Part shown: positions 1 through 64,000 of the stretch, one piece after another | Position numbering within the stretch: the first letter of the stretch is position 1 | Layout of the letters: each line of letters begins with the position of its first letter | Position numbers and translations under genes: made by a program | The notes under the pieces: generated by a model | What the model was told of the DNA's origin: nothing | Database searches by the model: none | What the model saw: only the letters and a program-made list of their open reading frames with translations | Origin: Dictyostelium discoideum | Taxonomy: Eukaryota | DNA: 64,000 bases | Reading direction: 5' to 3' | Assembly: GCA_000004695.1 (NCBI GenBank) | Contig: CM000154.2 | Location: 4,576,001-4,640,000, forward strand

Positions 1-101
1 TTTAAAGTAGTTATATCCTAAAACAATAACTAAAGACCTTGATATTGATTTTCTTTATTATTCTATTTAAAATTGGGAAAATTAATTTTTATTTTAAATC
101 T

Positions 102-133
<32 letters not shown>

Positions 134-699
134 ATTTGCGCTAAATTATTAACAAAAATTAAAATATTTTTTTTTTTTTTTTTTTTTCCTTAAATTAAAC
201 CCCAAAAAAAAAGATACAAAAACTATTCATATTAAATTTACTTTTAAGAAAAAAAAAAAAAAAATAATAATATTAAAATTTTAAAAATTACATTATATCA
301 CCACTATAAAAAAAATGAAAAATAGTACCACAGAATATTAAACTAAAGATATTAAAAAAAAAAAAAAAAATTAAAAAAAAAAAAAATTAAAAAATTAAAA
401 AAAAATTAAAAAAATTTAAAATTTTTTTTTTTTTTAATTCTATTATTAAAAATCAAAGAATTCTGATTTTCTTTATTTTTTTTTCTTTTTTTTTTTTTCT
501 TTTTTTTTTTTATTTTTTTTTTTAATTTTTGTAAGATTTATTTTAATTGAAATAAAAAAAAAAAAAACTATTTAAACTTTGAACACAAAAAAAAAATTTT
601 AAATTCTATTTTTATTTTTATTATTTTTTTTTTTTTATTTCTTAAATTAATCTTTTTTTTTTTTTATTTTATTTTTTTATTTTTATTTTTTTTCAAAAA

Positions 700-1548
700 A
701 TGGTTTCAGTTTGTCAAGTTGAAAGAAATGATGTTGAAAATTTAAATAAAGAATTATTTTACTCATACATTAAATCAAATAAACCAGTTGTATTTGAAAA
801 GTATAGATCTCAAGCAATTGAAAAATGGACACCAGATTATTTATTGTCAATAATTGGTGATCGTGAGGTACATGTTAATATGTGTACATTTGGTTCAATG
901 TCTGATATTGTACCAATGAAATTTTCAGAATATTTAAACAAAACTTTAAAAAATGAATTTCCAATAAATGATTCAAATGGTAAGTTTTAAATACTCACTC
1001 CATTCACTAATTTATTTATCACATACATATGACACTAACATAAAAAAAAAAAAAAAAAAAAAAAAATAGGTGAAAGAATTAAAAAAATTAATAAACCATA
1101 TTTACGTAATTTTGGTATGTTGGATGAATTTCCAATTTTAAAAGAAGATGTTAAAAATAATGAAAGTATTTTTAATAAAGATGTTCACAACATGGTTGTT
1201 ATGGGTTCATTTATTGGTTGTAAAGATAGTGCAACCAATTTCCATAAAGATACAGGTGAGAATTTAGTATCTGTTATTCATGGTAAAAAATTCATTGTTT
1301 TAATTGCACCATCTGATGAAACTAATATTAAATCAAAATTAAGTCATGATATTGAAGTTCAATTCGATTCAAATGATTTCGGTTCACCAATTGAATTACA
1401 TCCAGCTTTTTCTGATTGTTCAAAAATTTATACAACAATCTTAACTCAAGGTCAATCTTTATTCATTCCAGTCGGTTGGATTCACTATGTTCATAATATT
1501 GATACAACCATTTCTGTTTCATGTTGGGGTAAAGAAATGATTATGTAA
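700..1548 (+). CDS. JmjC/cupin-domain protein, 2 exons: join(700..979,1070..1548). Intron GTAAGT...TAG, phase 1.
   Basis: The two ORFs share a frame once the intron is removed. Exon 2 carries the JmjC Fe-binding motifs: FHKDTGENLVSVIHGKKF (HxD...) and a later GWIHYVHNID His. ATG at 700 follows a long AT-rich tract. Confidence 0.65.
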
Positions 1549-1726
1549 AAATAATAAATAATAATAATAATAAAAAAAAAAAAGAATAATTTTTATTCTT
1601 GCCCGCTATTTATTTTAAAAAATAATTAAATAAATTTATTTAATAAAATTATTTTATTTTTTTAAAATTTATCACACATATAATATTTTAAACTACAATT
1701 TTTTATTTTTTTTTTAGAAATTAAAT

Positions 1727-2260
1727 TTAATTTTTTACATTTAATAAATTATGACCATTTTTATCAACTTTTTGCATCATCATCATAACATTACCCTGAG
1801 CATGTTTTTCTTTATCGTGTAATATAAGATTATGAGCTTCTGGGGTATCATTAAAGTTTATATGGATTTTACAACTACCAATAAAATCATCCATAACAAG
1901 ATCATCATCCCAAAGTTCCACAATGATATTGTTTGCTTTTAAAGGAATTTTATACATTTCAGAGAATTGGAAATTTGGGTTCAATGTTTTTTTACATACA
2001 TTGGTTTTGAATAATAATTTCTTTGATTCTTCTCCATCTTTTTTCTCTTTTAATAAATATACTAAAACTTTTGGATCTGCCAATCCATTTGAATCCCATG
2101 CTTTAAATACTTCACCTCTTAGAATTGTGAATCTAATAATTTTAAAATCACTTTCTTTTTTTTCACCAGTTTTCTTTTGATTATTGGTATGATTATTACC
2201 TTAAAATTATAATAAAAAAAAAATTATAAATTTAATTAAATTGTGCAAATATAAAAGTAA

Positions 2261-2305
<45 letters not shown>

Positions 2306-2383
2306 ATTTAAAAATATCTTAATTTAATTACCTGTATAATTTCCAGCAATTTCATAAAAAATATTAGAAGTTACGTTTGACAT
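1727..2383 (-). CDS. C2-domain protein, 2 exons: complement(join(1727..2199,2332..2383)).
   Basis: Exon 1 (ATG at 2383..2381) encodes MSNVTSNIFYEIAGNYT, then a GTAATT donor. The acceptor AG sits at 2201..2200. Exon 2 joins in phase 1 and encodes a C2 fold (FTILRGEVFKAWDSNGLADPKVLVYL...IVELWDDDLVMDDFIGSCKI). The ORF track's leading 'M' is an alternative-start artefact (TTG). Confidence 0.6.
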
Positions 2384-2735
2384 TGTTTTTTATTTATTTA
2401 TTTAATTAATAAAATAAAATTAATTAAAAAAAAAAAAAAAAATAAATGGCTTTTTTTTTTTTTTTTTTTGAGTGTTTTCTCACCAAACCAATCACAAATT
2501 CAAAGTTTTTTTTTCCCCTACACAAACTTATCGAAAAAAAAAAAAATGTCGCCATTTTAGATTTTTATTTCGTGATTACAAACTTATCAAAACAATAAAA
2601 AATAATAAAATAAAAAATAAATAAAAAAATAAATAAAAAAAAATAAATAAAAAAAATAAAATAAAAATAAAAAAAAAAAATCAATTCCCAGACCATGTCT
2701 AATTTTTAATTAATTTATTTATTTAATTATTTTTT

Positions 2736-8404
<5,669 letters not shown>

Positions 8405-8611
8405 TTTAGTATCATATATAAATATTTGAACTAAATTATTATTATTGTTTTTTTTTATTTATTTTCTATTTTTTAATTTTTATTTAATTGCTGTATTTAT
8501 ATATATTCACATACATAAAAAAGAAAGAAAGAAAAAAAAAAAAAAAATAAAAAATAATAAATAAAAATGAAAAAAAAATAAAAAAAAAAAAAATGAATTT
8601 TAAAAAAAAAA

Positions 8612-8647
<36 letters not shown>

Positions 8648-8922
8648 AATAAAATTTAAAAAAACAAAAAAAAAAATAAATTTCTTAAGATAAATCTCAA
8701 ATTTATTACTTGAAGTTTTATTTTTTTTTTTTTTTTTTTTTTTTTTATTTAACACTTTTTTTTTTTATTTAAAAAAATTCTTTGGATTAATTAATTAATT
8801 ATCTTTGAATTTGTAAAATTGAATTTTGATTTTTTTTTACAAATTTTAAAATGTAATAAATTTCTGTAACGTTATTCAATAAATTTAATGATTCTTAACC
8901 TTTTCTTAAACAATAATATCAT

Positions 8923-9534
8923 AATCTAAATCATTTGCAATTTTTTTAATTGAATCAATATTTGCAAAATTACAAGTACCCAATAATAATGAACCATCTG
9001 GAGTTAAGAAATCTTTTGATTCTTCAACATAACGTCTTAATAAAACATAACCATTAAGTGTTTTCTCTTATTGTAATTCATTAATAATTGAATTTTTAAA
9101 TTGTTGCATGGATGATTCCAAAAAATGAATTTAAATTTATTACAATTTGGTTTGTGTTGTTGTTGTTCCAATAAAGTATTATATAAATCACTTTTATGAA
9201 TACCACCAAATGGAATTTCATTATTGTTGTTTTTAAAATTTGGAAATGTAATATTAACAGCATTTGGATTAATATCAACACCGGTTACAGTTGCTTTTGC
9301 AAATTTTGAAACTGATAAAGAGATTAAACCAGAGCCAACGCCAACCTATAAGAAACAATCACCACTTTGCACTATTGTTTCTGATAATTGTTTGGCAAAC
9401 CATTTGTTTTCTGGGAAATGCAATGGACTAAAAACATTTGGATGTAGTGTTATATTTAATTCACCAATTGATGTTTTTTCACTTCCATCATTTTTAATTT
9501 TATACATTAATTCAAATAATCTTTTTTGTTCCAT
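8923..9534 (-). pseudogene. HemK2/N6AMT1-like SAM-dependent methyltransferase, apparently disabled by an in-frame TAG and a -1 frameshift.
   Basis: N-terminal part (..NVFSPLHFPENKWFAKQLSETIVQSGDCFL) stops at TAG. Motif I (VGVGSGLISLSV) and post-I (VTGVDINPNAV) follow immediately in the same frame. The NPPY-like motif reads FWNHPC. The C-terminal homology block (NGYVLLRRYVEESKDFLTPDGSLLLGT, like HemK2 GRNGREVMDRFFPLVPDLLSPRGLFYLVT) is in another frame. Stop at 8925..8923. Confidence 0.5.
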
Positions 9535-9586
9535 TTGCCAGATATCTTTTTTCTATTTTTGATATTTCATAAAATTCTATTTGTTG

Positions 9587-9636
<50 letters not shown>

Positions 9637-10393
9637 AATTATTATATAAAGTTTATAATATTTATTATTTTATTATTTATTTATATGTATATATGTTTAA
9701 AAATATATATTTTATTTTATTTATATTATTAAAAATGAAATAAAAAAAAATAAAAAAAAATAAAATTTTATTAATAAAAAAAAATTGTGACCTCTTTTAA
9801 ATAATGTCATCCAAAAAAAAAAAAAAAAAAAAAAATTCATTAAACAATTATATCAAAATCATTTCAATAGTACAATAATAATTATAAAAAATAAAAATAG
9901 CACCCTCCCTCTAATTCTAAAAATACTTTTAATTATTTTATTATTAAAGGGAATAAAATGTTTTATTTATTTTTTTTTTTTTAATTTTTTTTTTTTAGGT
10001 TCACTACAAATGTAGAAAATATACAACAAAAAATTAAAAAATAATTTAAAGTGTATTAAATTAAACAAATTGATCAAAACAAAAAAAAAATTTTGACAAA
10101 AACCTGTTTAAAAAAAAAAAAAAATTAAATTAATTTTAAATAATTTCTTTATTAAATTAATTTTGATTTAATAAATGTTTATAAAAATTTTTTTTTTTTT
10201 TTTTTTTTTTTTGTTTTGACACAAATTTAAATGACAATAATTAGAATTTTTTTTTATTATTATTATTATTTATTTTTTTTTTTAATATTCTGTTTAAACA
10301 AAAAAAAAAAAAAATTTTTTTTTTAAGTAGTTACTATTTATTATATATAAATAAAAATAAGAAATTGGAAAAAAAAAATAAAAAAAAAAAACT

Positions 10394-10574
10394 ATGGTTT
10401 TAATAACATTTGATGCAAATAATTATATTCCATTATATAAGAACCCAATGGCTTTATATCTAAAGAATTATACATATCCACCAACTCATGCAAATTTCAA
10501 CTCAAAGATATTTTGTGAAAATTCATTTTTAACTTTAATCAAACATTCATTTTATGTAATTTCAATTTTAATTC

Positions 10575-10613
<39 letters not shown>

Positions 10614-10725
10614 TAATATTATTTTGTTTTAATTATTAGAAGAAATCAGATAAAAAAGAAGCAAGTTTAGAATTACAAAAAGACTATTTAAAAAGATATC
10701 GTTTATTAATTGGGGTAAATAATAT

Positions 10726-10778
<53 letters not shown>

Positions 10779-11049
10779 TTAATTGTATTATTATAAATAG
10801 GATAAAAAATATCAATTTAAAATAATGAATATTCCAGAAAATTTCCATCTTTCTTTGTTAATGTATTCACTATTATACAATGATTTAATTTTAATGGGGC
10901 TTGAATCTGAGGATGTTTTATTTGGTAATTATGATTTCTCAAATTATAAAAAAAATGCCAACGGACCACAATACATTAGTTTTGAATATCCAAAAATTGA
11001 AAAAAAAAGACAACCTCAATCATCATCACAAATTACAAAATTTAAATAT

Positions 11050-11099
<50 letters not shown>

Positions 11100-11400
11100 T
11101 AATAAAAAATCATCACCACAATCATCATCATCATCTCAATCATCATCAAATTCAACATATACTAAAAAAAGAAAATATTGTATTGATGATAAACAAAATG
11201 AAAATTTAGAAAGTTTACAATCACCAAATAGTCCAGAGGAAACATTATTAATCAAATCGTTAGATAATGAATATTTAGATAAATGGTATACACCAGAAAT
11301 TTCAAATTATTATTCACCATTTGAAATTAAAAAAAAATTAAAACTTTCAAACAATACAAAATCAAAATCAAAATCAAAATCAAAATCAAAACCAAAATGA
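10394..11400 (+). CDS. Hypothetical Asn/Ser/Lys-rich protein, 3 exons: join(10394..10555,10640..10714,10801..11400).
   Basis: GTAATT and GTAAAT donors with poly-T...TAG acceptors join three in-frame segments (..HSFY|KKSDKKEASLELQKDYLKRYRLLIG|DKKYQFKIMNIPENF..). All phases are 0. The C-terminus is a (KS)n repeat. No recognisable domain. Confidence 0.55.
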
Positions 11401-11506
11401 AAATGAAAATGAAAATTAATAATAATAATAATAAAAATAATAAAGTAATTTTTAAAATCATAATTTTTTTTTTATTTTTTTTTTTTAATTTATTTATTTA
11501 TTTGTT

Positions 11507-13901
11507 TTATTTTTTTAAATGATTTGAAATTATATGATTAATTGTATTTGAATGTTTTAAAAGGTAATCTAAACTATTATTTGATAATTTCTTAGGTAAA
11601 ATATCAATAATTGATGCATATGAACCAAATTGTGCAAATTTATTAAACTCTTCTTCATCTAATACTTTACATGCTAAAATAAATAAAGTTTCACTAAATT
11701 TAAATAAACCAATCTTTGAATTTTTATTTATAGATTTTAAATGGTCACAACAATCCATTGAAAACTGAATTTCATTATTTATAACTACATTAAATCTTTT
11801 TAAAAATTCTGAACTTTGATCATCACTACCATCACCACTATAAATGTTTAATTTTGATTGAATAATATCTAATTGTTTAAAAAATAAATCAACTCTTCTA
11901 ATTTGTAAACAAAATTCTAAATCTGAATTTAATGGTTTAGCTAAATATTCATAATTACTACCTATTTCTTCACCAATATTATTTTGGATTTCTTGATTTT
12001 CTTCATTTTCTTCATTTTCTTCATTATCATCATCATCATCATCATCATTACCATTATCACCATAATTAATATTATTTTGTTTATATTGAAATGAATATGA
12101 ATGAGATAATTTTTCAATTAATTTTTCTAAAATATCATCAATTGATAAACCACTTGAAAATAAATAATTAAATGAAAATAATTTTGGATTCAAGTATGAT
12201 GAAATATCATAAAATTTACCATCCTCTGGTGAATAACAACCACTATGATAATATGACATTTGTTGATAATCAAAAATCGTTTGAATATATGGTAAATCAA
12301 TTAAATATTTAGTAATAATTGGTGAAATTGAAATTAAATAATAAAATGATCTATATAAAGTATCTTTTAATACAATTTGATGATGATGATGATGATTTTT
12401 TGAAGATGTTGTACTAATTAACTTATTAAAATATTTAATTGTTTCAATTGATACATTTTCAATTCTTAATAAAACATCGTATAGAGTATTAATGATATTT
12501 AAAATTGAATTAATGTATTGTGTTTTTGTGGTTGTGGTTGTTGAGTCATCTTGATTTTTATCAATTGAATTTAATAATTCAATGAAAATATTTAAACATT
12601 TCTCTAAATTATCAATTAAACCATCAGTTTGTTTCATTTGTAAAAGTGTAGGTGGCTTTTTATCATTATGTGATGCTTGAAACATTGGAAAACTAAAATA
12701 TAAATTGATTTTATTAAATAATAATTCCGTTGGTATTAAATTTAAAATGAATTTAATTTTATTTAAACAGACATTCTCTATTGAATTTTTAAAAATTTCT
12801 GAATATATTATTGTATTTTCAATTAAATAATTGAAATCAATAGTACCATTATCGTTTCCATTTATAACAATATCACTTGATTCACCATTTTCAATTAAAT
12901 TAAAAACATTTTCATAAAAAACTGACATTAATCGTGATGGTATATTTTTATAATTTATACTTTTTAAATAATTTGAAAGTGTTATTAATTGGTTAATTGT
13001 CAATGGTGTTTCGATACCATCAATTTTTGATAACCTTTCATCTAATCTTAATTTAAAATCATAATCTTTCCAAAGATAATCGGTTGAAGACATTTTAGTT
13101 TTTGTTAAAATATAATCAATTGTTTCAATATCACATTTATGAAATGCAACTATTAATGGATATTCATACTCTTGATCAGTATAAAAAAATGATTTTGAAA
13201 ATTGTAATGATGAATTTGAATTTTTGAATATCTCTCTTGCATAATCAACAACCTTATATGATGTATATCTAATTGAATGAATTGAACTAATATATGAAAT
13301 ATTATTTGAAAAGGGACCTGATTTCTCAGTTTGTACAATCCAATCAACCGTATCATTATCATGTATTAAAAATGCACCCAATGAGCTATAATTATTTATA
13401 TCCATTAATCTATCATTTCTTTTCAATGGAAATAAATTTTTAAAAACTTTATTATCTGCTGGAATTGACGAAATTGCTTTTTTATATAGATTTTCATCAT
13501 CATCATCATCATATTTTAATGAGTTTATAAATGTGTATATCTTTCTATTAATTTCTGAAGTTGAAAATAATACACTATCTACACCATCAAGTGATGTAAT
13601 AATTTTTATAAATTCATAAGTTGATTCTAAATCTTTATTAATCGGTTTTAAGTATGTGTAATATTGATGATTTGATTTATAAATGATTTGATTAACTCCA
13701 TATCTATCATATCTAACTTTATTTAAAATTATTTTAAAAATATTTGAATTAAATGTTGATAATGAATAATATAATGCATTTGATATTTTTTCAGTATCAG
13801 TCATTAACTGTTCAATTATTTTATCATATTTATTTAAATAACTAATATAATAATTCTCTTTTGAAAATAGTTTATGTAATTCTTCAACTTTATTAAAATT
13901 T

Positions 13902-13942
<41 letters not shown>

Positions 13943-14277
13943 GTTTTTGAATGAATAAATATATTCAACTGATTTTAATGCTAAATTTGATAATGATGAT
14001 GATAATGATGATGATGGTGGTGAATTATTTAATAAAATATTATCAATTTCTGAATTTAATCTTGTAAATGATGATTTTTTATAATTTAATAAATCTAAAA
14101 TTTGATTTAATTCTTTATCAAAATTATATCTAAATAAAAAGTTTAAATCAATTAAAATTGGTTCACCAGCAATTTTATTTTGATTTAAATTTAAATTTTT
14201 ATAATCTTCAATAAAACTTGTAAAATTATAAGAATACGTATAATCAATATTATATTCAATTAAAGTATAACTTGTAA

Positions 14278-14344
<67 letters not shown>

Positions 14345-14601
14345 TATTTGATGAAATTTAATTATAAAATTTAACATTTCTCTATAATATTCATTATTTT
14401 TAACAAAAATATTATTCATATAATTTTTAAAATCATATAATAAATTCATTCTTGATAAATCTGATAATCTATGATTAATTAATAATTTTGTAATTTCTGA
14501 AATTATTAATTCTCTATCATTTGAATCGTATTGAAATAATTTAAAGATACCACATAATCCAATATCTAAATATTCATTTGATTTAATTTCACATTTTAAT
14601 A
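11507..14601 (-). CDS. Large hypothetical Asn-rich protein; the 5' end is lost in the assembly gap.
   Basis: The 980-aa ORF continues in frame upstream of its listed start through 14450-14601 (..LKCEIKSNEYLDIGLCGIFKLFQYDSNDRELIISEITKLLINHRLSDLSRMNLLYDF) and runs straight into the N-run. It carries polyN and acidic tracts and no recognisable domain. Confidence 0.5.
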
Positions 14602-14701
14602 NNNNNNNNNNNNNNNNNNNNNNNNNNNNNNNNNNNNNNNNNNNNNNNNNNNNNNNNNNNNNNNNNNNNNNNNNNNNNNNNNNNNNNNNNNNNNNNNNNN
14701 N
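14602..14701. other. Assembly gap (100 N).
   Basis: Run of n characters. Confidence 1.
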
Positions 14702-14905
14702 AAAATAATTAAAAAAAAAAAAAAAAATATCTAAAAGTTGATTATTGTAAAATAAAAAGAAATCTAGATTGAAAATTTATTTTTAGAATTCCAATTTTAT
14801 TTTTTTTTTTTTTTTTTTTTTTTTTGAGAATTAATAAAACAGTGTGTGTTTTAAATTTTTTTTTTTTATATACAATTGAGTCACCTTTTTTTTTTTTTTT
14901 AATAA

Positions 14906-16292
14906 TTATGATATTAGTATTTTAAAAGACTTTTTTTCTCTTGACAAAAATCTACCAATTGTTGAGCCTAATGAAAAACCAATTCCTTTAAATAATTTTA
15001 ATCTTTTTTCTCTTTCTTCTTTTGTAAATACACTATTTGGATCATCTTTAAAAAATTCATCAACCTATTTTTTTTTTTATAAAGGTTTCTATTAATAAAT
15101 AAAAAAAAAATAAAAAAAAAAATTTCCCAAATAAATAAATAAATAAATAAATTTAAATTATAATTATAATTACTTTTTCATGATTTAAAATTGATTTAAA
15201 ATCAAATTTATCACATAAATGAGAATGATGATGATGATAATCTTGATTTGAATTTATTTTAGTTAAACAATAGAAAACGATTGGTGAAATATCAAAAAAT
15301 AATTTTGCAATGAATTTACTATATTCAGATTTATTTGAATGATTATGATTATTTTGATGATAAATTATAAATTCAATTGAAACCAGTACCCTAACCAACT
15401 CATTTTCCGAATTTATATATTTAAATATTTCATTCATTTCATCGAATGGTATTTTCTGATGAGTGTAATCTTTGAATCCCATAGATTGTAATTTTTCAAT
15501 TGTTAAATATTCTTTTAAATTATTAATATCATTTAATAATATAAAATTAATTAACTTCTTTCTATTATTAATATATTTTAAATCTGATAATGCATGAATT
15601 TTTTCAAATTCTTTATTTAAATCGTAATAGTAATCTCTATTATATGAAAATTTATTAAATATAATATCAATTAAATTTTCAATCTCTTGTATTTTTTTTT
15701 TATAATTATGGTGACTATTACTATATCTATAATTATTATTTTCACTATGACTACGACTATGATGATGATGATGATGGTGATGATGACCTCTACTACTACC
15801 ACTAGTACTATGACTATGGTGATGGTGATTAGTGATATCATTTGAATTTGAATTTGTAATTGTACTATTAGAACTATTATTAATGCCATCAGTGGTGTCA
15901 CAACTATTACATATACTATTACTATTATTACTATTATAATTATTATTATTATTATTATTATTAATATTATTATTAATATTATTTAATTGAGAAAGATTCT
16001 CATTTACACTTCCACCACCACCAATACTACCACTACCAGTGCAAGCATTATCACAGTCTTGATTTGTATTATTGTTGTTTGGATGGTTTAAACCATCATC
16101 ATTATTAAAAAGATTTAAATCTAATTTTGATAAATTTTCATTTACTTTTTTAAAATCAAAATTAAAGTAATCTTCTTCATTTTCTATAAAACTATTATTA
16201 CCACCATCAGATGATGAAATTGATAATGGTGGTAATTCATCATTTGAAAAAACTTTTTTCCAGTTTTCTTGGAAATTTATATTATTTGTCAT
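14906..16292 (-). CDS. Hypothetical His/Asn-rich protein, 2 exons: complement(join(14906..15064,15174..16292)).
   Basis: ATG at 16292. GTAATT donor after ..LNHEK (15173..15172) and acceptor AATAG (15066..15065). Exon 2 encodes VDEFFKDDPNSVFTKEEREKRLKLFKGIGFSLGSTIGRFLSREKKSFKILIS*. Contains H9 and polyN tracts. Confidence 0.5.
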
Positions 16293-16467
16293 TTTAATTA
16301 ATTAATTATTTTATTTTAAAAAAAAATAAAATAAAAAATAAAAAAAATAAAAAAAAAGTATATTAAAAAGATATTATTTTTAATAATTATTTGATTTTTA
16401 TTAATATATTTATATTTCTTAAAAAAAAGTTTTTTTATTTTTTAATGTTTAAATAAATTTTTCTAAA

Positions 16468-16501
<34 letters not shown>

Positions 16502-17056
16502 ATCGTGAAATTTATACTAATTCTACAAATATCAAAATGTTTTTTTTTTTTTTGTTTTTTTTTTTTTTCTTTATTTTTGTTTATTTTTTTTATTTTTTTT
16601 TATTTTTTGTTAATTGGGGTGGGTCTGTTGTTTATCAATTTTTAATCATTATAGCGCGATAATGAATTTTCGATTATTTGTTGGAAAAAAAAAAAAAAAG
16701 TAATGATTACGTTGAGGCATAACATTAACGTAAGATTGGTAAATTGGATTTGATTTTAAGATCTTGAGAATTGGACTGCAGGTGAATTGGAGATGAGTGA
16801 AAGTTGATATTTAAAAAAAAAAAAAAAAAAAGCAGTGTTGTGATATATATAAAAAAAAAAAAAAAAAAAAAAAAAAGGAAAAACAGTGTTGTGAGATGAT
16901 AAAAAAAAATAAAAAAAAAGAGTGTAAAGGAATCAAATCTATTAATTGTGTGTGTATGTATTTTTTCTATATTATATAATTGATATATTTGTTGAAAAGG
17001 AGTGTGATCTGATGTGTAGATCTATACATATATATGTGTTGTATATTAATGTATTA

Positions 17057-17599
17057 TTAATTAATAGTTCTAAATAAATTTACATATTGATAAGAGGTAT
17101 GAAGATCTGAATAACTTTTTGGTAAAGTTGGATAAGCACTAAAATCAAAACTTGTTTGAATTGGTTCAGGGAATGGACCTAAATTTCCATTAATGAATTC
17201 AGATAATAACTTTGTACAATTGAAAGGAGAGGTAACGGGTGTTGAGCAAGCTGTATATTCCACTTCTACCAGTATACCTCTAATCTCAGTTCTGAATACA
17301 ATAGGACCAACTCTAATAATGAAATCACCCAATTCATATTTGCTTATTAATGCTTCAGTGGTTTGCCTCTTTTTATAGGAATTGGTTTTCTCTAGAATTG
17401 ATACCATCTCTCTATCAGTTTCGACGATTGTATCCCTGCAAACTGTAAAACATTTCTTTGGCTTTTCATCATACAATAGTAAATGAAATTCTCTTGGTAT
17501 TAAATTTGATCCATCTGGTACTCTCTCTAAATATAATGAACAATTAATTGTACCTGTTGATACTTTTATTCCTCCTAAAAATTCTATCCTTTTTGTCAT
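17057..17599 (-). CDS. med20: Mediator complex subunit 20 (MED20/TRFP).
   Basis: [43 protein letters not shown] and C-terminal [10 protein letters not shown] align with human MED20 ([35 protein letters not shown]...QYMELFNKIR). The frame stays open 14 codons upstream of the ATG up to an AG, so an extra 5' exon is possible. Confidence 0.75.
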
Positions 17600-18694
17600 T
17601 TCTGGTAATTGACCTTTAAATGAGAATATACTTTTTTTTTTTTTTTAGTTTTGAATAAATAAATAAAAAAAAATAATAATTAAAAAACAAATAAAAACAA
17701 ATAAAAAATATATAATGATTTAAAATTTTAAAATTAATTAACTTTTTATTTTATTCTATTTTTTTTATTTTTTTAAGGAAATTTACCATTTATATCCCAT
17801 TTTTCTTAATTTATATTATTTTTTTTTTTTTTTTTTCTTATTTTAAATATAAGTGAATATGACTATAAATATATGTTTTATAAAAATAATTATGTTCAAA
17901 AAAAAAAAAAATAAAAAAAAAAAAAAAAAAAAAAAATTTAAAAATAAAAAAATAAAAAAAAAATTTAAAAAAAAAAAAAAAAAAATGTTTTTTTGGTGTG
18001 TTGAATCTTAATTAAAAATTAATATGCGGAGATAATGCCTAAATCAAAATCTCGTATGTTAATAAAAATTGGAATTTTGATTGATAGAGGAAAAAAAATT
18101 AAAAAAAAAAAAAAAAAAAAGGTTTTTTGTAAAAAACCATTCTATTAACTATGAATAGAGTAAAAAAATAATTTTATTTTATTTATTTATTAAATTTTAA
18201 AAAAAAAAAATTTTTTAAACCATATTAACTATTTGGGTTCGACAAAACCCAAACTTTTTCTTTTTTTTTTTTTTTTTTTTTCTTTTTTTTTTTAGGTTCC
18301 AGTTTTCGATTAAAAAAAAAAAAAAATTTTAATAATTTAATATATATATATTATTTTTTTTTTTTTTTTTCCATAAATAATATTATTTTAACATTATTTT
18401 TATAATACTCTCAGTTTAATAAAGCACACTTTTCAATCATTTTTAAAAAATAAAATTAAAAAAAATTAAAAAAAATAAAATAAAAAAAAAAAAATAAAAA
18501 ATAAAAAAAAAATTGGAAAAAAAAAAATTTTAAAAAAAAATTTTAAAATAAAATAAATTAAAATAAAAATAAAACAGTAAATAAAACAAATAGTAATAAT
18601 CAATATACAAAAAAATATAAAAAAAATCAAATATAAAACGTGGAAAAAAAAAAAAAAAATAAAATAATAATAAAATAAAATAAAAAAAAAGAAA

Positions 18695-18726
<32 letters not shown>

Positions 18727-19211
18727 AAAAAAAAAGGAAATTTTTTTTTTTTTTTTTTAAATTTTGGAAAAAAAAAAAAAAAAAAAAATTTTTTTTCATA
18801 AAAACCTTGAGGGTGGGGTTTTTGGGGGCCATATAAATAAATTTTTTAAAAAAAGGGGGGACCCGAAAATATCATAATCGCCCTTTTTATATATACCCAT
18901 ACCCCTACATTGATTCATACATACATCATACTTATACACATGCACACACATGCACCACATACACACATTGTTCACATACCGAAAAAAACAATAATAATAA
19001 AAAAAAAAAAAAAAATCAAATAAAATAAAAAAAAAAAAAAAAAAAAAAAAAAATCAATTCAAATTTGTTCGCTGTGAATCACATACAATAAATTTTTTTT
19101 TTTTTTTTTTAGGATACACAATACTAACCTCACTTCTTTTTTTCTAAAAATAATAATAAAATATTAAACGTTAAATAAAATAAAAACTACAATTATTACA
19201 ACACTTTACAG

Positions 19212-19567
19212 AGATGTTTTTAAAATTTTATTAATTGGTGATTCAGCAGTTGGAAAAACATCGTTATTATTAAGATTTGCAGTATGTATCTATTTTAAAG
19301 CATGAAAAAAATAAAAATAAAAATAAAAAAAATAAAATAAAATTCATGGTCAAATGGATTTAAAAAAAAAAAAAAAATATAAATATTAAATATCTTTTTT
19401 TTTTTTTAAAAAAAAAAAACTCAATTCATATATAGGATAACTCTTTTCAAGAGACTTCAGTAAATATGACTAGTGTCGATTATGTAAGTTTAGTTATCCA
19501 CTCTCAAATATTGTATTCTTCTTTCTTTCTCTCAAAAAAAAAAAAAAAATAAAAAAATAAAAAAATT

Positions 19568-19607
<40 letters not shown>

Positions 19608-20123
19608 CTTCCGCTCCTTAGCCAACGCTAACTTTTTTTTTTTTTTTTTTTTTTTTAGAAAAATAAAAATATAGTTATTGATGGTAGAACATTTAATTTA
19701 CAAATTTGGGATACAGCAGGACAAGAAAGATTTAGAACAATTACATCATCTTTTTATAGAGGAGCACATGGCGTTTTAGTTTGTTATGACGTAACAGATC
19801 AACTTACATATAATAACGTTAGATTATGGATGCAAGAAATTCAAAGATATGCAGTACTTGGCGTTAGTAGAGTTTTAGTTGGAAACAAATGCGATCTCGA
19901 AGATAGAAAATTGGTAAACACATCAATTGCAAGAGAATATGCCGATAGTCTTGGTATTCCATTCATGGAAGCTTCTGCTGCAACTGGTGTTAATGTTGAA
20001 GAGGCTTTCATGGCAATGGCAAATGAAATTTATAGAAATCATATGGGTGGTTCAAAACCTTCTGTTGTAAACCCAGGAAGTGGAGGTACCAGTAACACTG
20101 GTGGTAAAAAAAAATTTTGTTAA
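19212..20123 (+). CDS. Rab1-family small GTPase, at least 3 exons: join(19212..19281,19436..19483,19659..20123). The 5' end is unresolved.
   Basis: Exon A: (D)[22 protein letters not shown] (P-loop), GTATGT donor. Exon B: [22 protein letters not shown] donor. Exon C: [81 protein letters not shown], very similar to Rab1. Ends GGKKKFC*. The ATG at 19214 is out of frame by 1 nt with the P-loop exon. A TACTAAC (19122) and a TTTACAG acceptor (19205-19211) lie upstream. Confidence 0.7.
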
Positions 20124-20635
20124 TAAAAAAAAAAAAAAAAAAAAAAAAAAACTAAATCAAATCAAACCAAACCAAACCAAACCAAACTAAATAACAACAA
20201 TCACAACCAACATACAATCAATAACACTCATAATAAAATGCAATATTAATAATCCTAAAAATAAAAATAAAAAAATAACACCATTTCACTTCGCTGGACC
20301 ACTTGGTTGATTGAAAAAAAAAAAAGAAAAAAAAAAAAAAAAAAGGAAAAAAAAAAAAAAAAACCTTTTACACAACTAAAAAAATAATACCAAAATTTAA
20401 AAAAAAAGGGGATAAAAAAAGCGCCGGGTTTTGGCCAATGGTTTAAAAAGTTTTATATAATGGCACCATCAAAAATTAAAAATTAAAAAAAAAAAAATTA
20501 AATTGTAAAATTTTACCTTAAAAAAAAAAAAAAAAAAAAATCTAAATCTATTTTTAAACATTTTTTTAAAACTATTTTTAACTTTTTTTATTTTTAATTT
20601 ATTTAATTTATTTAATTTTTTTTTTTAAAAATTTA

Positions 20636-22288
20636 TTAATGCATTAATTGACCACAATTATAAATATCTTGAATTAAAGTTGATTTTTGTAATGGTTTAC
20701 GAATATCATTTTCAAAGTTAACATCAACTCTAATTAATTTTCTAACAGTATTATTTTCATGAAGGATGGCACCTAAAGTTTTCCAAGTCATTTTTGGAAT
20801 GTTATATTTCTCTCTAATGTCATAGAGTATTTCATCTTCGGTACGATTGGCATACCAAATGTTAACACGATTCCATGCATGTTGACCCTCCTTACCTTTG
20901 TAATTCATTGCCTCTGGTAACTCTATGAAAGTGGTACGTGATGATATTAAATGATTGGATAGAGTATCTTCGAAATGTTGTTGAGTTTTCATATCGAACC
21001 AATGGAAAATTGATAAACAAAATTGGTACTCGTAGAGATGATTGTATTGTTGTGTCAATTGTTCAAACATTGATGGAAGTATACGAGTTTTGCATAGATA
21101 GTTATTGGTTAGGCCTAATTCATTGATTTTACTCTCGTGTATTGATGCGGCTGATTTATATTCGTTCATAGCTTCACCTTCAAAACTAAACACTGTTGCC
21201 TCTGGGAATTTCTGTGCCAATTGAATTGAAAAGAAACCTTGATTAGATCCATAATCAGCCATTTTACTACCTTCAACTTGTCTATTATCTAAATTTAATT
21301 CCCTTTCAATCATTCTCCATCTTGGTAAATTACGATATGGATGATATCCTTCAATCTTTTCACCTGGTATCTCTAATGCTCCAATCGACTCCAAATCACT
21401 CTTTGCATTCTTAAATAATATTTTCTCACTATCTCTCTTTGATTTTTGTACTTTTAATGGTGTTTGTGCTCCAACAAATATTAAATCAAATTCACTTTTT
21501 TTTTTTTTAAAAAAATAAAAAAAAAATATTAATTAGTATTAAATTTTATTATTATTATTATTATTATTGTTATTTATCTATTTATTTTTTACTTACGGTG
21601 GGAAAACAGTTTGAAAAATATATTGTGATCTTAAAACATGGAAATCAGATGTAACAATGAATAATCTTTGAACACCAATTTTTTGAAGATAGTTTAAAGT
21701 GAAACGTGCATTTTCAGCAGTATTGGATGAATTGTTTTCAATCAAGATGTCAAATGGTGAGACGTCATTTTGTAGAGCTATTTCATTCATTGCCTCAGCT
21801 TCTGAATTGAATGCTTTATCTGGATCACTTTGTTCTTCTTTACCTTTACCTGATAGAATTAATTTGGTTTTACCACCTTCAACATCATTCAATTTGGTAT
21901 AGTATTCACATGCCAATACAACACGCTCTTTTAAAATTTGTGTTGGCATACCATCTGAATGTAATGAATATCCTAATACAACAATTGCTGAATCATATTG
22001 TGTTACATTATCAATTTCACATGTACTTTGTTCTTCACTACATTGTTGAATTGTATTTTTATTAATTTTAATATTTTTATTATTGATATTATTATTGGCA
22101 TTATTATTATTATTGGCGTTATTATTATTATTATTATTATTATTATTGTTTTCAATATTCGATTTAAATGATACAAATGAAAGTAAATAAATTACTAGTA
22201 CTACTACAATTAAAATTCTAATTTTATTTTTGCTTGCGAATGCTGACACATTTTCAAATGTGTTTGACTGTTTTCTGTTATAAAACAT
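20636..22288 (-). CDS. DUF218 (YdcF/SanA/ElyC-like) domain protein with a C-terminal domain of unknown function, 2 exons: complement(join(20636..21494,21597..22288)).
   Basis: Exon 1 has a signal-anchor-like N-terminus and the DUF218 hallmarks (AIVVLGYSLHSDGMPTQ..KLILSGKGKEE..SEAEAMNEIAL..NTAENARFT..LFIVTSDFHVLRSQYIF). GTAAGT donor at 21596..21595 (phase 2) and acceptor AAAAAG at 21496..21495 restore the frame into EFDLIFVGAQTPLK... Confidence 0.6.
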
Positions 22289-22847
22289 TTTTTTTTTTTT
22301 TTTTTTTTTTTTTCTTTCTTTTTTTAATTTAAAAGAAAATTTAGATCTTTTCTTTTTTTATCTAATAATTATAATGATTTATTATTGGAAATAATTATAA
22401 AATAAATAAATAAAAAATAGGTGATAGTATGAAAAAAAAAAATGAAAAAAACAAATAAAAAAAAAGTTTTGTGTTTTGGTTGATAGATAATTTCCCAAAT
22501 AGATATAATAAATGGAAAAACGTCAATGAAAATTAAAAAAAAAAAAAAAACTAAAATTATAAAAAAAAACAAAATCAAAATTTTTTTTTATTTTTTTTTT
22601 ATTTTTTTTTTATTTTTTTAATTTTTTTTTTTTTTTTTTTTTAAAAACGTCCTTTACTTTTCCATTGAACAATATGGGTACGTTAATATTTTTAATAATT
22701 AAATTCACATACACACACAATTTTTATTTTTATTATTAATTTATTTTTATTTTTATTTTTTTTCTATTTTTTTATTTTTAAAAATAATATAGACAATAAA
22801 AATAATAAAAATAATAATTACTTAAAATTAAATCATGATCAAATAAA

Positions 22848-22878
<31 letters not shown>

Positions 22879-23252
22879 AATAGTAAATAAATTTAGTTTT
22901 AAATAAATTCCAAATAGGGATGAAAAATTAAAAATAAAAAAAAAAAACAATTGAAGATAATGACAACAAATATCCATTTTTTTAAAAATAAAAATTTACC
23001 TCCAATTTTCAAATTTTTTTTTTTTTTTTTTTATTTTTATTTTTTTTTTATTTTTATTTTTTATTTTTTATTTTTTTTTCTTTATTAAACACATTTTTTT
23101 TATTTTATTTTTTCTTTTTTTATTTTTTTCTTTTTCCACTATCCCATTTGTTTTATTTCATTTTATTTTATTTTGTTTTATTTTTTTTTTTATTTTTATT
23201 TTTAAATGATACAACTAATACTTTGCAAATAGTATTAATATACTAAGAAACC

Positions 23253-23294
<42 letters not shown>

Positions 23295-23307
23295 GGCAAA
23301 AGGGTTA

Positions 23308-23405
<98 letters not shown>

Positions 23406-23413
23406 TAATAATA

Positions 23414-23463
<50 letters not shown>
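23308..23463. repeat. (AAT)n microsatellite, about 50 units with 2-3 interruptions, immediately 5' of the Myb gene.
   Basis: Visible in the sequence. It lies in the same frame as the downstream ORF, but no ATG precedes it. Confidence 0.9.
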
Positions 23464-23466
<3 letters not shown>

Positions 23467-23541
23467 TTTTTAAATAACTATGGTTTTGAAAATAATCTAT
23501 TGATAAATGATGAACCGACCACGCCTTTAAACTTTTTTGAT

Positions 23542-27525
<3,984 letters not shown>

Positions 27526-27658
27526 AAACAAAAAAAAAAAAAAAAACAAATAAAAAATTTAAAACCTTTTTTTTTTTTTTTTTTTATTGGATTGATTATT
27601 GACCTACAATATAAACGCAACTCGTCTTTTATTTTATTAATTAAATTCTTAACACTAA

Positions 27659-27944
27659 TTAATAACTACAATTAGAGACATCTACACACCAACAAAATCT
27701 AATTTTTTTATTTCTTATTTCTTGTTGTCTAAAAACAACAGGATCACTTATAATATTTCCTTTATAAAATTGAAGTGCCAATCCAATACCTCTTATAAAT
27801 GATTCTTGAATATTTATTGATTCTTTAGCTGACGTTTCAAAATAATGAATCCTACAAAAATAAGGATTGCTATAATTCCCATTATTAATTTTGTCTTGTT
27901 GTTTTCTACACCATTCATCAATTTTTTCTTTTGAAATAATTTCA

Positions 27945-28025
<81 letters not shown>

Positions 28026-28586
28026 TTATTTTTATTATTTATTAAATCTATTTTATTTCCCAAGATAATTATTGGAACATTTACATAATTTGATGATAAT
28101 AAGAAATCATTTAACCATTTTTCAAGATTTTCAAATGATGTTAAATTATTTAAATCAAAACATAAAAAACAACAATGAGCACCTCTATAAAATATATTTA
28201 AAGGATAATTTATATTATTCATTTTATTTGGAATATCCCAGATCTATATTTTAATATATACATTTAAATATTTTTAATTAATAATATTTGTTTTTGTTAT
28301 TAAATTGTTAAAAAAAAAAAAAAAAAAAAAAAATACAAACATTTAATATTATATGTTGACGTTTGAAATCAATTTCTTTTTGGTGTAAATAGTCCATTGG
28401 AGTTTTATTTTCATATTTTTTCCCTAAAAAACTTTTAATAATAGAACTCTTTCCAACTCCAGAGTCTCCACCTACAAAAATCTAATTAAATTATTTATTG
28501 TTAGTATTTCAAGGTAATTTTTTTAAAAAAAAAAATAATAATAATAACAGTTTGGCAACCTTTAAATTTATTTTTTTTTCATCCAT
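27659..28586 (-). CDS. Rab-like GTPase paralog A, 3 exons: complement(join(27659..28243,28341..28481,28560..28586)). Switch II is degenerate.
   Basis: Exon 1 MDEKKINLK. Exon 2 IFVGGDSGVGKSSIIKSF.. (intact P-loop). Exon 3 begins IWDIPNKMNNINYPLNIFYRGAHCCFLCFDL.., so DTAGQE is replaced by DIPNKM. Then LGNKIDL..YFETSAKESINIQESF. TACTAAC lies 18 nt before the exon-2 acceptor. Exon-1 donor is GTTGCC (weak). A polyN insert is encoded by (ATT)n. Confidence 0.6.
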
Positions 28587-28999
28587 TATTTAATAGCTTT
28601 AAAAATATTTTATTCAATTGTTAGTTATTAAAATATTTTTTCTTTTTTTTTTTAAATTATTTATAAAAAAAAAAAAAAAAAAAAGAGATCAGGTTTCTCT
28701 GGTGTGAAAATCTCCAAAAAAAAAATAAAAAATGAAAATAAGAAAATTAAATAACTGGCATTAAAATAAAGCAATTTTCATTTCCCAAATGAGTTACTTT
28801 ATTAATTTTTGATAATTTTTAATTTTATTGTGAGAAGTATTATTAATATTGATATTAATGGACCAAATTTTTATTTTATACTTTTATTTTTGAATTTATT
28901 TAATTACTATTCATTACTATTAATTAAAAATTCGAGTGATTTACAATATCTTCTAATTATGGTTTATTTTTTTATTTTATTTTTTTTATTTTTTTTTTT

Positions 29000-29789
29000 C
29001 TAACAACAATATCCAGGTTTTACTTCTTGAAGTGAATCAATTGCAGGTGTGGTTATTGGTGGTTTTTGATTTTTATTATAATGTTCCAAAGCTAATTTAA
29101 GAGCAGCATTATATGATTCTGTAATATTTTGAGAAAACTTTGCAGATGTTTCAAAATAATGAACTCTATCAATAATTCCTTGATCTTCAATATTTTTACA
29201 CCATTGTTCAATTCTTTCTTTTGATATTGATTTATCAGTTCTTGGAATATCTTTTTTTGTACCTATTAAAACAAATGGAACTTTTCCAATACAGAACTTT
29301 CTAGCTTCGTCCATCCATTTATCAAGATTTTTAAATGATTTTTCATTGTGAATATCAAAACAAAGTGTATAACAATTTGACCAACGATAATAAATTGGGC
29401 TTAGGCCATTAAAACGTTCTTGACTACAGGTATCCCAAACCTTGTCATTATCATAATTATTATTATTATTATTATTTATTCCATTTTTTTTTTTTTTTTA
29501 ACATGTTGTTATTTATTCGTTTTTATGAGTTACAAACTTACATTTAAAATGACAGGTTCATTTTCAATGGTTAGGGTCTTTGAATAAAAAGATGGTGAAA
29601 CTGTGCACTCATTAATTTCATATTTTCCAGTAACAAAATTATTAAATACAGATGTTTTGCCTACATAACTGTCTCCAAGAGTAATAATCTTAAAAAATTT
29701 AAAAATAAATAGTTTAATTTTATATATAAAAAAATTAGAAATTATAAAAACTAATTAAATTATAATACCTTTAAACTTTTTTTACTCAT
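29000..29789 (-). CDS. Rab-like GTPase paralog B (G-type), 3 exons: complement(join(29000..29440,29542..29688,29769..29789)).
   Basis: MSKKSLK | [18 protein letters not shown]...EPVILN | [59 protein letters not shown] and GTAAGT donors. Switch II reads DTCSQE. C-terminal CC prenylation motif. Confidence 0.65.
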
Positions 29790-30074
29790 TTTACCTTTCA
29801 ATAACTTTTAAAAAAAAAAATAAAAAAAAAAAAAATAAATTAAAAAAAAAAATTAAAAACTCGCAAGAGAACAAAGATCTCTATTTTTTTTTTTTTTTTT
29901 TTTTTTTTGTTTTTATAAATAGAATTTTTACAATAGTGGTGGGAATTAGACAAAACTTAATTTTTTATACATTTTCAGTTTTTTTTATTTTTTTTCAAAG
30001 ATAACTATCCAAAAAAATGAATGTGTATATTCATAAATTTTGAAAATAATTTAATAATTTTGAAATGATTAAAT

Positions 30075-30114
<40 letters not shown>

Positions 30115-30123
<9 letters not shown>

Positions 30124-30770
30124 TGTTCCAACTTTGACTTCTTCCGGCGGACCAATTGGACGAATAATTGAGATATATTTAACTATACTATAATGTTCCA
30201 AAGCTAGTTTTGCAGCAACATTATATAATTCTGTAACATTTTGAGAAAGTTTTGCAGATGTTTCAAAATAATGAACTTTATCTATAATTCCTTGATCTTC
30301 AATATTTTTACACCATTGTTCAATTCTTGCCTTTGATATTGATTTATCAGTTCTAGGAATATCACTTTTTGTACCTACTAAAACAAATGGAATATTTCCA
30401 TAGCAGTACTTTATAATTTCATCCATCCACTTTCCAAGATTAATAAATGATTCTTCATTGTGAATATCAAAACAAAGTGTATAACAATTTGCACCACGAA
30501 AATAAGGTGGACTAAATGCTTGAAAACGTTCTTGACCACAGGTATCCCAAACCTAATACAATATAATTTATAATTAATAAAACAGTTTTATTTTATTTTT
30601 TTGAATGAATTATACACTTACCATTAAAAACACATGTTTATTTTCAACCTTTAATTCCTTTATAAAATAGTCAGGTCCAATTGAGGGTGGCCTATTATAT
30701 CGATATTCTCCATTAACATAATGATAAAAGAGAGATGTTTTACCAACATTACTGTCTCCAAGAGTTATAA

Positions 30771-30810
<40 letters not shown>

Positions 30811-30894
30811 AGAAAAAAAAAAATTTCAATAAAATAAGAAATTAATATATAATATATTAATCAATACCTTTAACATTGTTTTTTCTTCTTTCAT
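30115..30894 (-). CDS. Rab-like GTPase paralog C (G-type), 3 exons: complement(join(30115..30552,30622..30771,30868..30894)).
   Basis: MKEEKTMLK | [25 protein letters not shown] | [53 protein letters not shown]. Phases are consistent with the ORF-track frame. Confidence 0.65.
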
Positions 30895-30956
30895 TTTTAA
30901 ATATTATATTATATATTAATGATTAAGTTTAATTTTTAAAAAAAAAAAAAAAAAAA

Positions 30957-31160
30957 GGGTTTAAATGATATTTTTTATTTTTAATTGTTGAGAGAGCCAA
31001 GATCTCTTTTTTTTATTTACAAAATTTAGAAAAAAATAAAAATCTGAAATATTTGGAATGTTGTTTGGATATTTCTATTATTTTTAAAAATAGAAAACAA
31101 CACCCATGAAAATCATAATTTGAACTTTTATTATTATTATTATTATTATTTATTTTTAAA
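30957..31160. repeat. Conserved roughly 190-bp element; copies at 30957-31160, 33062-33250 and 35649-35850.
   Basis: gggtttaaatgatattttttatttttaattgttgagagagccaagatctc...gaaaacaacacccatgaaaatcataatttgaactttt recurs three times with over 90% identity. Each copy sits immediately 3' of an F-type gene and 5' of a G-type gene or its remnant. Confidence 0.8.
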
Positions 31161-31518
31161 ATTCTACCACAACCCTAATATCCCATTCGATGATGCAGGG
31201 TGGAAATATTTATTGAATTTTTCTGTTTATTTTTACACCATTGTTCGATTCTTTCTTTTGAAATTGATTTTTCAGTTCTTTCAATATCACTTTTTGTACC
31301 TATTAAAACAAATGGAACTTTCTCATCAACTAATGTATTTGCTTCTAATTCTTTTATCCAATAAATAAGATTATTAAATGATTGTTCATTATGAATACCA
31401 AAACAAAGTACACAACAATCTACATCTCTATAATATATTTTACTATCACCGAATGCACTACCATGTGTATTCCATAACTTTTCATTTTTATTGATTTATT
31501 ATTATTACTATCCATTTT

Positions 31519-31555
<37 letters not shown>

Positions 31556-31700
31556 CAAATTGGTACTTACTTGAAATGATACTGTTTCATTATCAATGAT
31601 TATCTCCTTGTAGTGAAAATCTAGTGCAATTGAGTAACCCCATTGAAAAATAGGTCTACCCATATATAATTCTTAATAATCGATAATTTACCCACCATTC
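31120..31700 (-). pseudogene. Rab-like paralog D: truncated, rearranged copy of the F-type gene.
   Basis: Nearly identical to 33260-33920 over exon 2 and the 5' half of exon 3. About 150 bp of the exon-3 3' part is deleted and replaced by unrelated sequence (aaccctaatatcccattcgatgatgcaggg...), and the frame is not maintained. Confidence 0.6.
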
Positions 31701-32061
31701 TATCACCAATTGTTATTATCTTGTAAAAAAAATGCATATGCTTTAATACTTATATCTGATTTTAATAAGAATTTTTTTTTTTTTTTTTTAAAATACCTTT
31801 AAAAGTTTTCTTTTATTATCCATCACTATTATCTGATTAATTTGAAACTTGAAAAAAAAAAAAAAAAAAAAAAAAAAAGTGAGAGAAAGAAAAGTAAAAA
31901 AAGTCAGAGTAAGAAAAGCATGCTTTTGAACTTTTTTTTTTTTATTTTTTTTTTTTTTTTGACCACAGAGAAAAAAAAAAGAAAAAAAAAATTTGGTTGT
32001 TCACCACCAACTTTTTGCTTCTATAATTTATTTTTTTAAAAAATCAATAATAATAATAATG

Positions 32062-32093
<32 letters not shown>

Positions 32094-32717
32094 TCAACAA
32101 CTTGATGATTTGATATTATTGTTATTTGATATTTCCAGTGTTGGATTTAATTTTGATTCATTTAATTTTTGCATTGAATTAAAATAATTTAAAGCAAACT
32201 TTGAAATGATATTGAATGGCTCTTTAATATTTTTTGAATTCTTTGCAGATGTTTCAAAATAATGAACTTTATCTATAATCCTTTGATCTTCAATATTTTT
32301 ACACCATTGTTCAATTCTTTCATTTGATATTGATTTATCAGTTCTAGGAATATCACTTTTTGTACCTATTAAAACAAATGGTGGTGATAATTTCTCACTT
32401 TCCAAACCATTCTCTAAACATTTTGAATGTAATTCCGTTATCCATTTATCAAGATTTTTAAATGATTCTTCATTATGAATATCAAAACAAAGTACACAAC
32501 AATTTGCATTACGATAGAAATGTCTATTTAAACTGGTAAATCTTTCTTGACCTGCGGTATCCCAAAAATGGTATCCAACAAGTTCATCATCGATCATTAT
32601 CTCTTTATAAAATAAATCAAAAGTTGATGGACAAGTATAAATACCAAATTTTCTACCTGCGAATTCATTAAATATTGCTGTCTTTCCAGAATTATAATCA
32701 CCAATCATTATTATCTA

Positions 32718-32767
<50 letters not shown>

Positions 32768-32856
32768 AAATTAAAAAATGTTAACTTTTATAGTATAATA
32801 TAAAAATAAAAATAAAAATCACATACCTTTAATTTCTTATTTGCTTTATATTCCAT
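32094..32856 (-). CDS. Rab-like GTPase paralog E (E/I-type), 2 exons: complement(join(32094..32714,32827..32856)). Canonical motifs.
   Basis: MEYKANKKLK | [90 protein letters not shown]. Ends ..SSSC*. GTATGT donor; acceptor AATAG at 32716..32715. Confidence 0.65.
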
Positions 32857-33259
32857 TTTTAAAAATATGTATGTATGTGTGTGTGAGATAAAAATAAAAT
32901 AAAAATAAAACCAATCAAGATTTTTTTTTTTTTTTTTTTTTGGGTTGTTTTTTTTTTTTTTTTTTTTTTTATTATTAATTTTTTTTATCTAAACATTATT
33001 TTTTGTTCATTCATTTTTAAATATTATATATAATAAAAAAAAATAAAAAAAATAAAAAAAAGGGTTTAATTATTTTTGATTGTTGAGAGAGCCAAGATCT
33101 CTTTTTTTTTATTTACAAAATTTGAAAAAAATAAAAATCTGAAATATTGGAATGTTGTTTGGATATTTCTAATTATTTTTAAAAATAGAAAACAACACCC
33201 ATGAAAATCATAATTTGAACTTTTTTTTATTATTATTATTATTATTTATTTTTAAAATC

Positions 33260-33721
33260 CTACCACCAACAAATTCCTTTTGGTTTTTCAGGTTCAATTG
33301 AAATATTTATTGAATTTTTCTGTTTATTTTTATATTGATTTAATGCTATTTTTACTATAGTTTCATAAGCTTCAATAATGTTTGTTGATAATTTTGCAGA
33401 AGTTTCAAAATAATGAATTTTTTCTTTTACAATACCTTGATCTTCAATTTGTTTACACCATTGTTCGATTCTTTCTTTTGAAATTGATTTTTCAGTTCTT
33501 TCAATATCACTTTTTGTACCTATTAAAACAAATGGAACTTTCTCGTCAACTAATGTATTTGCTTCTAATTCTTTTATCCAATAAATAAGATTATTAAATG
33601 ATTGTTCATTATGAATATTAAAACAGACTACACAACAATCTACATCTCTATAATATATTTTACTATCTTCATATGCACTACCATGTGTATTCCATAACTT
33701 TTTATTATTATTATCCATTTT

Positions 33722-33753
<32 letters not shown>

Positions 33754-34053
33754 CAAACCAAATTGGTACTTACTTGTAATGATACTGTTTCATTATCAAT
33801 GATTATCTCTTTAAAGTGAAAATCAAATGGAATTGAGTTACCCCATTGAAAAAAAGGTCTACCCATATAATTCTTAATAATCGATAATTTGCCAACCATT
33901 CTATCACCAATTGTTATTATCTTTTTTTTTTTTACATCATTGTTATGAAAAAAAAAAAAAAAATTGCATATGTTTTCTTATTAATATCTGATTTTAAAGA
34001 ATTATTTTTTAATTTTAAAAAAATACCTTTAATAGTTTTCTTTTATTATCCAT
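33260..34053 (-). CDS. Rab-like paralog F (F-type), 3 exons: complement(join(33260..33697,33774..33920,34027..34053)). P-loop and switch II are degenerate.
   Basis: MDNKRKLLK | [18 protein letters not shown] (GxxxxGK-L, the T/S is lost)..ETVSLQ | [27 protein letters not shown] (DTAGQE becomes NTHGSA)..[29 protein letters not shown] donor at 33773..33772 and acceptor AAAAAG at 33699..33698, so the track's MDNNNKK start falls inside the intron. Confidence 0.55.
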
Positions 34054-34326
34054 CACTATTTATCTGATTAATTTGAAATTTTTTAAAAAAAAAAAAAAGT
34101 GAGAAAGTCAAAAAATGAGCAGAAAAGTAGAAAAGCTTCAAACTTCTGTTTTTTTTTTCATCACACAACAAAAATAAAAAACCAACAAAAAAAAAAAAAA
34201 AAAAAAATAAAAAAAAAAAAAAATTTATTTACCAATCTTTCTTTGAAAATATTTTCAAAGTTGATAATAAAAAAAAAAAAAAAAAAATCATCATCATTGA
34301 TCAATTTATTTTAATTGGTAAAAAAA

Positions 34327-34410
34327 AGTGATATTCCAAGAACTGATAAATCAATATCAAATGGAAGAATCGAACAATGGTGTAAAAATATTGAAGATCA
34401 AGGAATTATT
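34327..34410 (+). pseudogene. Inverted fragment of a Rab-like gene (plus-strand [29 protein letters not shown]).
   Basis: Reverse complement of the conserved exon-3 segment found in paralogs E, G and I. Only about 85 bp, with no flanking exon. Confidence 0.6.
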
Positions 34411-34449
34411 GATATATATATTTTTTTTTTTTTTTTTTTTTTTTTTATT

Positions 34450-34640
34450 ATAAATATTTTTAAAGAAAGATTGTAATTTAATTTTAAAGTTGACGAGGTT
34501 GTTTTTCATATTCATGGGCTTGTAGGATCATTTCAAATTTACCAAATTCTATTTTACTAATAATGCTTCATGTTCTTGCCAACAATCAAAAATTTCTTTC
34601 CAGCTTCATCACCCAGTGTATTGACATTTTTCTTCTTTTA
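34450..34640 (-). pseudogene. Fragment of the HDDC2 gene (copy of about 37790-38000 with internal deletions) lying inside the Rab array.
   Basis: agttgacgaggttgtttttcatattcatgggcttgtaggatcatttcaaattt... is near-identical to agttgatgaggttgtttttcatattcgtaggcttgtaggatcatttcaaattt... in the intact gene. Two deletions; not translatable. Confidence 0.6.
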
Positions 34641-34751
34641 TTATTATGATTGATATTAATGGAGCAAATTTTTATTTTATTTAATAATTATTTATTACTA
34701 TTAATTAAATATTCAAGTGATTTACCATCATCTTCTAATTAATGGTTTATA

Positions 34752-34782
<31 letters not shown>

Positions 34783-34783
34783 A

Positions 34784-35606
34784 TTAACAACAATGTCCAG
34801 GTTTTACTTCTTCAAGTAAAACAATTGCAGGTGTAGTAATTGGTGGATTTTGATTTTTATTATAATGTTTGAAAGCTAATTTAGCCGCAGCATTATATGA
34901 TTCTGTAATATTTTTAGAAAGTTTTGAAGATGTTTCAAAATAATGAACTTTATCTATAATTCCTTGATCCTCAATATTTTTACACCATTGTTCAATTCTT
35001 GCCTTTGATATTGATTTATCAGTTCTAGGAATATCACTTTTTGTACCTATTAAAATAAATGGAATACTTTCAAAACAGTACGTTTTAGTATCGTCCATCC
35101 ATTTTTCAAGACTGTCAAATGATTTTTCATTATGTATATCAAAACATAGTGTGTAACAATGTGCACCACGATAATAAGCATAACCTAATGAATGAAAACG
35201 TTCTTGACCAAATGTATCCCAAACCTAATATATTATAATTATTTTATTTTTTATTATTATTATTATTTTTTTTTTTTTTTTTTTTTTTTTTTTCAATTTA
35301 CCACTTACCATCATAGACACATGCTGATTTTCAATCATTAGTTCCTTTGAACAAAAATCAATTGAGCATGACCTATGATATATAAATTTCCCATACATAT
35401 AATTATAAAAGAGAGATGTTTTACCAACATTACTGTCTCCAAGAGTTATAACCTAAAAATAAACAAAAATAAAAAAATATAATAAAAAAAAGAAAAAAAA
35501 AAAGAAAATTAATTTTAAAAATAAATAAAAATAAGAAAAAAAAAAAAAAAAGAAATTAATATATACTTATTTACAATACCTTTAACATTATTTTTTGTTC
35601 ATTCAT
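34784..35606 (-). CDS. Rab-like GTPase paralog G (G-type), 3 exons: complement(join(34784..35224,35309..35452,35580..35606)).
   Basis: MNEQKIMLK | [25 protein letters not shown] | [59 protein letters not shown] and GTAAGT donors. Confidence 0.65.
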
Positions 35607-35823
35607 TTTTAAATATTATATATAATAAAAAAAAAAAAAAAAAAAAAAGGGTTTAAATGATATTTTTTTTATTATTTTTAATTGTTGAGAGAGCCAAGAT
35701 CTCTTTTTTATTTACAAAATTTGGAAAAAAAAAAAAAAAAAAAAAAAATTTGAAATGTTGTTTGGATATTTCCAATTATTTTTAAAAATAGAAAACAACA
35801 CCCATGAAAATCATAATTTGAAC

Positions 35824-35855
<32 letters not shown>

Positions 35856-35868
35856 TATTTTTAAAATC

Positions 35869-36491
35869 CTACCACCAACAAATTCCTTTTGGTTTTTCAG
35901 GTTCAATTGAAATATTTATTGAATTTTTCTGTTTATTTTTATATTGATTTAATGCTATTTTTACTATAGTTTCATAAGCTTCAATAATGTTTGTTGATAA
36001 TTTTGCAGAAGTTTCAAAATAATGAATTTTTTCTTTTACAATACCTTGATCTTCAATTTGTTTACACCATTGTTCGATTCTTTCTTTTGAAATTGATTTT
36101 TCAGTTCTTTCAATATCACTTTTTGTACCTATTAAAACAAATGGAACATTTTCATTAAATAATGACATCCAATGATTAAGATTATTAAATGATTGTTCAT
36201 TATGAATATTAAAACAGAGTACACCACAATCTACATCTCTAAAATATATTTTACTATCATCGAATGCACTACCATGTGTATTGAAAAGCTTTTTATTATT
36301 ATTATTATCCATTATAATTTTTTTTTTTTTTTTTTAAACCAAATTGGTGCTTACTTGTAATGATACTGTTTCATTATCAATGATTATATCCTTAAAGTAA
36401 AAATCTAATGGAATTGAGTTACCCCATTGAAAAAAAGGTTCACCCTTAAAATTCTTAATAATCGATAATTTACCAAGAAAAGCAGAAAAAC
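35869..36491 (-). pseudogene. Rab-like paralog H (F-type): P-loop destroyed and exon 1 absent; probable pseudogene.
   Basis: Exon 3 (35869..36288) is intact and F-like ([27 protein letters not shown]..). Exon 2 encodes ..[15 protein letters not shown].. (the G-x4-GK P-loop is gone). No MxxKxxLK exon-1 homolog lies upstream. The upstream sequence (36575-36760) is a copy of the E/I-type 3' end. Confidence 0.5.
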
Positions 36492-36539
36492 CTTCAAAAA
36501 AAAAAAAAAAAAAAATTAAAAAATCAACTGGTTGGTATT

Positions 36540-36575
<36 letters not shown>

Positions 36576-36671
36576 TATTGGTCACCACCAGGTTGTTTCT
36601 TCTGTAATTTATTTTTTTATTATTATTACTACTATTATTATTAGATATTTCCAGTTTTGTAATTAATTGAA

Positions 36672-37402
36672 TCATTTAATTTTTTGTATTGAATTAGAAT
36701 AATTTAAAGCAAGCTTTGTAATGGTATTGAATGGCATTATAATATTTTGAGAAAGTTTTGCAGATGTTTCAAAATAATGAACTTTATCAATAATTCCTTG
36801 ACCTTCAATATTTTTACACCATTGTTCAATTCTTTCATTTGATATTGATATATCAGTTCTTGGAATATCACTTTTTGTACCTATTAAAACAAATGGTGGT
36901 AACAACTCCATATTTTCCAAACCGTTCTCTAAACATTTTGAATGAAATTCGTTCATCCATTTATTAAGATTTTTAAATGAATCTTCAAAGTGAAGATCAA
37001 AACAAAGTACACAACAATTTACATCACGATAGAAAGATTTATTTAAATTGGTGGTAAATTTTTCATGACCGGCAGTATCCCAAATATTGCATCCAACAAG
37101 TTCATTATCAACCATTATCTCTTTATAAAAGTAATCAAAAGTTGATGGATTTGTATAACTACCAAATTTTCTGCCTACAATTTCATTAAATATTGCTGTC
37201 TTTCCAGATCTATAATCACCAAGCATTATTATCAAAATAAAAAAAAAAAAAAAAAAAATGTTAAAACATATTTTAAATTAAAAATATGTTTTACTTTTAT
37301 ATAAAATAAAAATAAAAATAAAAATAAAAATAAAAATAAAAATAAAAATAAAAATAAAAATAAAAATCACGCATACCTTTATTTTCTTATTTGCTTTTTC
37401 CA
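36672..37402 (-). CDS. Rab-like GTPase paralog I (E/I-type): complement(36672..37226), with a possibly orphaned 5' exon at 37376..37402.
   Basis: [32 protein letters not shown] (catalytic Gln is His)..[27 protein letters not shown]. Ends ..IQKIK* with no C-terminal Cys. An exon-1 homolog (MEKANKKIK + GTATGC) is present, but the acceptor that reads TAG|ATAATAATG in E reads TTG|ATAATAATG here. The (AAAAAT)n repeat at 37300-37350 is intronic or upstream. Confidence 0.55.
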
Positions 37403-37720
37403 TTTTTAAATTAATATGTATTTACGCATGTGTATGTGTGTGAGAGAGTTGAAAATAAAATAAAAATAAAACTAAAAAAATCAAGATTTTTTTTTTTTTT
37501 TAGATATTTTTTTTTTTTTATTTATTTATTTATTGTTGAAAATAAAAATTTAGGTTAATTAACACCTAAATTTTTATTTTTTTTTATTTTTTTCTTTTCA
37601 CATTTAAATTAAATTAATATTAATTTATTCAAATTCTATTTTTGTATTTACAATTTTATCTAAATTTTTTTTTTTTTTTTTTTTCTATTATTTATTATTA
37701 TTATTTTAAAAATTATTTAT

Positions 37721-38293
37721 TTATTTTCTATCACTTTCTAATTGAAGTGCAAGTGATTTAAATAATGGATGATGGAATTTCCCTCTAGTTGAATCAAAGA
37801 AAGATTGTAATTTAATTTTATTTTCAAGTTGATGAGGTTGTTTTTCATATTCGTAGGCTTGTAGGATCATTTCAAATTTATCGAAATCTTTTACTAATAA
37901 TGCTTCATTGGTTTTACAATCTTCATATTCTTGCCAAAGATCGAAAATTTCTTTTCCAACTTCACCACTTAGTGTATTGGTAATTTCAATGATTGCATTC
38001 TTTTCTAATTGATATTTTTCTTCTTTGGTAATTTTATCATGTGGTGTGAAATCACCAACTAATGATTCACCTAAATCATGTACTAATGCCATCTTTATAA
38101 TTTTCATCTTGTCAATCTCTTTACCATCTTCACCAATTAATTCCTTTTTATCTAAACACATTCCCATCATTGCCATACGATACATATGATCTGATACTGA
38201 TTCTGGTAATTCTACTCCATGATTAACCCAACCAGTTCTTTTTAATGTTTTTAATTTACCACAAATTTTAAAAAATTCTAAATAATTACTCAT
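37721..38293 (-). CDS. HD-domain 5'-deoxynucleotidase, HDDC2/YfbR family.
   Basis: ..[94 protein letters not shown].. aligns along its whole length with human HDDC2 ([27 protein letters not shown]...ALVHDMAECIVGDIAP...). Single exon. Confidence 0.85.
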   Translation of the reverse strand: [190 protein letters not shown]

Positions 38294-38357
38294 TATACTT
38301 TCTCTTATATTTAAAAATAAATAAAAAAATTAAAATTAAAAAAAAAAATGAAAAACG

Positions 38358-38392
<35 letters not shown>

Positions 38393-39080
38393 TGAAGGAA
38401 AACTAAAAATTAAAAGCTATAAAAAAAAAAAAAAATTTCAGTAATGGAAAAAAAGAAATAAAAAAAAAAAAATAAAAAAAAAAATGAAAAGTGTTTTATT
38501 ATAAGATTTTATTAGCAGCAAATTTTTAATTTTATTTTATTTTAATGTTTTTTTTTTTTTTCGTCAAAAAATATTTAAATGATATTTTGATATTATTATT
38601 TATAAAAAAAAAAAAACCAATAAAAAATAAAAGATATTAACGTCTATATGGCCAATGAAATCGTCATCAAATGTGAAAATGCGTGATCAAAACACAATTT
38701 TTTTTTTTTAAAAATTTTTCAATTTCTTTTTTTGGACTATCAATAAATTTTTAACATTGAGCAAAATTTTTAATCAATATTATTCTAATATTATTGGTTC
38801 TTTTAATTTTTGCTTTTTTTTATTTTATTTTTATTTATTTTTTTATTTTTTTCTTTTTTTTTTTTTTTTTCTTTTTTTCTATTCTTCTTTTTTATTTTTA
38901 TTTTTGATTGTAACATTATAATTTTTTTTTTTTTTTATTTTTTTTTATAAAAAAATATTAGAAGCTAAAAGTTAGTTGTTAACATTCTTTATAATTTTTT
39001 TTTTTTTTTTTTTTTTTTTAATTGTATGTTTTTTAAAAAAACAAAAACAAAAACAAAAACAAAAACATAAAGAGAATATC

Positions 39081-39303
39081 ATGGAAATTCATTATACTCC
39101 ATTTATTAGAGTTATTAATTCAACTGGAAATTTTATTGATTTCAAATTAAATATTGGAGTTACAAATATCGGGAGAGGTAATTCTAATGATATTCCAATA
39201 GATGATCCAATAATTTCTTCAATTAATTCTTCCTTATGTATGTTTAAATTATTATTTTTATTTTTATTTTTATTTTCAATATAAAAAATTTAATTTTAAA
39301 TCT

Positions 39304-39340
<37 letters not shown>

Positions 39341-39583
39341 TATCCAGATTTTGATGGTTATACATTTTCATTTTTTGATTTAACTGAAGTTAATAAAACA
39401 TATATTAAATATCAAGAAAATGAGAATCCTATATTAATAGAGCCAAATACACCATATCAAATTATAAATGGAACTAGAATTCAATTGAGTGATGATACTC
39501 AATTAATTTTATTATTTTGTGAAGATTGTGAAAATCATCACCAAACTTCTTTTACTGAAAAAAAAGCAGCTGCAATATTTTAG
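39081..39583 (+). CDS. Small FHA-like protein, 2 exons: join(39081..39237,39348..39583).
   Basis: ATG at 39081 (the track ORF starts earlier inside a poly-T tract). GTATGT donor at 39238 (phase 1) and acceptor ..TATATCCAG at 39346..39347. Product: MEIHYTPFIRVINSTGNFIDFKLNIGVTNIGRGNSNDIPIDDPIISSINSSLY FDGYTFSFFDL..YQIINGTRIQLSDDTQL... The GR..D..I.D..IS pattern resembles an FHA core (weak). Confidence 0.45.
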
Positions 39584-39625
<42 letters not shown>

Positions 39626-39742
39626 TGGCAAAGATGGATTTTTTTTATATCTCTACCCTATCAAGTCATTGTAATATAAAACAAAAAAAAAAAAAAAGAG
39701 ATTGTTTATTTATTTATTTTTTCAAGTAGAAATAATTTAATG

Positions 39743-39777
<35 letters not shown>

Positions 39778-40308
39778 GTAATAAAAATTATAATTATTCT
39801 TTATTATTCTTTTTCTTATTGCCTCATTAAATTATTGGGTCATAGATTTTTTTTTTTTTTTTTTTTTTTTTTCTAACCTTAAAGTTATATTACTATATAA
39901 CCTTATAAGGAATTAAATTAAAATTAAAAAAAAAAAAAAAACTATTTTTTTTCTCTAAAAATATTAAAATAAAGAAATAAAAAAATCATTAGATTTCACA
40001 AAATTTAAAAGTATTTTTAGTTTTTTATTTTTTTTTTTTCTTTTCTTTGCATCCGTTTTTTTTTATTTTTTTTATTTTTTTGAATTTGGCGCCTTTTTTA
40101 GTTTATTTATTTTTTTTTTTTAAAACGAATGAAAAAACACTTTTTTTATTTATTTTTTTTTTTTTATTTTTCATAATTTTTTAAAAAATTAAAGTTAAAA
40201 AAAAAAAAAAAAAAAAAGACTTAGAAACATACACCCACCACTGCAACACATTAAAAAAAAAAAATAATAATAATAATATATATACATATATAAAATATAA
40301 TAATAAAA

Positions 40309-41140
40309 ATGACACATTTAATAGATTTATTCAAACCAATGATTCCATCATTATTAAACAATTTACATAAAGGTCAATCAGGAAGAATAGCAATTATGGG
40401 TGGAAGTAAAGAATATACAGGGGCACCATTTTTTTCGGGTATTTCCTCATTAAAGATTGGTTCTGATATTTGCCACATATTTGCACCAACAGAAGGTGGT
40501 ACAGCCACAGCTTTAAAAACAATGTCACCAGATTTAATAGTTCATCCAATTGAAAAAAATGTACATACAATAATTTATCAATTTTCAATATATATATATA
40601 TATTATCCTTTCCTTAATAATATTAATTAATTAACACACACACACTAGGATCCATCTGATATTATTCCATGGTTATTAAGTTTACATGTTATTGTTGTAG
40701 GTCCAGGTTTAGGTAGATCATCAGGTGCATGGAGTTGTGCATCAGAAGTTATTAAAGCAGCTAGAAATATAAATTTACCAATCGTATTAGATGGAGTATG
40801 TATTACATTAATGATATCCCCCCTTTATTATAATTCACTAAATAATAAACCAATTTTTTATTATTTTTTTTATTTTTTTTTATTTTTTATAAATAATAAT
40901 AATAATTATAGGATGCATTAAGATTAATTTGTGATAATTTAGATATTATAAAAGGATATGATAAAGCAATTTTAACACCAAATTTTGTAGAATTTAAAAG
41001 TCTATCAGATAGTGTAAAGAAAATGATTGGTGATACTTCAAATAATTTATTAAAACCAGAACATATTGCAAGTTGGTAAATATTAATTAATATTACGAAG
41101 AGGATGAATTGATATTACAAAAGAACTAACTTATATTTTA

Positions 41141-41219
<79 letters not shown>

Positions 41220-41578
41220 GTCTTGGTAATATTACAATTGTTCAAAAAGGTAAAGAAGATATAATAACAGATGGTAATCAAACAGTGGTTTGTGATGATG
41301 AAGGTATGCCAAGAAGATGTGGTGGTCAAGGTGATATTTTAGCAGGTACTGTTGGTACAATGTATGCTTGGTCACAACTTTACTATAAATATAATTCAAA
41401 TACGGATGATAAACCTGAATATCCAATCTCAATTATATCTGCATATGCTGCTTGTTCTTTATTAAGACATTGCTCAAAGAAAGCTTATCAAATTTCTAAA
41501 AGATCAACTGTTTCAATGGATATTATAAATCAAATTTCAAATGGATTTGAAGATTTATTCCCTGAATCTTCTAAATAA
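40309..41578 (+). CDS. ATP-dependent NAD(P)H-hydrate dehydratase (NAXD/CARKD, YjeF C-terminal family), 4 exons: join(40309..40560,40649..40795,40912..41075,41221..41578).
   Basis: [89 protein letters not shown] and [14 protein letters not shown] all match human NAXD. Donors are GTACAT, GTATGT and GTAAAT. Intron 3 contains an (ATT)n repeat at 41150-41218. The exon 3/4 junction (..IAS C|LGN..) is the least certain. Confidence 0.8.
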
Positions 41579-42084
41579 ACTTTTTTTAAATTATATTAAA
41601 ATTATTATTTTTATTTTATTTTCATTTTTTTTTTTTTTTTTTTTTTGGTAAAAAAAAAGGAAATATTTATTTTTTTTTATTTTATTTTATTTTATTTTTA
41701 ATTTTTTTGGTAAATTTAATTATTAAGAAAAACCATTTCATTTCCCTTTTTTTTTTTAATTTCTGGTAAAGGAAATTAATTAATTTTTTATTTTAAATTT
41801 AAATTTTTTTTTACCAGGCCAAGTAAAATTAATTTTTTTTAATTTTTCAAAAAAAAAAAATAAAAAAAAAAAAAAAATAAAAAAAAAAAAAAAATAAATT
41901 GCATAATTTAATTTAAAACGAAAAGGAATTTTAGTCAGATTAAAATAAAAAATCTTTTATAGATTTTCACATAATATTAAAAAAAAAAGAAAAAAAAAAA
42001 AAAAAAATAAAAACAACAACAATATTCAAATCCTCTATTAATAAATAAATAAATAAATAAATATAATAAATAATAAACATATAA

Positions 42085-43045
42085 ATGACAGCAACTAAAA
42101 CTGAAACAACTTCAACAACTTCAACAAGTTCAACAACAACAACATCATCTACAACTATTTCAGAAGTTGATGGATTAAAATTTACAATTACACCATTAAT
42201 TAAATCAACAATTTCAAATGATAATAAATTAAAAGAGAAATATTCAAAATATACAAATAACCAACAACCATTCATACCATTTAGTATATTAAAAGACATT
42301 GCAAAAACATCAACTACAAAAGTTTATTTTCAAGATTTAATTAAAGATTCTATAATTTATTATCCACCAAAAGCAGAAGTAACACCTGTATGTTTTTATT
42401 TTTCATTTCCCATTTTTTTTTTTTTTTTTAAATTTTCCACTTAAATTCTAATGATTAAATAATATAAAAAGGATCCAGAATTTATAGCAAGAAAACAACA
42501 TTTAGAGAAATTAAATAAAGAATATCAATATTCAAAATTAGTTAAAAATGTTGCTAAAAAAGAAACAGATTTAAATGAATTGTCTTCATTTAGATCACAA
42601 CTTTCAATTGCTGTAAATATATTAGTCACTTTTTTCACTCTTTTAGTTGGTGGTATTTTCGTTGGTCATAATTGGTTAAACTCTCAATTATATGTATGTA
42701 TTAACTTTTAATAACAAATAACTAAAAAATAATAATAGTGTAATAATAATAATAATACAAAAGAGACTTACTTTTTTTATTTTATTTTTTTATTTTATTT
42801 TTTTTTTTTTTTAGGGTTTAGTATGTGGTTTAGTATTAGGAATAATTGGTGTTGCTGTTGAAATTTGGTTATTTGTAATAAGATCTTCTCAAAATCAAAT
42901 GGAAAAGGATAAAGCTGAAAAAACTGAAGAAAAAATTACAGAGTGGAGAATTAGAAAGAGAACAAGAGAAATTAAAAAACAACAAAATCAATCTTTAACT
43001 GATGGCTCAAGTAGCAGCAGTAGTAGTGCTGTTAAAATTCAATAA
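42085..43045 (+). CDS. Small membrane protein with two C-terminal TM helices, 3 exons: join(42085..42387,42472..42693,42815..43045). Possibly a Vma12/TMEM199-like assembly factor.
   Basis: GTATGT donors at 42388 and 42694; acceptors AAAAAG at 42470..42471 and TTTTTAG at 42813..42814; all phase 0. Exons 2-3 encode ..LSIAVNILVTFFTLLVGGIFVGHNWLNSQLY|GLVCGLVLGIIGVAVEIWLFVIRSS.. followed by a basic/Ser tail. The family assignment is weak. Confidence 0.5.
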
Positions 43046-43233
43046 ATAAAAATAATAAATAATAAATAATAAAAAAAACATCGAAAATAGAAAATGGAAA
43101 TTTTAAAAAAAAAAACAAATAATTATTATTTATTATATTTTTATTATATTTATTTATATTTATATTTAATTTATTTTTATTTATTTTGTTTTTACTATTG
43201 GTTCTATGGTTGTGAATAATTATTAAAAGTTGA

Positions 43234-44337
43234 TTATATATCATCCATTGAACTGAAAGAGGAAGAATTTGAAGAAATTAAATCGCCACTAGTTGAATTG
43301 TTTGATTCATCCAATGAGCTAATACCACTTTCATTTATACTATCATTACTTTTATCAATTGTATTACTATTTTCAGAAGTGGTTGAAGTTGTGGTTGTAT
43401 TGATAATAGTAGTTGAAACTGTAACTGTATTTGTTTGTTGATCTTGTGTATTTTCTTTGTCTTTTTCACAAATATTATCATTAACTACAACATTATTGGT
43501 ATAATTAGTGTTGGTATTATTTTTATTATTATTATTATTATTATTATTAATATTATTATTATTATTATTTCCTGTTAAATCAGAAAATGAAAGACCTTTT
43601 AAAATCATATTGCCAAAGGCTAGGACATTGCCAGAAAATGAATTACTTTGTTTGTTTGATGAACAATCTTCATCATTGACTTGTTGTTGTTTTTGATTTT
43701 GTTGTTGTTGTTCAATTTCCTTGGTTTTGTTTGAATCCTCATCTTGGTTTTCTTTTTTACGATGAAGTCCAATAAATTGTAATTGTTGATTTGGTTTAGT
43801 TTTTTCATTGTTTTCATCACCATTATCATTATTGTCACTTTTTTCATTGTCTTTTTCATTGGTTTTCCAAGTTTGATCCATTTCTTCAAAATCTCCTTTT
43901 TCAGAATCACTTTCAAAATGGTTTTCAACACTTTCATTTTCTTCATATTCATCATTTCCTTGGTTCTCTTCATCATCATAATTTTCTTCATATTCATCAT
44001 TTTCTTGATTTTCATCATTTTCTTGATTTTCATCATTTTCTTCATTTTGTACATTTTCATCATTTACTTGATCAGCACCATCTTTGTTCAATGAATTTAA
44101 ATAAGAATTTAAATTTTTTTTTGATTTTTTAAAAGATAAATTCTTTTTTTTATTTTCCAAAGTACCACTACGACTAATATAACCAGTTGTGAAACCATGT
44201 ATCAAATAAAATTTAAAATACTTTTTCTTCATTGCTTCTCTACTATATGGAGTTTTTATAAATAAAATTGGATTTGATCTTTTTACTCTTTTAATTGTAT
44301 GACGATCATCATTTAAATAACTAATTTTATTTTTCAT
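43234..44337 (-). CDS. Hypothetical acidic (Glu/Asp/Asn-rich) protein.
   Basis: Single 367-aa ORF with [13 protein letters not shown] repeats and Ser/Thr tracts. No recognisable domain. Confidence 0.45.
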
Positions 44338-44638
44338 TTTTTATAAAATATATTATTGTTATTGTTATTATTTTTATTATTAATTAAGTGAGAGTGTTAA
44401 CATTGAATATTAAAAAAAAATAATAAAAAAAAAAAAAAAAAAAAAAAACACCTTTTATAATTTTTTTTTTTTATTATTTTTATTAAAAAAATTAATTTAA
44501 TAAAATAAAAAATAAATAAAAAATTATAAAAGGGGGAGTGTTTTTTTATTTTTATTTTTATTTTTATTTTTATTTTTATTTTTATAATTTTTTTTTTTAT
44601 TTTTTTTCTTTTTTCAAATTCTAAATTTCCAGATTGAT

Positions 44639-44875
44639 TTAATTTAAATCATTCATTTTAATTGTTTTAGGATCCATTAATGATTGAAGTTTTAATCTTA
44701 ATGCTCTTCTATATTTTGTATAAACTACTAAACTGAGAATGACAATAATTGTTGCAGAAACAACTGGAACTACAATTACAACTGGTAAAAACCAAACTCT
44801 TTCATTATCATCACTATTACCACTTTTACAATCTGATTTAAATTCTTTATTTTGAACTAAAATTGAAAAATCTAA

Positions 44876-44906
<31 letters not shown>

Positions 44907-47893
44907 AATATATAAAATAATTATAAAAAAAAAAAAAAAAAAAAAAATAATAATAATAATACTTTACCAGGATCAATTATACAATCTATGCAATGGGGTA
45001 AATTTAAACCAACAGTGATTGAACTAATATTTTTTTCAACGATTTGAGAAGTTATAAAAGTTGGACGATGATCAGATAAAGCACGATTAATGAATCTACC
45101 ATATAATACAGTACCATCCTTTGTAATGGTTACATAGTTTAATGCTGAATTTTCAGTATCAATATTTTCAATATTTGCAATATCACATTGTTGACCATTA
45201 ATTGTACCATCTTCATTTTTAGTTAAACCAACTGATGATTCCATTTGTAATTGTAATGTATTTAAACCACTAATATAGGTATAATTATTAATTTCAACTG
45301 TTAATTTAATTGAACCACTTGTTACCTTGAAAGTAATATCAGCAAATGTAAATTCTTTATCATTTTCAACTTCTTCAATTATATATGTAATATTACATTT
45401 TAATGGTACAATTTTATTAAAAATATATAAATTATTACTATTATTATTATTATTATTATTATTACTGGTAGAATTTATTTTTTTAAAATTCCAATTATTT
45501 TCAAATAAATCAATTGTATTAACTGGGTTATTATTAAAATCTAATTCTAAAAGTTTTTTAATTTTAATTGTATATTTTGTTTTATCATTATTTAAATCGG
45601 TTGAACCTGTACCTGTATCAACCGTTGTATTTGATTTTGGAGGTTGTTGAACCACTTCAATTGAACAATCTGGTCCAATGAAATTTGATTTCAAACAATT
45701 ACATTGGCCAATTCTTTGATCACAAATACCCATTGTAGAATTTGTACAATCGTTTGGACAATTTAATAGGGTATTGTTGTAGAGATAAATATTTTGACCA
45801 GCCCATGAATGACCATTTTGAATTACTGTAACTGATTTCACTCCACTACCAGGACCAATTAAACATTTTATTGATGAATATCCAATTTCATAAATTGGTG
45901 TACACTCTAAACCACCAATGAAAACTGAAGGATTAACATGGTCATCACCATACCAACCTTTTAACGTAACATTACCACCTAATATATTTGAAGCAACAAC
46001 ACTTGATACATAATGATCAGGAATTATACATTGATCACCTAACCAAAATGTAAAGCATTTACATACTTTATTTCTAATATCACAACTACCTTTATTATGA
46101 CAATTACAAATACATTCACCTGAATTTCTATCACAAAATCCTTTACCTGTACAATTTTGATTACAAGTTAAATAATAATTTGTAAAATCTGGTAAATAAG
46201 TTACATTGAATATATAATCTGGTTGACCAGTAATTTTTAAGACACTAGTTGCATCAATTTTAGTTTTGGTTATATTTGTATATGCGAAAAGTTGACAAAT
46301 TATAGTATCAAAAGTTGTAGATCTAATTTGACAATATTGATCATTCAATATTGTATATATAGTACCACTTATACTATAAGAGAATCCAGTACCTTTAATA
46401 GTTAATAAACCAACATTTGAAACATATACTGATGTTACCACTGGTCCACTTGTTGATAAGGTCATTGAAATTGAAGGATAAATGAAATTGAATGTAAATG
46501 TATTAATATCAACGGAATTTCTATAGAATTGATTACTTGGTATATCAACTATCCAATCATTTGTACTTGGTGTGGTTGTGAAATAACTTGTATCAAAACC
46601 TAAATCAGAACCATAAATAATTGTTCTATTTAAAATTGAATCAATCTTTAAATTTGCTATTAGATTTGTACAATTTTGAATGTTAATAACACCTATTGCA
46701 AGATTTAAATTTGATTTTAATATTACATTATTTTTAAAATGACATGAAAAACATGATGGTAAAATACCATTGATTAAAATTGAATTTGGTAATTTTAAAG
46801 TTTGTAAAGTACAAAATTGATTACTTATAGTTCCTTTCAATGGATTATTAGTTAATTCTAAATATCTTAAACTCTTTGGTAATGGTAATACTATATCTAA
46901 ATTATCAGGCATACCACAACTAGTAATTGAAATTGATTCAATGACAGAGTTTGCTTTATTGAAAATACCTGGAATTGGATACCCACTTTTAATTGAACAT
47001 TGGGTTATTGAAAATGATTTCAAGGATTTCATTGGTAAAGCTTTAATAGCATCAGTACTAAATAAACCAGGATTTACAATTGTAATACTTTTCAATGAAG
47101 TCATTGTTGATAAATCAATTGAACCATCAGTTGGTTTAGTAAATTGAATATTATTTAAAATTAATGTATTCAAATTTGTTAAACTTTTAATTGAATCACT
47201 TGGAAATGTATATGATAAACCACTACTACCACCATTCAATTGTAAAGTTTTAACATTTAAATAACTTGTTAAATTTGATAAATCATTTTTAACACCACTT
47301 GTAAAATACAAATTAACACTTTCAACACTATCGACATATGTTAGACTTGGTATATTCCTAGTCACACTATCAATTGATTTTATCCTACTTTTAGAACTTG
47401 TTGAACTTAAATCATTTGTATAGAAATAATATAATTCACCACTTGGTAAATTATTTAAAAGTGTGAAACTTGTCAATTCAATTAATGACGACACTGGTAT
47501 TGAAGCATTCAATGCTATTTGTAATAAATTATTTGTACTGATAGTCAATGAATCTATATTTTTAATTGGATTTGATATTGATTGTATTATACAATTATTC
47601 AATTCGAATGAATAATTTTTAAAATTATTACCTTGAAAAAAAAAATTATTATCCAATGAAAATAATGATAGATTGAAAATTAAATTCTCTTTTTGAAAAC
47701 AATTTAAATTATTACTATCAATTTTGATAACACTGGCACCATTCATTGTTAATGATGTTAATAAACCTTTATCATCACTACATTTAAAATTATTTGGATA
47801 ATCTTCACAATAATATCCCCAATTTGAATCATTTCTTAATTTAAATGTATTTGCATTTTTTGATAATACTATTAAATTATATAAACAATCAGC

Positions 47894-47941
<48 letters not shown>

Positions 47942-47957
47942 ATTTAGTTGGTTATTG

Positions 47958-47989
<32 letters not shown>

Positions 47990-48076
47990 ATAATAATATT
48001 TACTTTCAGATGGTATTAATTTTGAAATTGAATTTCCAAAAAATAAAAAGATAATTAAAATTAAAATAATATTCAT
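44639..48076 (-). CDS. Type I membrane protein with LRR, EGF-like and IPT/TIG modules (Tgr/adhesion-like), 3 exons: complement(join(44639..44871,44968..47892,48004..48076)).
   Basis: Exon 1 is a signal peptide (MNIILILIIFLFFGNSISKLIPSE, GTAAAT donor, phase 1). Exon 2 holds LRR-like segments (LxLxNNxL), two EGF-like motifs (CTGKGFCDRNSGECICNCHNKGSCD; CTNSTMGICDQRIGQCNC) and a TIG-like block (GGNVTLKGWYG..FIGGLECTP), ending at a GTAAAG donor. Exon 3 carries a TM segment (WFLPVVIVVPVVSATIIVILSLVVY) and a short tail (KYRRALRLKLQSLMDPKTIKMNDLN*). Confidence 0.6.
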
Positions 48077-48321
48077 GTTATTTAATCATTATATAGGAGT
48101 AAAATATCTGTTTTAAAAAAAAAAAAAAATAAAAAAATGTAAAAAAATTAAAAAATAAAAAAATAAAATTTTAAAAAAAAATAAAAATATAATGCACCAA
48201 AACATGTTAATTTTAGATATTTTTTTATTTTTATAATAATTTGGTCAATAAAAAAAAAATTTGGATATTTTTTTTTTTTTTTTTGAGATATTTTTTTTCT
48301 TTTTTTATTAATTATTATTTT

Positions 48322-49596
48322 TTATAAAAGTTTAGCAATAATAAACCAATCTAATGATGGTATTAATTTTGAATTATTATCTAAAAGTTTTGAACCAAAA
48401 TGACCTGAATAAATTGTACTATTGTATTCTTGATCAATATCTTTTAATTTTATAGGACATGATACATATCCATTTGGAATTGAATCACCATTAACTCTTG
48501 GCCATGGAAAATCCTCTTCTTCATCAAAAAATAAAAATTTTTTATCATTGTATTTACCATCATTATCGAATACACAAAAAGTAGCTAACCAACCTGTTAA
48601 AACTGATCCACCAGATCGTTGTTTATAATCAACTATTTGATTCCACCAAGTTGTATCAGGATTTCCTTTTGCAGAATCAATGAATTTATCAATCACTGCT
48701 AATAAATATTTATTTAACCATTTTTTAATTACACCATCTTTATTATCGAATTGAATTAATTTTTCAACTCTTTCTTTTAAATTTATCCAATCATTAATTT
48801 CACCTAATAATGTTACTTCTGAAAGTCCACATTTACATCCATATCTATAATCGAAATATTTCTTCATTGTTGACATTAATGCAATTGAAAATACAACTTT
48901 ATCAGATTCTGTTGTAGTTGTAAAATCTGGTATAATTAAATCTTTAATTGATGGATCTTTAATATTTGATTGAATTTGATTTGACATTTCAATTGTTAAT
49001 TTTTCAAAAGGTGCTTCTAATATTCTATATTCAGTCTCAACTATTAATTCCTTTTTACCAGTAAAATCTACAAATTTTTCACGTAATTCTTCAGAGTTTT
49101 TATTTATGTAGAACGATAATTGAGTTAATATTGCCATCCAGATATTATCTGGACGTAATACCAAATGATTGTGATTATTATAACTTTCCCAAGCAGAGTA
49201 TACAAAACTATTTAAATTAAATGATTCTAATTTTGAACCATCATCATCGCCATTGATAATACTTGTTTGTAATACTTTGTATTTTTTAGATTCTTCACCA
49301 ATTTCATTTTTAATTATTGCACTTGCTTCCATTCTTTCTTGATAATAAATTGAATGATTATTTTTAATTGAATTTAAAGGTTCATTTGTTTTTAATAATT
49401 CATTTTTTAAAAAATCATCAACATTAAATTCATATTTTAATTCCCATTTATTTTGTTCAATATCACAAACTCTAAATGAAATTGATTTATTATTTTCATC
49501 TCTTTTAATTTTGAAATTGTATTTAATTACTTTTGAATCTTTACCATCCTCATCAGCATGATGACAATTTATATTTATTTTTCTATTATTTTTCAT
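48322..49596 (-). CDS. Hypothetical 424-aa protein (conserved eukaryotic DUF-like).
   Basis: Single ORF with ATG at 49596 and an AT-rich promoter upstream. Its C-terminal half (..GNPDTTWWNQIVDYKQRSGGSVLTGWLATFCVFDNDGKYND..) is duplicated at 50019-50880. Confidence 0.55.
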   Translation of the reverse strand: MKNNRKININCHHADEDGKDSKVIKYNFKIKRDENNKSISFRVCDIEQNKWELKYEFNVDDFLKNELLKTNEPLNSIKNNHSIYYQERMEASAIIKNEIGEESKKYKVLQTSIINGDDDGSKLESFNLNSFVYSAWESYNNHNHLVLRPDNIWMAILTQLSFYINKNSEELREKFVDFTGKKELIVETEYRILEAPFEKLTIEMSNQIQSNIKDPSIKDLIIPDFTTTTESDKVVFSIALMSTMKKYFDYRYGCKCGLSEVTLLGEINDWINLKERVEKLIQFDNKDGVIKKWLNKYLLAVIDKFIDSAKGNPDTTWWNQIVDYKQRSGGSVLTGWLATFCVFDNDGKYNDKKFLFFDEEEDFPWPRVNGDSIPNGYVSCPIKLKDIDQEYNSTIYSGHFGSKLLDNNSKLIPSLDWFIIAKLL

Positions 49597-50018
49597 TTGT
49601 GTTTGAATTTCCCAACAACAATAAAAAAAAAAAAAAAAATTTTTTTTTTTTAATAACTCAAAGAACCATTTTACCAGAAAGTGAGAAAAAAAAAAGAAAA
49701 AAAAAAAAAAAAAAAAATTTAAAATAATAAAATAAAAATAGATTTGGTTATTAAATTGTTAAAGAGGTCATATTTTCTATTGTTGATATATTATTCATGA
49801 AGATTGTAAAAAATCTTTTTTCTTTTTTTTAATATTCCATGTTTTTCTATTTAAATACTCGAAAAAAAAAAAAAAATAACCAAATGAATATGGTTCTCAT
49901 AGAGATACTAGTTCTCATTTGTTGGATATATTGTTATTATTGTTATTTTTATTTATAAAACTTTTTATTTTTTTTTTTATTTTCCCTTTTTTAAATTCTC
50001 AAGTTTAGCAACAATAAA

Positions 50019-50880
50019 CTAATCTAATGATTGTATTAATTTTGAATTATTATCTAATAGTTTTGAACCGAAATGACCTGAATAAATTGTACTATCGTAT
50101 TCATGATTTAAATCTTTTAGTAAAACTGGACATGATACGAATCCATTTGCAATTGTATCAATATTAACTCTTGGCCTTGGAAAATCCTCTTTTTGATTAC
50201 CCTTATATGACATTATATATCTATCATCATTATATTTACCATCATTATCGAATACACAAAAAGTAGCTAGCCAACCTGTTAAAACTGATCCACCAGATTG
50301 TGATTTATAATCAACGATTTGATTCCACCAAGTTGTATCAGGATTTCCATTTGCAGAATCAATGAATTTATCAATCACTGGTAATAAATAAACTAACCAT
50401 TTTTTAATTTCACCATTTTTATTATCGAACTGAATTAATTTTTCAACTCTTTCTTTTAAATTTATCTAATCATTAATTTCACTTAAAAATGTTACTTCTG
50501 AAAGTCCACATAATGATTGGAAAACAAACTTAAAATAATTTTTCATTGTTGACATTAATGCAATTGAAAATACAACTTTATCAGATTCTGTTGTAGTTGT
50601 AAAATCTGGTATAATTAAATCTTTAATTGATGGATCTTTAATATTTGATTGAATTTGATTTGACATTTCAATTGTTAATTTATCAAAAGGTGCTTTTAAT
50701 ATTGGATATCCTGTCTTAACTACTAATTTCTTTTAACCAGTAAAATCTACAAATTTTTCACGTAATTCTTCAGAGTTTTTATTTAAATAGATGAAAATTG
50801 AGTTAATATTGCCATCCAGATATTATCTGGACGTAATACTAAATGATTGTGATTATTATAACTTTCCCAATAGTTCGTTT
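50019..50880 (-). pseudogene. Decayed tandem duplicate of the 3' two-thirds of gene 48322..49596.
   Basis: About 85% identical, including the 3' flank (compare 49930-50020 with 48240-48330), but with internal stops and frameshifts. The track splits it into ORFs 50019..50378 and 50466..50666. It has no 5' part. Confidence 0.65.
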
Positions 50881-50892
50881 GCATTTTGAAGA

Positions 50893-50990
50893 TTTACCAC
50901 TTGATTTTGAAAATGTGCCACTTGATTTTGAAGATTTAACACTGATTTTGAAGACCAGGAACTTGAACTGAAAGACCTTCAGCGTGTAAT
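50893..50990. repeat. Short tandem repeat of about 21 bp, 4-5 units (cacttgattttgaaRatKtRcc).
   Basis: ..ttgcattttgaagatttacc acttgattttgaaaatgtgcc acttgattttgaagatttaac actgattttgaagaccaggaac ttgaactgaaagacc. Confidence 0.7.
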
Positions 50991-51640
50991 CGTTAAGTTT
51001 CACATTCAACAATTATTCTTATAATACTTGGAGCAGATGGATAGTTTGGAAATCTAAAAAAAAGACCGGGGGATGGATCTTGATTTATTATATTTTGGAG
51101 AACATTAACTGGGGGAGCATTTGCATGGAAAAAATTCCATTGACCTTCTCCATAACCATGAGCAGATGTCTTTAAACCACCCTCGTTGAAACTATTTTCT
51201 GGACACCCAAATACTGAAAGGAACCACTCACCATGACCGGCAACTGGACCATCAAAACCTCTATATTACATTAAAACTTCGGCATTTGCCATTTCTGGTG
51301 GGTTTGCATTTGGAGTCCCCATCTCCTTGAGCCACCAGCTAGATCTGAGTAACCTCTGTGGTACAACCTTATCCCATCTTGATGGGATGCTTTACCGATA
51401 TATAGCAAGGTCAATACATGAGGAACCATATTCCCGAAAACAAAGTATACCCCGTTTCCCAACAAAAGCGTTTACTCCAGGACAGGCACTATTTGCGTTT
51501 CTTCTAATGAACATATTATCGTAAAACCATTGCGTGTTTGGAGTTATAGAATTGTCGTTGATAATACCAACATAGTGATGTGAGTTACAGGAGTTCACAA
51601 AAAAAAAGATCAATAAAATAATTTTAAATAAAATTTTCAT
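50990..51640 (-). pseudogene. GC-rich (about 42% G+C) degenerate ORF for a secreted protein, with a frameshift and stops.
   Basis: ATG at 51640 gives a signal peptide (MKILFKIILLIFFFVNSCNS) and then HHYVGIINDNSITPNTQWFYDNMFIRRNANSACPGVNAFVGKRGILCFREYGSSCIDLAIY. Protein-like reading then continues only by frame switching (..GYSDLAGGSRRWGLQ.. / ..GFDGPVAGHGEWFLSVFGCPENSFNEGGLKTSAHGYGEGQWNFFHANAPPVNVLQ..). The composition is unlike the flanking sequence (about 22% G+C). Confidence 0.4.
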
Positions 51641-52086
51641 TTGGAGATAGTTATTTATATGAAGTATAATATAATATAAAAAAAAAAAAAAAAAAATTTA
51701 TACAAAAATAAAATTTGGATTACATAAATAAAGTTTTTTTACTAAAGGACACACTTTCAATTTGCAACAAAAGGGAATACAACAAACTAATTAAAAATAT
51801 TAAAAAATAAATTATCAACGACTACTGTATACCAAGTACAACCTTACTAAATAGAGTAATTGTTGATCAATTTATTTAAGATATAATAATCCAACATACT
51901 ATTTTATTATTGAAACATTAAAATTTTTAATCCCATAAATTTTGAAAATCTAAAAAAACAAAAACATTACTCGAAATAAAAAAATTTTCAAAAAAAGAGG
52001 GAAAAAACATTTAGGTAAAATCCTATTTATAAATAAACTTTTAATTATTGCTTATTTCTTTAAATGGATAAACACTCGTTAATCAA

Positions 52087-52137
<51 letters not shown>

Positions 52138-52183
52138 TATCTGAATTTTTAAATGATATTATTTTATTTATTGGTTTTAAATA

Positions 52184-54889
52184 TTATTCTTTTTCAATAC
52201 AAACTTTAACTTTGTATTGTATTTGATGAAGGATAGAATCAGAATAATCGATGGATCCAGATTTAACATTATAACAAATGAGGGTATTATTATATGCATA
52301 GTTAAATTCTACTTCTTTTGGATAACAGGCAAGTTTACTTGATGCAGAGTTGAATTCTGTGATAATAGTTTGATTGGTAATTACAATTGGCTCTACTTCG
52401 GATGGTGGAACTTCAAAGCATGCAGAATAATCTGAAGCTTTTACCAATGAATTCTTTGAGCATGATGAGTATTTATTGTAATTATAGCATTCTACATTAT
52501 TAATGAATGAATGTTCAGGTTCACCGCCATCACTAACACATTCAACAATGTTTGATTGGGTTTCACTATTTGAACAGAAAATAGTAGAATTATGATTGTA
52601 TGTATATTCGTTAAATCCATCTTTACAATAGATTGGACTATTTTGACCATAGATTATCATTGATTTTTCATTGGCATCATATTCACATTTTAATGAACTT
52701 GAAACTTTTGAAACCGTTGGAATAGAGAATTTATAAGATGCAGATTTTGAACGAACACCACAATTAATTTCAGTTCCAAAGTTGGTTGTATTACATTTAA
52801 TACCATTATTATTAGCATTAATTTGACAAGTGAATGATTTGTTGAAATTGAAACTTAAATTATTATTATCAATACATGTTACAGTTTCATTGAATTGATT
52901 ATCAATTGTAAAGATACGATCATTATGATTAATTGAGAAAAATACTGCAGAGTAAGGTGTTGAAGCAATTGATAAAAGATTGGATGTTGGTACTGGTGCT
53001 GTTGATGATGATAATAGGTTACCACCCATTGATGATTTTGTTACCACCATTGCTAAAGCTATAGTTGATACACGTTTAATACCATTCTTTGCAACCTGAG
53101 TTACAACTCTTCTTGTTACTGCTGCGAATCCAAATTGTAATGATTTCTCTAATGCTCCTGAAAATGATGCTGTAGATGCTAATATTGAACCAGATTTAGC
53201 TGCTGTTGCAGATGTTGCCAATGCTATTTGTGTAAGTGGTAAAGCAGTTGATGCTAATAATGCTGCTGCAACCAAAGCTGCTAATCCAATAACAATAAAA
53301 ATTACAATATTTGTTGGAGATTCTGGATCAACATAAGAAAAGTAATTATTAAGACTATTTAATTGACTTTGAACATTAACACGAATTGGTAAACCTTTTC
53401 CTTTACCTGGTGGTACAGTACATTTTACATTTTTAGAATCAACCCACTCCCAGTTGACACAAAGTACGCCATTAATAGAAACTGTACCATTTGACGAATT
53501 AACAGAGTTTTTCAATGATTTTGGAACAAAGTCATAACCTTTGATTGTAATAGTTTTACCACCTGAAGATGGTGCTGCATATTGTTTATTATCCAATGAT
53601 GGTGGATTATAAGAGAATGATCTTGTTTCATTTGATTTTTGTCCACCAACTAAAAGTACAACTGAATGGTTTTTACCAATACCTGCAACTGGATTAAATG
53701 AGAAACTTGTTGAATTAATCCATTTAATATCTTTATATTGAGTTTTACCATTGATTGTTATTGAATTTACTGAAACATTTTTGTTTTCTTCTTTATTATA
53801 AAAATCTTTTAATTCAGCGGGAACGAAATTGAAACCAACATATTTAATATCAGTGGCACCATCAGTTGATACTGTAATTTTATTTGTAATATTTGGTTTA
53901 TTATAAGAGAATAAAAGTTGATTTTCAGATTTTTGTTCACCAATAGTAATATTAACTTTTAGATTGGCACCGATACCAGGTGGAATAATACAACTAACAT
54001 TGGTTGAATTTATCCATTGAACTGATCCACATTCAAATGTACCTATATAAATTCTTGAAGTATTTCTCCAAGATGCAATTGTTTTATTTGAATCATAAAA
54101 TGGTGAAATAAATTCGAATGGATTGAAATTAAAACCTGTAATATTTAAATATTGTGGTTTTTGTGGAGGAGTTACACAATTTAATCTACTACAATTACCA
54201 CCATGAGTATCTGAACTATTGGCAGTTAAGAATTTGGAAAGCCATGGTAGAGAATATGAATATTTATAAGTATATCTGGCAGTGTTTGCAAGTGTAACTT
54301 GGATTGTTCTATTAGCACCAACATTTATTGGGAAACTACATAGGTAAAGATCGAAATCGGTTGAATAATATGCATATTGGGATTTCAAGTATGGACAAAT
54401 ATTTGAATAATCGATTTTACTATTTGCAATTACATCTGAAGTACAACGTTGAATTTCACAAAATGAGTCAGTGCCATCCACTGTTGCTTCTGGAATTTCT
54501 TCAACAATCGAACCTAAACCTCTACCAACTATCCAATATTGATTTATATTTGATGTATTCAAATGTTTATCATCGTAATATAATTTATCAATAATCATTG
54601 ATGGATATGTAAATTTAATCGATGCAGTTGAGGCATTCATACCTGTGTTTATTGCAAAAACATTTACAGTATAAAAACCTGGTGGTACAATAACCTCCAT
54701 AATCTTATCAGAGGTGAATTTTGTAATTTCTGCAATTTCTGAACCAAAATAGATATTTGTGCTTCCATTGAAAAAGTTTTGACCATTAATAGTTACTACA
54801 TCTCCAATTTTACCTGTTGTTTTTGATAAACTACTAATAATTACATTTTCAAATGTAAAGTAATTTACAACACCACTTTTAATATTCAT
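52184..54889 (-). CDS. IPT/TIG-repeat protein with a hydrophobic Ala/Ser-rich segment and a Cys-rich C-terminal region. Probably the 3' exon of the giant gene that begins at 60495.
   Basis: Multiple TIG-like units (GDVVTINGQNFF..; LNITGFNFNPF..; ITINGKTQYKD..; ITIKGYDFVP..). A hydrophobic stretch (IVIFIVIGLAALVAAALLAS...) is followed by a 330-aa Cys/N-glycosylation-rich tail. There is no signal peptide at its ATG. The upstream ORF ends ..GSK + GTATGT at 55018, only 125 bp away, and an acceptor AAAAG|TGG at about 54878 keeps the frame. Confidence 0.55.
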   Translation of the reverse strand: MNIKSGVVNYFTFENVIISSLSKTTGKIGDVVTINGQNFFNGSTNIYFGSEIAEITKFTSDKIMEVIVPPGFYTVNVFAINTGMNASTASIKFTYPSMIIDKLYYDDKHLNTSNINQYWIVGRGLGSIVEEIPEATVDGTDSFCEIQRCTSDVIANSKIDYSNICPYLKSQYAYYSTDFDLYLCSFPINVGANRTIQVTLANTARYTYKYSYSLPWLSKFLTANSSDTHGGNCSRLNCVTPPQKPQYLNITGFNFNPFEFISPFYDSNKTIASWRNTSRIYIGTFECGSVQWINSTNVSCIIPPGIGANLKVNITIGEQKSENQLLFSYNKPNITNKITVSTDGATDIKYVGFNFVPAELKDFYNKEENKNVSVNSITINGKTQYKDIKWINSTSFSFNPVAGIGKNHSVVLLVGGQKSNETRSFSYNPPSLDNKQYAAPSSGGKTITIKGYDFVPKSLKNSVNSSNGTVSINGVLCVNWEWVDSKNVKCTVPPGKGKGLPIRVNVQSQLNSLNNYFSYVDPESPTNIVIFIVIGLAALVAAALLASTALPLTQIALATSATAAKSGSILASTASFSGALEKSLQFGFAAVTRRVVTQVAKNGIKRVSTIALAMVVTKSSMGGNLLSSSTAPVPTSNLLSIASTPYSAVFFSINHNDRIFTIDNQFNETVTCIDNNNLSFNFNKSFTCQINANNNGIKCNTTNFGTEINCGVRSKSASYKFSIPTVSKVSSSLKCEYDANEKSMIIYGQNSPIYCKDGFNEYTYNHNSTIFCSNSETQSNIVECVSDGGEPEHSFINNVECYNYNKYSSCSKNSLVKASDYSACFEVPPSEVEPIVITNQTIITEFNSASSKLACYPKEVEFNYAYNNTLICYNVKSGSIDYSDSILHQIQYKVKVCIEKE

Positions 54890-55015
54890 TTTTATATTTT
54901 TAAAACAATAAAATGAAATATAACTAATTAATTTAATTAAAAAAAAAAAAAAAAAAAAAATTGTAAATATATTATGTTTTTAAAATTAAAAATTATTATT
55001 AAAAAAAAAATTAAT

Positions 55016-57015
55016 TTATACATACTTTGAACCAGCACCAATTGCCTTAATATAAAATTGTGTATTTGTTAAAAATGTAATTGTATCTGTAACATTAGTT
55101 TCACCAATTTTTACAACCAAACCATATCTACTATCAGTTGCTTGTAAAAAGTTTTCACCAGTAACAGTAATTAATGAATTATATTTTGGATTTGTAGCAG
55201 AGTAAGTAATTTTAGTTACAGTTGGAATTGGGAATTTGAAGTAATATAATATATTTCTTGGATATAATGATTCGTAAATATTTTTGGAATATTCATTATA
55301 AATTTTAATTCTTTTATTTTGAAGACCGATAGTTAATGAACTTAATCTAAAGATAATTCTACATGTTCCGTTAGTGTATCTTTGGATGGAATTAAAACTA
55401 GCTTGACTTGAACCAACATATGCAAAAAGTGTATTGGTACTTGTTGGACAAAATCTGGCATTGACAGTAATCTCTTGTGATTTTACAGTAACGTCATCAA
55501 CAATTGGACCAATTGGACATGAATTAATGATTTTTCCACTTTGGAAATCTTGAATTGAAGATTCAATGAATGAACAAATCTTAAAATTTACAAAAACCAT
55601 TGATAAACCAAAAGATGAATTGGTTTTTGAAGGAGCGAAATAAGTATCAAAATTTGTATAACTTTTTCTGGTTGAATTGTTTTTCAATGCTAATTTAAAT
55701 AAATCAGAAGTAATTTGTTTTATATCGTCAAATGAATTCTTTGGTTTAACTTCTGTGGATGTATATGTACAAACATAATGACGAGTTGTTGAATCTACAT
55801 ATTTTGAAAGAATATTAATTTTTGAAACAACATTTGTAAGTTTTAAATATTCATAGAATTGACCTGATCTCCAATTTCCAATAATTGGATTATCAATCCA
55901 TCTTTTTTCAAAGAATTTAATAACTTTGGCAAATGTGGTAGTATTATATTTTATTAATTCATTTGGACAAACACCAATTGTTAAAAGAGTACTATTTAAA
56001 TCATTTTTAGTATTTAATAAATTTAAATCCTATTTTTTTTTATAAAAAAAAAAAAAAATAAAAAATAAATATTAATATGATATATATTTTTAATATTAAA
56101 ATAAAAATATTTTTTAAAAAAAAAAAAAAAACTTACATTTTGGGTAATACCAGTACAATTATAACGGCAATAATCTCTTGATGGACAATTTCTAATTGTT
56201 TCTGTAGTGAATGCATTTGCAAGTGTGGTTTCTAAAAAGGCACAAGTTTTGTTATTGATAGAGATAATAGTAAGACCTAATGCTGATGGACTTGATGGGT
56301 GTGGTGTGTGTGTAACCGTTAAACCTCTATCTACTTGTCTGTGAATTGATTGATTAGCAAACTTTCTAAGATCTATTGATTGATCTAAAATACTTGAAAA
56401 TGTTTTAAATTTGCCAGTGGAAGATATGTAGCTACAATAATTATTATTTGTTTTAGTGACAAATTTTGAAAGGATTTGTTTGGTAATTGTGGAATTGGTG
56501 AATAGGAGATTATAGAATTGGCCAGTAGTCCAATCATTTGGTATTTTGTTGTCATACCAATATTGTGAAAATAATGTTGATAATTGAATATCTGTGTAGT
56601 TTGATTGGAATTCACCACCACAAACGCCTCCTGAAAGAAGAACATGAGTGATTGAATTAAATGTATAAGCTCTTTGAGGTGTTCTACAGGTGTACTCACA
56701 TGGATTTTTAAGGGCTGGATTATTGGGGTAAATTTGTGAGAATGTTTTAGTGCATGCATGTTCTGAATACACCCCAATATAAATTTCTGCACTTGATTTT
56801 GATATACTATAAATACGGAATGGATATAAAGTATTACATCTTAATTGTAATGTAAACTTTCTATTTGTTGTGCCAGTATAAGTGTGTATTATATCTATTC
56901 CAGATGATTGATATCTAAATTGTTGAGATTCAACGCTACCATATGGAATGGTTAAATTCATACATGATTGATATGCAACACCTGAGATCATACATTGATG
57001 CGTGTTTCCACCCAT
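55016..57015 (-). CDS. Cys-rich repeat protein segment: complement(join(55016..56029,56137..57015)). Probably the middle exons of the same giant gene.
   Basis: GTAAGT donor at 56136..56135 and acceptor AATAG at 56031..56030, both phase 0. Encodes ..CEYTCRTPQRAYTFNS.., ..DYCRYNCTGITQN|DLNLLNTKNDL..HYVCTYTSTEVKPKN.. and a TIG-like end. The ATG at 57015 is preceded by an in-frame TAG. The link to the upstream exon at 57267 is unresolved; a possible micro-exon lies at about 57175. Confidence 0.5.
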
Positions 57016-57266
57016 ATTAAAATAAATCTAAATAAATAAAAAAAATAAAAAAAAAATAAAAAAAAACGAATGGATTTAGTAAATTTTTAATTTTAGTTTT
57101 AATTTTTTTTTTTTTTTTTTTTTTTTTTATAAGATTTAACTTACTGTATCATATTCATATTTATATATGTAATTACCTGATGAAATACTTTAAAATAAAA
57201 TAATAAAAACGTTAATATTTGTTATTTTTTAAAGGGGAAAAAAAAATATAGAAATTATTTACTTAC

Positions 57267-57774
57267 GTTTTGAGAGGTCTCAAATCAATATAGTTATCGA
57301 GTAATACGTTATGATAGAGAGCTGAAACAGTTTGTTGACAAGCATATTTGGATTGAATATTTAAATTGTATGTACACATTGGATTTTCACTGTATGATGT
57401 AACTTTATAATTTTCAGTTTTGTTGCATGTGAATGAAAGTTTGAGTGTTCTTTTATAACCTGATGAGGGACAATCACTATGAGTAGTAAGACCATATGAT
57501 TTGATTGATAAACTATTAGCTGAATATTGATAATATTGTGTTTTTCCAAGTGGATAAGTATTTCTATTGGAACTTAATATTTGACAAGCAAAATTATCAG
57601 CTCCACAAGAAATAGGTTGAATTCCGAAATTATGATAATAAGAAGAATCATAATTACCAAATGTTAGACCACGGTATTCAATTGAACCATTTCTTTTTAA
57701 AATAAATAAATAAAATTATTAATAAATAAAATTAAGTAATAAATAACTAATAATAAATAAATAACCAATAATAA

Positions 57775-57825
<51 letters not shown>

Positions 57826-59505
57826 TACATTGTTCTATTTTGTAATGGTGAAAAATCAAATACTTGACCATAAAAAGTACTACTGGAAGTAGGATTACTT
57901 CCAAAGTATTCATAATATGCTAACGGACATGCATTTTTGGATGATGCATAGATTGTTTGATTGCAAATAGAGTTATTAACAGTGGTTAAGACGGTGAATT
58001 CAGTATTGGAGCATCTAATATATACCTTTATCTCTGGTTTGGTTGTACAAATGGTAGGGGTAGATGATGAATTAAATGAAATTAAAATATTGTTTGATGT
58101 GTTACTACTTGCAATAAATGGTACTTTGGATACTGTTGGTTTATCAAAGAATGGAATAGTTGTTTTTCCAAGTCCTAAAATAAGACAACCATAATACTTT
58201 CCACTTAATCCTGAGAATTTATTACATACATCAACAGTACCACCACCGAAATTGAAAAGGAATCTATTGAGCTCTAGAGCTGACGAATATGGATTTGATG
58301 ATGATGTTCTTTAATAATTTTTTTTTTATCAGTAAAATAAAACGAATAAAAGAAAATAATAATAATAATAATAAAATACATACAATTTCAATGATCTTAA
58401 ATCATATTGATTGCCACCAAATAAGTATTTGTTTTCAATTGGACAAGCAAATTTAGTGGAGATTTGAACATCGTAGACACATGTTGAACTTTCCACAAAG
58501 CCTTTAATTGCATAGTTTTGAGTTGTATCACAAGTTAAAATAAAGTTACTTATTCTATGATAACCAGTTTGATTGGTACACTTGGTACTATCGATTTTTC
58601 CTGATTGGTATTGAATTGTTAAACCTTTATCAAAGAATTGGACATGACTGAATAGAGTAATACCAGTTGGATACCTTGTGCCATTGACTGAAACACATGA
58701 TTGAATTGGACCCTCACCAGCTGTAGCAGTACATAAAGTTGATGTTTCACAAAGACCAAAATAAAAAATGTTGCTACCATTTGTTGTAGTAAATTGTGAT
58801 GATCCTAAAACACTATTATAATGGAAATATTGAGATTAATTTAATTTAATTTTTTAAAAATTTAAAATAAATAGGTTAGATAATAAAATAATGATAAATT
58901 AAAATAAAAATAAAATAAAAGAATACATACTTTGAAGTTGGTGATAAATCGAAAAATCTATTTTTAGAATCTTGGAAAACACATCTATTTTTAGAATCTT
59001 TAGTATGTGGACTTTCCACTCTAGCATTTTGAATGAAATCATCGTAGTTTGTATCAGAGTATGTATAAACATAATTGTAAAGACTATAAAATGGAATGGT
59101 TTTTGGATTTCCAACTTCTACAGGTAATAATGATTGAATAGAATTAACTTGGTCTTCCAATACACCAATTGAAGCACGAGAGGATATATCGATTGTCTTT
59201 GATTGAGCAGAGGTTGAATTTGATTCGAGTGATGATGTTTTTGGTGCAATGAATTGACAATTACTTTCAAAGAAACACAAATAATTTGAATTTAACGATT
59301 GATAAATCATTGGTTTTTTATCATTATTGGCTGCATTTAATAACTCTATGAAATATGTTTTGAAATCATAAACATTTTCATTATTACTTAACACATCAAT
59401 TAAAAATGATACACTTGATTCTTTAAAACCTTCTAATTCATATAAATCATAAAAGAATGATGTTATTGAAGAGCTGTAATATGAGGCGTTACTTTTAGAT
59501 TTTCT

Positions 59506-59550
<45 letters not shown>

Positions 59551-60495
59551 GAGTTAGATATTTTCCTTTATTTTTTTAAAAAAAAAAAATGCAATAAAAA
59601 CCCAAAAATATCTTACATTAAATTTTTCAAATCATAAAAAACATTTGCATTCTCGTTATAAAGAAAAGACGAATTTGATTGTTGTTTTGTGTGGGAATTC
59701 TAAAAATAAAAAAAAAAAAAATAAAAAAATAAAAAAAAAAAAAAAAAAAATTGATGGTTAGAAAAAAGAAAAAAAAAAAAGAGGTTGGGAAGTTGTTACC
59801 TTTTTGATTGAGATTTGTAAAAAATTTAGAAAACCTTTTAAAAATGAAAGGGTTTGAGTTTGTTCGGGCTTGTTTTCAAAATCATTGTATCCATATAAAT
59901 TTTTTTCGTTTTCATTATATAACGATGGTTTTAAATTTTTAATTATTTGGTGAGAAATTGATTTATAAATATTTTCAAAATTACCATTACCCAGTTTAAT
60001 TGGAAGTGTGTTGATATTATTTAAAATTGCTACTGAATTATTAATTTTAACATTAATATCCCCAATAATTGATTTAAATATTGATAATGATTTAATTTGT
60101 TGTAACTCTTTATATAATATTATATAATTATTATTATTACTGTTTAAATAGTATCGTTGATTTGTTTGATTAAATAATAAATCAAAACTAATAGTTTTAT
60201 TATTTTCAATAATTGAAATATTATTAATTTTATCTTCAAAATATAATTTATTTGGCTTAAATATTGAATCATCAAAACTAATTATACTACTTCCATTAGT
60301 AGTTGTATTAATTTTAATTAAATCATTCTTATTTTCCAATGTTACTTTTGAATTTGGTAAATCATAATTATTAAAAAGTGATAAATAACTTATTAAAAAA
60401 TTATTTGGTTGGATTATTACCTTTTTATTTTCAATCGCACCAAAAATGGATTGAATGAAATAAAATGAAATAAATATTAATAAAATTTTTTTCAT
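57267..60495 (-). CDS. Secreted protein with tandem MRH-like repeats, exons 1-6: complement(join(57267..57692,57829..58308,58384..58812,58931..59503,59617..59699,59800..60495)).
   Basis: Exon 1 has a signal peptide (MKKILLIFISFYFIQSIFGA) and a GTAACA donor, phase 0. Exons 3-6 are each about 430-570 nt, phase 2 at both ends, and each encodes one repeat ending in a C.Y...I.(S/T)K(Y/F)AC(P/Q) motif plus a (Y/F)DL..L motif (FFDLSPTSK, QYDLRSLK, VFDFSPLQNRT, YIDLRPLKT), as in mannose-6-phosphate-receptor-homology repeats. GTATGT, GTAATT and GTAAGT donors. All six exons were checked by codon counting. Confidence 0.55.
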
Positions 60496-60526
60496 TTTTA
60501 TTTGTTTTTGATATCTTACTTTTTAT

Positions 60527-60540
<14 letters not shown>

Positions 60541-60606
<66 letters not shown>

Positions 60607-61081
60607 AATAAAATAAAATAAAATTAAATAAAATAAAATGTTCAAAATTTTTTAGAATAAATCATGATTGGTTTGGTATTTTTAGCATCAAAAGATATTT
60701 CAAAGAAAAAAAAAAATAAAAAAAATGAATTGATATACACCAAGATTTTGCTCGTTTTTTTTTAAAAATTTTGAAACGATATACACTAAAATATTGAACA
60801 TTCAAGAAAAAAAATTATTTTAAATAATTTTAAATAAATAAAAAAAAACAATCAATATTTTAATGTTTACTATGAAGCATTAAAAAAACGCCATCAATAT
60901 TTTAGTGTATATTGTTTAAAATTTTTTAAAAAAAAACGAGCAAAATCTTGTTTTAAATCAATTTTTTTTATTTTTTTTTTTTCTTTGAAATATCTTTTGA
61001 TGCTAAAAATACCAAACCAATCATGATTTATTCTAAAAAATTTTGAACATTTTATTTTATTTAATTTTATTTTATTTTATT

Positions 61082-61134
<53 letters not shown>
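60541..61134. repeat. Roughly 600-bp palindrome: A64, 101-bp perfect arm, imperfect inner arms, about 60-bp centre, 101-bp arm, T51.
   Basis: 60605..60705 is the exact reverse complement of 60983..61083. Inner segments 60706-60810 and 60880-60982 are about 80% reverse-complementary. The flanking homopolymers are A(n) on the left and T(n) on the right. It lies between the divergent starts of the minus-strand gene (ATG 60495) and the DNase II gene (ATG 61184). Confidence 0.85.
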
Positions 61135-61142
<8 letters not shown>

Positions 61143-61183
61143 GCAAGAAACGATTAATTAAATAATTAAATAAATATTAAAGA

Positions 61184-63849
<2,666 letters not shown>

Positions 63850-64000
63850 AAAATTAATAATCAAAAAAAAAAACACTGTTTTTAAAAAAAAAAATAATAA
63901 AAAAAAAAATCTAAAAAATTATTGTGCGTTTTTAGCAAATTAATCATAAAAAAAAAAATTAAAAAAATTCACCCAAGTCGAACAAAAAAAAAATAAAAAA

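Follow-up and report, generated by a model that had tools for sequence, protein, structure and literature searches.

A probable unitary pseudogene of an MTS-type methyltransferase at the Dictyostelium discoideum AX4 locus DDB_G0290773

The remnant and its genomic setting

The window, i.e., the whole 64-kb stretch of Dictyostelium discoideum DNA analyzed here, has a G+C content of 21.9% and bears long poly(A)/poly(T) tracts as well as homopolymer repeats within coding sequence. On its minus strand, positions 8799–9589 hold a 791-bp remnant of a methyltransferase gene—the AX4 locus DDB_G0290773—whose ancestor was an intronless gene of 792 bp and 263 codons. The locus is hence larger than the interval 8923–9534 that had been outlined in a sequence-only reading of this DNA. 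Its ancestral start is the ATG at 9587–9589 (−), which opens the reading MQQIEFYE, aligns with the starts of five intact orthologues, and is preceded by long poly(A). Its ancestral stop is the TAA at 8799–8801 (−), as placed by DNA alignment.

Two landmarks of a methyltransferase can still be read on the minus strand. The SAM-binding loop of motif I, VGVGSG, lies at 9328–9345 and contains the invariant residues G83, G85, and G87. Further downstream, the remnant of motif IV, F-W-N-H-P, lies at 9109–9123 and comprises F155, W156, N157, H158, and P159—all of them invariant—as the family's counterpart of the NPPY motif. Beyond this point the reading changes frame: the block NGYVLLRRYVEESKDFLTPDGSLLLGT is found in a frame that is shifted by −1 relative to the upstream one, and a third frame carries one more coding-like stretch, ESLNLLNNVTEIYYILKFVKKNQNSILQIQR, which had gone unnoted in the sequence-only reading and runs into a stop. 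A translation stitched together from these three frames scores 31.9 bits against the Pfam MTS profile PF05175 (E = 1.3e-7; gathering score 23) and 34.7 bits against PrmA PF06325 (cut-off 22), the latter match covering only profile positions 155–210 of 296. The nearest intact orthologue is found with E = 2e-128 in a protein search, a homology far above chance. On the DNA level, window positions 9589..8799 are 95.4% identical to positions 6001–6792 of the intact orthologous locus L001, and the flanking genes in L001, L002, L004, L005, and L006 are the same as those in the window.

It had been proposed to look for an intact paralogue elsewhere. None was found by tblastn within the 64-kb window, where the best off-target match has E = 0.3, and none appeared among the AX4 proteins in a large protein search, which returned only DDB_G0290773 for AX4 and did recover fungal relatives at 35–40% identity. 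A literature search gave no papers mentioning DDB_G0290773 and nothing relevant that describes the new assemblies from dictyostelids.

A large neighbor gene on the minus strand bears a coding low-complexity repeat that is rich in Thr and Pro (TTTTPTTTT), with matches of 88–97% identity at window positions 6890–7090, 23305–23480, 26705–26895, and 62550–62730. Apparently, these are simple-sequence repeats that coding regions have in common, and not a mobile element. The D. citrinum orthologue of the repeat-bearing gene encodes Sec7 domains. Antisense to the pseudogene, at 9224–9562 (+), runs a 112-aa ORF for which homology support is absent and which is probably a chance ORF. A tRNA scan of window positions 1–20000 gave no tRNA genes.

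Seven lesions and the loss of constraint

The remnant was compared base by base with the loci L001–L006 in a DNA alignment of window 9589..8799. Hereby, five syntenic orthologues (L001, L003, L004, L005, and L006) form the intact reference set, and L002, from the assembly ACTFIT, carries the window-type allele. Seven lesions could be mapped in this way, where two had been counted from the sequence alone: three frameshifts (+1, −1, and −1), three nonsense changes, and one 3-bp deletion. All of them are missing from the five intact loci, and they are hence derived on the window lineage.

Starting from the 5′ end of the gene, the first lesion is one additional A in the run at 9547–9552 (−)—A6 vs A5 in the intact genes—which causes a frameshift after codon 13 and severs the first 18 residues including the invariant Trp17; L002 is identical to the window at this point. 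The second lesion is a nonsense change of GAG to TAG at Glu81 (9346–9348, −), the glutamate of L-E-V-G-x-G-S-G. It stands directly before motif I, so that the frame reads SGDCFL-stop-VGVGSGLISL. This TAG had been recognized in the sequence-only reading and is indeed real and in frame on the minus strand, but it occupies 9348–9346 and not 9341–9343, five bases away.

The third lesion is the loss of one G from the TGG codon of Trp160 between 9108 and 9107 (−), where TGG CAA became TG CAA, and gives a −1 frameshift. It is this deletion that opens the frame of NGYVLLRRYVEESKDFLTPDGSLLLGT. The earlier reading had correctly seen a different frame and a shift of −1, but had placed the shift at the A run 9061–9066, whereas the deletion lies ~45 nt upstream. 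Its reading path switched frames after 9068 and thereby skipped the second stop, which is the fourth lesion: a nonsense change of TCA to TAA at Ser173 (9068–9070, −) in the post-frameshift frame. The lost G also bears on the sequence NHPC, which had been regarded as a degenerate version of a catalytic NPPY. N-H-P is invariant in the family, and the C is a by-product of the deletion.

The remaining lesions lie further toward the 3′ end of the gene. The fifth is a 3-bp deletion between 9057 and 9056 (−), which takes the TGA of CTTGATAAT and with it Asp178, turning TLDNGY into TLNGY. The sixth is the loss of one T at 8908–8910 (−; T3 vs T4 in the intact genes), which constitutes the third frameshift (IIV/LRKG) and creates the TAA at 8908–8906 on which the annotated models end. 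The seventh is a nonsense change of CAA to TAA at Gln232 (8895–8897, −) in the final frame. An AAC insertion within an Asn run, at 9229–9231, is in-frame and harmless. In an alignment of 28 homologues, Glu81 is invariant (28/28), as are Asp178 and Trp17, and W160 is found in at least 90%.

Two of the three frameshifts sit in A or T homopolymer runs—an error-prone context—and sequencing or assembly errors that mask an intact gene had been put forward as an alternative to a pseudogene. This alternative is effectively refuted by the chromosome-level assembly ACTFIT (GCA_054883475.1), which is independent and matches the window at every one of the 791 bp. All seven lesions, both homopolymer frameshifts among them, recur there unchanged. 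With this identity of 100% over the gene in a second D. discoideum assembly, the lesions are not sequencing errors. Moreover, three of them are substitutions to stops, a kind of change by which assembly errors do not usually show themselves; of the others, one removes 3 bp and one removes a G that lies outside long homopolymers. The excess of nonsynonymous changes on the window lineage described below argues against a hidden intact gene as well. We therefore consider an intact gene behind erroneous sequence to be highly improbable. Over the surrounding 11.7 kb, L002 and the window show 2 SNPs and 7 indel events between them, and L002 may represent a close laboratory relative of the window strain; it hence proves that the lesions are reproducible, not that they are fixed across wild D. 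discoideum. The differences between the two are mostly of homopolymer length (40 indel columns vs 2 SNPs in 11.7 kb), and the poly(A) directly upstream of the ancestral ATG (window 9590–9640) is 11 nt longer than in L002.

Formally, an in-frame TAG could also be decoded, and stop readthrough or reassignment together with ribosomal frameshifting would then yield a full-length enzyme; nothing specific points to such programmed recoding. For this, stops of two types would have to be read through at three sites in all, and three frameshifts (+1, −1, and −1) would have to follow each other within 790 nt; Asp178 would still be missing from the product. In the orthologues, ordinary sense codons stand where the three stops lie, and none of these frameshifts is present. 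With these sense codons and with frameshifts in both directions, recoding or an alternative genetic code was rejected, and its probability appears negligible.

The substitutions on the window lineage point in the same direction as the lesions. A three-lineage parsimony count assigns 14 nonsynonymous and 3 stop changes vs 6 synonymous ones to the window lineage (74% non-synonymous), where random mutation is expected to give 81%. For the two intact lineages the same count gives 4:7 and 10:11, and these pooled (14:18) differ from the 17:6 of the window lineage with p = 0.03 in a Fisher test. Polarization with D. dimigraforme and D. citrinum as outgroups gives 10 nonsynonymous and 2 nonsense changes vs 4 synonymous ones on the window lineage (12:4) and 2:7 on the L001 lineage (Fisher p = 0.017). 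Measured against the 81% expected at random, the window lineage cannot be told apart (p = 0.52), and the L001 lineage differs (p = 0.0002). The counts are small (p = 0.017–0.03), but all go in the same direction, and the substitutions on the window lineage look unconstrained.

Judged by these comparisons, the locus is very probably an ordinary unitary—that is, non-processed and in-place—pseudogene of an intronless methyltransferase gene of ~263 residues. It shows syntenic homology without hallmarks of retroposition, its disruptions are derived and reproducible, and its constraint is relaxed. The ancestor belonged to the "methyltransferase small domain" (MTS) superfamily of class I, SAM-dependent enzymes, and we propose that its gene became dispensable in the lineage leading to the AX4-type strains of D. 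discoideum. The three frameshifts, the three new stops, and the loss of Asp178 then arose, along with further substitutions in near-neutral proportions. A full-length product can no longer be made, and function was presumably lost. The call of a pseudogene made from the sequence alone is thereby borne out by the seven derived lesions, their reproduction in an independent assembly, and the relaxed substitution pattern. The pseudogene is more thoroughly decayed than had been seen at that point, and otherwise ordinary.

Annotated gene models

The AX4 protein of DDB_G0290773 (P0006, UniProt Q54FL8, 137 aa) can be reconstructed exactly from the window DNA, which identifies the window as AX4-type D. 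discoideum sequence; its exons lie at 9534–9436, 9345–9192, and 9066–8906 on the minus strand. The intact orthologue proteins start 18 residues upstream of the Met of this model. Its "intron 1" (9346–9435, −; GTTTTT...TATAG) is 90 nt long, and its 3′ end lies on the TAG of the second lesion itself; it consists of the conserved sequence FSPLHFPE.KWFAKQL...FLE, a stretch that belongs to the coding region of the intronless orthologues. The second annotated intron, "intron 2" (9067–9191, −; GTGATT...ATAAG), as reconstructed on the window, is 125 nt long and takes out motif IV together with the third and fourth lesions, i.e., the G deletion and the TAA at 9070–9068. The model from ACTFIT (P0005, 158 aa, L002:6001–6629) bridges the TAG by a 27-nt "intron 1" instead, corresponding to window 9372–9346. 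This is implausibly short for a spliceosomal intron and clearly a pipeline artefact.

Taken at face value, the annotation would describe a real gene, spliced to a truncated protein of 137 aa with a residual or new role, e.g., in SAM binding or regulation. GT...AG boundaries are present and give an open frame of 137 aa, and both NCBI and UniProt carry the model as a protein. Yet the supposed introns correspond to stretches that are conserved and coding in each of the intact intronless orthologues, and they end exactly on or around lesions. Their donors (GTTTTT and GTGATT) are weak, their base composition resembles that of coding sequence, with a GC content of 33% for intron 1, and the second annotation of the same DNA picked a different intron. 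The orthologue genes are single-exon ORFs, with a gene length of 3 × aa + 3, and introns therefore cannot account for the interruptions; with the interrupted segments being conserved coding sequence, they were rejected as their source.

An AF2 model built for the intact protein (pLDDT 88.5, pTM 0.88) shows what the truncated product would lack. Compared with this model, the AX4 product misses strand β1 (78–82), the invariant D133, strand β4 together with motif IV (151–157), and the last two C-terminal strands, which is predicted to make a Rossmann-type fold impossible. We thus regard a genuine spliced protein as very improbable, and infer that the 137-aa protein of AX4 and the 158-aa protein of ACTFIT are gene-prediction artefacts whose "introns" bridge lesions.

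The unitary pseudogene proposed here resembles others that were mis-annotated as spliced genes: a single-copy gene would have decayed in place, several disabling mutations are found, and introns were invented by the annotation. Unlike in those cases, the parent family itself is uncharacterized, and nothing else about the locus is unusual. The main value of this result lies in annotation, in that DDB_G0290773 (Q54FL8) and its 158-aa counterpart in the reference proteomes should be flagged as a pseudogene.

The ancestral family and its distribution

Full-length relatives of 240–267 aa were found in a protein search in isolates that bear the name D. discoideum or D. cf. discoideum (P0001, P0035, and P0036), in D. 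dimigraforme, D. citrinum, D. purpureum, and Polysphondylium violaceum, and—at 35–45% identity—in many fungi. The intact proteins read SFLEVGVGSG at motif I and FIFWNHPWQQFKNSIINELQSEKTLDNGYVLLRRY further on. Throughout the alignment of 28 homologues, E81, G83, G85, and G87 are invariant. Motif IV of the family is F-W-N-H-P-W: F-W-N-H-P is invariant, with N, H, and P in 28/28 sequences each, and the final W occurs in at least 90%. N-H-P-W is the family's own motif IV, of the type [D/N]-x-P-aromatic. This motif type is characteristic of N-acting methyltransferases of the MTS and HemK classes. As N-H-P-W takes the place of NPPY, the ancestor was probably a SAM-dependent N-methyltransferase with an amino or amide nitrogen as its target.

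Besides matching the stitched translation, PF05175 (MTS) is among the precomputed domains of the orthologues. In Foldseek, the AF2 model of the intact protein finds the carbamoyl N-methyltransferase Asc-Orf2 (9L4Q) first (E = 7e-12) and N6AMT1/KMT9 next, at identities of 16–22% and a TM score of ~0.7 when normalized to the target; matches to 6H1D, 6KMR, and 6PED lie at ~1e-10. The predicted structure is a class I Rossmann-type fold with a G-x-G-x-G loop. Searched against the PDB, the single sequence P0001 gets no further than bacterial HemK, with Thermotoga maritima HemK as its best match (3e-5, over the N-terminal half), and the family profile finds GenN best (7e-13) and also MJ0882, RsmC, and HemK, with N6AMT1 at 1e-7. 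The NCBIfam equivalog cut-offs are all missed, and widely.

A well-known group to compare is HemK2/N6AMT1/KMT9/Mtq2 (TIGR00537), the eRF1 glutamine-N5 and histone lysine methyltransferase, which is an obligate heterodimer with Trm112 and methylates the glutamine of the eRF1 GGQ motif or H4K12. The likeness to this group lies in the class I MTS fold, with Foldseek values of E ~1e-10 and target-normalized TM scores of 0.67–0.72, and in the shared motif I LEVGxGSG. An hhalign comparison of the family with human N6AMT1 gives a probability of 96.9% and E = 1.7e-10 over 161 columns, and sets FWNHPWQ opposite VFNPPYVV, so that motif IV falls into the same columns in both. The N6AMT1 sequence used here is presumed to be the human one; its length of 214 aa agrees with 6KHS_A. 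On the other hand, identity is only ~21–25%, and the aligned columns read N-H-P-W in the family in place of the NPPY of HemK2/N6AMT1/Mtq2. The family bears an additional conserved N-terminal helix (with Trp17) and a block HPxV(Y/F)SP..FPE..W. Against TIGR00537 with its cut-off of 87, the orthologue P0001 reaches 36.7 bits and the relative P0016 reaches 72.9 bits. By these profile and model comparisons, the family is best described as a remote, uncharacterized relative of HemK2/N6AMT1 within the MTS superfamily and not as a member. The label "HemK2/N6AMT1-like" given in the sequence-only reading hence holds at the superfamily level, but not below it.

With the gentamicin 3″-N-methyltransferase GenN (5U4T and 5TYQ), motifs I to IV can be aligned, F-N-S-P standing opposite W-N-H-P, and Asc-Orf2 as the top Foldseek match shows target-normalized TM scores of 0.71–0.75. 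These MTS-type natural-product enzymes all methylate nitrogen, and their identity to the family is 16% or partial. In contrast to them, the pseudogene locus has no biosynthetic-cluster context and counts a Sec7-domain gene among its neighbors. For bacterial HemK/PrmC, PrmA, and RsmC, the stitched translation scores above the gathering thresholds of Pfam MTS and PrmA, the match being limited to the SAM-binding half; for TIGR00406 (PrmA), 33.6 bits compare with a cut-off of 183, and the similarity is confined to the SAM-binding core.

The gene is intact in the group-4 relatives, in D. purpureum, and in Polysphondylium; it is therefore old in Dictyostelia, and its loss falls on the AX4-type lineage. 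An enzyme that has been kept in close relatives, in D. purpureum, and in Polysphondylium is hence missing from the lineage of D. discoideum that serves as the laboratory standard. This absence matters only for the study of an uncharacterized methyltransferase family and leaves current understanding unchallenged. Going further, the parent family, with its F-W-N-H-P-W and HPxV(Y/F)SP..FPE..W signatures, might form a distinct uncharacterized N-methyltransferase clade of dictyostelids and scattered fungi, for which AX4-type strains would be a natural knock-out, with the gene persisting in sibling lineages that go by the name of D. discoideum or D. cf. discoideum. We consider this possible, but rather doubtful. 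If it were true, it would provide a ready-made comparative system for finding the substrate of the family. In a weaker variant, the truncated spliced product of AX4 would really be made and serve a new role.

Some homologues come from JGI metagenomes (L007 and L008) and bear bacterial-style names such as "RsmC" or "methylase of release factors." Neighbor genes on these contigs are called in pieces—a sugar transporter, for example, in four—and look eukaryote-like. The contigs are probably intron-bearing fungal DNA rather than bacterial, and no bacterial members of the family are claimed. With gene calls this fragmented, the genomic context of the metagenome homologues was uninformative as a clue to function.

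Within the reference set, L005 (ACTFIR, GCA_054859385.1; 3001–3711 and ~80 nt upstream) shows a 1-bp frameshift of its own in an A run (WQMEQK/RLF). The frameshifted run reads MQQIEFYEMSKIEKDIWQMEQKDYLN up to a stop, and the annotated product starts from an internal Met, has 236 aa, and misses the invariant Trp17. Either an early lesion of independent origin or an assembly error in the homopolymer could account for this frameshift. L005 and L001 (ACTFIW), both labelled Dictyostelium discoideum, are 87–95% identical to window positions 2503–14800, compared with 99.6% for L002. Judged by this divergence of 5–13% across the locus, ACTFIW and ACTFIR probably represent a lineage separate from that of the window, and the label "Dictyostelium discoideum" seems to cover deeply diverged lineages.

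Follow-up and report, generated by a model that had tools for sequence, protein, structure and literature searches.

A young, Rab7-derived tandem Rab array in Dictyostelium discoideum with stepwise loss of catalytic motifs

In the chemistry of Ras and Rab proteins, Mg2+ is held by the P-loop Ser/Thr and the DxxG Asp, the gamma-phosphate is sensed by the DxxG Gly, and the Gln is catalytic. Mutants at these positions are in standard use: Rab7 Q67L is GTPase-dead and Rab7 T22N is inactive, the latter being, like Ras S17N, an engineered low-affinity P-loop mutant that is dominant-negative and holds exchange factors. Rnd and RhoH, which are GTPase-deficient Rho proteins, carry Ser or Asn instead of the catalytic Gln. 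Geranylgeranylation of Rabs uses Cys residues at the C-terminus, arranged as CC, CXC, CCXX, or CXXX. Around their switch regions, Rabs reportedly carry the RabF motifs IGxDF, KLQIW, RFrsxT, YYRGA, and LVYDIT, a set credited to Pereira-Leal and Seabra. The Entamoeba histolytica 'pseudoRabs' EhRabX3 and EhRabX10 stem from an amoebozoan lineage-specific Rab expansion, and are described as keeping the P-loop NTPase fold with non-conserved G motifs (PMC8514894). Extensive amplification of individual Rab genes is reported for all dictyostelid genomes, D. discoideum particularly, and the list of D. discoideum-only Rabs, i.e., those without orthologues in four other dictyostelids, contains all genes of the locus described here, placed between rab7B and rab32D (Forbes et al. 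2021, Table S1). The array is therefore already known, named, and published as one of the species-specific small-GTPase amplifications of Dictyostelia. Its tandem triplet, catalytic-motif losses, gene conversion, and orthologues in D. citrinum, D. dimigraforme, and D. firmibasis are not discussed in the searchable text and supplements of Forbes et al. 2021; new here are the Rab7 affinity, the triplet ancestry, the stepwise decay of the K lineage, and the selection acting on it.

The array is like the Entamoeba pseudoRabs in its lineage-specific expansion, retained fold, and degenerate motifs, but it has no close sequence kinship to them, and its decay can be traced stepwise between sister species. 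Moreover, the affected motifs differ: EhRabX10 departs from the canonical sequence chiefly in G3-G5, but RabK is altered in G1 and G3, with G4 and G5 preserved. RabK shares a replaced catalytic Gln with Rnd and RhoH, and the loss of its P-loop hydroxyl appears to resemble Rab7 T22N and Ras S17N. However, those proteins are Rho-family members or artificial, whereas RabK has both kinds of lesion naturally.

The window analysed was a stretch of 64,000 nucleotides of the D. discoideum genome. Spliced models with GT-AG introns placed nine Rab-like genes or gene relics between 27659 and 37403, all on the minus strand, as the first-pass annotation had proposed, and two extra fragments were found (Table 1). 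Exact matches among deposited AX4 proteins were found for six models, namely, RabM, RabL, RabN1, Q1ZXB8, RabK2, and RabN2, so that chance resemblance is no concern for the gene models; F and D are RabK1 and RabK3. The region is the AX4 cluster rabN2 - rabK2 - DDB_G0294571 - rabK1 - rabN1 - rabK3 - rabL - rabM - (probably) DDB_G0290827, in which G and, probably, A were assigned by gene order and accession. The exact sequence of the A model had no match in the protein collection. All seven full-length models (A, B, C, E, F, G, and I) scored 85-144 bits for Pfam Ras (PF00071; cut-off 21.6). The array as first observed is confirmed, and its interpretation is partly supported.

Table 1. Rab-like genes, relics, and fragments of the array (window coordinates)
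Feature	Coordinates	Strand	Model and basis
A, probably DDB_G0290827	28586..27659	-	three exons, 250 aa (spliced model)
B = rabM (Q54FK8)	29789..29000	-	three exons, 202 aa; exact protein match
C = rabL (Q54FK7)	30894..30115	-	three exons, 204 aa; exact protein match
D = rabK3, pseudogene in AX4	~31823..31164	-	alignment with F and H
E = rabN1 (Q54FK5)	32856..32094	-	two exons, 216 aa; exact protein match
g' = exon-1 remnant of a G/L-type gene, body deleted in AX4	33014..32989	-	
F = rabK1 (Q54FK4)	34053..33260	-	three exons, 203 aa; model equals KAM9948362.1
Inverted 114-bp Rab G4-G5 core fragment	34301-34414	+	self-BLAST
Fragment, 3' part of HD-domain gene	34462..34571	-	self-BLAST, 88.7% identical to 37796-37908
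G = Q1ZXB8, DDB_G0294571 by gene order	35606..34784	-	three exons, 203 aa; exact protein match
H = rabK2 (Q1ZXB7), 5'-truncated relic	36492..35869	-	annotated 147-aa ORF at 36312..35869
I = rabN2 (Q54FK2)	37403..36672	-	annotated 184 aa, start at internal Met

The top PDB sequence matches of F, E, and C were Rab7/Ypt7 (E-values 1e-31 to 1e-37; for Rab7, 2e-37 with C and 2.5e-37 with E), with E-values 2 to 8 orders of magnitude below those of Rab9 and still further below those of the rest. Rab7/Ypt7 were also the best matches of A beyond its own lineage, except for one unnamed metagenome protein and one paralogue. RabK1, the one member modelled, gave an AF2 model with pLDDT 86 and pTM 0.83, whose strands and helices follow one another as in the G domain with its six-stranded sheet and five helices; its top Foldseek matches were Rab7 (TM 0.84-0.87), and Rab7 and Rab9 together spanned TM 0.81-0.87 (target-normalised). 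RabK1 is thus predicted to keep a Rab7-like G-domain fold. The array shares this fold and the ETSAK G5 with Rab7/Ypt7 and Rab9, and its L type shares their CC end. In addition, Table S3 of Forbes et al. marks RabM as present in the proteome of macropinosomes, a Rab7-type compartment. In contrast to these likenesses, array members are only 30-37% identical to Rab7, their G4 is TKxD (except in A), their C-termini are atypical, with one terminal Cys, ICWW, or no Cys, and several are without residues needed to switch. The array is also confined to the species complex of D. discoideum, whereas rab7A and rab7B occur in all dictyostelids: no orthologues of the array genes are listed by Forbes et al. 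2021 for D. purpureum, D. lacteum, P. pallidum, and D. fasciculatum, where rab7A and rab7B have them, and the protein search found no relatives outside the complex closer than Rab7-level matches (at most 37% identity). By sequence, the array members are Rab7-derived paralogues and not Rab7 orthologues.

All motifs quoted in the first-pass annotation were found in the spliced models. A complete set of G1 GxxxxGK[ST], G3 DxxG(Q), G4 [NT]KxD, and G5 SAK is present only in E (GDYNSGKT, WDTAGQERF), C (G3 DTCGQE), and G (G3 DTFGQE). It is incomplete in B, where the invariant Gly is Ser (DTCSQE); in I, where the catalytic Gln is His (DTAGHE); in F, H, and D (GKL, NxxGS); and in A, which is without DxxG. 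F reads GDRMVGKL in the P-loop and WNTHGSA in G3, so that, relative to Rab7, the G1 Thr/Ser is Leu, the G3 Asp is Asn, the Gln is Ser, and switch II is shortened by a gap of 2 residues; TKSD and ETSAK are present. The claimed retention of GTKSD and ETSAK holds for the models, except that A carries NKID at G4 and D has its G5 deleted. By eye, L and N types retain W-D-T-x-G-Q-E-R-F and [FY]YRG-like motifs in the alignment, K has IPxDF, LQLW, and YYRD with the RF...T motif gone, and most of switch II is gone from A. The models end in CC (B, C, and G), a single terminal Cys (E), CWW (F and H), or CSY (A), or have no C-terminal Cys (I); the ICWW end proposed for D, F, and H stands for F and H, but in D it is not in frame. 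The deposited rabK1 protein has 213 aa, with an additional 3' intron and another C-terminus than the 203-aa model used here. The short first exon is conserved, although it measures 7-10 aa rather than the proposed 9 aa. The E and I genes, described earlier as fused into one exon, indeed lack intron 2, but one intron remains behind the 9-10-aa exon 1; both introns are still present in the N-type gene of D. firmibasis and of D. dimigraforme, and E has lost intron 2.

Several copies are broken in AX4. H has lost exon 1 and the beginning of exon 2, but not, as claimed earlier, the entire P-loop, since the relic exon 2 still has the 'GKL' codons; an intact 198-aa version (P0021) exists in the wild strain ACTFIR, and H in AX4 is a 5'-truncated dead copy. 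D, when aligned with F and H, shows 2 inserted nt in exon 2, the loss of 123 bp that encoded G5 and helix 5, and a 3' end that is scrambled; the deposited 148-aa AX4 model (P0029) skirts these lesions, and a 216-aa intact-looking version (P0011) occurs in another strain. At the site of g', ACTFIR has a gene for 190 aa (L005 14175-14915), and ~0.98 kb of the ACTFIR sequence is missing from the window. H, D, and the g' relic are broken genes in AX4, and I probably is one as well: its intron 1 is short of ~17 bp including the acceptor AG, and its ACTFIR counterpart is a spliced 196-aa protein, likewise with His and without the Cys. With one copy deleted, one truncated, one frameshifted, and one splice-site-less in AX4, the family evolves by birth and death.

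The expansion is local and recent, as had been suggested. In D. citrinum and D. firmibasis (loci L002 and L004), the syntenic site has just one N-K-L triplet, flanked as in D. discoideum by an HD-domain gene and a large poly-Q gene; in D. dimigraforme (L003) N adjoins K, and an L-type gene lies ~5 kb further on. Synonymous divergence (dS) between paralogues is 0.15-0.32, at or below the 0.28-0.50 found between species for the flanking gene, which places D. firmibasis as the outgroup. The ancestral state was one N-K-L triplet, which D. discoideum multiplied by tandem segmental duplication after its split from D. citrinum and D. firmibasis. The HD-domain fragment in the array is probably a relic of a duplication junction, the unit beginning inside the HD-domain gene. 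The inverted fragment is 90-93% identical to the G4-G5 segment of B, C, E, G, and I, and no inverted copy was found at the equivalent position in strain ACTFIR. Between the D. discoideum N, L, M, and G subtypes, dS is 0.04-0.24 in G4-G5 and at least 0.28, mostly at least 0.5, elsewhere, and in this tract the nearest neighbours change from same-subtype to same-species. Such a pattern shows gene conversion that homogenises a ~150-bp G4-G5 tract across the N, L, and M subtypes and accounts, in part, for their retention of G4 and G5. Conversion is likewise seen between rabK1 and rabK2, whose 3' halves share an exact tract of 312 bp. The K lineage has its own G4/G5 signature, which was not borrowed by conversion.

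Loss of catalytic motifs is progressive across four species in the K lineage, consistent with the ongoing loss proposed earlier: GKS/DSHGQ/CC in D. firmibasis, GKL/DTHGN/ICW in D. dimigraforme, GKL/SIHGN/ICW in D. citrinum, and GKL/NTHGS/ICWW in D. discoideum. Pairwise Nei-Gojobori dN/dS (omega), values which gene conversion can distort in this very AT-rich genome, was 0.28-0.49 for K between species, every bootstrap confidence interval lying below 1. The three orthologues with GKL gave 0.28-0.32 among themselves, no replicate reaching 1. The K range matches the canonical N (0.31-0.55) and L (0.32-0.54) types. RabK1 is, as judged by these ratios, under purifying selection. The P-loop, switch I, and interswitch part of K has dN 0.09 and dS 0.49 against D. 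citrinum. The family nevertheless diverges rapidly (omega 0.28-0.55 vs 0.08 for the neighbouring HD-domain gene), its proteins evolving 4-6 times faster than the neighbour, yet below neutrality; since 0.3-0.5 is high, constraint is weak across the whole family. Among paralogues within the genome, omega is 0.66-1.0, with F-H at 1.0. A combines a canonical P-loop (GDSGVGKS), NKID, and ETSAK with WDIPNKM at G3, and has a ~30-residue poly-Asn insert and the C-terminal RFCWCVDVSNCSY. Its orthologue in D. cf. discoideum (71% identity) has WDIPNKM as well, and that in D. citrinum (49% identity) has WEMPSNQ and the common tail RFCWCxxVxxCxY, so DxxGQ is missing there too. Purifying selection across species, seen in K and at the C-terminus of A, would speak for a retained function of these. 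It is plausible from these data that the K and A lineages are pseudo-GTPases in which GTP binding and hydrolysis would be lost. Of the three proteins earlier proposed to keep the fold without catalysis, F (predicted fold, purifying selection) and A (G3 degenerate also in D. citrinum) would fit this description, whereas H is a dead copy.

These observations are probably best explained by a young, annotated, Rab7-derived tandem array in which a triplet was multiplied and then reshaped by birth and death and by conversion, with K and A kept as non-cycling proteins. RabN1, RabL, and DDB_G0294571 would be ordinary GTP/GDP switches, and RabM, with Ser for Gly in switch II, and RabN2, with His for the catalytic Gln and no Cys to be lipidated, would be impaired ones. 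K, with its altered P-loop, NxxGS, and shortened switch II, and the A lineage, without DxxGQ, may be locked in a Rab7-shaped, non-cycling form, and selection would have kept them not as catalysts but for binding in the endolysosomal pathway. Four broken loci in AX4 and the high omega among paralogues could also mean that all motif-degenerate members, rabK1 and A included, are dying pseudogenes whose intact frames reflect their young age; many amplified GTPase genes are un- or poorly expressed, as said of the Arf family in Forbes et al., and no transcript evidence was found for array members, the only record of expression being the proteomic one for RabM. This is nevertheless rather improbable, as the K ORFs are intact with an exon structure conserved in four species that are dS 0.3-0.5 apart, omega among the three GKL-bearing orthologues stays well below 1, the degenerate P-loop/switch-I region itself is constrained, and the C-termini of K (ICW(W)) and A are conserved between species.

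Slightly less credence is given to K and A being working GTPases that use non-canonical residues. The guanine-recognising G4 and G5 of K are conserved by selection, K retains the G3 Gly, A has its P-loop, and EhRabX3 has been reported active despite a non-canonical motif (as cited in PMC8514894), but RabK1 is without three of the four key residues and has a shortened switch II, and A is without both Gly and Gln in two species, which makes this reading quite unlikely. The odd motifs could be exon-model artefacts that correct splicing would restore to canonical sequences, given that deposited models conflict (e.g., rabK1 of 213 vs 203 aa, and contrived rabK3 and rabK2 models) and that one strain has a fused L+M protein. 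Such an error is highly improbable: GKL lies mid-exon 2 and NTHGS three codons into exon 3, no alternative exon was found in the A/T homopolymer-rich introns, independent annotations of four species agree on structure and motif positions, and six models equal deposited proteins exactly.

Beyond the preferred reading of a young array with K and A kept as non-cycling proteins, a more specific and speculative idea, to which only a small probability is attached, is that RabK is a naturally evolved 'built-in dominant-negative' Rab7, i.e., a nucleotide-insensitive sponge or decoy for Rab7-type partners, which selection would have kept once the P-loop hydroxyl and the Mg2+/catalytic residues were gone. 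If so, the decoy would bind the exchange factor, effectors, or Rab7-targeting bacterial effectors, and would thereby tune the maturation of phagosomes or macropinosomes in the species complex. The series from D. firmibasis (near-canonical) through D. dimigraforme and D. citrinum to D. discoideum would then record how a pseudoenzyme arises, in an organism that is amenable to genetics.

Exon models with canonical GT-AG introns were built on the minus strand of 27500-37700, in a window of 16-29% G+C that carries long poly-Asn/Gln open reading frames (ORFs). These spliced models bore out the nine co-directional Rab-like genes or relics (A to I) proposed in the first-pass annotation, and every motif quoted there was found in the models and in the alignment to a Rab7 reference from which motifs were read. 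The subtypes are referred to as N-type (E, I), K-type (D, F, H) and L/G-type (C, G), next to rabM (B), gene A, and an additional exon-1 relic (g'). Six spliced protein models equal proteins of the reference lab strain AX4 letter for letter, and the seven full-length products all score above the Pfam Ras threshold.

Rab-like genes, relics and associated fragments of the array (window positions)
Feature	Position	Strand	Length	Identity
gene I	37403..36672	-		RabN2, Q54FK2, exact protein match
gene H	36492..35869	-		RabK2, Q1ZXB7, exact protein match
gene G	35606..34784	-		Q1ZXB8, exact protein match
HD-gene 3'-part copy	34462-34571		110 bp	88.7% identical to 37796-37908
inverted Rab G4-G5 fragment	34301-34414		114 bp	found by self-comparison
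gene F	34053..33260	-		RabK1, Q54FK4; 203-aa model = KAM9948362.1; UniProt model 213 aa
g'	33014..32989	-		exon-1 remnant of a G-type gene
gene E	32856..32094	-		RabN1, Q54FK5, exact protein match
gene D	~31823..31164	-		RabK3; agrees with deposited model
gene C	30894..30115	-		RabL, Q54FK7, exact protein match
gene B	29789..29000	-		RabM, Q54FK8, exact protein match
gene A	28586..27659	-		no exact protein match; probably DDB_G0290827

At the 3' end of rabK1 (33260-33290, on to ~33195, minus strand), the 213-aa UniProt/AX4 model splices out the stop that follows ICWW and ends ...GIFQIMIFMGVVFYF, an ending also adopted in the K3 model of another strain. Since the K orthologues of D. citrinum, D. 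dimigraforme and D. cf. discoideum have their stop directly after ICW(W), the 203-aa model is favoured. Splicing that restores canonical motifs was rejected, as no alternative in-frame acceptor was found and the sole AG near the exon-2 start of gene I leads to a stop. All three K-type copies contain an in-frame ATG at the end of intron 2, reading MDNNN(N)KK (33700-33718, 36294-36312 and ~31500-31518, minus strand), which echoes K exon 1 (MDNKRKLLK) and was taken by annotators as the start of the 147-aa RabK2 product. Outside the array, 19830-20123 (plus strand) is the last exon of a separate canonical Rab gene (NKCD motif, ending in KKKFC); its syntenic counterpart in the loci of D. citrinum and D. 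firmibasis is a Ras/Arf-family gene.

The array is already annotated and published: its genes are named, curated, and listed in a survey, and it is thus not a discovery. Forbes et al. 2021 (PMC8923023) give rabL, DDB_G0294571, rabM, rabN1, rabN2, rabK1, rabK3, rabK2 and DDB_G0290827 as consecutive entries, with rabO and rabP next, in a table that places the array Rabs between rab7B and rab32D and assigns those listed 0 orthologues in D. purpureum, D. lacteum, P. pallidum and D. fasciculatum; the same source describes extensive Rab gene amplification, above all in D. discoideum. Literature searches by rabK/rabN name or DDB_G identifier turned up no Dictyostelium paper dealing with what the array genes do, and matches to "RabK1" were Entamoeba genes or unrelated. 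As far as the literature could be searched, the stepwise K-lineage series and the conversion tract described below are undescribed, and they are modest additions. A search for transcript-derived RabK1 (intron-less contigs in public assemblies) returned a genome assembly as sole carrier, and no Logan/transcriptome source was found for any array protein; because even the uninterrupted 147-aa ORF of gene H had no such source, this search is uninformative.

The array derives from Rab7-like ancestry. The top solved structures for F, E and C are Rab7/Ypt7 (E = 1e-31 to 1e-37), with Rab9 and others behind, and the best matches of gene A outside its own lineage are likewise Rab7/Ypt7, leaving aside an unnamed metagenome protein and one paralogue. 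Relatives of RabK1 were found only in D. discoideum strains, D. cf. discoideum, D. citrinum, D. dimigraforme and D. firmibasis; beyond these, identity is at most 37% and named matches are Rab7 or Rab1. D. citrinum and D. firmibasis have a single gene of each of the N, K and L types in the syntenic interval, which is bounded by the HD-domain (HD) gene and a large poly-Q gene on the opposite strand, and in D. dimigraforme N and K are adjacent with the L-type gene ~5 kb beyond. The AX4 order is I-H-G, F-g', E-D-C, then B and A. In the self-comparison, the stretch from C through its upstream region to the 3' end of D aligns at 80% over 1.2 kb with the corresponding stretch from G, again through its upstream region, to the 3' end of H. 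The g' remnant plus F aligns at 89% over 0.9 kb with the start of G and H, D with F at 92%, and E with I at 85%. Synonymous divergence (dS) is 0.15-0.32 among the D. discoideum paralogues vs. 0.28-0.50 for the flanking HD gene between species, indicating that the copies are younger than the separation of D. discoideum from D. citrinum and D. dimigraforme. The flanking gene places D. firmibasis as the outgroup. The evolutionary detail added is a Rab7-derived triplet that multiplied inside one species complex. A reading of the HD-gene fragment and inverted Rab fragment between G and F (34301-34571) as sure evidence for a third complete N-K-L unit was rejected, as both are missing at that position in D. 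discoideum strain ACTFIR; for this reason they are offered solely as what a duplication junction and the loss of an N-type copy probably left behind.

The aligned motifs indicate that the K lineage lost its catalytic residues in ordered steps, under purifying selection equal to that on its canonical neighbours. The K-type protein of D. firmibasis has the P-loop GDRGVGKS, the G3 (switch II) motif WDSHGQQ and a CC terminus; in the other species the P-loop Ser/Thr is replaced by Leu (GKL), and G3 and the C-terminus read WDTHGNV and ICW in D. dimigraforme (coding sequence put together by hand), WSIHGNA and ICW in D. citrinum, and WNTHGSA and ICWW in D. discoideum. Switch II is shortened, and [GS]TKxD and ETS[AS]K are kept, in all four species. 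The AlphaFold model of RabK1 is confident (pLDDT 86, pTM 0.83), dips only at the two switches, and has Rab7 structures as its closest matches. Intron 1 of the D. dimigraforme K gene (10027-10120 of its locus) has a GC rather than a GT donor.

Pairwise Nei-Gojobori dN/dS (omega) with bootstrap intervals, strain pairs left out, is 0.28-0.49 for K orthologues, with every interval below 1, and 0.28-0.32 among the three GKL-bearing species, which argues that constraint outlasted the P-loop lesion. N-type (0.31-0.55) and L-type (0.32-0.54) genes are under no tighter constraint than K; omega of the flanking HD gene is 0.08. The most constrained K segment is the degenerate P-loop, switch I and interswitch (dN 0.09, dS 0.49 vs. 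D. citrinum). RabK1 and the A lineage thus behave like conserved pseudo-GTPases rather than decaying DNA. Gene H, previously read as another fold-keeping pseudo-GTPase, does not: its exon 1 and exon 2 start are gone, and F-H omega is 1.0. The earlier interpretation is partly supported, namely on expansion (a single triplet in sister species, low paralogue dS), fast divergence, and progressive catalytic loss in the K series.

Retention of G4 and G5 may reflect selection or homogenisation between copies. Among the D. discoideum N, L, M and G subtypes, dS of the G4-G5 segment is 0.04-0.24, and outside it at least 0.28, mostly at least 0.5 between different subtypes; for N vs. L in D. firmibasis and D. 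dimigraforme, the same segment has dS 0.8-0.9. Nearest neighbours change from same-subtype in G1-G4 to same-species in G4-G5. G4/G5 retention in the N, L and M types is hence partly concerted evolution. The K type keeps a G4-G5 signature of its own (IVKEKIHYF, 91% identical to D. firmibasis K), so that retention there reflects selection. In their 3' halves, rabK1 and the dead rabK2 share 312 bp of exact identity (33227-33538 / 35836-36147), against only 86-89% in the 5' parts, which suggests that a live copy and a dead one underwent gene conversion very recently. Conversion within the array can mislead phylogenies of these Rabs.

The gene A lineage has a canonical P-loop, NKxD and SAK and lacks DxxGQ: G3 is WDIPNKM in D. 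discoideum and WEMPSNQ in the D. citrinum protein, the two being 49% identical overall and sharing the RFCWCxxVxxCxY tail. Between its G4 and G5, gene A has a run of ~25 AAT codons (poly-Asn, 27948-28022) that is far shorter in its orthologues from D. cf. discoideum and D. citrinum. Judging from the aligned motifs, the invariant switch-II Gly was replaced repeatedly and independently within the clade, i.e., by Ser in RabM and in the D. firmibasis L-type gene (WDNVSQERF, 11059-11829 of its locus), by Met in the D. citrinum N-type gene (WDTAMQERF, 8912-9644), and by Asp in an extra G-type gene of strain ACTFIR. RabN2 has His for Gln and no C-terminal Cys in two strains.

Four AX4 loci (D, H, I and g') are broken. 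Besides the truncation of H, gene D carries 2 inserted nt and a deletion of 123 bp that takes out G5, gene I is missing ~17 bp and with them the acceptor of intron 1, which is present in strain ACTFIR and in paralogue E, and the g' gene body is deleted. In wild strains K2 is intact (198 aa), N2 is spliced (196 aa) and K3 looks intact; that the reference lab strain is broken where wild strains are intact matters for users of the AX4 rabK2, rabK3 and rabN2 annotations. The rabN2 intron without an acceptor (intron 1) contains, at 37308-37367, an (ATTTTT)n microsatellite of 10 units, read on the gene strand, that is longer than in strain ACTFIR and in rabN1. One-to-one orthology of the AX4 and ACTFIR K copies was rejected because the best match of AX4 F is the ACTFIR gene at the K3 position, and the K copies are therefore mosaics. 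Between AX4 (27000-38600) and ACTFIR, array proteins differ by ~6% (counted by eye) and the adjacent HD-domain protein by 1.6% (dS 0.04), the array being far more polymorphic than its flank.

In Ras/Rab proteins, Mg2+ is held by the P-loop Ser/Thr together with the Asp of DxxG, the Gly of DxxG is the gamma-phosphate sensor, and the Gln is the catalytic residue. With three of these four residues missing, RabK1 is predicted to show neither normal Mg2+-dependent nucleotide binding nor switching; the gene A product is predicted to bind nucleotide without switching. The most likely role would be that of a nucleotide-insensitive, Rab7-shaped binding protein in the endolysosomal pathway, a compartment that fits the record of RabM in the macropinosome proteome (Forbes et al. 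2021, PMC8923023, Table S3). With intermediate K states kept in sister species and Dictyostelium being easily manipulated, the K genes could serve as a compact natural series in which to study how a switch GTPase turns into a non-switching binding protein.

Follow-up and report, generated by a model that had tools for sequence, protein, structure and literature searches.

A decaying tandem Rab array beside HDDC2 in Dictyostelium discoideum AX4

The RabN/RabK/RabL/RabM small-GTPase cluster of Dictyostelium discoideum AX4, which is already annotated and adjoins HDDC2, is in all probability (roughly 0.88 by our estimate) a lineage-specific tandem Rab array in birth-and-death evolution, in which an HDDC2-bearing block has multiplied to three units that are now decaying. 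Homology blocks and their breakpoints, differences between strains and species, mosaic genes and a gene-conversion tract are all directly visible in the alignments described below. Coordinates refer to the window, i.e., the entire 64,000-nucleotide stretch of DNA that was analyzed.

Gene order and unit layout

Every array gene in the AX4 window is carried on the minus strand. In the direction of transcription, the locus begins with HDDC2, RabN2 (I), RabK2 (H) and the Rab GTPase Q1ZXB8 (G), continues with an HDDC2 fragment and an inverted exon-3 piece, RabK1 (F) and a G-type exon-1 remnant, and ends with RabN1 (E), a K-type pseudogene (D), RabL (C), RabM (B) and gene A. The repeat unit consists of an N-type, a K-type and an X-type gene, the last being L/M-like, and the intact set in AX4 comprises one N gene (RabN1), one K gene (RabK1) and three X genes (G, RabL and RabM). 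The proteins of RabM, RabL, RabN1, Q1ZXB8, RabK2, RabN2 and HDDC2 match AX4 entries exactly and F falls in the RabK1 cluster, identities that make this the same locus as the annotated AX4 Rab cluster next to HDDC2. Pfam assigns the Rab genes to Ras and HDDC2 to HD_3. Within the library of papers searched, none names RabK1, RabN1 or RabM.

Self-BLAST of the 27-39.5 kb span recovers, with E-values far past chance, every homology block that the initial annotation had described in proposing that the array consists of copies of one unit, and bears out almost all the details of that description. C and its flank align with G and its flank (30087-31235 vs 34756-35941, 79%, E=0), E with I (32114-32976 vs 36630-37537, 80%), and D with F (31232-31901 vs 33452-34134, 85%) as well as with H (82%). 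The remnant together with F aligns with G exon 1 together with H (32992-33895 vs 35584-36476, 89%), and B aligns with G (28838-29761 vs 34639-35515, 78%), a block that takes in about 150 nt of 3' flank and so bears out the homology proposed for the 3' flanks of these two genes. The homology runs on through introns and intergenic DNA rather than stopping at gene borders. While the repetition itself is upheld, the unit size of about 2.5 kb given earlier is too small, as intact units measure about 2.9 kb; the start-to-start spacings are 2220 and 2591.

X-type genes and the distal members

G, the X-type gene of unit 1 (34784..35606, minus strand; gene model with an exact match), is intact, with three exons (35606-35580, 35452-35309, 35224-34784) and a CC C-terminus. 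Sliding-window identity reveals a mosaic, L-like in the 5' part and M-like in the 3' tail, and the same L-5'/M-3' pattern is seen in G2, the X-type gene of unit 2. The flank behind G (34639..34783, minus strand) is likewise M-type, being homologous to the B 3' flank at 28838-28999 with 85-88% identity, as against 47-53% to the C flank. G is an L/M hybrid of the kind made by unequal crossing-over.

In AX4, G2 itself survives as a promoter and partial exon 1 (32992..33254, minus strand), delineated against G, C and the G2 that the genomes L001 and L002 keep intact. The gene body is deleted, AX4 having no counterpart of L001 positions ~12210-13166 in the G2 region, and 23 of the 27 nt of exon 1 are kept (33014-32992, with the ATG at 33014). 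The first-exon remnant reported at about 32985-33025 is thus genuine and extends into the promoter, which had been described as a 190-bp conserved element; the donor region included in that report does not hold up, as the splice donor is lost. G2 was lost independently in L004, with breakpoints different from those of AX4.

The X-type gene of unit 3, RabL or RARE7L (C; 30115..30894, minus strand; exact match Q54FK7), and RabM (B; 29000..29789, minus strand; exact match Q54FK8), which lies distal to the repeated units, are both intact three-exon genes with a CC C-terminus. The last cluster member, A (27659..28586, minus strand), is a Rab-like gene that has diverged further and contains a poly-Asn insert as well as a canonical NKID motif; it has an orthologue in D. 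citrinum, and the exact gene model, built in this analysis, is without a match in the protein collection searched.

N-type and K-type genes

RabN1 (E), the N-type gene of unit 3 (32094..32856, minus strand; exact match Q54FK5; Pfam Ras), is intact with two exons (32856-32827, 32714-32094). Its unit-1 counterpart RabN2 (I; 36672..37403, minus strand; annotated as the 184-aa Q54FK2) has exon 1 at 37403-37377 and exon 2 at ~37232-36672. The intron-1 acceptor is deleted in AX4, where TTTTG directly precedes ATAATAATG, as opposed to AAATAG directly preceding ATAATAATG in L001 and L002, and the C-terminal tail is frameshifted relative to E.

Among the K-type genes, RabK1 (F) of unit 2 (33260..34053, minus strand) is intact and encodes 203 aa identical to KAM9948362 (Pfam Ras, E=1.3e-30) in three exons (34053-34027, 33920-33774, 33697-33260), with a degenerate P-loop GDRMVGKL, switch II WNTHGS and a CWW C-terminus. 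RabK2 (H) of unit 1 (35869..36474, minus strand; annotated as the 147-aa Q1ZXB7) is 5'-truncated. Alignment with the E-D junction and the L001 N2-K2 junction shows that a deletion of about 250 nt took the promoter, the whole of exon 1 and intron 1 and the opening ~27 nt of exon 2, and with them the P-loop. The upstream region of H had been thought replaced by an E/I-type 3' end; instead, a simple deletion accounts for the arrangement, since the I 3' flank, which always precedes K-type genes, now abuts H exon 2. RabK2 is complete in L001 (198 aa), and K2 of L002 is broken in another way, with exon 2 inverted. The unit-3 member D (31164..31823, minus strand) is a pseudogene, as its alignments with F, with H and with K3 of L001, which is intact, bring out: the frame of exon 2 is shifted by +2, exon 3 opens with a 17-nt insertion and has a deletion by which ETSAK is lost, and the C-terminus is scrambled. 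Its description as an F-type copy with an internal deletion is correct in kind, but the exon-3 deletion measures 123 nt rather than about 150 bp and is accompanied by these further lesions. As an aside, the database lists RabK2 (147 aa) and RabN2 (184 aa) as proteins, yet strain comparison identifies them as truncated copies.

F and H share a tract (33247..33538 on the minus strand, H ~36147-35856) of 295 aligned positions that are 100% identical. It crosses the stop codon, and flanking positions differ at 8-20%. The two genes are identical in the 3' part and 88.9% identical in the 5' part, where F is nearest to D. Gene conversion, as this RabK1/RabK2 tract demonstrates, still homogenizes parts of the copies. 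The mixed affinity of the K copies might by itself suggest that the genes were duplicated singly and that the three-gene unit is a chance order, and RabM, an extra X-type gene outside the units, could be cited to the same effect. However, the sharply bounded conversion tract accounts for the mixed affinities, homology is unbroken across gene boundaries and spacers, both from the remnant through F against G exon 1 through H and from C and G into their upstream spacers, and single-unit outgroups have the same N-K-X order. We consequently give single-gene duplication very little credence.

HDDC2 and its captured pieces

HDDC2 (37721..38293, minus strand) heads the array as the single-copy parent gene; it is intronless and encodes a 190-aa 5'-deoxynucleotidase (exact match AX4 Q54FK1; Pfam HD_3, E=2.6e-49). 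A pseudogene fragment at 34462..34638 (minus strand) corresponds to nt ~258-505 of the parent CDS (BLAST 34462-34623 vs 37796-37979, 78.5%, E=3e-41). It is 80.7% identical to the parent over aligned columns and bears an 18-nt deletion, small indels and possibly a ~32-nt deletion at the 5' edge. This fragment is probably the leftover of an HDDC2 copy that once headed unit 2. In L001 and L002 it is missing via a ~380-nt deletion.

The genomes L001-L004 carry a different piece, HDDC2 CDS nt ~1-160, in front of N1, which does not overlap the AX4 piece. In L001 and L002 it comes with HDDC2 5' flank, is preceded by M-type 3' flank and has its start codon mutated to ACG. L003 has extra, younger HDDC2 5' pieces (~90% identity) at other junctions, and all extra HDDC2 copies are pseudogenised. 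Since other strains keep the 5' flank and nt ~1-160 at the next junction, the duplicated block probably took in HDDC2 largely or entirely, and the copies would later have decayed differently at each junction. The capture of HDDC2 sequence is therefore real, as had been claimed, but what was captured was probably more than a piece.

The AX4 3' piece and the 5' piece of the other strains sit at different junctions, so that a whole HDDC2 in every unit is a step beyond the fragments themselves. A segmental duplication might instead have caught HDDC2 twice and partially, a 3' piece and a 5' piece at separate junctions, and never whole. It is true that no genome has both fragments at one junction, and the younger pieces in L003 indicate that HDDC2-containing duplications recur. 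Nevertheless, both fragment types are internally deleted and are flanked as a complete copy predicts, with M 3' flank upstream and the N upstream region downstream; stepwise erosion of complete copies would leave such fragments, and the whole-copy model needs fewer events. Partial capture is hence unlikely, though worth keeping in mind.

Next to the fragment lies an inverted 114-nt copy of a non-K-type exon-3 core (34301..34414, plus strand), which matches every exon-3 core at 86-93% identity (E=1e-25 to 1e-41) and reads on the plus strand as 31 protein letters of the core. BLAST confirms the presence and orientation reported for this piece, the length of which had been put at 85 nt. L001 and L002 retain its distal 40 nt at the corresponding site, and it is probably the last trace of the unit-2 N-type gene. 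The end of the HDDC2 fragment recurs in inverted form (34220..34287, plus strand; 81% over 68 nt by BLAST, with alignment); this copy pairs with 34428-34485 as an inverted repeat bracketing the exon-3 piece, and is found in L001 and L002 too.

Small inverted duplications like this one are typically left by repair or template switching, and the HDDC2 fragment could on that view be an independent insertion outside the duplicated unit, i.e., a retrocopy, transposon capture or double-strand-break filler. An A-run follows the fragment, and the intronless parent means that intron content gives no test of a retrocopy. A-runs, however, are ubiquitous in this genome. Further, the fragment lies at the expected unit head, between an X-type gene that carries M-type 3' flank and the N/K genes, and in four other genomes a second fragment occupies the corresponding place in the next unit, including in L001 and L002 the 5'-flanking sequence and mutated start codon. 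Dictyostelium TRE retroelements usually target tRNA genes; the window has none, and no transposon sequence surfaced in the comparisons made here. Independent insertion is thus quite improbable, and descent from a duplicated HDDC2 copy is preferred.

Assembly, strains and age of the duplications

AT-rich, homopolymer-rich repeats assemble poorly, and collapse, expansion or mis-joining in the AX4 reference might in principle have generated the repeats, remnants and inverted piece. Yet L008 (GCA_054883475.1), an independent assembly at chromosome scale, aligns collinearly along 12.5 kb at 99.4% identity, with 4 mismatches and 71 gap positions, the latter consistent with homopolymer-length differences. 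It has the same order, the same remnants and inverted piece and a 100% identical HDDC2 fragment, so the structure stands. Additionally, the units, at 79-89% identity, have diverged too far for collapse, and most junctions are common to related strains. An assembly artefact can hardly be entertained.

In D. firmibasis, D. citrinum and D. dimigraforme, HDDC2 is followed by a single N-K-X unit, whereas several units are present in every one of the five D. discoideum-complex genomes examined, with debris differing between genomes. Single units in the sister species, spacer homology and the hybrid G all favor the proposal that segmental duplication or unequal crossing-over dragged HDDC2 in. Paralogue Ks is 0.19-0.35, falling to 0.06 only where gene conversion acted; HDDC2 Ks is 0.02-0.12 between AX4 and strains and 0.28-0.50 for the sister species, values that date only roughly, as conversion blurs divergence, some HSPs span short introns and exons are short. 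On this rough scale the duplications appear to predate the strain splits, and either to match the sister-species splits in age or to be younger. By comparison, G2 is intact in L001 and L002, K3 is full-length in other strains and intact in L001, and the G2 deletion, H truncation, D lesions and I acceptor loss are absent from other strains. These AX4-lineage lesions alone are recent, and the earlier characterization of the duplications as recent does not extend to the units, given their Ks and a layout common to the complex.

Proposed history

The order of events, like the recombination mechanisms, is reconstructed by parsimony. The ancestral state would have been HDDC2 followed by one N, one K and one X (L/M-like) gene, plus A in some species, with X already split into L and M in the ancestor of the D. 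discoideum complex. The placing of this split before the block duplication is tentative, as the single X of D. citrinum and D. firmibasis is not assignable to L or M. A DNA-level segmental duplication may then have joined the M 3' flank to the HDDC2 5' flank, copying a block [HDDC2-N-K-X] of perhaps 4 kb or more, and the hybrid G-type gene would have arisen in the upstream copies by recombination between L and M. Another round, plausibly one of unequal crossing-over between units, would have brought their number to three. Deletions would have worn the extra HDDC2 copies to non-overlapping scraps and cut the unit-2 N gene to a small inverted scrap within a short inverted duplication. In the AX4 lineage in particular, deletion reduced the unit-2 X gene to promoter and exon 1, RabK2 was deprived of its 5' end and RabN2 of its splice acceptor, while a frameshift and the 123-nt deletion accumulated in the K gene of unit 3.

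Relation to known systems

Segmental duplication, unequal crossing-over and gene conversion are textbook mechanisms, and the case is a real and tidy instance of ordinary gene-family turnover. Classical tandem arrays with unequal crossing-over and gene conversion include the globin clusters with their Lepore-type hybrids, the opsin genes and the MHC. The AX4 array resembles these in its multigene unit, strain differences in copy number and content, 5'/3' hybrid genes, leftover pseudogene pieces and conversion tracts with sharp limits. It differs in comprising Rab-like GTPases in an amoebozoan host with very AT-rich spacers, in a unit that bore the unrelated neighbor HDDC2, its extra copies all pseudogenised, and in that recombination is here read from sequence alone. 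Lineage-specific Rab expansions in protists are reportedly covered by the family-level survey material of Klopper et al. 2012 and by a study of Paramecium Rabs, such work being said to be family-level or concerned with whole-genome duplicates. The AX4 genes are comparable to these expansions as species-specific, fast-diverging paralogues outside the conserved core Rab set, but form one local array that is resolved to its breakpoints.

Organization of the Rab-like array

The flagged region is an annotated Rab-family small-GTPase cluster downstream of HDDC2, in a window with a G+C content of ~20% and long (AAT)n and (CAA)n runs in its coding DNA. Exact sequence matches assign it to D. discoideum AX4. 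Explicit gene models built with GT..AG introns place all the array genes, HDDC2 included, on the minus strand. In transcription order the array is headed by HDDC2 (38293-37721), whose protein matches the Pfam HD_3 profile, followed by the N-type RabN2 (gene I, 37403-36672), the K-type RabK2 (H, 36474-35869) and the X-type Rab GTPase Q1ZXB8 (G, 35606-34784). An HDDC2 fragment (34638-34462) and an inverted piece of exon 3 (34301-34414) separate G from the K-type RabK1 (F, 34053-33260), which is succeeded by a stub comprising a G-type promoter and exon 1 (33254-32992), the N-type RabN1 (E, 32856-32094), a K-type pseudogene (D, 31823-31164), the X-type genes RabL (C, 30894-30115) and RabM (B, 29789-29000) and, at the end of the cluster, gene A (28586-27659). 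A large flanking gene on the plus strand (23500-27525) encodes a 1341-aa ORF with very long poly-Asn and poly-Gln tracts, and its orthologue borders the array in every species examined.

Self-BLAST of the 27-39.5 kb interval recovers all the homology blocks claimed in the initial annotation, the repeated unit reading N-type, K-type, X-type (G/L-like) in the direction of transcription. E aligns with I at 80% over 0.9 kb, C plus its spacer with G plus its spacer at 79% over 1.2 kb, and the stub together with F aligns with G exon 1 together with H at 89% over 0.9 kb; D matches F at 85% and H at 82%. The proposed homology of the B and G 3' flanks is part of a 78% block between these genes that extends ~150 nt beyond their stop codons. 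Further, the HDDC2 fragment matches HDDC2 at 78.5% (E=3e-41) and the inverted piece matches each exon-3 core at 86-93% (E down to 3e-41). The collinear homology spans introns and spacers, and outgroups carry a single unit, as expected of a tandem array generated by segmental duplication or unequal crossing-over; duplication gene by gene is scarcely credible.

Several details of the initial annotation require adjustment. The repeated unit exists, but intact copies measure ~2.9 kb rather than 2.5 kb; the inverted exon-3 piece is 114 nt long, not 85. The "190-bp conserved element" is real: it is the spacer, with its promoter, that separates the K-type stop codon from the X-type start codon. The G-type remnant retains 23 of exon 1's 27 nt but has lost the splice donor, which had been thought to survive with it. 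The internal deletion described in D lies in exon 3 and removes 123 nt, not ~150, taking the ETSAK motif with it; D is further damaged by a 17-nt insertion, by a +2 frameshift in exon 2 and by scrambling of its C-terminus. The region upstream of H had been read as a copied E/I-type 3' end, which does not hold; instead, a ~250-nt deletion took the promoter and exon 1 together with intron 1 and ~27 nt from the start of exon 2.

The probability that this structure reflects collapse or expansion during assembly is negligible. The independent, chromosome-scale assembly GCA_054883475.1 is collinear with window positions 39500-27000 at 99.4% identity (4 mismatches, 71 gap positions), reproduces the array order and the remnants, and is 100% identical over the HDDC2 fragment and the inverted piece. 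Moreover, at 79-89% identity the units are too divergent for an assembler to have collapsed or expanded them. Misassembly was rejected on the collinear match.

Distribution across strains and species

The syntenic locus was taken from seven further genomes and annotated by tblastn, a comparison that the initial annotation had advocated. Following HDDC2, the order is N-K-X in D. firmibasis, N-K-X-A in D. citrinum and N-K-[5-kb insertion]-X in D. dimigraforme, i.e., one unit in each of three sister species. Within the D. discoideum complex, every genome has several units and its own arrangement. The strains share only 85-92% identity in this region. In the strain L001 the order is N2-K2-G-K1-G2-[HDDC2 5' fragment]-N1-K3-L-M-A, where G2 and K3 are the X-type gene of unit 2 and the K-type gene of unit 3. 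A second strain, L002, has a similar layout except that K2 is broken by an inversion, and L003 and L004, both D. cf. discoideum, are different again and have no N2. The single unit of the sister species and the varied multi-unit layouts confined to the D. discoideum complex indicate that the triplication took place within the D. discoideum lineage and that the array has been changing since, with gene content at the locus differing among AX4 and L001-L004.

Two of the loci contain additional insertions. A ~0.8-kb insertion between HDDC2 and RabN2 in L001 (6900-8020) has no counterpart in AX4 or the other loci, and a 160-aa gene without a Pfam match was called in it. The ~5-kb insertion between the D. 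dimigraforme K- and X-type genes (L006 12646-17462), with two called genes likewise lacking Pfam matches, may be a mobile element.

Synonymous divergence (Ks, computed by the Nei-Gojobori method) provides a relative time scale. For HDDC2, Ks between AX4 and four other D. discoideum-complex genomes is 0.02-0.12, rising to 0.28 with D. dimigraforme, 0.40 with D. citrinum and 0.50 with D. firmibasis. The paralogues yield 0.19 for N1 versus N2, 0.20 for K1 versus D, 0.29 for G versus L and 0.35 for L versus M; the value of 0.06 for K1 versus K2 is affected by conversion. Thus, the duplications predate the strain radiation and are either of roughly the same age as the sister-species splits or younger. 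The description of the duplication as recent applies to the AX4-lineage lesions and the conversion tract, but not to the duplications themselves.

Unit junctions and the HDDC2 relics

At the site of the AX4 exon-1 stub, L001 and L002 have the intact X-type gene G2, and the equivalent of L001 ~12210-13166, a stretch that held a second HDDC2 relic, is missing from AX4. The spacer between G2 and N1 in these strains comprises the M-type 3' flank, the HDDC2 5' flank, nt ~1-160 of the HDDC2 coding sequence (with ATG changed to ACG) and the N1 upstream region. The same HDDC2 5' fragment is found upstream of N1 in L003 and L004. In L004, G2 was lost through a separate deletion that fused the K 3' flank directly to the HDDC2 5' fragment; a deletion common to L004 and AX4 was rejected, as the breakpoints differ.

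Conversely, L001 and L002 lack AX4 34736-34358, a stretch that carries the HDDC2 3' fragment, the remaining M-type flank and the greater part of the inverted piece. An AX4-specific insertion was rejected as the explanation for this difference: both strains retain 40 nt from the distal end of the inverted piece, together with an inverted copy of the end of the HDDC2 fragment (AX4 34220-34287, an 81% inverted repeat with 34428-34485). These remnants indicate that the HDDC2 3' fragment existed in the common ancestor and that it and the inversion predate the AX4/L001/L002 split, the lack of this stretch in L001 and L002 being a derived deletion.

Hence, each of the two internal unit junctions has an HDDC2 relic, in syntenic order and with an M-type 3' flank before it. 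The simplest reading of these sequences is that the duplicated block was [HDDC2-N-K-X]: a segmental duplication would have copied the whole block, and the surplus HDDC2 copies would then have been worn down to different, non-overlapping scraps. That HDDC2 was instead captured twice, partially and in separate events, seems unlikely. Retrocopy or transposon capture is very improbable and was rejected on position and flank content, since the fragments keep to the junctions between units and to the syntenic order, and the L001/L002 fragment both extends upstream of the start codon and follows the M 3' flank; an A-run, such as follows the AX4 fragment, carries no information in this genome. What the initial annotation observed is confirmed. 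Its proposed origin by duplication or crossing-over with capture of HDDC2 sequence is supported, but with revised timing, a different account of H and a probably larger HDDC2 contribution, in which the captured piece it noted is one relic of a block that most simply included the gene.

The L003 array extends past gene A and has younger HDDC2 5' pieces, which match the parent at ~90%, one set beyond A and one in the interval from N1 to K (19404-19675 and 14502-14604), showing that HDDC2-containing duplication recurred in that lineage.

Hybrid genes and gene conversion

Sliding-window identity reveals G, and likewise the G2 gene of L001, to be a mosaic with an L-type 5' part and an M-type 3' part. 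Between the promoter and the end of exon 2, G shares 75-93% identity with RabL (82-93% over the greater part of exon 2) and 63-76% with RabM; in the C-terminal tail and on into the 3' flank, it shares 85-90% with RabM and 47-79% with RabL. The switch falls within the exon-3 core, which is 92-97% identical across all copies. This is the structure that would be expected of unequal recombination, or conversion, between neighboring L and M genes.

The K-type copies behave differently along exon 3. In its 5' part they group by position, with AX4 H nearest to L001 K2 (94%) and the first K gene of L004 (93%), whereas in its 3' part AX4 F and H are 100% identical. The identical run covers 295 nt (F 33538-33247) and spans the stop codon, with flanks diverged by 8-20%; upstream of it F is nearer to D. 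This tract is a recent, sharply bounded gene conversion.

Segmental duplication, unequal crossing-over with Lepore-type hybrids, gene conversion and pseudogenization are textbook mechanisms, and the array genes were already annotated. A literature search found no paper naming these genes, and none concerning the array by title or abstract, so that the breakpoint-level reconstruction may be new in detail, being otherwise another example of a familiar kind. The locus displays segmental duplication involving a bystander gene, hybrid-gene formation, conversion and independent decay in sister lineages at breakpoint resolution. Its value lies mainly in annotation and as a clean teaching example, leaving the current view of genome evolution unchanged.

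GTPase motifs and the K-type proteins

The Pfam Ras profile (PF00071) matches RabL (E=3e-42), G (E=2e-39), RabN1 (E=8e-37) and RabK1 (E=1e-30). The G1 P-loop, GxxxxGK[ST], is present as GDSNVGKT in G and L, GDSYVGKT in M and GDYNSGKT in N1. The G3 motif, DxxGQ, takes the form DTCGQ in L, DTFGQ in G and DTAGQ in N1, with DTCSQ in M and DTAGH in AX4 RabN2. The G4 motif NKxD is found in none of the N, K and X copies, which have TKSD or TKKD (e.g., 32350-32364 and 30361-30375), and gene A (27659-28586) alone retains it, as NKID. Because the Asn is replaced by Thr, these copies are, as judged by sequence, atypical Ras-superfamily/Rab-like members. Of the forms of the Rab double-Cys prenylation motif at the C-terminus (CC, CXC or CCXX), G, L and M have CC; N1 ends in a single Cys (SSSC) and the K-type in an unusual CWW, and the AX4 RabN2 tail is lost.

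In the K-type genes (RabK1, 33260-34053; RabK2, 35869-36474) the P-loop has degenerated to GDRMVGKL, with Leu in place of Ser/Thr, and the G3/switch II region reads NTHGS within WNTHGS, with neither the Asp nor the catalytic Gln. These were compared with K-type genes in the loci L005 (12026-12692), L006 (11961-12643) and L007 (12085-12720). In D. firmibasis the orthologue retains canonical motifs (GDRGVGKS, WDSHGQ). GKL and loss of the catalytic Gln are shared by the D. discoideum complex, D. dimigraforme and D. citrinum, the versions of the latter two being classed as intermediate. The K-type Ka/Ks against outgroups is ~0.32-0.35, and at this value of ~0.3 the proteins remain under purifying selection; hence, they may be functional pseudo-GTPases. 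That RabK1, RabK2 and RabK3 constitute a young pseudo-GTPase family still forming is a tentative and somewhat doubtful reading of the motifs. If true, the array would record a Rab turning step by step into a protein that no longer depends on nucleotide, with different intact copies retained per strain. Stepwise motif loss across species under purifying selection is a mildly unusual by-product of this study.

Decay of the AX4 copies

RabN1, RabK1, G, RabL, RabM and A are undamaged in AX4, and for knockouts or tagging of these Rabs in that strain RabN1, RabK1, G, RabL and RabM alone appear intact. AX4 RabN2 has a deleted intron-1 acceptor, retained in L001 and L002 as AAATAG|ATAATAATG, and a frameshifted tail. 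RabK2 lacks the P-loop and all sequence upstream of it. The database protein for RabN2 has 184 aa and begins MLGDY, the full-length form in two other D. discoideum strains having 196 aa; that for RabK2 has 147 aa and begins within the equivalent of RabK1's intron 2, the full-length form in another D. discoideum strain having 198 aa. Given this damage, both entries are probably products of decaying copies, i.e., ORFs salvaged from them, and in the AX4 reference RabK2 and RabN2 are truncated relative to the full-length genes of other strains. The AX4 locus additionally holds the decayed K-type gene, the HDDC2 pseudogene fragment and the X-type stub.

A 113-aa ORF on the minus strand (36334-36675) has an ATG overlapping the RabN2 stop codon, crosses the spacer, with poly-Phe encoded by a T-run, and continues in frame into exon 2 of RabK2. 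Chance is its probable origin, a read-through N2-K2 transcript being conceivable. Finally, a '...TGGTGGTGA' motif is conserved 3' of the RabN1 and RabN2 coding regions (32030-32094 and 36590-36610) and looks similar to the K-type C-terminal CWW-stop (TGTTGGTGGTAG), as a possible vestige of an older 3' end common to the N and K types.

Follow-up and report, generated by a model that had tools for sequence, protein, structure and literature searches.

Splice-site-loss alleles and unprocessed pseudogenes in tandem gene arrays are a general phenomenon. In the Ras fold, beta-1 is a central strand of the G-domain sheet, and replacement of the Gln in switch II of Ras lowers both intrinsic and GAP-stimulated hydrolysis. 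TBC-type RabGAPs supply a Gln in trans, and for this reason the loss of the Gln may, by analogy, have a milder effect in a Rab than in Ras. The gene described here is rabN2 of Dictyostelium discoideum. As in Ras Q61H and the naturally Gln-less Rabs, its catalytic switch-II Gln is replaced. As in splice-site-loss alleles and unprocessed pseudogenes, it is a duplicate with a splice lesion, a frameshift and deletions that is polymorphic among strains and has damaged neighbours in its array. However, it is unlike typical pseudogenes of this kind because its main ORF is open and annotated as a protein, and neutrality (6N:1S) is only suggested.

We analysed a 64,000-nt stretch of D. discoideum DNA (the window), in which a tandem array of Rab-like genes lies on the minus strand at approximately 27.6-37.4 kb; the DNA has a G+C content of approximately 20%. 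Coordinates are window positions, and features are on the minus strand unless stated otherwise. Paralog I of the array, with a 184-aa ORF at 37226..36672, is an exact protein match to AX4 RabN2 (Q54FK2 / XP_635538.1). Paralog E with its exon 1 (32853..32094) exactly matches RabN1 (Q54FK5, 216 aa), and exact-sequence look-up identified paralogs H, F and C as RabK2 (147 aa), RabK1 and RabL, respectively. Both the rabN2 gene and its internal-Met model are already in the curated annotation at NCBI and UniProt, as a protein and not as a pseudogene. Full-text literature searches on rabN2, rabN1, rabK1/2 and Q54FK2 gave no Dictyostelium-relevant result, and the only exact matches to the RabN2 protein came from two megabase genome contigs, with no assembled transcript among them.

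The PDB sequences closest to RabN2 are from the Rab7 subfamily (e.g., 9wes_A and 1vg1_A; E=5.6e-33 across residues 7-186), and the G motifs are collinear. The 184-aa ORF contains G1 (GxxxxGK[ST], here the P-loop GDYRSGKT at 37220..37197), G3 (DxxG, here DTAG) and G5 (SAK, here ETSAK, with TSAK at 36767..36756). Unlike Rab7, RabN2 has no G4 NKxD (GTKSD at 36881..36867, with Thr for Asn), and no catalytic Gln after DxxG (WDTAGHEKF, with His); it also has an extra insert and ends without a CxC or CC prenylation motif. It is part of a Dictyostelium-specific expansion and is not a Rab7 ortholog. The whole array (27659..37226) has TKxD for NKxD, as do proteins P0002 and P0006. The DxxG-Gln motif is variable, reading WNTHGSA in the K types, WDTCSQE in paralog B, WDTFGQE in paralog G, WDTADTERF in a ‘cf. 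discoideum’ N gene and WDTAMQERF in the D. citrinum N gene, and the K types carry GKL for GK[ST]. Judging from these motifs, many array members may be catalytically impaired.

Within the array, rabN1 and rabN2 both consist of two exons, with intron 1 placed identically (after ...K and before IIM(I/L)GD), and share a P-loop of the type GDY(N/R)SGKT, TKSD for NKxD, and ETSAK; they have 76% amino-acid identity across the main exon. They differ in that rabN1 has an (A)nTAG acceptor, Gln in WDTAGQERF and a C-terminal ...SSSC, all three of which are gone from rabN2 in the window. Counting a one-residue insertion after switch II, rabN2 has 19 derived residue changes. It is thus a duplicate of the rabN1 type that kept the intron position, the kind of origin that defines an unprocessed pseudogene, and it may best be described as a fast-diverged rabN1 duplicate in a Rab7-like tandem array. 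The dS between N2 and N1 (0.18-0.23) overlaps that of N1 versus the ‘cf. discoideum’ N genes (0.12-0.20), and the age of the duplication is not separable from that split. Four residues common to N2 and the outgroups hint at an N2 origin before the split. Two ‘cf. discoideum’ assemblies have no positional ortholog of N2: none lies in the interval from the HD-domain gene to the first K-type gene.

We aligned the window with the rabN2 loci of two other D. discoideum assemblies, ACTFIR_002691 and ACTFIW_000111, referred to here as the wild alleles. ACTFIR_002691 (P0001) is the best database match to RabN2, with 94% identity; it is a 196-aa protein that includes exon 1. ACTFIW_000111 has the same 196-aa model, and both proteins begin with MEKANKKIK/IIMLGDY (slashes mark splice junctions). 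The wild alleles are like AX4 rabN2 in their position beside the HD-domain gene, their identical exon 1, their 94% protein identity, the His in switch II and the absence of a C-terminal Cys. They are unlike it in that the acceptor is intact and the 196-aa product includes beta-1.

The initial annotation described a well-preserved exon-1 homolog upstream of paralog I, and our alignments agree. The sequence ATGGAAAAAGCAAATAAGAAAATAAAG at 37403..37377 (ATG GAA AAA GCA AAT AAG AAA ATA AAG, encoding MEKANKKIK and ending in phase 0) is followed by GTATGC. The resemblance is not due to chance, because all 27 nt are 100% identical to the exon 1 annotated as coding in both ACTFIR and ACTFIW; against rabN1, exon 1 and the donor match at 26 of 32 positions. 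The 5’ splice site GTATGC (37376..37371) is intact and corresponds to GTATGT in the wild strains and rabN1. Alignment with the orthologs delimits a 144-nt intron relic (37376..37233) in which the position homologous to the 3’ acceptor has no AG. Within it are an (ATTTTT)10 microsatellite (37367..37308), present as 2 units in the two wild assemblies (a 48-nt expansion), and a T20 run (37258..37239).

Loss of the intron-1 acceptor, which orphans exon 1, was also part of the initial annotation and is evident at the junction, where rabN1 reads AAAAATAG followed by ATAATAATGATTGG and the window reads TTATTTTG ATAATAATGCTTGG; the G is at 37233, and exon 2 ancestrally began at 37232. The acceptor is AG in 12/12 other homologous genes examined (window paralogs B, C, D, E, F and G; N2 of ACTFIR and ACTFIW; N1 and K2 of ACTFIR; N of two ‘cf. 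discoideum’ assemblies), and paralog I is the sole exception. The change had been attributed to a TAG-to-TTG substitution. This reading is natural from the paralog comparison alone, yet the orthologs indicate that it is not the mutational path. In the wild alleles the intron ends with ...TTTATTTGATC(A)10-14TAG followed by ATAATAATG, whereas the window has ...TTTATTTTGATAATAATG. Aligned at the junction ATTTTGAT (37238..37231), the wild sequence is TTTGAT-C(A)10-14TAGAT-AATAATG and the window is without C(A)nTAGAT, which places a deletion of approximately 16 nt between two GAT repeats (16 nt relative to ACTFIR, C(A)10TAGAT, and 20 nt relative to ACTFIW), with the A-run and the TAG gone. The G at 37233 descends from the upstream TTTGATC and not from a mutated TAG. 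After the ortholog alignment, the point-mutation model was dropped for a microhomology deletion; one deletion of C(A)nTAGAT between the GAT repeats appears to be the most parsimonious event at the acceptor. Two ancestral exon-2 codons, ATA ATA (37232..37227; Ile Ile of beta-1), now lie upstream of the annotated start codon.

The T20 run and an A/T-rich tract flank the lesion, a setting prone to homopolymer errors, and a missing acceptor could in principle be an assembly or sequencing artefact of such low-complexity sequence. We compared the window with a second assembly of its lineage (L002, GCA_054883475.1), which over 6.6 kb is 99% identical and differs by 6 mismatches and 14 gap openings. 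The number of gap openings between two same-lineage assemblies would be in keeping with length errors, but the same differences show that the assemblies are independent. Over the whole of rabN2 they are identical, at the deletion junction as well as in the (ATTTTT)10 repeat and the frameshifted tail, and therefore the lesion is real and not a sequencing error. Moreover, it took out 16-20 nt, among them the non-homopolymer bases C and TAGAT, and is not a change in run length, and the annotation of the second assembly also yields a 184-aa model. We consider an artefact very improbable and rejected it on the identity of the two independent assemblies. The lesion is confined to the AX4-type lineage, as the gene is complete in the two other D. 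discoideum assemblies.

We evaluated all nine AGs from the donor to 37119 as replacement acceptors, with exon 1 ending in phase 0. None of the nine keeps both the frame and the P-loop. The sole AG inside the intron relic (37295-37294) is followed by TAA. A cryptic acceptor, TATAG/ATCTGG, had been suggested earlier; the site does exist, as the first downstream AG (37211-37210), but it is out of frame, and its use in a transcript from the old promoter would cause a frameshift and a 16-aa product. Splicing to the AG at 37201-37200 would be in frame and would delete the P-loop, and splicing to the AG at 37120-37119, also in frame, would remove approximately 40 residues. If the intron were kept, the transcript would carry a 41-codon upstream ORF with an (IF)n stretch.

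The sole long ORF starts at Met 37226. Translation from this internal ATG had been presumed initially, and the resulting product is exactly the curated AX4 RabN2 model (36672..37226; 184 aa plus a stop at 36674..36672, ending ...IQKIK). The context of this ATG, ATAATAATG, is A/T-rich as is usual for this genome, and if the old promoter were used, three ATGs (37403, 37374 and 37269) with short ORFs would precede it. Translation could begin at the internal ATG if, for instance, transcription started at a cryptic site behind the T20 run, or a non-AG acceptor could be used. An AlphaFold model of the full-length ortholog (AF2, 22-sequence alignment; pLDDT 78.5, pTM 0.81), used solely to delimit beta-1, places this strand at residues 6-14. 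The 184-aa product begins at residue 12 of the full-length ortholog and is without 6 of the 9 beta-1 residues (6-11), which leaves the G-domain fold incomplete. The Pfam Ras profile (PF00071) matches the product with E=8.8e-29 at profile positions 4-159 only, whereas the full-length ortholog is matched from position 1. Because most of beta-1 is missing, the truncated product is predicted to be unlikely to fold stably. The earlier proposal that this gene is being remodelled to a new N-terminus thus looks unlikely, given the missing beta-1 residues and the three upstream ATGs that the old promoter would impose.

The Gln-to-His change in switch II, also noted initially, is present in WDTAGHEKF as CAT (37067..37065) in place of the catalytic Gln codon CAA. 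All three N2 alleles share this His and the one-residue insertion just after switch II. The position is Gln in N1 of both D. discoideum assemblies and in the N genes of ACTFIZ, D. dimigraforme and D. citrinum, and Thr in the ACTFIY N gene. Because N1 and these three N genes carry Gln, the His is, on this comparison, an old and derived character of N2.

The lack of a C-terminal Cys in paralog I, another feature of the initial annotation, is likewise found in the ORF end ...IQKIK. The C-terminal residues are ...SSSC, SSNC, FTC or STC in RabN1 and in the N genes found in four other assemblies, and the Cys for geranylgeranylation is absent from RabN2. In the window, a frameshift at 36689..36672 (ATA CAA AAA ATT AAA TGA) stems from one extra A in an A-run, 6 A compared with 5 in rabN1 (ATG CAA AAA TTA AAT GAA; ATACAAAAAATT in the window and ATGCAAAAATT in N1), and leads to IQKIK and a stop. 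The decayed tail continues at 36671..36582, where KLEISNNN, homologous to TLEISNNNN of rabN1, is encoded in another frame. Further along, the AX4 tail has a 2-nt deletion and an approximately 41-nt deletion that took the prenylation end (...SSSC and the stop). Compared with its parent and orthologs, the AX4 allele thus has these disabling lesions: the deleted acceptor and, in the tail, a +1 frameshift and the 2-nt and approximately 41-nt deletions. The wild alleles have a TCA-to-TGA change at the codon after ...KKLND, where the window keeps TCA. Alignment of these tails indicates that the C-terminal Cys was lost independently, by different lesions, in the AX4-type and wild lineages. After the TGA, the wild frame is still open to ...TLEISNNNISNNNNTESSSC and a stop (the ...SSSC end), which could reflect either a recent nonsense mutation or stop-codon read-through. 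The open stretch is 24 codons in ACTFIR (L001 6704-6780) and 23 in ACTFIW (L003 ~1988-2060).

We then compared substitution patterns. Pairwise dN/dS was 0.32-0.35 for N2 (AX4 versus ACTFIR), 0.41-0.49 for N1 and 0.16-0.44 for the flanking HD gene. The pairwise omega of rabN2 is no higher than that of rabN1 or, in one comparison, of the HD gene, and by itself calls no pseudogene. Substitutions were also assigned to branches by polarisation with four N1-type genes, which gene conversion in the array could distort. The N2 stem has 27N:5S (omega ~1.3; P=0.0005 against omega 0.3), or 23N:5S (omega ~1.1; P=0.003 against omega 0.3) without four changes that deeper outgroups put on the N1 side. The AX4-type branch, with 7 changes only, has 6N:1S (omega ~1.45). 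The wild stem has 3N:4S (omega ~0.18; P=0.03 against neutrality), and ACTFIR versus ACTFIW, after the shared nonsense codon, has 1N:4S (omega ~0.06; P=0.006 against neutrality), giving 4N:8S for the wild clade in total (omega ~0.12; P=0.0005 against neutrality). The difference between the AX4 branch and the wild clade is borderline, with tiny counts (Fisher test, p=0.057). These small counts suggest purifying selection on the wild rabN2 alleles and relaxed constraint on the AX4 allele. The pattern fits a fast-diverging duplicate with a G domain that, although the Cys is gone, would still be under constraint in wild strains and free of it in the window lineage. Under neutrality, the chance that the 184-codon ORF stays open after approximately 39 substitutions is ~0.12, a value that speaks neither for nor against a pseudogene.

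From the lesion, its restriction to one lineage and its consequences for the reading frame, we infer that AX4 rabN2 is probably a lineage-specific loss-of-function allele, a segregating pseudogene produced by microhomology deletion of the intron-1 acceptor. In the AX4-type lineage, a deletion of approximately 16 nt between two GAT repeats took the 3’ end of intron 1 with its A-run and TAG acceptor, leaving the donor and exon 1 intact with no AG to restore the frame. Loss of function is likely because there is no frame-restoring AG and because the sole long ORF is without most of beta-1, has His for the catalytic Gln and ends in a frameshifted tail without a prenylatable Cys. The allele also looks like a loss-of-function allele because the lesion is limited to one lineage and two other assemblies keep the full gene; in those strains, a spliceable 196-aa gene has a G domain apparently still under purifying selection. 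The 5’ truncation of the neighbouring rabK2, in this lineage only, is in line with a null allele.

It is unlikely that the AX4 allele functions as annotated, as a shortened, non-prenylated Rab-like protein of 184 aa with exon 1 serving as an untranslated leader or upstream ORF. Such a protein would draw on the 184 open codons with intact P-loop, DxxG and SAK motifs, on the curated NCBI and UniProt models, on a start codon in the usual A/T-rich context and on a pairwise omega below 1 against the wild alleles; the wild alleles also have His and no Cys and yet look constrained, and neither feature alone kills the gene. However, it would be missing residues 6-11 of the nine-residue central beta-1, three ATGs with short ORFs would lie ahead of its start if the old promoter were used, the AX4 branch has an excess of N changes and the tail three further indels, and other strains have full-length alleles. 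We regard as quite improbable that rabN2 is dead in all strains and that the acceptor loss is only the latest lesion, after function was lost before the strains diverged. The omega of the N2 stem, slightly above 1 under either count, would agree with this, as would the Gln-to-His change and the insertion after switch II in all alleles, the loss of the prenylation Cys through independent lesions in both lineages, and the lack of an N2 at the corresponding position (from the HD gene to the K-type gene) of the two ‘cf. discoideum’ assemblies. Yet a stem omega near 1 would fit an adaptive burst too, the wild clade as a whole and the comparison of ACTFIR with ACTFIW after the shared nonsense codon both depart from neutrality, and exon 1, donor, acceptor and the 196-codon ORF are intact in both wild assemblies. 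More tentatively, and in view of the G-domain counts of 4N:8S in wild strains and 1N:4S after the shared nonsense codon that took the Cys, wild RabN2 could be a functional, naturally non-prenylated Rab7-like protein with a switch-II His, of which the AX4-type laboratory lineage would be the natural null, and the null of rabK2 as well; we hold this as a possible but doubtful extension. If wild RabN2 is functional, the alleles would offer a ready-made knockout together with its complementing gene, for work on a Rab that is soluble and probably GTPase-impaired and that sits in an array with fast birth-and-death turnover.

If AX4 rabN2 is a loss-of-function allele, as we think probable, it represents ordinary strain-specific gene decay with no new mechanism, and its value is mainly in annotation. 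The reference entries for RabN2, at 184 aa, and RabK2, at 147 aa, probably describe what damaged alleles encode and not native proteins, and they merit flagging in Rab catalogues and in Dictyostelium proteomic and phylogenetic work. Wild isolates encode longer RabN2 and RabK2 proteins (196 and 198 aa, respectively). The locus would be a small, clean case of birth-and-death evolution in a lineage-specific GTPase array.

Several other members of the array are also damaged or differ among strains. The AX4-type rabK2 (paralog H, 36520..35869) is without exon 1, intron 1 and the 5’ approximately 25 nt of exon 2, which encode the P-loop, and the annotated start ATG of the 147-aa RabK2 matches sequence at the 3’ end of rabK1 intron 2. 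The ACTFIR ortholog (L001 7029-7763) encodes 198 aa and has exon 1, intron 1 and the P-loop. By this comparison, the reference lineage probably has a second damaged allele in rabK2. Paralog D (~31830..31160), of the K type, has a 2-nt insertion relative to rabK1 (tatatatggg versus tatatggg) and an internal 3’ deletion, and is likely a pseudogene. An inverted relic of an array member, approximately 110 nt in length, lies on the plus strand between paralogs G and F (34304..34414), with ~87-93% nucleotide identity to the corresponding block of the other paralogs. Between the HD-domain gene and rabN2, ACTFIR has approximately 790 nt of extra sequence (L001 4897-6001), in which a 160-aa ORF without a Pfam match was called; this stretch is absent from the window and from ACTFIW. 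The genomic-frame ORFs of rabK1 (33275..33260) and rabK2 (35884..35869) end with ...KPKGICWW and a stop. The AX4 RabK1 protein record (P0016) ends with ...KPKGIFQIMIFMGVVFYF, implying that its gene model differs at the 3’ end. A relic of a WW-stop end, TGGTGGTGA, follows rabN2 at 36590..36582; TGGTGGTGA is also found downstream of rabN2 in both wild assemblies, and a related TGGTG string follows rabN1 in ACTFIR.

Follow-up and report, generated by a model that had tools for sequence, protein, structure and literature searches.

Multigene families that evolve by birth and death leave behind unprocessed pseudogenes and gene relics. The locus described here, located at positions 50868-51714 on the minus strand of a 64,000-nucleotide stretch of Dictyostelium discoideum chromosome 5 (hereafter the window), compares with this general category as a typical example and shows no essential difference from it. 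The likeness extends to family members that are dispersed or clustered in segmental duplications, to the independent disabling of many copies, to near-neutral dN/dS values, and to breakpoints with microhomology. The feature is carried in public annotation as DDB_G0290811 and is the only copy of its family in the window. It is, with high confidence, a non-functional and unprocessed copy, multiply disrupted and truncated at its 3' end, from a multigene family specific to Dictyostelium. A first reading of the sequence (the original prediction) had singled it out as a recently acquired or recently inactivated gene; inactivation holds, but acquisition from a foreign source does not, as the relatives are confined to Dictyostelium and the codon preferences match those seen in host genes.

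The parent family is uncharacterised and restricted to Dictyostelium, and literature searches on DDB_G0290811 and on a second annotated member, DDB_G0275481, returned nothing. Its intact product of about 490 amino acids is of a secreted type, comprising a signal peptide, a globular N-domain of about 200 residues rich in Gly, Ala, Pro, and Trp, coiled-coil-type LQNQVxN heptads, a Gly-rich linker, and a Cys-rich helical C-domain; paralogs reach 501 amino acids. This structure is a mosaic, with variable N-domains and nearly identical C-domains. The window copy matches members of the family at E-values from 1e-15 to 1e-76. Most of the copies examined are pseudogenes, dN/dS ranges from 0.6 to 0.8 among copies of the same subfamily, and the family sits in segmentally duplicated regions of the host genome. 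An origin as a mobile element was considered and appears unlikely, as the copies share multi-gene blocks of segmental duplication and not a discrete element. In loci L002-L009 and L011, a divergently transcribed partner gene of about 115 amino acids lies upstream of the family gene, at a spacing of roughly 390-530 bp in six loci and of roughly 3 kb, past an insertion, in L009. Searches by tblastn with the partner proteins found no partner gene in the window or in L001. Sequence and profile searches of Pfam, NCBIfam, PHROGs, and the PDB yielded no credible match for the N-domain, the C-domain, or the partner protein. AlphaFold2 models of P0009 (6 aligned sequences; mean pLDDT 40) and P0019 (18 aligned sequences; 37.5) scored too low for a fold search. 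Transposon genes are present near some copies (RVT_1 in L001 and DDE_Tnp in L009).

Comparison with three relatives defines what the window copy has kept and lost. The best-preserved relative of the same subfamily is D. dimigraforme ACTA71_006024 (P0021, locus L009), which is 90.6% identical to the window copy at the nucleotide level over the 725 bp that they share. Both carry the signal peptide, the N-domain, and the heptads at a similar G+C content. However, L009 retains a continuous frame of about 484 codons, which is open from residue 3 of the signal peptide, takes in the coil, the Gly-rich linker, and the Cys-rich C-domain, and ends at the stop codon; its sole defect is a start codon displaced by an insertion. 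The window copy, by contrast, bears six internal lesions and is shorter by about 260 codons at its C-terminal end. The reading frame is also continuous in L002. The other annotated AX4 member, DDB_G0275481 (P0006) on chromosome 2, is 88% identical over the common N-domain core and heptads. Unlike the window copy, it has kept its C-terminal half, but it has a rearranged N-domain, and about 80 codons are missing. The match to residues 2-42 of its model lies on the opposite strand of window positions 51470-51592, which implies an inversion. The third relative, ACTFIZ_007373/KAM9986971 of D. cf. discoideum (P0019, L007 and L008), is fully intact, with a single uninterrupted 1464-bp ORF of 487 codons in two assemblies, the family architecture, and an upstream partner gene. 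In contrast to the first relative, it belongs to another subfamily than the window copy, with an N-domain only about 46% identical and a YIG-like motif that reads LIG.

According to the original prediction, an intact homolog of the same composition elsewhere in the genome would mark the locus as an ordinary decayed paralog. Such homologs exist in related genomes, fully intact in D. cf. discoideum (36% G+C) and nearly open in D. dimigraforme, but the best copy examined in D. discoideum itself (L011), orthologous to the intact gene of D. cf. discoideum, has one 1-bp deletion, which could be either genuine or an artefact of assembly. Because open-frame relatives of similar composition are present in these related genomes, the window copy is best regarded as an ordinary decayed paralog.

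The 5' end of the window copy is native in type and well conserved (all segments and lesions described here lie on the minus strand). A remnant of the promoter and 5' UTR (51641..51714) is 92-93% identical to L001-L006 by blastn up to 51714, where homology to the family begins. It is followed by the signal-peptide segment MKILFKIILLIFFFVNSCNS (51581..51640, with its ATG at 51640-51638), which is intact, as originally proposed, and which also heads the paralogs in L001, L002, L003, and L006. Here, as in paralogs, it is followed by HHYVG (51640-51566 for the two together). The first part of the N-domain, HHYVGIINDNSITPNTQWFYDNMFIRRNANSACPGVNAF, continues in the ATG frame at 51464..51580. Beyond this point, recovery of the ancestral protein requires at least two changes of frame, which the original prediction had correctly anticipated: one of +1 near 51457-51463 and one of -1 near 51320. 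The first corresponds to lesion 1 (51457..51463), a +1 insertion in a G/A run that DNA alignments reveal as TTGGGAAACGGGG here versus ATGG-AAATGGGG in paralogs and that puts the following 48 codons out of frame. The second part of the N-domain, GNGVYFVFGNMVPHVLTLLYIGKASHQDGIRLYHRGYSDLAGGSRRWG (51316..51459), is consequently readable in the +1 frame only, while L002 and L009 have the homologous stretch in a single unbroken frame. The ATG frame returns with lesion 2, a -1 deletion at about 51320.

The remaining lesions include both substitutions and deletions. Lesion 3 is a TAA nonsense codon at 51266..51268, where paralogs encode Tyr (TAT) in the sequence ...EVLMYYRGFDG.... Paralog comparison assigns the next segment, 50996..51265, to part 4 of the N-domain (YRGFDGPVAGHGE-WFLSVFGCPENSFNEGG...IIVECET), in which the H-x-E, N, and EGG residues that are invariant across the family are present and a near-invariant Trp codon has been lost to lesion 4, a deletion of 3 bp at about 51227. 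Save for this Trp, the invariant N-domain columns F..P.A.H.E, S.FG...N...EGG, and W..F are all kept in the reconstructed window sequence. Lesion 5 is a second TAA (50993..50995) directly after ...ECET, at a position that is Glu (GAA) in paralogs. The ATG frame is also open straight to 50993, interrupted solely by these two in-frame TAA codons (51266-51268 and 50993-50995). The linker and the LQNQVxN heptads occupy 50868..50992. The 21-bp repeats reported in the original prediction are real (TRF, 50883-50954, period 21, 3.5 copies, 84% matches), but they are not a separate element that follows the gene: translated in a shifted frame they read LNLQNQVAHFQNQVVNLQNANELL and constitute the heptads of the family within the same coding sequence. 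Paralogs have three to six such heptads in frame, and here the repeats contain lesion 6, a net -1 frameshift at about 50937-50949. Upstream of these later lesions, an 82-codon ORF (51392-51640) combines the signal peptide and 39 native residues (59 native codons in total) with 23 out-of-frame residues; it might conceivably still yield a short secreted product.

The 3' half of the gene has been physically replaced. Homology to the family ends at about 50855-50870 by blastn, and a three-way alignment places the breakpoint at 50868..50870 (minus strand), where the family copy, truncated at its 3' end, meets a 5'-truncated DUF4419 copy at a TTG microhomology. The former lacks about 260 codons, which correspond to the remainder of the coil, the Gly-rich linker, and the Cys-rich C-domain, and the latter lacks about 134. 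Neither the Gly-rich linker nor the Cys-rich C-terminal domain (WLKSGCxCPETPPCPVV...LANCE) follows the window copy, since homology ends at 50868 and gives way to DUF4419 sequence. Because both are absent, the window holds a fragment and not a complete family member. The adjoining decayed gene duplicate that the original prediction had described is present as proposed: the sequence at 50001..50870 (minus strand) consists of ORF pieces in different frames and is 89.5% identical, with 8 gaps, to positions 48328-49192. The latter belong to an intact DUF4419 gene of 424 amino acids (48322..49596, minus strand; Pfam PF14388, E = 9.6e-102), which is the source or sister of the duplicate. The copy would have been disabled by small indels, which arose at short G/A runs, together with two nonsense substitutions and slippage in repeat length, and a later deletion would have joined it, via the 3-bp microhomology, to the 5'-truncated DUF4419 paralog. 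This order of events is the probable one, end joining at microhomology is the likely mechanism of the deletion, and the resulting fragment is presumably without function.

The annotated status of the locus nevertheless calls for a comparison with the alternative that it is a functional, intron-containing gene, represented either by DDB_G0290811 (128 aa) or by the 358-aa chimeric N-domain/DUF4419 model of assembly GCA_054883475.1. Both are protein-coding in public annotations. The DDB_G0290811 model splices exons 51396-51514 and 50993-51260, which rebuilds P0001, an exact match to the window, and the proposed 135-nt intron between them (51261..51395, minus strand) has GT..AG ends. However, this intron is 44% G+C, in contrast to the 12-17% of the intergenic DNA that flanks the pseudogene, and the homologous stretch of the paralogs is coding. 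It is not credible as an intron and serves to carry the annotation past the lesions. Moreover, the model drops the signal peptide, reads 23 of its first 40 residues (VGKRGILCFREYGSSCIDLAIYR) out of frame, and ends at the nonsense codon that is Glu in paralogs, whereas the DUF4419 part of the chimeric model is itself full of frameshifts. Both models are artefacts of gene prediction, with splicing placed so as to avoid the lesions, and a functional spliced gene is quite improbable.

The G+C anomaly that first drew attention to the locus is the strongest in the window. G+C content is 37.2% over 50880-51640 and 40% over 51050-51590, and a scan of the 64-kb window places its highest peaks here at scales of both 300 bp (0.45 at 51198-51497) and 600 bp (0.403 at 50944-51543), against a window mean of 0.22 (sd 0.056) and a second-highest peak of 0.352. 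In the pseudogene reading, GC1, GC2, and GC3 are 0.49, 0.43, and 0.27, respectively. Most of the excess is found at codon positions 1 and 2, since Gly, Ala, Pro, Trp, and Arg account for 33% of residues compared to 12.5% in host ORFs. GC3 is 0.07-0.24 in the host, and the value of 0.27 is slightly above the highest (0.244) among the 16 long host ORFs of the window. The high G+C of the window copy reflects inheritance from the parent family, through amino-acid composition together with moderately C-rich third positions, and the intact paralog of L007/L008 is likewise 36% G+C. Codon selection in the parent gene and biased gene conversion among paralogs are candidates for the leftover synonymous excess. 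No tRNA genes occur in the 64-kb window.

The same G+C peak, the elevated GC3, and the lack of a Pfam domain could also be expected of a gene recently acquired from a bacterium, fungus, or virus and now decaying, as the original prediction had suggested. The distribution of relatives argues against this origin. When 1.84 billion representative proteins were searched with a HMMER profile, nine true matches emerged, all from Dictyostelium (D. discoideum, D. cf. discoideum, D. dimigraforme, and D. purpureum), and no relative of the family was found in IMG/VR viral contigs, in 185,579 prokaryotic genomes (GTDB), or among PDB, NCBIfam, and PHROGs sequences. The comparison of codon usage with host genes, proposed as a check on foreign ancestry, also gave host-type results: GC3 is only 0.27, third positions are 73% A/T, and the synonymous preferences are typically dictyostelid (GGT, CCA, AGA, CAA, GAA, and GAT), with shares of 59-75% for GGT, 59-73% for CCA, 63-78% for AGA, and 87-100% for CAA. 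The native type and conservation of the signal peptide and 5' flank, and the location of the family in segmentally duplicated host regions, point in the same direction. Taken with these observations, horizontal acquisition is very improbable.

Errors of sequencing or assembly in an otherwise intact gene, a possibility that the original prediction had raised, can be set aside. Two of the indels do lie in short G/A runs, a type of site prone to error, but the lesions are real because the independent chromosome-scale assembly GCA_054883475.1 is 100% identical over window positions 48000-56000 (8,001 bp). The AX4 reference protein model derives from a sequence with these same lesions, two of the lesions are substitutions to TAA and one is a 3-bp deletion, and DUF4419 sequence physically takes the place of the 3' half of the gene, all of which makes the error explanation extremely unlikely. 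Programmed recoding by ribosomal frameshifting and stop-codon readthrough has an equally negligible probability, for although the window copy, L003, and the second L002 copy change frame within one stretch of about 10 codons (...FNGNG|VYFVF), they do so at mutable G-runs, in opposite directions (+1 in the window, -1 in L003), and at differing exact positions, with L002, L004, and L009 unshifted at that stretch and the window copy also deprived of its 3' half.

The N-domain of the family resembles the GIY-YIG (URI) nuclease domain (UvrC N-terminal, I-TevI catalytic) in motif order and spacing. A GVY motif is followed after about 15 residues by YIGKA, with an Arg 8 residues past the Gly of YIG, and then by a beta-like stretch, an invariant Glu, and an invariant Asn 12 residues later. 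A forced hhalign alignment sets these motifs opposite UvrC Y19, Y29, R39, E76, and N88, in the numbering of T. maritima UvrC. When compared with UvrC and I-TevI alignments validated against PDB entries 1YD6, 1YCZ, and 1MK0, however, the N-domain gave 14 confidently aligned columns (P 0.02-0.05, probability 1-2%), with the YIGKA..R stretch alone aligned and a global-mode score of about 0. Nor did searches of Pfam, NCBIfam, PHROGs, and the PDB give any match at E <= 10. The Glu and Asn columns are invariant, but the Arg varies among copies, and the Tyr of YIG is Leu (LIG) in the sole intact member. The family protein also differs in being of a secreted type, which is unusual for the GIY-YIG fold in eukaryotes. 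A GIY-YIG identity of the N-domain is thus a motif-based idea that the hhalign and profile searches do not support statistically.

A broader and tentative reading of the parent family, which we consider unlikely, is that it forms an unrecognised head-to-head two-gene cassette of the D. discoideum group, composed of a secreted protein and its small, co-diverging partner. The N-domain could then represent a hydrolase or nuclease of a highly diverged GIY-YIG-like type, and the cassette might act as a polymorphic toxin/antidote or self/non-self pair subject to rapid birth and death and to gene conversion of the C-terminal module. If this reading were true, the window copy would be one discarded allele of such a system.

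The identification of the window copy as a decayed paralog has consequences for annotation and for the family itself. DDB_G0290811 and the chimeric 358-aa model should be flagged as a pseudogene fragment and not as protein-coding, and the G+C anomaly should not count as evidence of horizontal transfer. More broadly, the fragment is a pointer to an uncharacterised Dictyostelium family of a predicted secreted protein with a paired upstream gene, and this parent family may merit study in the context of conflict or recognition among social amoebae.

The G+C-rich block in the window, encoded on the minus strand, is a pseudogene fragment of an ordinary kind, wrongly labelled as coding in public annotations. 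It is the only copy in the window of a Dictyostelium family of secreted-protein genes. As originally predicted, a typical signal peptide (MKILFKIILLIFFFVNSCNS) begins at the ATG at 51640, and the frame of this ATG runs on to 50993, interrupted only by two in-frame TAA codons. Because comparison with relatives places the middle 48 codons (51316-51459) in the +1 frame, the expectation of at least two frame switches was also correct. Alignment of the window to paralog DNA mapped the lesions, all on the minus strand, as a +1 insertion in a G/A run (~51457-51463), a -1 deletion (~51320), a TAT to TAA nonsense change (51266-51268), loss of a near-invariant Trp by a 3-bp deletion (~51227), a GAA to TAA nonsense change (50993-50995), a net -1 change in the heptad repeats (~50937-50949), and the absence of all sequence 3' of 50868. 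Upstream, homology to the paralogs stops at 51714. The neighbouring 21-bp tandem repeats are real (50883-50954, 3.5 copies, 84% matches), but they are not a separate element; they encode the LQNQVxN heptads of the family and thus belong to the same coding sequence. The decayed duplicate beside the block was likewise recovered, with 50001-50870 matching the intact DUF4419 gene at 48322-49596 at 89.5% identity with 8 gaps. At a TTG common to both parents (50868-50870), the family sequence is fused to a DUF4419 paralog, which is entered at codon ~135, and the shared triplet suggests a deletion with microhomology-mediated repair.

An 82-codon ORF (51392-51640, minus strand) survives the lesions. 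It has 59 native codons, which cover the signal peptide and 39 further residues, and ends in 23 residues read out of frame. Should the conserved 5' flank still be able to drive its transcription, this ORF could yield a short secreted peptide. Homopolymer A tracts of ~47 (52087-52133) and 19 nucleotides (51678-51696) lie upstream of the relic; they are typical dictyostelid intergenic sequence, and copies of such runs gave many spurious blast matches.

Sequencing or assembly error is ruled out as the source of the frameshifts, since positions 48000-56000 are 100% identical in GCA_054883475.1, an independent D. discoideum assembly at chromosome scale, and the AX4 gene model can be rebuilt exactly from lesion-bearing DNA when 51396-51514 is joined to 50993-51260. 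The proteins of the window place it on D. discoideum chromosome 5, and the block, when translated, gives an exact match to this AX4 model, DDB_G0290811. Its 135-nt "intron" is 44% G+C and aligns to paralog coding sequence, the model is devoid of a signal peptide and stops at a nonsense codon, and out-of-frame reading accounts for 23 of the 40 residues with which it begins (VGKRGILCFREYGSSCIDLAIYR). In the annotation of GCA_054883475.1, the block and the DUF4419 remnant are joined as a 358-aa chimera. Both models are gene-prediction artefacts. The suspicion of an inactivated gene is therefore upheld by lesions that are apparent against paralog DNA and identical in the independent assembly.

A foreign origin, the other suggestion made for the block, is unsupported, as no relatives outside Dictyostelium were found among 1.84 billion representative proteins, viral contigs and prokaryotic genomes, and the family occurs in D. 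purpureum. The compositional anomaly itself is genuine. In a window of 21.9% G+C, the block forms the highest peak of the 64 kb (0.403 over 600 bp at 50944-51543; 0.45 over 300 bp at 51198-51497), against a runner-up of 0.352 and a mean of 0.22, and averages 37% over the exact interval first proposed; adjoining non-coding DNA is 12-17% G+C. Gly, Ala, Pro, Trp and Arg make up 33% of block residues versus 12.5% in host ORFs, there is a deficit of the A+T-encoded residues Asn, Lys, Ile and Ser, and synonymous choice is host-like (GGT, CCA, AGA, CAA, GAA, GAT), with C-ending codons somewhat commoner. Most of the G+C excess thus follows from an amino-acid make-up that the block inherited from its family, whose paralogs, intact and broken alike, show the same values. 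The reconstructed N-domain has GC1/GC2/GC3 of 0.49/0.43/0.27, compared with a GC3 of 0.07-0.24 in long host ORFs of the window. Possible causes of this slight rise are codon selection in the parent gene and biased gene conversion among paralogs. An intact homolog of like composition elsewhere in the genome had been named as the mark of an ordinary decayed paralog; this largely describes what was found, except that the open-frame relatives, of the same composition, lie in sister genomes.

Word-indexed searches, together with an exhaustive HMMER profile search across those 1.84 billion proteins, confined true members to D. discoideum, D. cf. discoideum, D. dimigraforme and D. purpureum. A full-length member (~490 aa) opens with a signal peptide, followed by an N-domain of ~200 aa rich in Gly, Ala, Pro, Trp and Arg, 3-6 heptads, a GGGIGG/DGK-rich linker, and a Cys-rich, predicted helical C-domain ending in ...LANCE. 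The paralog P0019 is an unbroken 1464-bp ORF (36% G+C) in two D. cf. discoideum assemblies. The D. dimigraforme locus L009, the best preserved of the copies in the same subfamily, retains one continuous frame of ~484 codons in which only the start codon is displaced, by an insertion. This G+C-rich repetitive insertion (L009:5900-6250) lies within the signal-peptide coding region and parts the ORF from its ATG; it reaches 63% G+C in one 100-bp window and contains GGAKLASS.../ATPPRRGG-like repeated reading frames. The L009 family gene is followed, ~2 kb downstream, by a gene for a DDE transposase.

Almost all copies examined (loci L001-L006, which include two copies in L002, and the gene on AX4 chromosome 2) have been disabled independently of one another, through deletions, frameshifts, nonsense codons, insertions or truncations. 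The intact D. cf. discoideum gene (L007:8001-9464) and its ortholog L011:3001-4463 (D. discoideum GCA_054859385.1) are 99.2% identical. Ten substitutions separate them, as does a single 1-bp deletion, which shifts the L011 frame between ...IPSNS and GPWYTFF and may reflect either a genuine inactivation of very recent date or an assembly error in a homopolymer. Residues 2-42 of the chromosome 2 protein, DDB_G0275481, match the plus strand of the window at 51470-51592, antisense to the N-domain region, so this copy appears partly inverted, with ~80 codons deleted as well, and the public model of this gene, too, is probably artefactual. Same-subfamily copies show dN/dS of 0.6-0.8 at dS of 0.07-0.18. 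Between subfamilies in one genome, C-domains are ~96% identical and N-domains ~46% (for C-domains, 95.7% between P0019 and P0008, at L008 and L006 of the same D. cf. discoideum contig). This mosaic suggests gene conversion or module exchange among paralogs, which is also a possible cause of the raised GC3. Family copies sit within larger segmentally duplicated blocks. A deoxynucleoside kinase neighbours three copies, a YqaJ-like exonuclease two, and a weak Pox_VLTF3 match one (L006:1-1400 and 12351-13639; L002:13489-15070; L008:14258-15049 and 16615-17464; L004:12855-13225); these bacterial- or virus-like neighbours probably reflect shared segmental duplications rather than a link to the family.

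Nearly every copy has a conserved, divergent upstream partner gene of ~115 aa (MNRNHHHPDFTEKLFQYDNLLEFEFGKDCTAEC...), at ~390-530 bp in six loci and ~3 kb in L009, beyond an insertion. The partner ORFs are L002:7088-7432, L003:7205-7516, L004:7165-7503, L005:7579-7977, L006:7125-7472, L007:7258-7614, L008:7260-7616, L009:1877-2233 and 2628-2972, and L011:2262-2618; the window copy and L001 are without one. The partner protein carries no signal peptide and has no Pfam match. It falls into two subfamilies (43-46% identical) whose divergence parallels that of the N-domain subfamilies, and the ORFs are mostly intact, even beside a broken main gene, with dN/dS of ~0.3 for orthologous and ~1 for paralogous pairs. 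Directly upstream of the relic lies a 901-aa ORF with four IPT/TIG domains (52184-54889, minus strand), an architecture that may recall the Tgr cell-recognition family of Dictyostelium; it falls inside a PF01833:TIG gene with a 2454-residue product, overrunning the end of the counterpart locus in GCA_054883475.1.

No family module or partner has a relative in Pfam, NCBIfam, PHROGs or PDB, and two AlphaFold2 runs (pLDDT 40 and 37.5) were too uncertain for use. The N-domain motif order (GVY, YIGKA, an Arg 8 residues on, then a Glu and, 12 residues after it, an Asn, these last two invariant) resembles the catalytic constellation of GIY-YIG nucleases, and a forced alignment sets these residues opposite the catalytic positions. 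However, in an hhalign comparison with sequences of UvrC and I-TevI that had been verified by means of PDB entries, only 14 columns around YIGKA aligned (P 0.02-0.05, probability 1-2%), and YIG reads LIG in the only intact member. The resemblance is a lead and not a finding, and its combination with a toxin/antidote-like reading of the gene pair is improbable. The wider interest of the relic lies solely in its uncharacterised parent family, for which the overall picture is of a lineage-specific gene pair under birth-and-death evolution.

Follow-up and report, generated by a model that had tools for sequence, protein, structure and literature searches.

A probable single ten-exon gene of Dictyostelium discoideum encoding a predicted membrane-anchored MRH lectin

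Gene structure of the locus

The window analysed is a stretch of 64,000 nucleotides of Dictyostelium discoideum DNA (contig CM000154.2, positions 4,576,001 to 4,640,000). On its minus strand, positions 60495 to 52184 are predicted to form one gene, in which nine introns, all short and rich in AT, separate ten exons; coordinates are given below in the direction of transcription. The ATG lies at 60495 and the stop codon at 52184-52186. The coding region comprises 7365 nt, with GT..AG at all junctions, and yields an uninterrupted ORF of 2454 aa, shorter than the more than 2500 aa proposed in a first-pass annotation of the same DNA. Introns are 75-136 nt long and have a GC content of 4-15%, compared with 18-32% in the exons. 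Fifteen of the 16 tandem-repeat rows are located in predicted introns or flanks, and a single weak row is found in exon 10. The splice model is 100% identical to the independently predicted 2454-aa GenBank protein KAM9948371.1 (P0009, D. discoideum), and matches the proteins of the AX4 reference identically over aa 1-1541 (P0010) and aa 1554-2454 (P0012).

Exon 1 (60495-59800) encodes a signal-like peptide, MKKILLIFISFYFIQSIFGA (60495-60436), with a Kyte-Doolittle peak of 1.96 over aa 1-23, and an Asn-rich region for which a search for family matches found none. Exons 2 to 6 (59699-59617, 59503-58931, 58812-58384, 58308-57829 and 57692-57267; 83, 573, 429, 480 and 426 nt) retain the borders first proposed for them, with AG|..|GT edges throughout, and a (Y/F/I)D(L/F)xxL-type motif indeed stands immediately 5' of all five donors. 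Phase 2 at both ends, likewise proposed for all five, applies to exons 3-6; exon 2 starts in phase 0 and ends in phase 2. Only the last 12 aa of exon 3 are MRH-like, supplying strand 1 of MRH repeat 1, and exons 4, 5 and 6 contain the bodies of repeats 1, 2 and 3, respectively. Exon 7 is a micro-exon of 43 nt (57187-57145; T-ISSGNYIYKYEYDT) that contributes part of MRH repeat 4, aligns with the corresponding strand of repeats 1-3 and is found in P0009 and P0010.

Exon 8 (57027-56137) encodes the remainder of repeat 4 and 6-Cys module A (aa about 1010-1207). It is followed by a 107-nt intron (56136-56030) and by exon 9 (56029-55026) with 6-Cys module B (aa 1208-1400), a TIG-like stretch and the first 60% or so of TIG1. 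Both the micro-exon and this intron had been missed previously: the region 55016-57015, taken for one ORF, is interrupted by the intron and joined to exon 6 only via the micro-exon. Intron 9 (55025-54924; 102 nt, GC 4.9%, GTATGT..TTAG, phase 2) is the point at which the AX4 reference splits the locus. Exon 10 (54923-52184) contains the end of TIG1, TIG2-TIG5 with a Cys-containing insert, a TM segment (53314-53246) and a C-terminal domain of 353 aa with 14 Cys (53245-52187).

MRH repeats

The four MRH repeats span aa 437-578, 582-726, 737-876 and 883-1006. The YDL strand belongs, as its first strand, to the MRH domain that follows, which places exon borders about 12-15 aa away from domain borders. 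One MRH-like repeat had been claimed for each of exons 2 to 6; this is correct for exons 4-6, and no such repeat was detected in exons 2 and 3 by hmmsearch or by hhalign (probability 7%). A profile built from the four repeats matches CI-MPR in the PDB with E=7.6e-11, all ten listed matches (E<=10) being MRH proteins. With a 21-sequence repeat profile the CI-MPR match reaches E=2.5e-48 and covers positions 5-138 of 140, and the 26 PDB matches with E<=1 are without exception MRH proteins. The AF2 model of repeat 3, the only repeat modelled (pLDDT 75.3, pTM 0.72, nine strands), shows an MRH fold: the best 50 Foldseek matches in the PDB are almost all MRH-fold structures, the best of them at TM 0.6-0.7, with CD-MPR at E=3.4e-8 and TM 0.67-0.70. 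The MRH homology suggested earlier is thus borne out, and at the sequence level the assignment of the four repeats is firm.

The profile search recommended by the first-pass annotation, which had held a missing CIMR match to count against its reading, produced matches to Pfam TIG; from the Pfam clan M6PR, the window protein has no match to CIMR, PRKCSH_1 or Man-6-P_recep. The CIMR miss would formally trigger that refuting condition, but probably reflects a failure of sensitivity, not an absence of MRH. Only ATG27 appears, on repeat 3 and below the Pfam cut-off (20.1 vs 27 bits), and PRKCSH_1 passes its cut-off (23) in the paralogs P0003 and P0004 with 25.4 and 27.1 bits. Compared with the 6-8 Cys of the conserved MRH framework, repeats 1 to 4 possess 7, 6, 6 and 4 Cys in columns common to CI-MPR domain 3, repeat 4 being degenerate. 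The C-x-Y...A-C motif, previously ascribed to every repeat, is exact in repeats 1 and 3 and loose in repeats 2 and 4.

Region between MRH repeats and C-terminus

The two copies of the 6-Cys module are about 190 aa long each and lineage-specific. The predicted IPT/TIG repeats are found in five tandem stretches above the gathering score (PF01833, E=3.2e-27, 94.8 bits), with per-domain scores of 27, 35.3, 40.3, 19.5 and 63.5 bits. One strong hydrophobic segment follows at aa about 2079-2101, C-terminal to the MRH repeats. Together with the N-terminal signal-like stretch it gives the predicted layout of a type I membrane protein; a signal peptide and a hydrophobic segment had both been proposed earlier. 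The part beyond the membrane segment (aa 2102-2454) contains no DxxLL, [DE]xxxL[LI] or NPxY motif and a lone YxxPhi at 2199; since DxxLL and [DE]xxxL[LI] are missing, a trafficking cycle of the MPR type is not indicated. In P0003, a paralog, the C-terminal domain is preceded by two hydrophobic segments together with a linker rich in Pro and Thr.

Sugar-binding residues

Repeat 3, with six Cys, keeps the full mannose-binding tetrad (Gln791, Arg835, Glu856, Tyr862). Repeat 1 retains Arg537, Glu558 and Tyr564 and has Val at the Gln position, and the sugar-binding residues are gone from repeats 2 and 4. Repeat 3 of both P0003 and P0004, paralogs about 27% identical overall, has the same tetrad, which argues for selection on the sugar pocket. 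Repeat 3 is consequently predicted to bind a mannose-type N-glycan, and repeat 1, with Arg, Glu and Tyr only, possibly does so as well. The most likely function, judged from sequence, is that of a membrane-anchored lectin for mannose-type glycans on a TIG stalk.

That the product of one gene uses its MRH repeats purely as structure, and mediates adhesion or recognition via the TIG stalk like the Dictyostelium Tgr proteins, is rather unlikely, yet deserves the most weight among the alternatives. The loss of binding residues from repeats 2 and 4, the missing Gln of repeat 1, the absence of an MPR-type sorting motif and the length of the TIG stalk are all compatible with it, as is the existence of tandem and duplicated family members, 5-9% divergent from one another within D. 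discoideum-group genomes. Parallels exist in most CI-MPR domains and in Drosophila LERP and the Trichomonas TvMPRs, the latter two lacking M6P-binding residues (PMC8717582). It leaves unexplained, however, that the tetrad of repeat 3 is complete both here and in paralogs of such low overall identity.

A more specific version of the lectin reading, in which this protein or its family is the Dictyostelium receptor for phosphomannosyl-type N-glycans that has long been reported as missing, with repeat 3 as binding site, is improbable. It is suggested by the intact Gln/Arg/Glu/Tyr pocket combined with a loop, SSGYKR, that is similar to SSGFQR in CI-MPR domain 3, which includes Ser386 and Arg391; this resemblance is the lone lead for binding of Man-6-P or phosphodiesters. 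Dictyostelium lysosomal enzymes carry Man-6-P methyl diesters. A statement in PMC2114169 describes Dictyostelium as having no detectable mannose-6-phosphate receptor. At two paralogous loci the gene is located head-to-head with a DNase II-like (lysosomal-type) gene, and P0006 carries DNase II heads on the same module-TIG stalk. If the protein were a phosphomannosyl receptor, this pairing and the DNase II heads of P0006 would point to an endo-lysosomal role.

Gene boundaries

The AX4 reference divides the locus into DDB_G0290815 (Q54FJ0; 1544 aa, automated UniProt name 'MRH domain-containing protein') and DDB_G0290813 (Q54FJ1; 901 aa, automated name 'IPT/TIG domain-containing protein'). Taken at face value, these records describe a secreted MRH protein of 1544 aa ending at the TAA 55016-55018 and an independent TIG membrane protein of 901 aa starting at ATG 54889. 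An in-frame stop indeed lies in intron 9, three codons past the donor, and the ATG stands in an A-rich context. The same-strand gap, however, measures just 126 nt and would need room for a promoter as well as a terminator. Its ends are the canonical GTATGT..TAG, and in its very low GC content it resembles the other eight introns. Two genes would moreover sever TIG1, of which exon 9 ends with Pfam TIG profile positions 1-52 of 84. Only the 31 aa at the start of exon 10 can supply the missing part of the domain, and these begin 11 codons before the AX4 ATG. A signal peptide is absent from the 901-aa ORF, although this ORF carries TIG domains and the TM segment.

Comparisons with relatives point in the same direction. 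D. dimigraforme has a matching TCAAA|GTATGT donor and phase and a TAG|T acceptor at this site; the sequences flanking the intron (FISLYYYKDFKMDLSNGVNNYFAFE in D. dimigraforme, YISFYCFKNIKMNIKSGVVNYFTFE in D. discoideum) align without indels, whereas the introns themselves are not alignable, and codon-by-codon conservation extends over the 33 nt that precede the AX4 start ATG. In P0003 (35% identity) an intron of phase 2 is found at the equivalent site, and a single HSP (aa 1197-2075) runs across it. Five newer strain annotations give one predicted protein of 2429-2462 aa. On sequence evidence 60495-52184 is therefore supported as a single gene, as first proposed, with the AX4 annotation probably in error; two separate genes are very unlikely. 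The split probably arose as a gene-finder artefact: the intron 9 donor would have been read through to the stop three codons on, and translation resumed at the in-frame ATG that comes first in exon 10.

A regulated failure to splice out intron 9, with a secreted 1544-aa MRH form beside the membrane-bound 2454-aa form, is speculative and likewise very unlikely: retention would add merely Lys-Tyr-Val before the stop, but the shortened form would end within an incomplete TIG domain and is unlikely to fold. An end of the gene at the TAA 57262, the alternative raised by the first-pass annotation, is rejected as next to impossible. The TAA does fall within the GTAAGT donor at 57266-57261, but the micro-exon and exon 8 both continue MRH repeat 4, keeping the register of repeats 1-3, and the exons past this point are included in both AX4 P0010 and P0009.

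D. dimigraforme has a shorter copy with a frameshift, which suggests that at least one relative can do without the gene or is losing it.

Architecture, origin and significance

The locus is probably best explained as a single ten-exon gene for a 2454-aa membrane glycoprotein, a predicted membrane-anchored lectin with MRH repeats that originated by exon duplication. The proposed order of domains is a signal peptide, an Asn-rich region of roughly 415 aa, four tandem MRH repeats, two 6-Cys modules, at least five IPT/TIG Ig-like domains, the TM segment and the conserved, Cys-containing C-terminal domain of 353 aa. In such a protein, repeats 2 and 4 would serve as structural spacers, as is the case for most CI-MPR domains, and the 6-Cys modules and the TIG stalk would keep the lectin head off the membrane. 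Its place of action may be the cell surface or, alternatively, the endo-lysosomal system. The layout of one repeat per phase-2 exon, from which exon duplication had been suggested before, is conserved in a paralog, with phase-2 introns right after the YDLxPxxx strand of repeats 2-4. This fits an origin of the four repeats by duplication of a phase-2/phase-2 exon, presumably before the paralogs diverged.

The domain labels can already be read in database records. Among the papers found, none reports on this combination of domains or on its function, and the merged record KAM9948371.1 is labelled only 'hypothetical protein'. The sole mention found in the literature is a failed knockout attempt (PMC7190356). 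In an exhaustive search the architecture is restricted to a handful of Dictyostelium-group proteins (7 matches among 1.84 billion representatives). Merging two 'hypothetical' AX4 genes into one predicted protein of 2454 aa would affect the reading of knockouts, expression data and proteomics. The combination of four MRH repeats, two novel 6-Cys modules, TIG domains, a TM segment and a Cys-containing C-terminal domain is an undescribed architecture. With its tetrad, repeat 3 is a candidate site, open to testing, at which mannose or phosphomannose could be recognised in Dictyostelium, where no such receptor has been found, and the phase-2 exon layout shared by the paralogs provides a clean example of domain expansion via exon duplication.

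Comparison with other MRH and TIG proteins

The TgrB1/TgrC1 family of the same organism shares the general layout only, with TIG repeats ahead of a TM segment, and is likewise a duplicated, diverging family; Tgr proteins are not known to possess an MRH head or 6-Cys modules. OS-9, XTP3-B/ERLEC1, glucosidase II beta and GNPTG have in common with it the MRH fold and, at the C-terminus, the C-x-Y...A-C motif, and the Glu-to-Tyr spacing of 6 resembles that of OS-9 and GII-beta. Unlike the Dictyostelium protein, these ER/Golgi lectins are soluble and lumenal with one or two MRH domains, and PDB matches to them are confined to about the last 50 residues, while those to CI-MPR span the whole domain.

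Drosophila LERP and the Trichomonas vaginalis TvMPRs (five MRH domains) are likewise membrane proteins with few tandem MRH repeats outside vertebrates (PMC8717582). They lack most of the M6P-binding residues (PMC8717582) and have short tails with YxxPhi or DxxL[LI] motifs. The Dictyostelium protein differs from them in keeping the tetrad of repeat 3, in the absence of such a tail motif and in its TIG stalk.

CI-MPR is the best match in sequence and fold, with full-length alignment of the domain (E=2.5e-48). Both proteins have a signal peptide and tandem MRH repeats followed by a single strong TM segment, and both keep Gln/Arg/Glu/Tyr in a subset of repeats only. CI-MPR has 15 repeats and an FnII insert, in contrast to four repeats and no FnII insert in the Dictyostelium protein, in which two novel 6-Cys modules and at least five TIG domains lie between lectin head and membrane. 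Where CI-MPR bears a tail with an acidic-cluster dileucine motif, the Dictyostelium protein has the 353-aa Cys-containing domain, and its gene, unlike that of CI-MPR, is laid out with one repeat per exon.

Gene structure

The window (~20% GC) contains, between 60495 and 52184 on the minus strand, a locus whose 2454-aa product is identical to Dictyostelium discoideum proteins. Exon 1 (60495-59800), read from ATG 60495, is followed by exons 2 (59699-59617), 3 (59503-58931), 4 (58812-58384), 5 (58308-57829), 6 (57692-57267), the 43-nt micro-exon 7 (57187-57145), 8 (57027-56137), 9 (56029-55026) and 10 (54923-52184), all on the minus strand. All junctions of this ten-exon model are GT..AG and the spliced frame is open through 2454 codons. 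The nine introns are 75-136 nt long with 4-15% GC, the exons have 18-32% GC, and the region has 16 tandem-repeat rows, of which 15 lie within predicted introns or flanks and one, a weak row, inside exon 10. The first-pass annotation had listed five exon borders correctly, and the YDL-type motif described before the donors is present ahead of all five. Its phase-2 symmetry holds for exons 3-6 (573, 429, 480 and 426 nt) but not for exon 2, which starts in phase 0. The stretch 55016-57015, read there as a single ORF, is not one: intron 8 (107 nt) had been overlooked, as had micro-exon 7. The product falls short of the predicted >2500 aa.

An (AAT)n microsatellite of 37 copies occupies intron 5 (57709-57825). 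A homopolymer run of ~105 nt (T on the coding strand) is located directly upstream of the start codon (60534-60638), and a second one of ~82 nt (61050-61131) inside the 688-nt AT-rich spacer to a divergent DNase II-like gene (61184-62554, plus strand; Pfam DNase_II, E=1.2e-26).

One gene or two

The AX4 reference annotation splits the locus at intron 9 (55025-54924). Its DDB_G0290815 (P0010, 1544 aa) comprises exons 1-9 followed by Lys-Tyr-Val from readthrough of intron 9, and DDB_G0290813 (P0012, 901 aa) starts at ATG 54889. Several features support the fused single-gene model, as proposed in the first-pass annotation, over these two genes. The end of exon 9 covers only positions 1-52 of the 84 in the Pfam TIG profile. 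Residues 1-31 encoded by exon 10, which begins 11 codons ahead of the AX4 ATG, are a fit for the remaining TIG1 strands. At the syntenic locus of D. dimigraforme, the intron-9 equivalent has an identical TCAAA|GTATGT donor, identical phase and a TAG|T acceptor; the codons preceding the ATG are kept without indels, the intron itself being unalignable. In the paralog P0003 the homologous site is likewise interrupted by an intron, of matching phase, and one 35%-identical HSP crosses it. Furthermore, a signal peptide is absent from the 901-aa ORF, and the gap between the AX4 halves is 126 nt, i.e. intron-sized; a typical Dictyostelium intergenic region is far longer. An alternative in-frame acceptor at 54876/54875 was rejected, since its use would delete TIG1 strand F and leave out 16 residues that D. 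dimigraforme conserves.

Queried with the peptide of exon 9, an exhaustive phmmer search returned only 7 proteins among 1.84 billion, the top match (P0002, 2456 aa) aligning residues 1208-1541 at the same position as in the window model. Its 90% cluster includes P0009 (KAM9948371.1, 2454 aa, 100% identical to the ten-exon model) and three further strain versions of 2429-2462 aa, as well as both AX4 proteins. The newer merged-gene records come from a study in which ten isolates, AX2-214 among them, were annotated de novo (PMC12745789). With the MRH region (757 aa) as query, a word-indexed protein search found only a broken D. dimigraforme model and missed the identical D. discoideum cluster; the same search with the 21-repeat alignment and an exact-sequence look-up of two window ORFs gave no match.

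MRH repeats

A Pfam search for CIMR/MRH and TIG, the check named in the first-pass annotation, matches only TIG in the full window protein, with no CIMR or MRH match. With each repeat searched separately, the sole Pfam match is a sub-threshold ATG27 on repeat 3, again without CIMR or MRH. Taken alone, this negative would have led to a wrong rejection of the MRH finding. The profile A1, built from all four repeats (aa 437-578, 582-726, 737-876 and 883-1006), matches CI-MPR chains in the PDB at E=7.6e-11 over nearly the whole domain, and all ten matches listed (E<=10) are MRH proteins. After addition of repeats from homologous Dictyostelium-group proteins (A3, 21 sequences), full-length CI-MPR is matched at E=2.5e-48 in the PDB profile search, and 26 of 26 matches are MRH proteins (CI-MPR, CD-MPR, ERLEC1, glucosidase II beta and GNPTG). 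With A3 as input alignment, AlphaFold2 models repeat 3 at pLDDT 75.3 and pTM 0.72; exon 6 with a 4-row alignment gave pLDDT 37. The best 50 Foldseek matches of this model in the PDB are almost all of MRH fold (CD-MPR, E=3.4e-8, TM 0.67-0.70). Profiles, model and Foldseek bear out the MRH homology first proposed from the sequence alone. The paralogs P0003 and P0004, the latter from D. firmibasis, pass the curated Pfam PRKCSH_1 cut-off, and the AX4 N-terminal half is already named 'MRH domain-containing protein' in UniProt.

The MRH-like repeats formerly assigned to exons 2 and 3 are not detected by the four-repeat profile, and hhalign matches only the last 12 residues of exon 3, where strand 1 of repeat 1 is encoded. 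On both grounds, these exons were rejected as MRH repeats five or six.

Every repeat was aligned to CI-MPR domain 3. Gln, Arg, Glu and Tyr form the mannose-binding set of MRH lectins, and all four are kept in repeat 3 (Gln791, Arg835, Glu856, Tyr862), likewise in repeat 3 of P0003 and P0004 despite ~27% identity overall. Repeat 1 retains Arg, Glu and Tyr without Gln, and the site is lost from repeats 2 and 4. The resemblance of SSGYKR in repeat 3 to SSGFQR in CI-MPR domain 3 offers a possible lead.

Stalk, membrane segment and C-terminal domain

C-terminal to the MRH repeats are two paralogous modules of ~190 aa (aa ~1010-1207 and 1208-1400) with the invariant residues C, C, W, W, C, G, L, C and C; this 6-Cys module has no Pfam relative, and its profile finds none in the PDB. 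Five Pfam-supported TIG domains follow, besides two further TIG-like stretches recognised by eye, and one strong hydrophobic segment (aa ~2079-2101), in agreement with the IPT/TIG repeats and hydrophobic segment originally noticed. The C-terminal 353 aa (aa 2102-2454, window 52187-53245) form a 14-Cys domain kept in the paralogs and containing no DxxLL or [DE]xxxL[LI] motif. This domain is preceded in the window protein by a strong and a weak hydrophobic segment, in P0003 (aa 2798-2920) by two strong ones and a Pro/Thr-rich linker; because of the latter arrangement, the 14-Cys domain may be extracellular.

Repeat evolution and gene family

Pairwise identity among the repeats is 19-31%, and the nearest relative of repeat 3 is repeat 3 of the paralogs. 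Since P0003 repeats 2-4 have phase-2 introns directly behind the YDLxPxxx strand, the four-repeat, one-repeat-per-exon layout is older than the paralog split, which fits the suggested origin of the MRH repeats by exon duplication.

The MRH-TIG family is duplicated and diverging, with copies 5-9% apart among D. discoideum-group genomes. A second copy (P0013, 2462 aa, 93% identical) lies 88 locus tags from P0009 on the same 5.29-Mb contig of the same genome, and a 3199-aa paralog follows P0003 in tandem (L002 13446-14241). At this paralogous locus a DNase_II neighbour is also found head-to-head (L002 1-1502, minus strand). One stalk seems to be common to different putative 'heads', because P0006 joins a DNase II domain to a 6-Cys module and TIG stalk like those of the window protein.

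Synteny with D. dimigraforme is indicated by a DUF4419 gene downstream of the MRH-TIG gene (window 50019-50378, minus strand) and by DUF4419 genes flanking the D. dimigraforme copy (L001 8586-9824 and 16132-17382). That copy (L001 10001-14921) is shortened: MRH repeats 3 and 4 are missing, as is some of the TIG block, the frame changes without intron-sized gaps, and an in-frame TAA stands just ahead of the intron-9 equivalent. The cause is either decay of the gene or long-read assembly errors. Three more ORFs upstream (L001 3683-4261, 4788-5612 and 6054-7115) match the MRH-repeat profile (E ~1e-8 to 1e-9) and suggest another MRH-repeat gene nearby. The D. firmibasis model P0004 (L003 2001-10391), with TIG domains and hydrophobic segments ahead of the MRH repeats and an end near the intron-9 equivalent, looks like a truncated prediction in which tandem members of the family were wrongly joined. 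Such annotation errors seem frequent in this family.

Putative function

In the literature and supplements, DDB_G0290815, DDB_G0290813, Q54FJ0 and Q54FJ1 occur only in a failed-knockout list: DDB_G0290815 insertional mutants were not recovered (PMC7190356). No functional study of the MRH-TIG gene and no paper joining Dictyostelium, MRH and TIG was found in the literature. Domain labels in databases and, since 2025, the merged gene model are already known; for the joined architecture, the intact repeat 3 pocket and the reference mis-annotation, no describing paper was found. The overall interpretation of the first-pass annotation is supported.

The analysis shows the gene structure, the folds and the conserved pocket of repeat 3; the proposed product is a membrane-anchored lectin in which repeat 3 would bind a mannose-type glycan and would be displayed on a stalk of modules and TIG domains. 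The window protein may alternatively have a non-lectin adhesion role. Because Dictyostelium was described in PMC2114169 as being without detectable Man-6-P receptors, the MRH-TIG family can be named as a candidate Man-6-P receptor, of low probability. The putative membrane-anchored lectin is not placed among MPR-type sorting receptors, since it differs from these in having no sorting motif, only four repeats and an additional stalk.

Follow-up and report, generated by a model that had tools for sequence, protein, structure and literature searches.

The divergent TIG and DNase II-like gene pair

On chromosome 5 of Dictyostelium discoideum AX4, a palindrome lies between the starts of two divergently transcribed genes. 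It was analysed within a 64-kb stretch of DNA, referred to here as the window, in which G+C makes up 22% and long runs of A or of T number in the dozens. The sequence-only reading of this stretch had placed the palindrome between an MRH-repeat gene and a DNase II gene. The placement is correct, with the two ATGs at 60495 (minus strand) and 61184 (plus strand). The right-hand gene is DNase II-like, as proposed (Pfam PF03265, E = 1e-26), and its best database match is DDB_G0290837. The left-hand gene encodes a protein that scores for IPT/TIG domains (PF01833), and an MRH match was absent from the five ORFs of this gene that were scanned. The features of the locus, in window positions, are as follows.

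52184–60495, minus strand: TIG gene, encoding a giant IPT/TIG-domain protein of ~2450 aa (PF01833); the lower bound is approximate and corresponds to the end of the last large ORF
60496–60533, minus strand: predicted 5´ leader of the TIG gene, a sequence kept in all homologous loci
60534–60604, no strand: A71 tract, the sense-strand poly-T of the TIG gene; it predates the palindrome and was later lengthened
60605–60797, minus strand: left arm, comprising (AAAAT)n, a conserved core of ~100 nt and two degenerate units of a 46-bp repeat; a derived inverted copy
60665–60686, minus strand: inverted copy of the 22-nt core GCTAAAAATACCAAACCAATCA, the second copy, found at this locus only
60792–60797, plus strand: TATTGA microhomology at the inner junction, located by junction comparison and direct reading of the sequence
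60798–60893, plus strand: asymmetric 96-nt centre, an ancestral spacer homologous to the sequence directly after the A-run of the relatives
60894–61083, plus strand: right arm, comprising 46-bp repeat units, the conserved core and (ATTTT)n; the ancestral DNase II-proximal promoter module
61002–61023, plus strand: 22-nt core in its ancestral orientation, single in each homologous intergenic region and directed toward the DNase II gene
61084–61131, no strand: T48 tract, which is older than the palindrome and forms the sense-strand poly-T of the DNase II-like gene
61132–61183, plus strand: predicted 5´ leader of the DNase II-like gene, conserved in relatives
61184–63846, plus strand: DNase II-like gene DDB_G0290837, with coding blocks at roughly 61184–62539, 62756–63631 and 63718–63846

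A gene of 2454 aa is called at the place of the TIG gene in the second assembly described below. The N-terminus of the TIG protein is hydrophobic and looks like a signal peptide. The long ORF of the first DNase block reads through about 28 surplus codons, which probably represent an in-frame intron. The head-to-head TIG (minus) and DNase II (plus) pair forms a conserved cassette that usually adjoins Sod_Cu, ATP-sulfurylase and ComC_SSD genes; each genome carries one to three copies of it. A literature search found no paper on DDB_G0290837, and the literature on bidirectional promoters, DNase II or TIG in Dictyostelium contained nothing specific to this gene pair. A database look-up with the first ORF of the TIG gene returned no entry.

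Across the Dictyostelium genome, promoters carry sense-strand poly-T tracts whose ends lie some 2 bp before the transcription start (Chang et al., 2012; PMC3371697). A poly-T tract on the sense strand is located upstream of each gene of the pair: A71 ends 38 nt before the TIG ATG and T48 ends 52 nt before the DNase ATG. Following the poly-T rule, transcription would start at ~60531–60532 (minus strand) and ~61133–61134 (plus strand), and the palindrome would fill the untranscribed interval between the two predicted starts. The long sense-strand poly-T just upstream of a short A-rich leader, observed in both genes, is typical of Dictyostelium poly-T promoters. Compared with these promoters, the locus exhibits certain discrepancies. 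The tracts are unusually long (71 and 48 nt in the reference), and no TATAAA(A/T)(A/T) box is present on either strand in 60496–61183, where the −29 positions lie in the homopolymers. Moreover, the sequence between the tracts is mirror-duplicated, a feature that is not described for the promoters in PMC3371697.

The A/T brackets of the palindrome are therefore the own tracts of the two promoters, not parts of an inserted element. Because the gene pair is divergent, the A-run and the T-run already constitute a long A/T inverted repeat. The earlier suggestion of a bidirectional regulatory module fits fairly well, in that the palindrome occupies the shared promoter region of both genes.

Structure of the palindrome

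Direct comparison verified that the 101-nt segment at 60605–60705 is the exact reverse complement of 60983–61083. The perfect ungapped palindrome exceeds these 101 nt. It spans 160 nt (60557–60716 against 60972–61131), of which 112 nt are non-homopolymer. When gaps are permitted, the arms extend over 60557–60797 and 60894–61131 and are 95% complementary over 241 columns. All of the differences between the arms, namely seven mismatches and two small indels, are located in the inner ~80 nt. The palindromic sequence is 87% A+T and contains no ORF.

Several dimensions given by the sequence-only reading required revision. The imperfect inverted repeat in the inner part is present as described, but the centre measures 96 nt (60798–60893) rather than about 60 bp and is asymmetric. 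The structure is indeed flanked by complementary homopolymer runs, but these are A71 (60534–60604) and T48 (61084–61131), not A64 and T51. The limits of 60541 and 61134 enclose a real structure; the first falls within the A-run, whereas the second lies 3 nt inside the A-run that follows the T-run.

Three observations exclude chance as the origin of the palindrome. The window contains two occurrences of a 66-nt stretch of the arm, for which 100 shuffles gave an expectation of zero. A folding check returned a single-strand DNA fold of −224.7 kcal/mol compared with −83.4 ± 5.0 kcal/mol for shuffled sequence (z = −28). Finally, the palindrome is the sole long local inverted repeat within the 64-kb window.

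The sequence-only reading had also pointed out that long perfect palindromes are normally unstable. In other organisms, this instability is eased by a non-palindromic spacer, and the 96-nt non-palindromic spacer would soften the concern for the palindrome described here.

The same palindrome in an independent assembly

Palindromes and long homopolymers are classic assembly hazards, and a cloning or assembly artefact had been raised as an alternative. The same palindrome was observed in the same context in an independent assembly, GCA_054883475.1 (L001). Over 8.9 kb, this assembly differs from the window by only two substitutions, both beside homopolymers, and by changes in run length. The 477-nt non-homopolymer palindrome is 100% identical between the two. 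The assembly belongs to a set that was built de novo from Nanopore and Illumina reads and that includes the lab strain AX2-214 (PMC12745789). Its near-identity to AX4 suggests that its source is likely AX2-214. The second assembly confirms the structure while sampling the same NC4-derived lineage as AX4.

The two assemblies do vary in details of the kind that an artefact could produce. The runs are A43 and T24 in the second assembly compared with A71 and T48 in the reference, and each outer arm end has one C or G fewer. In contrast, this second assembly, which includes long reads, carries the identical structure between the runs, and nine asymmetric differences between the arms would be unexpected from an artificial fold-back. 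The probability that the palindrome is an artefact of the AX4 reference is consequently close to nil.

Homologous intergenic regions lack the left arm

Homologous regions were matched to the palindrome by BLAST with the non-homopolymer sequence as query and strict scoring; queries that included homopolymers, or permissive scoring, gave mass low-complexity matches. Eleven homologous intergenic regions were compared. Two other D. discoideum isolates contribute two pairs each (L003 A/B and L005 A/B), and L010 is a third pair in one of these isolates. L006 is the DDB_G0291033 pair of the lab lineage. L004 and L008 are from cryptic-species isolates, L007 is from D. citrinum and L009 is from D. firmibasis. 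L002 is the rearranged paralogue DDB_G0267616.

The left arm is missing in all eleven of these regions. The match between the relatives and the window begins only at ~60755–60797 and continues to the right, covering the centre and the right arm. The right arm has homology to the sequence upstream of DDB_G0267616 (94%), to the alleles of other isolates (74–86%) and also to sister species. The 22-nt core GCTAAAAATACCAAACCAATCA is present in one copy with 0–2 mismatches in the relatives except D. firmibasis, always toward the DNase gene and at the same distance from its ATG; in the D. firmibasis intergenic region, the core was not found at ≤4 mismatches. The A-run measures 15–36 nt in the relatives and is absent from L002, which is without the TIG side, while the T-run measures 18–68 nt. 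In a scan that covered all of the regions but L010, the longest non-homopolymer inverted repeat was 14–50 nt.

In relatives that possess the TIG 5´ end, the A-run is joined straight to C(T/A)AT(T/C)..AACATTC, which corresponds to the centre of the palindrome in the window. This junction was read in the relatives keeping the TIG side, except L007 and L009. The extra sequence of ~190 nt was also compared with the reverse complement of the arm, and the identity is 95% in AX4, 92% in L003 and 89% in L005. The alleles of the other isolates are 6–14% diverged at the DNA level, and their DNase proteins are 63–89% identical; a closely related empty allele is therefore lacking among the regions compared.

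Since it is absent from all of the relatives examined, the left arm is a derived inverted copy of the DNase-proximal module. With respect to polarity, the comparison of these loci has shown the palindrome to be a gain, not a loss. Within the same set of loci, only the lab-strain haplotype carries the left arm (60605 to ~60791), which is thus an insertion, and the right arm is its probable template. The ancestral order, which every relative examined still shows, is the TIG leader, the A-run, a short spacer, two to four 46-bp repeats, the ~100-nt core, (ATTTT)n, the T-run and the DNase leader.

The opposite polarity, with an ancestral palindrome and loss of the left arm from every other locus and lineage, was also considered. 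Palindromes are prone to deletion in many organisms, and a deletion in L002 has its end precisely where the left arm ends on the inner side. However, the same junction between the A-run and the centre is observed in at least nine regions from at least five taxa, including both members of a tandem pair, and independent deletions would not keep recreating one junction. In addition, the arms are 95% identical, compared with 70–86% for the same region between loci or species, so that an ancient palindrome would need continuous conversion between its arms. An ancestral palindrome is thus very unlikely.

The deletion in L002 permits two explanations. In L002, a degenerate copy that covers the entire cassette, window position 59484 is joined to 60787–60793, so that the deletion stops where the inner end of the left arm is located. 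This match may be a coincidence at a hotspot of microhomology and homopolymers. Alternatively, L002 may be derived from a palindrome-bearing ancestor with the loss of one arm, which would make the palindrome older than that duplication. The informative sites give a star-like pattern and are compatible with either order of the palindrome and the DDB_G0267616 paralogue.

Comparison with transposable elements

The resemblance to a foldback or MITE-like element, which had been noted from the sequence, was not borne out by the comparison with relatives. Similar to MITEs and foldback elements such as thug of D. discoideum, the palindrome is intergenic and AT-rich and has long, near-identical inverted arms and no coding sequence. 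Non-autonomous DNA elements do exist in D. discoideum, for example, thug-S (mentioned in PMC4894637). Conversely, only the left arm is extra at this locus; the relatives hold the right arm, the centre and the homopolymer runs. With one arm, the centre and both runs already in the empty alleles, an insertion would have contributed just half of such an element, and a complete empty site of the type that MITEs and foldbacks leave is not observed.

The search for target-site duplications, suggested as a check, revealed none: the flanks are T8/A71 and T48/A11, complementary junctions of low complexity that are present in the empty alleles too. The arm itself is a native promoter sequence shared across species; every DNase II-like paralogue or orthologue compared has its homologue upstream. 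Outside homologous promoters, neither the 64-kb window nor ~190 kb of related loci contained a further copy of the arm. The comparison with the empty sites and the missing target-site duplication led to the rejection of a MITE or foldback transposon inserted between the genes, which is considered extremely improbable.

Junctions of the left arm and a proposed template switch

The outer junction of the left arm lies inside the complementary A-run and T-run homopolymers, and relatives with an intact TIG side have both of these runs. The inner junction is located at TATTGA. This motif occurs both in the right arm read as its reverse complement (...CACTAAAATATTGAtggcg) and in the ancestral sequence after the A-run, A(n)C-TATTGA-ACATTC. 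In the non-palindromic alleles, TATTGA is located beside the A-run and TCAATA is located at the inner end of the arm. In the reference, the A-run has 23 nt more than the T-run; in the second assembly, the difference is 19 nt. This surplus approximates the length of the ancestral A-run and fits copying of the T-run onto a pre-existing A-run, although it serves as a consistency check only because the run lengths are labile.

From these junctions, we infer a template switch. In the lineage of the NC4-derived lab strains (AX4 and the presumed AX2 assembly), ~190 nt beside the T-run were copied in reverse-complement orientation next to the A-run. A nascent strand ending in the A-run would have re-paired with the complementary T-run, after which the right arm would have been copied inward by the re-paired strand. 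The strand would then have returned to its original template at the TATTGA microhomology. Such an event would convert a quasi-palindrome into a palindrome with 240-nt arms. The TIG gene now has the core and the repeats of the DNase gene at an equal spacing from its own poly-T, resulting in a mirror-symmetric bidirectional promoter.

The preferred reading of the locus is a mirror duplication of the DNase-proximal promoter module, which took place in the lab lineage by a template switch seeded by the poly-T tracts. We assign this reading a probability of about three in four. The effect on TIG expression may be a tighter co-regulation with the DNase gene, or the duplication may be neutral.

Divergence between the arms

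The restriction of all nine differences between the arms to the inner ~80 nt is significant (p < 0.001 if the differences were evenly spread). This inner part is composed of degenerate copies of the 46-bp tandem repeat and evolves faster. Most of the inner differences are derived on the right, or source, arm, and the left arm keeps the states that are common to L002, L003 and L005. In contrast, the outer ~100 nt (CTTTGAAATATC...TTTAATTTTATTTTA) are 100% identical in L002; L003 shows a single indel and L005 shows two substitutions. The near-identity in these three relatives suggests that the perfection of the outer arms reflects purifying selection on the promoter core, not recency or pairing.

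The uneven similarity along the arms implies that a simple recent copy needs an added assumption, namely purifying selection on the outer core. The clustering of the inner differences argues that the duplication is not very recent. Divergence of ~8% has built up at the less constrained sites of the palindrome, which suggests that the palindrome has been stable enough to accumulate it.

The inner differences also bear on the identity of the donor. The same type of event could have drawn on another template: an inverted patch from a paralogous promoter, either the DDB_G0267616 copy or another TIG/DNase pair, might have been introduced by ectopic conversion or by a switch between loci. The inner 80 nt of the left arm contain CGTTTCAAAATT, CTTGGTGTA and AATTCATTTT, as do L002 and the isolate alleles, unlike the right arm, and in this part the left arm is slightly closer to L002 than to its local counterpart. 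The left arm is 95.9% identical to L002 and 95.4% identical to the right arm. However, the states that the left arm has in common with L002 are ancestral, since they are also found in L003 and L005, and later changes on the right arm explain them equally well. The outer CCAAT(AAAAT)3TTAAAT.. of the left arm matches only the local right arm (CCAAT/ATTGG), and the junction of (ATTTT)n with the T-run is different in L002. Furthermore, a local switch requires no inter-chromosomal contact. A paralogous donor is judged unlikely, and the local right arm is retained as the probable template in the preferred reading.

Predicted secondary structure and hairpin function

Selection could also have kept the palindrome for a cruciform, or for a transcribed hairpin, with a role in regulating the gene pair or as a source of small RNAs. 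In favour of this, the fold predicted for the single strand is very stable (z = −28, as given above), and the outer arms are perfectly complementary. Extrusion under negative supercoiling is favoured by a high A+T content, which reaches 87% in the palindrome. Nevertheless, the 96-nt spacer disfavours extrusion, and the arms do not differ in a compensatory manner. Relatives with a single arm conserve the outer part to the same degree, which indicates that the conservation of the core is independent of pairing. Both of the predicted transcription starts are located outside the palindrome; if the poly-T rule applies, neither mRNA would contain it. A search of Rfam with 60300–61400 yielded no match at E values up to 1. 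Selection for a cruciform or hairpin function thus seems quite improbable.

Comparison with known systems

The duplication at this locus agrees best with the quasi-palindrome template-switch model, which is of the Ripley type. The new segment is the reverse complement of a nearby sequence, and an imperfect inverted repeat has become longer and more perfect. As in other events of this type, homology or microhomology is present at both junctions, the ancestral state is recoverable, and the setting is a promoter. The described short-range switch events usually involve a few to a few tens of nucleotides, whereas ~190 nt were copied at this locus and the event would have been seeded by homopolymer tracts of 20–70 nt. 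In addition, a whole promoter module has been mirrored here, and the interval between the two predicted transcription starts has become palindromic. Within this known class of mutations, the locus stands out for its size and for a history that can be reconstructed in full; it does not represent a new kind of genetic element. In yeast, template switching between imperfect inverted-repeat arms expands inverted repeats at promoters (PMC13100816). Template switches also create hairpins (PMC8794818), and short-range switches have been described in great apes (PMC7954356).

The generality of such events was assessed by a scan of the window and nine loci, which contain 661 pairs of A-runs and T-runs with a minimum run length of 14 nt and a maximum separation of 1.5 kb. 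No second case of inward complementarity beyond low-complexity sequence was found among these 661 pairs, so that the palindrome represents a single event and not a demonstrated tendency. A broader proposal would be that the mirroring, by placing an exact copy of the DNase core element close to the TIG gene, rewired the co-expression of this hypervariable two-gene cassette in one haplotype, and that the obligatory poly-T tracts, as built-in long inverted repeats, generally seed promoter mirroring at head-to-head genes. We regard this proposal as doubtful, and the odds are well against it. If it were true, poly-T-seeded mirroring would constitute a mutational route to bidirectional promoters that is specific to the architecture of the Dictyostelium genome.

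The full history of this long palindrome, including the ancestral state, the donor, the junctions and the seeding homology, can be read from comparative sequence. The locus indicates that a eukaryotic promoter can retain a palindrome of several hundred base pairs if it has a spacer, and that the promoter homopolymers of Dictyostelium can provide the homology for such events. The AX4 reference loses one candidate transposon and one candidate assembly error. The alleles with and without the mirrored module form a natural pair, which provides a test of promoter orientation and proximity in divergent genes.

Another divergent pair in Dictyostelium, tgrB1/tgrC1, has a shared bidirectional promoter and co-evolves (PMC12745789). 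The partner of the TIG gene described here is DNase II-like, and the TIG protein has ~2450 aa and no known allorecognition role, which distinguishes this pair from tgrB1/tgrC1. The two systems are nonetheless similar in their head-to-head arrangement with an IPT/TIG protein, their high divergence between isolates and their variable copy number.

The TIG/DNase II-like cassette in Dictyostelium

A head-to-head gene pair, one member encoding a giant IPT/TIG protein and the other a DNase II-like protein, forms a conserved cassette in group-4 Dictyostelium (window 52184-63846; loci L003-L010 from other isolates and species and from a second lab-lineage pair), with one to three copies per genome. 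The cassette is usually flanked by Sod_Cu, ATP-sulfurylase and ComC_SSD genes. Identity of the DNase II-like protein is only 63-89% between isolates labelled D. discoideum, a hypervariability that recalls the allorecognition genes tgrB1/tgrC1.

At two loci, the TIG gene is followed, just past its 3´ end, by a non-LTR retrotransposon ORF (RVT_1 and Exo_endo_phos):

L006 1-26, non-LTR retrotransposon ORF, lab-lineage DDB_G0291033 cassette
L007 1-887, non-LTR retrotransposon ORF, D. citrinum

Other isolates carry a second cassette at the position of this ORF. In the lab lineage, the window cassette is located on the same chromosome approximately 330 kb from the DDB_G0291033 cassette position, which suggests a rearrangement.

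Elements of the intergenic promoter region

Upstream of the conserved core, these intergenic regions carry a 46-bp tandem repeat (consensus AAAAAAAACGAGCAATATCTTGGTATTTAGTGTAAAACATTTCAAA), which is probably a repeated cis-regulatory element:

L006 9615-9781, 46-bp tandem repeat, 3.7 copies
window about 60717-60797 and 60846-60975, 46-bp tandem repeat

A perfect 10-bp dyad, AATCATGATT, lies within the core itself (window 60660 and 61019).

The two lab-lineage assemblies differ symmetrically at the outer ends of the palindrome arms (window 60604-60606 and 61082-61084; L001, the same locus in the long-read assembly, 5447-5448 and 5924-5925). The arms end in CC and GG in the reference, next to runs of A71 and T48, compared with C and G next to A43 and T24 in the long-read assembly. 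This difference reflects either homopolymer-context errors in one assembly or a concerted change of the arms.

A rearranged paralogue

The DDB_G0267616 paralogue (L002) is a copy of the whole cassette that has been rearranged and partly deleted, with the DNase promoter fused to fragments of the TIG gene. The segments compared were:

L002 4282-5635, against window 57922-59484
L002 8765-9922, against window 52122-53277

The deletion in L002 ends at the inner boundary of the palindrome's left arm (AATATGA|TTGAACATTC).

Gene models and other repeats in the window

The 456-aa ORF that opens the DNase II-like gene (window 61184-62554) reads through approximately 28 codons that the annotated protein lacks, which probably represent an in-frame intron. 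The models of this gene disagree, as the protein is annotated with 896 aa in the second assembly versus 759 aa in AX4.

Gene-sized segments occur in tandem duplicate with 79-92% identity (window 28888-37325 and 48308-50870), and the duplicates at 48-51 kb are similar to DUF4419 genes downstream of the DNase gene (L001 13330-15957). Once the palindrome and the duplicated segments are set aside, self-comparison of the window is dominated by long, near-identical low-complexity tracts of short period on both strands, which may be trinucleotide repeats:

6886-7092, low-complexity tract
23306-23481, low-complexity tract
26730-26856, low-complexity tract
62555-62711, low-complexity tract
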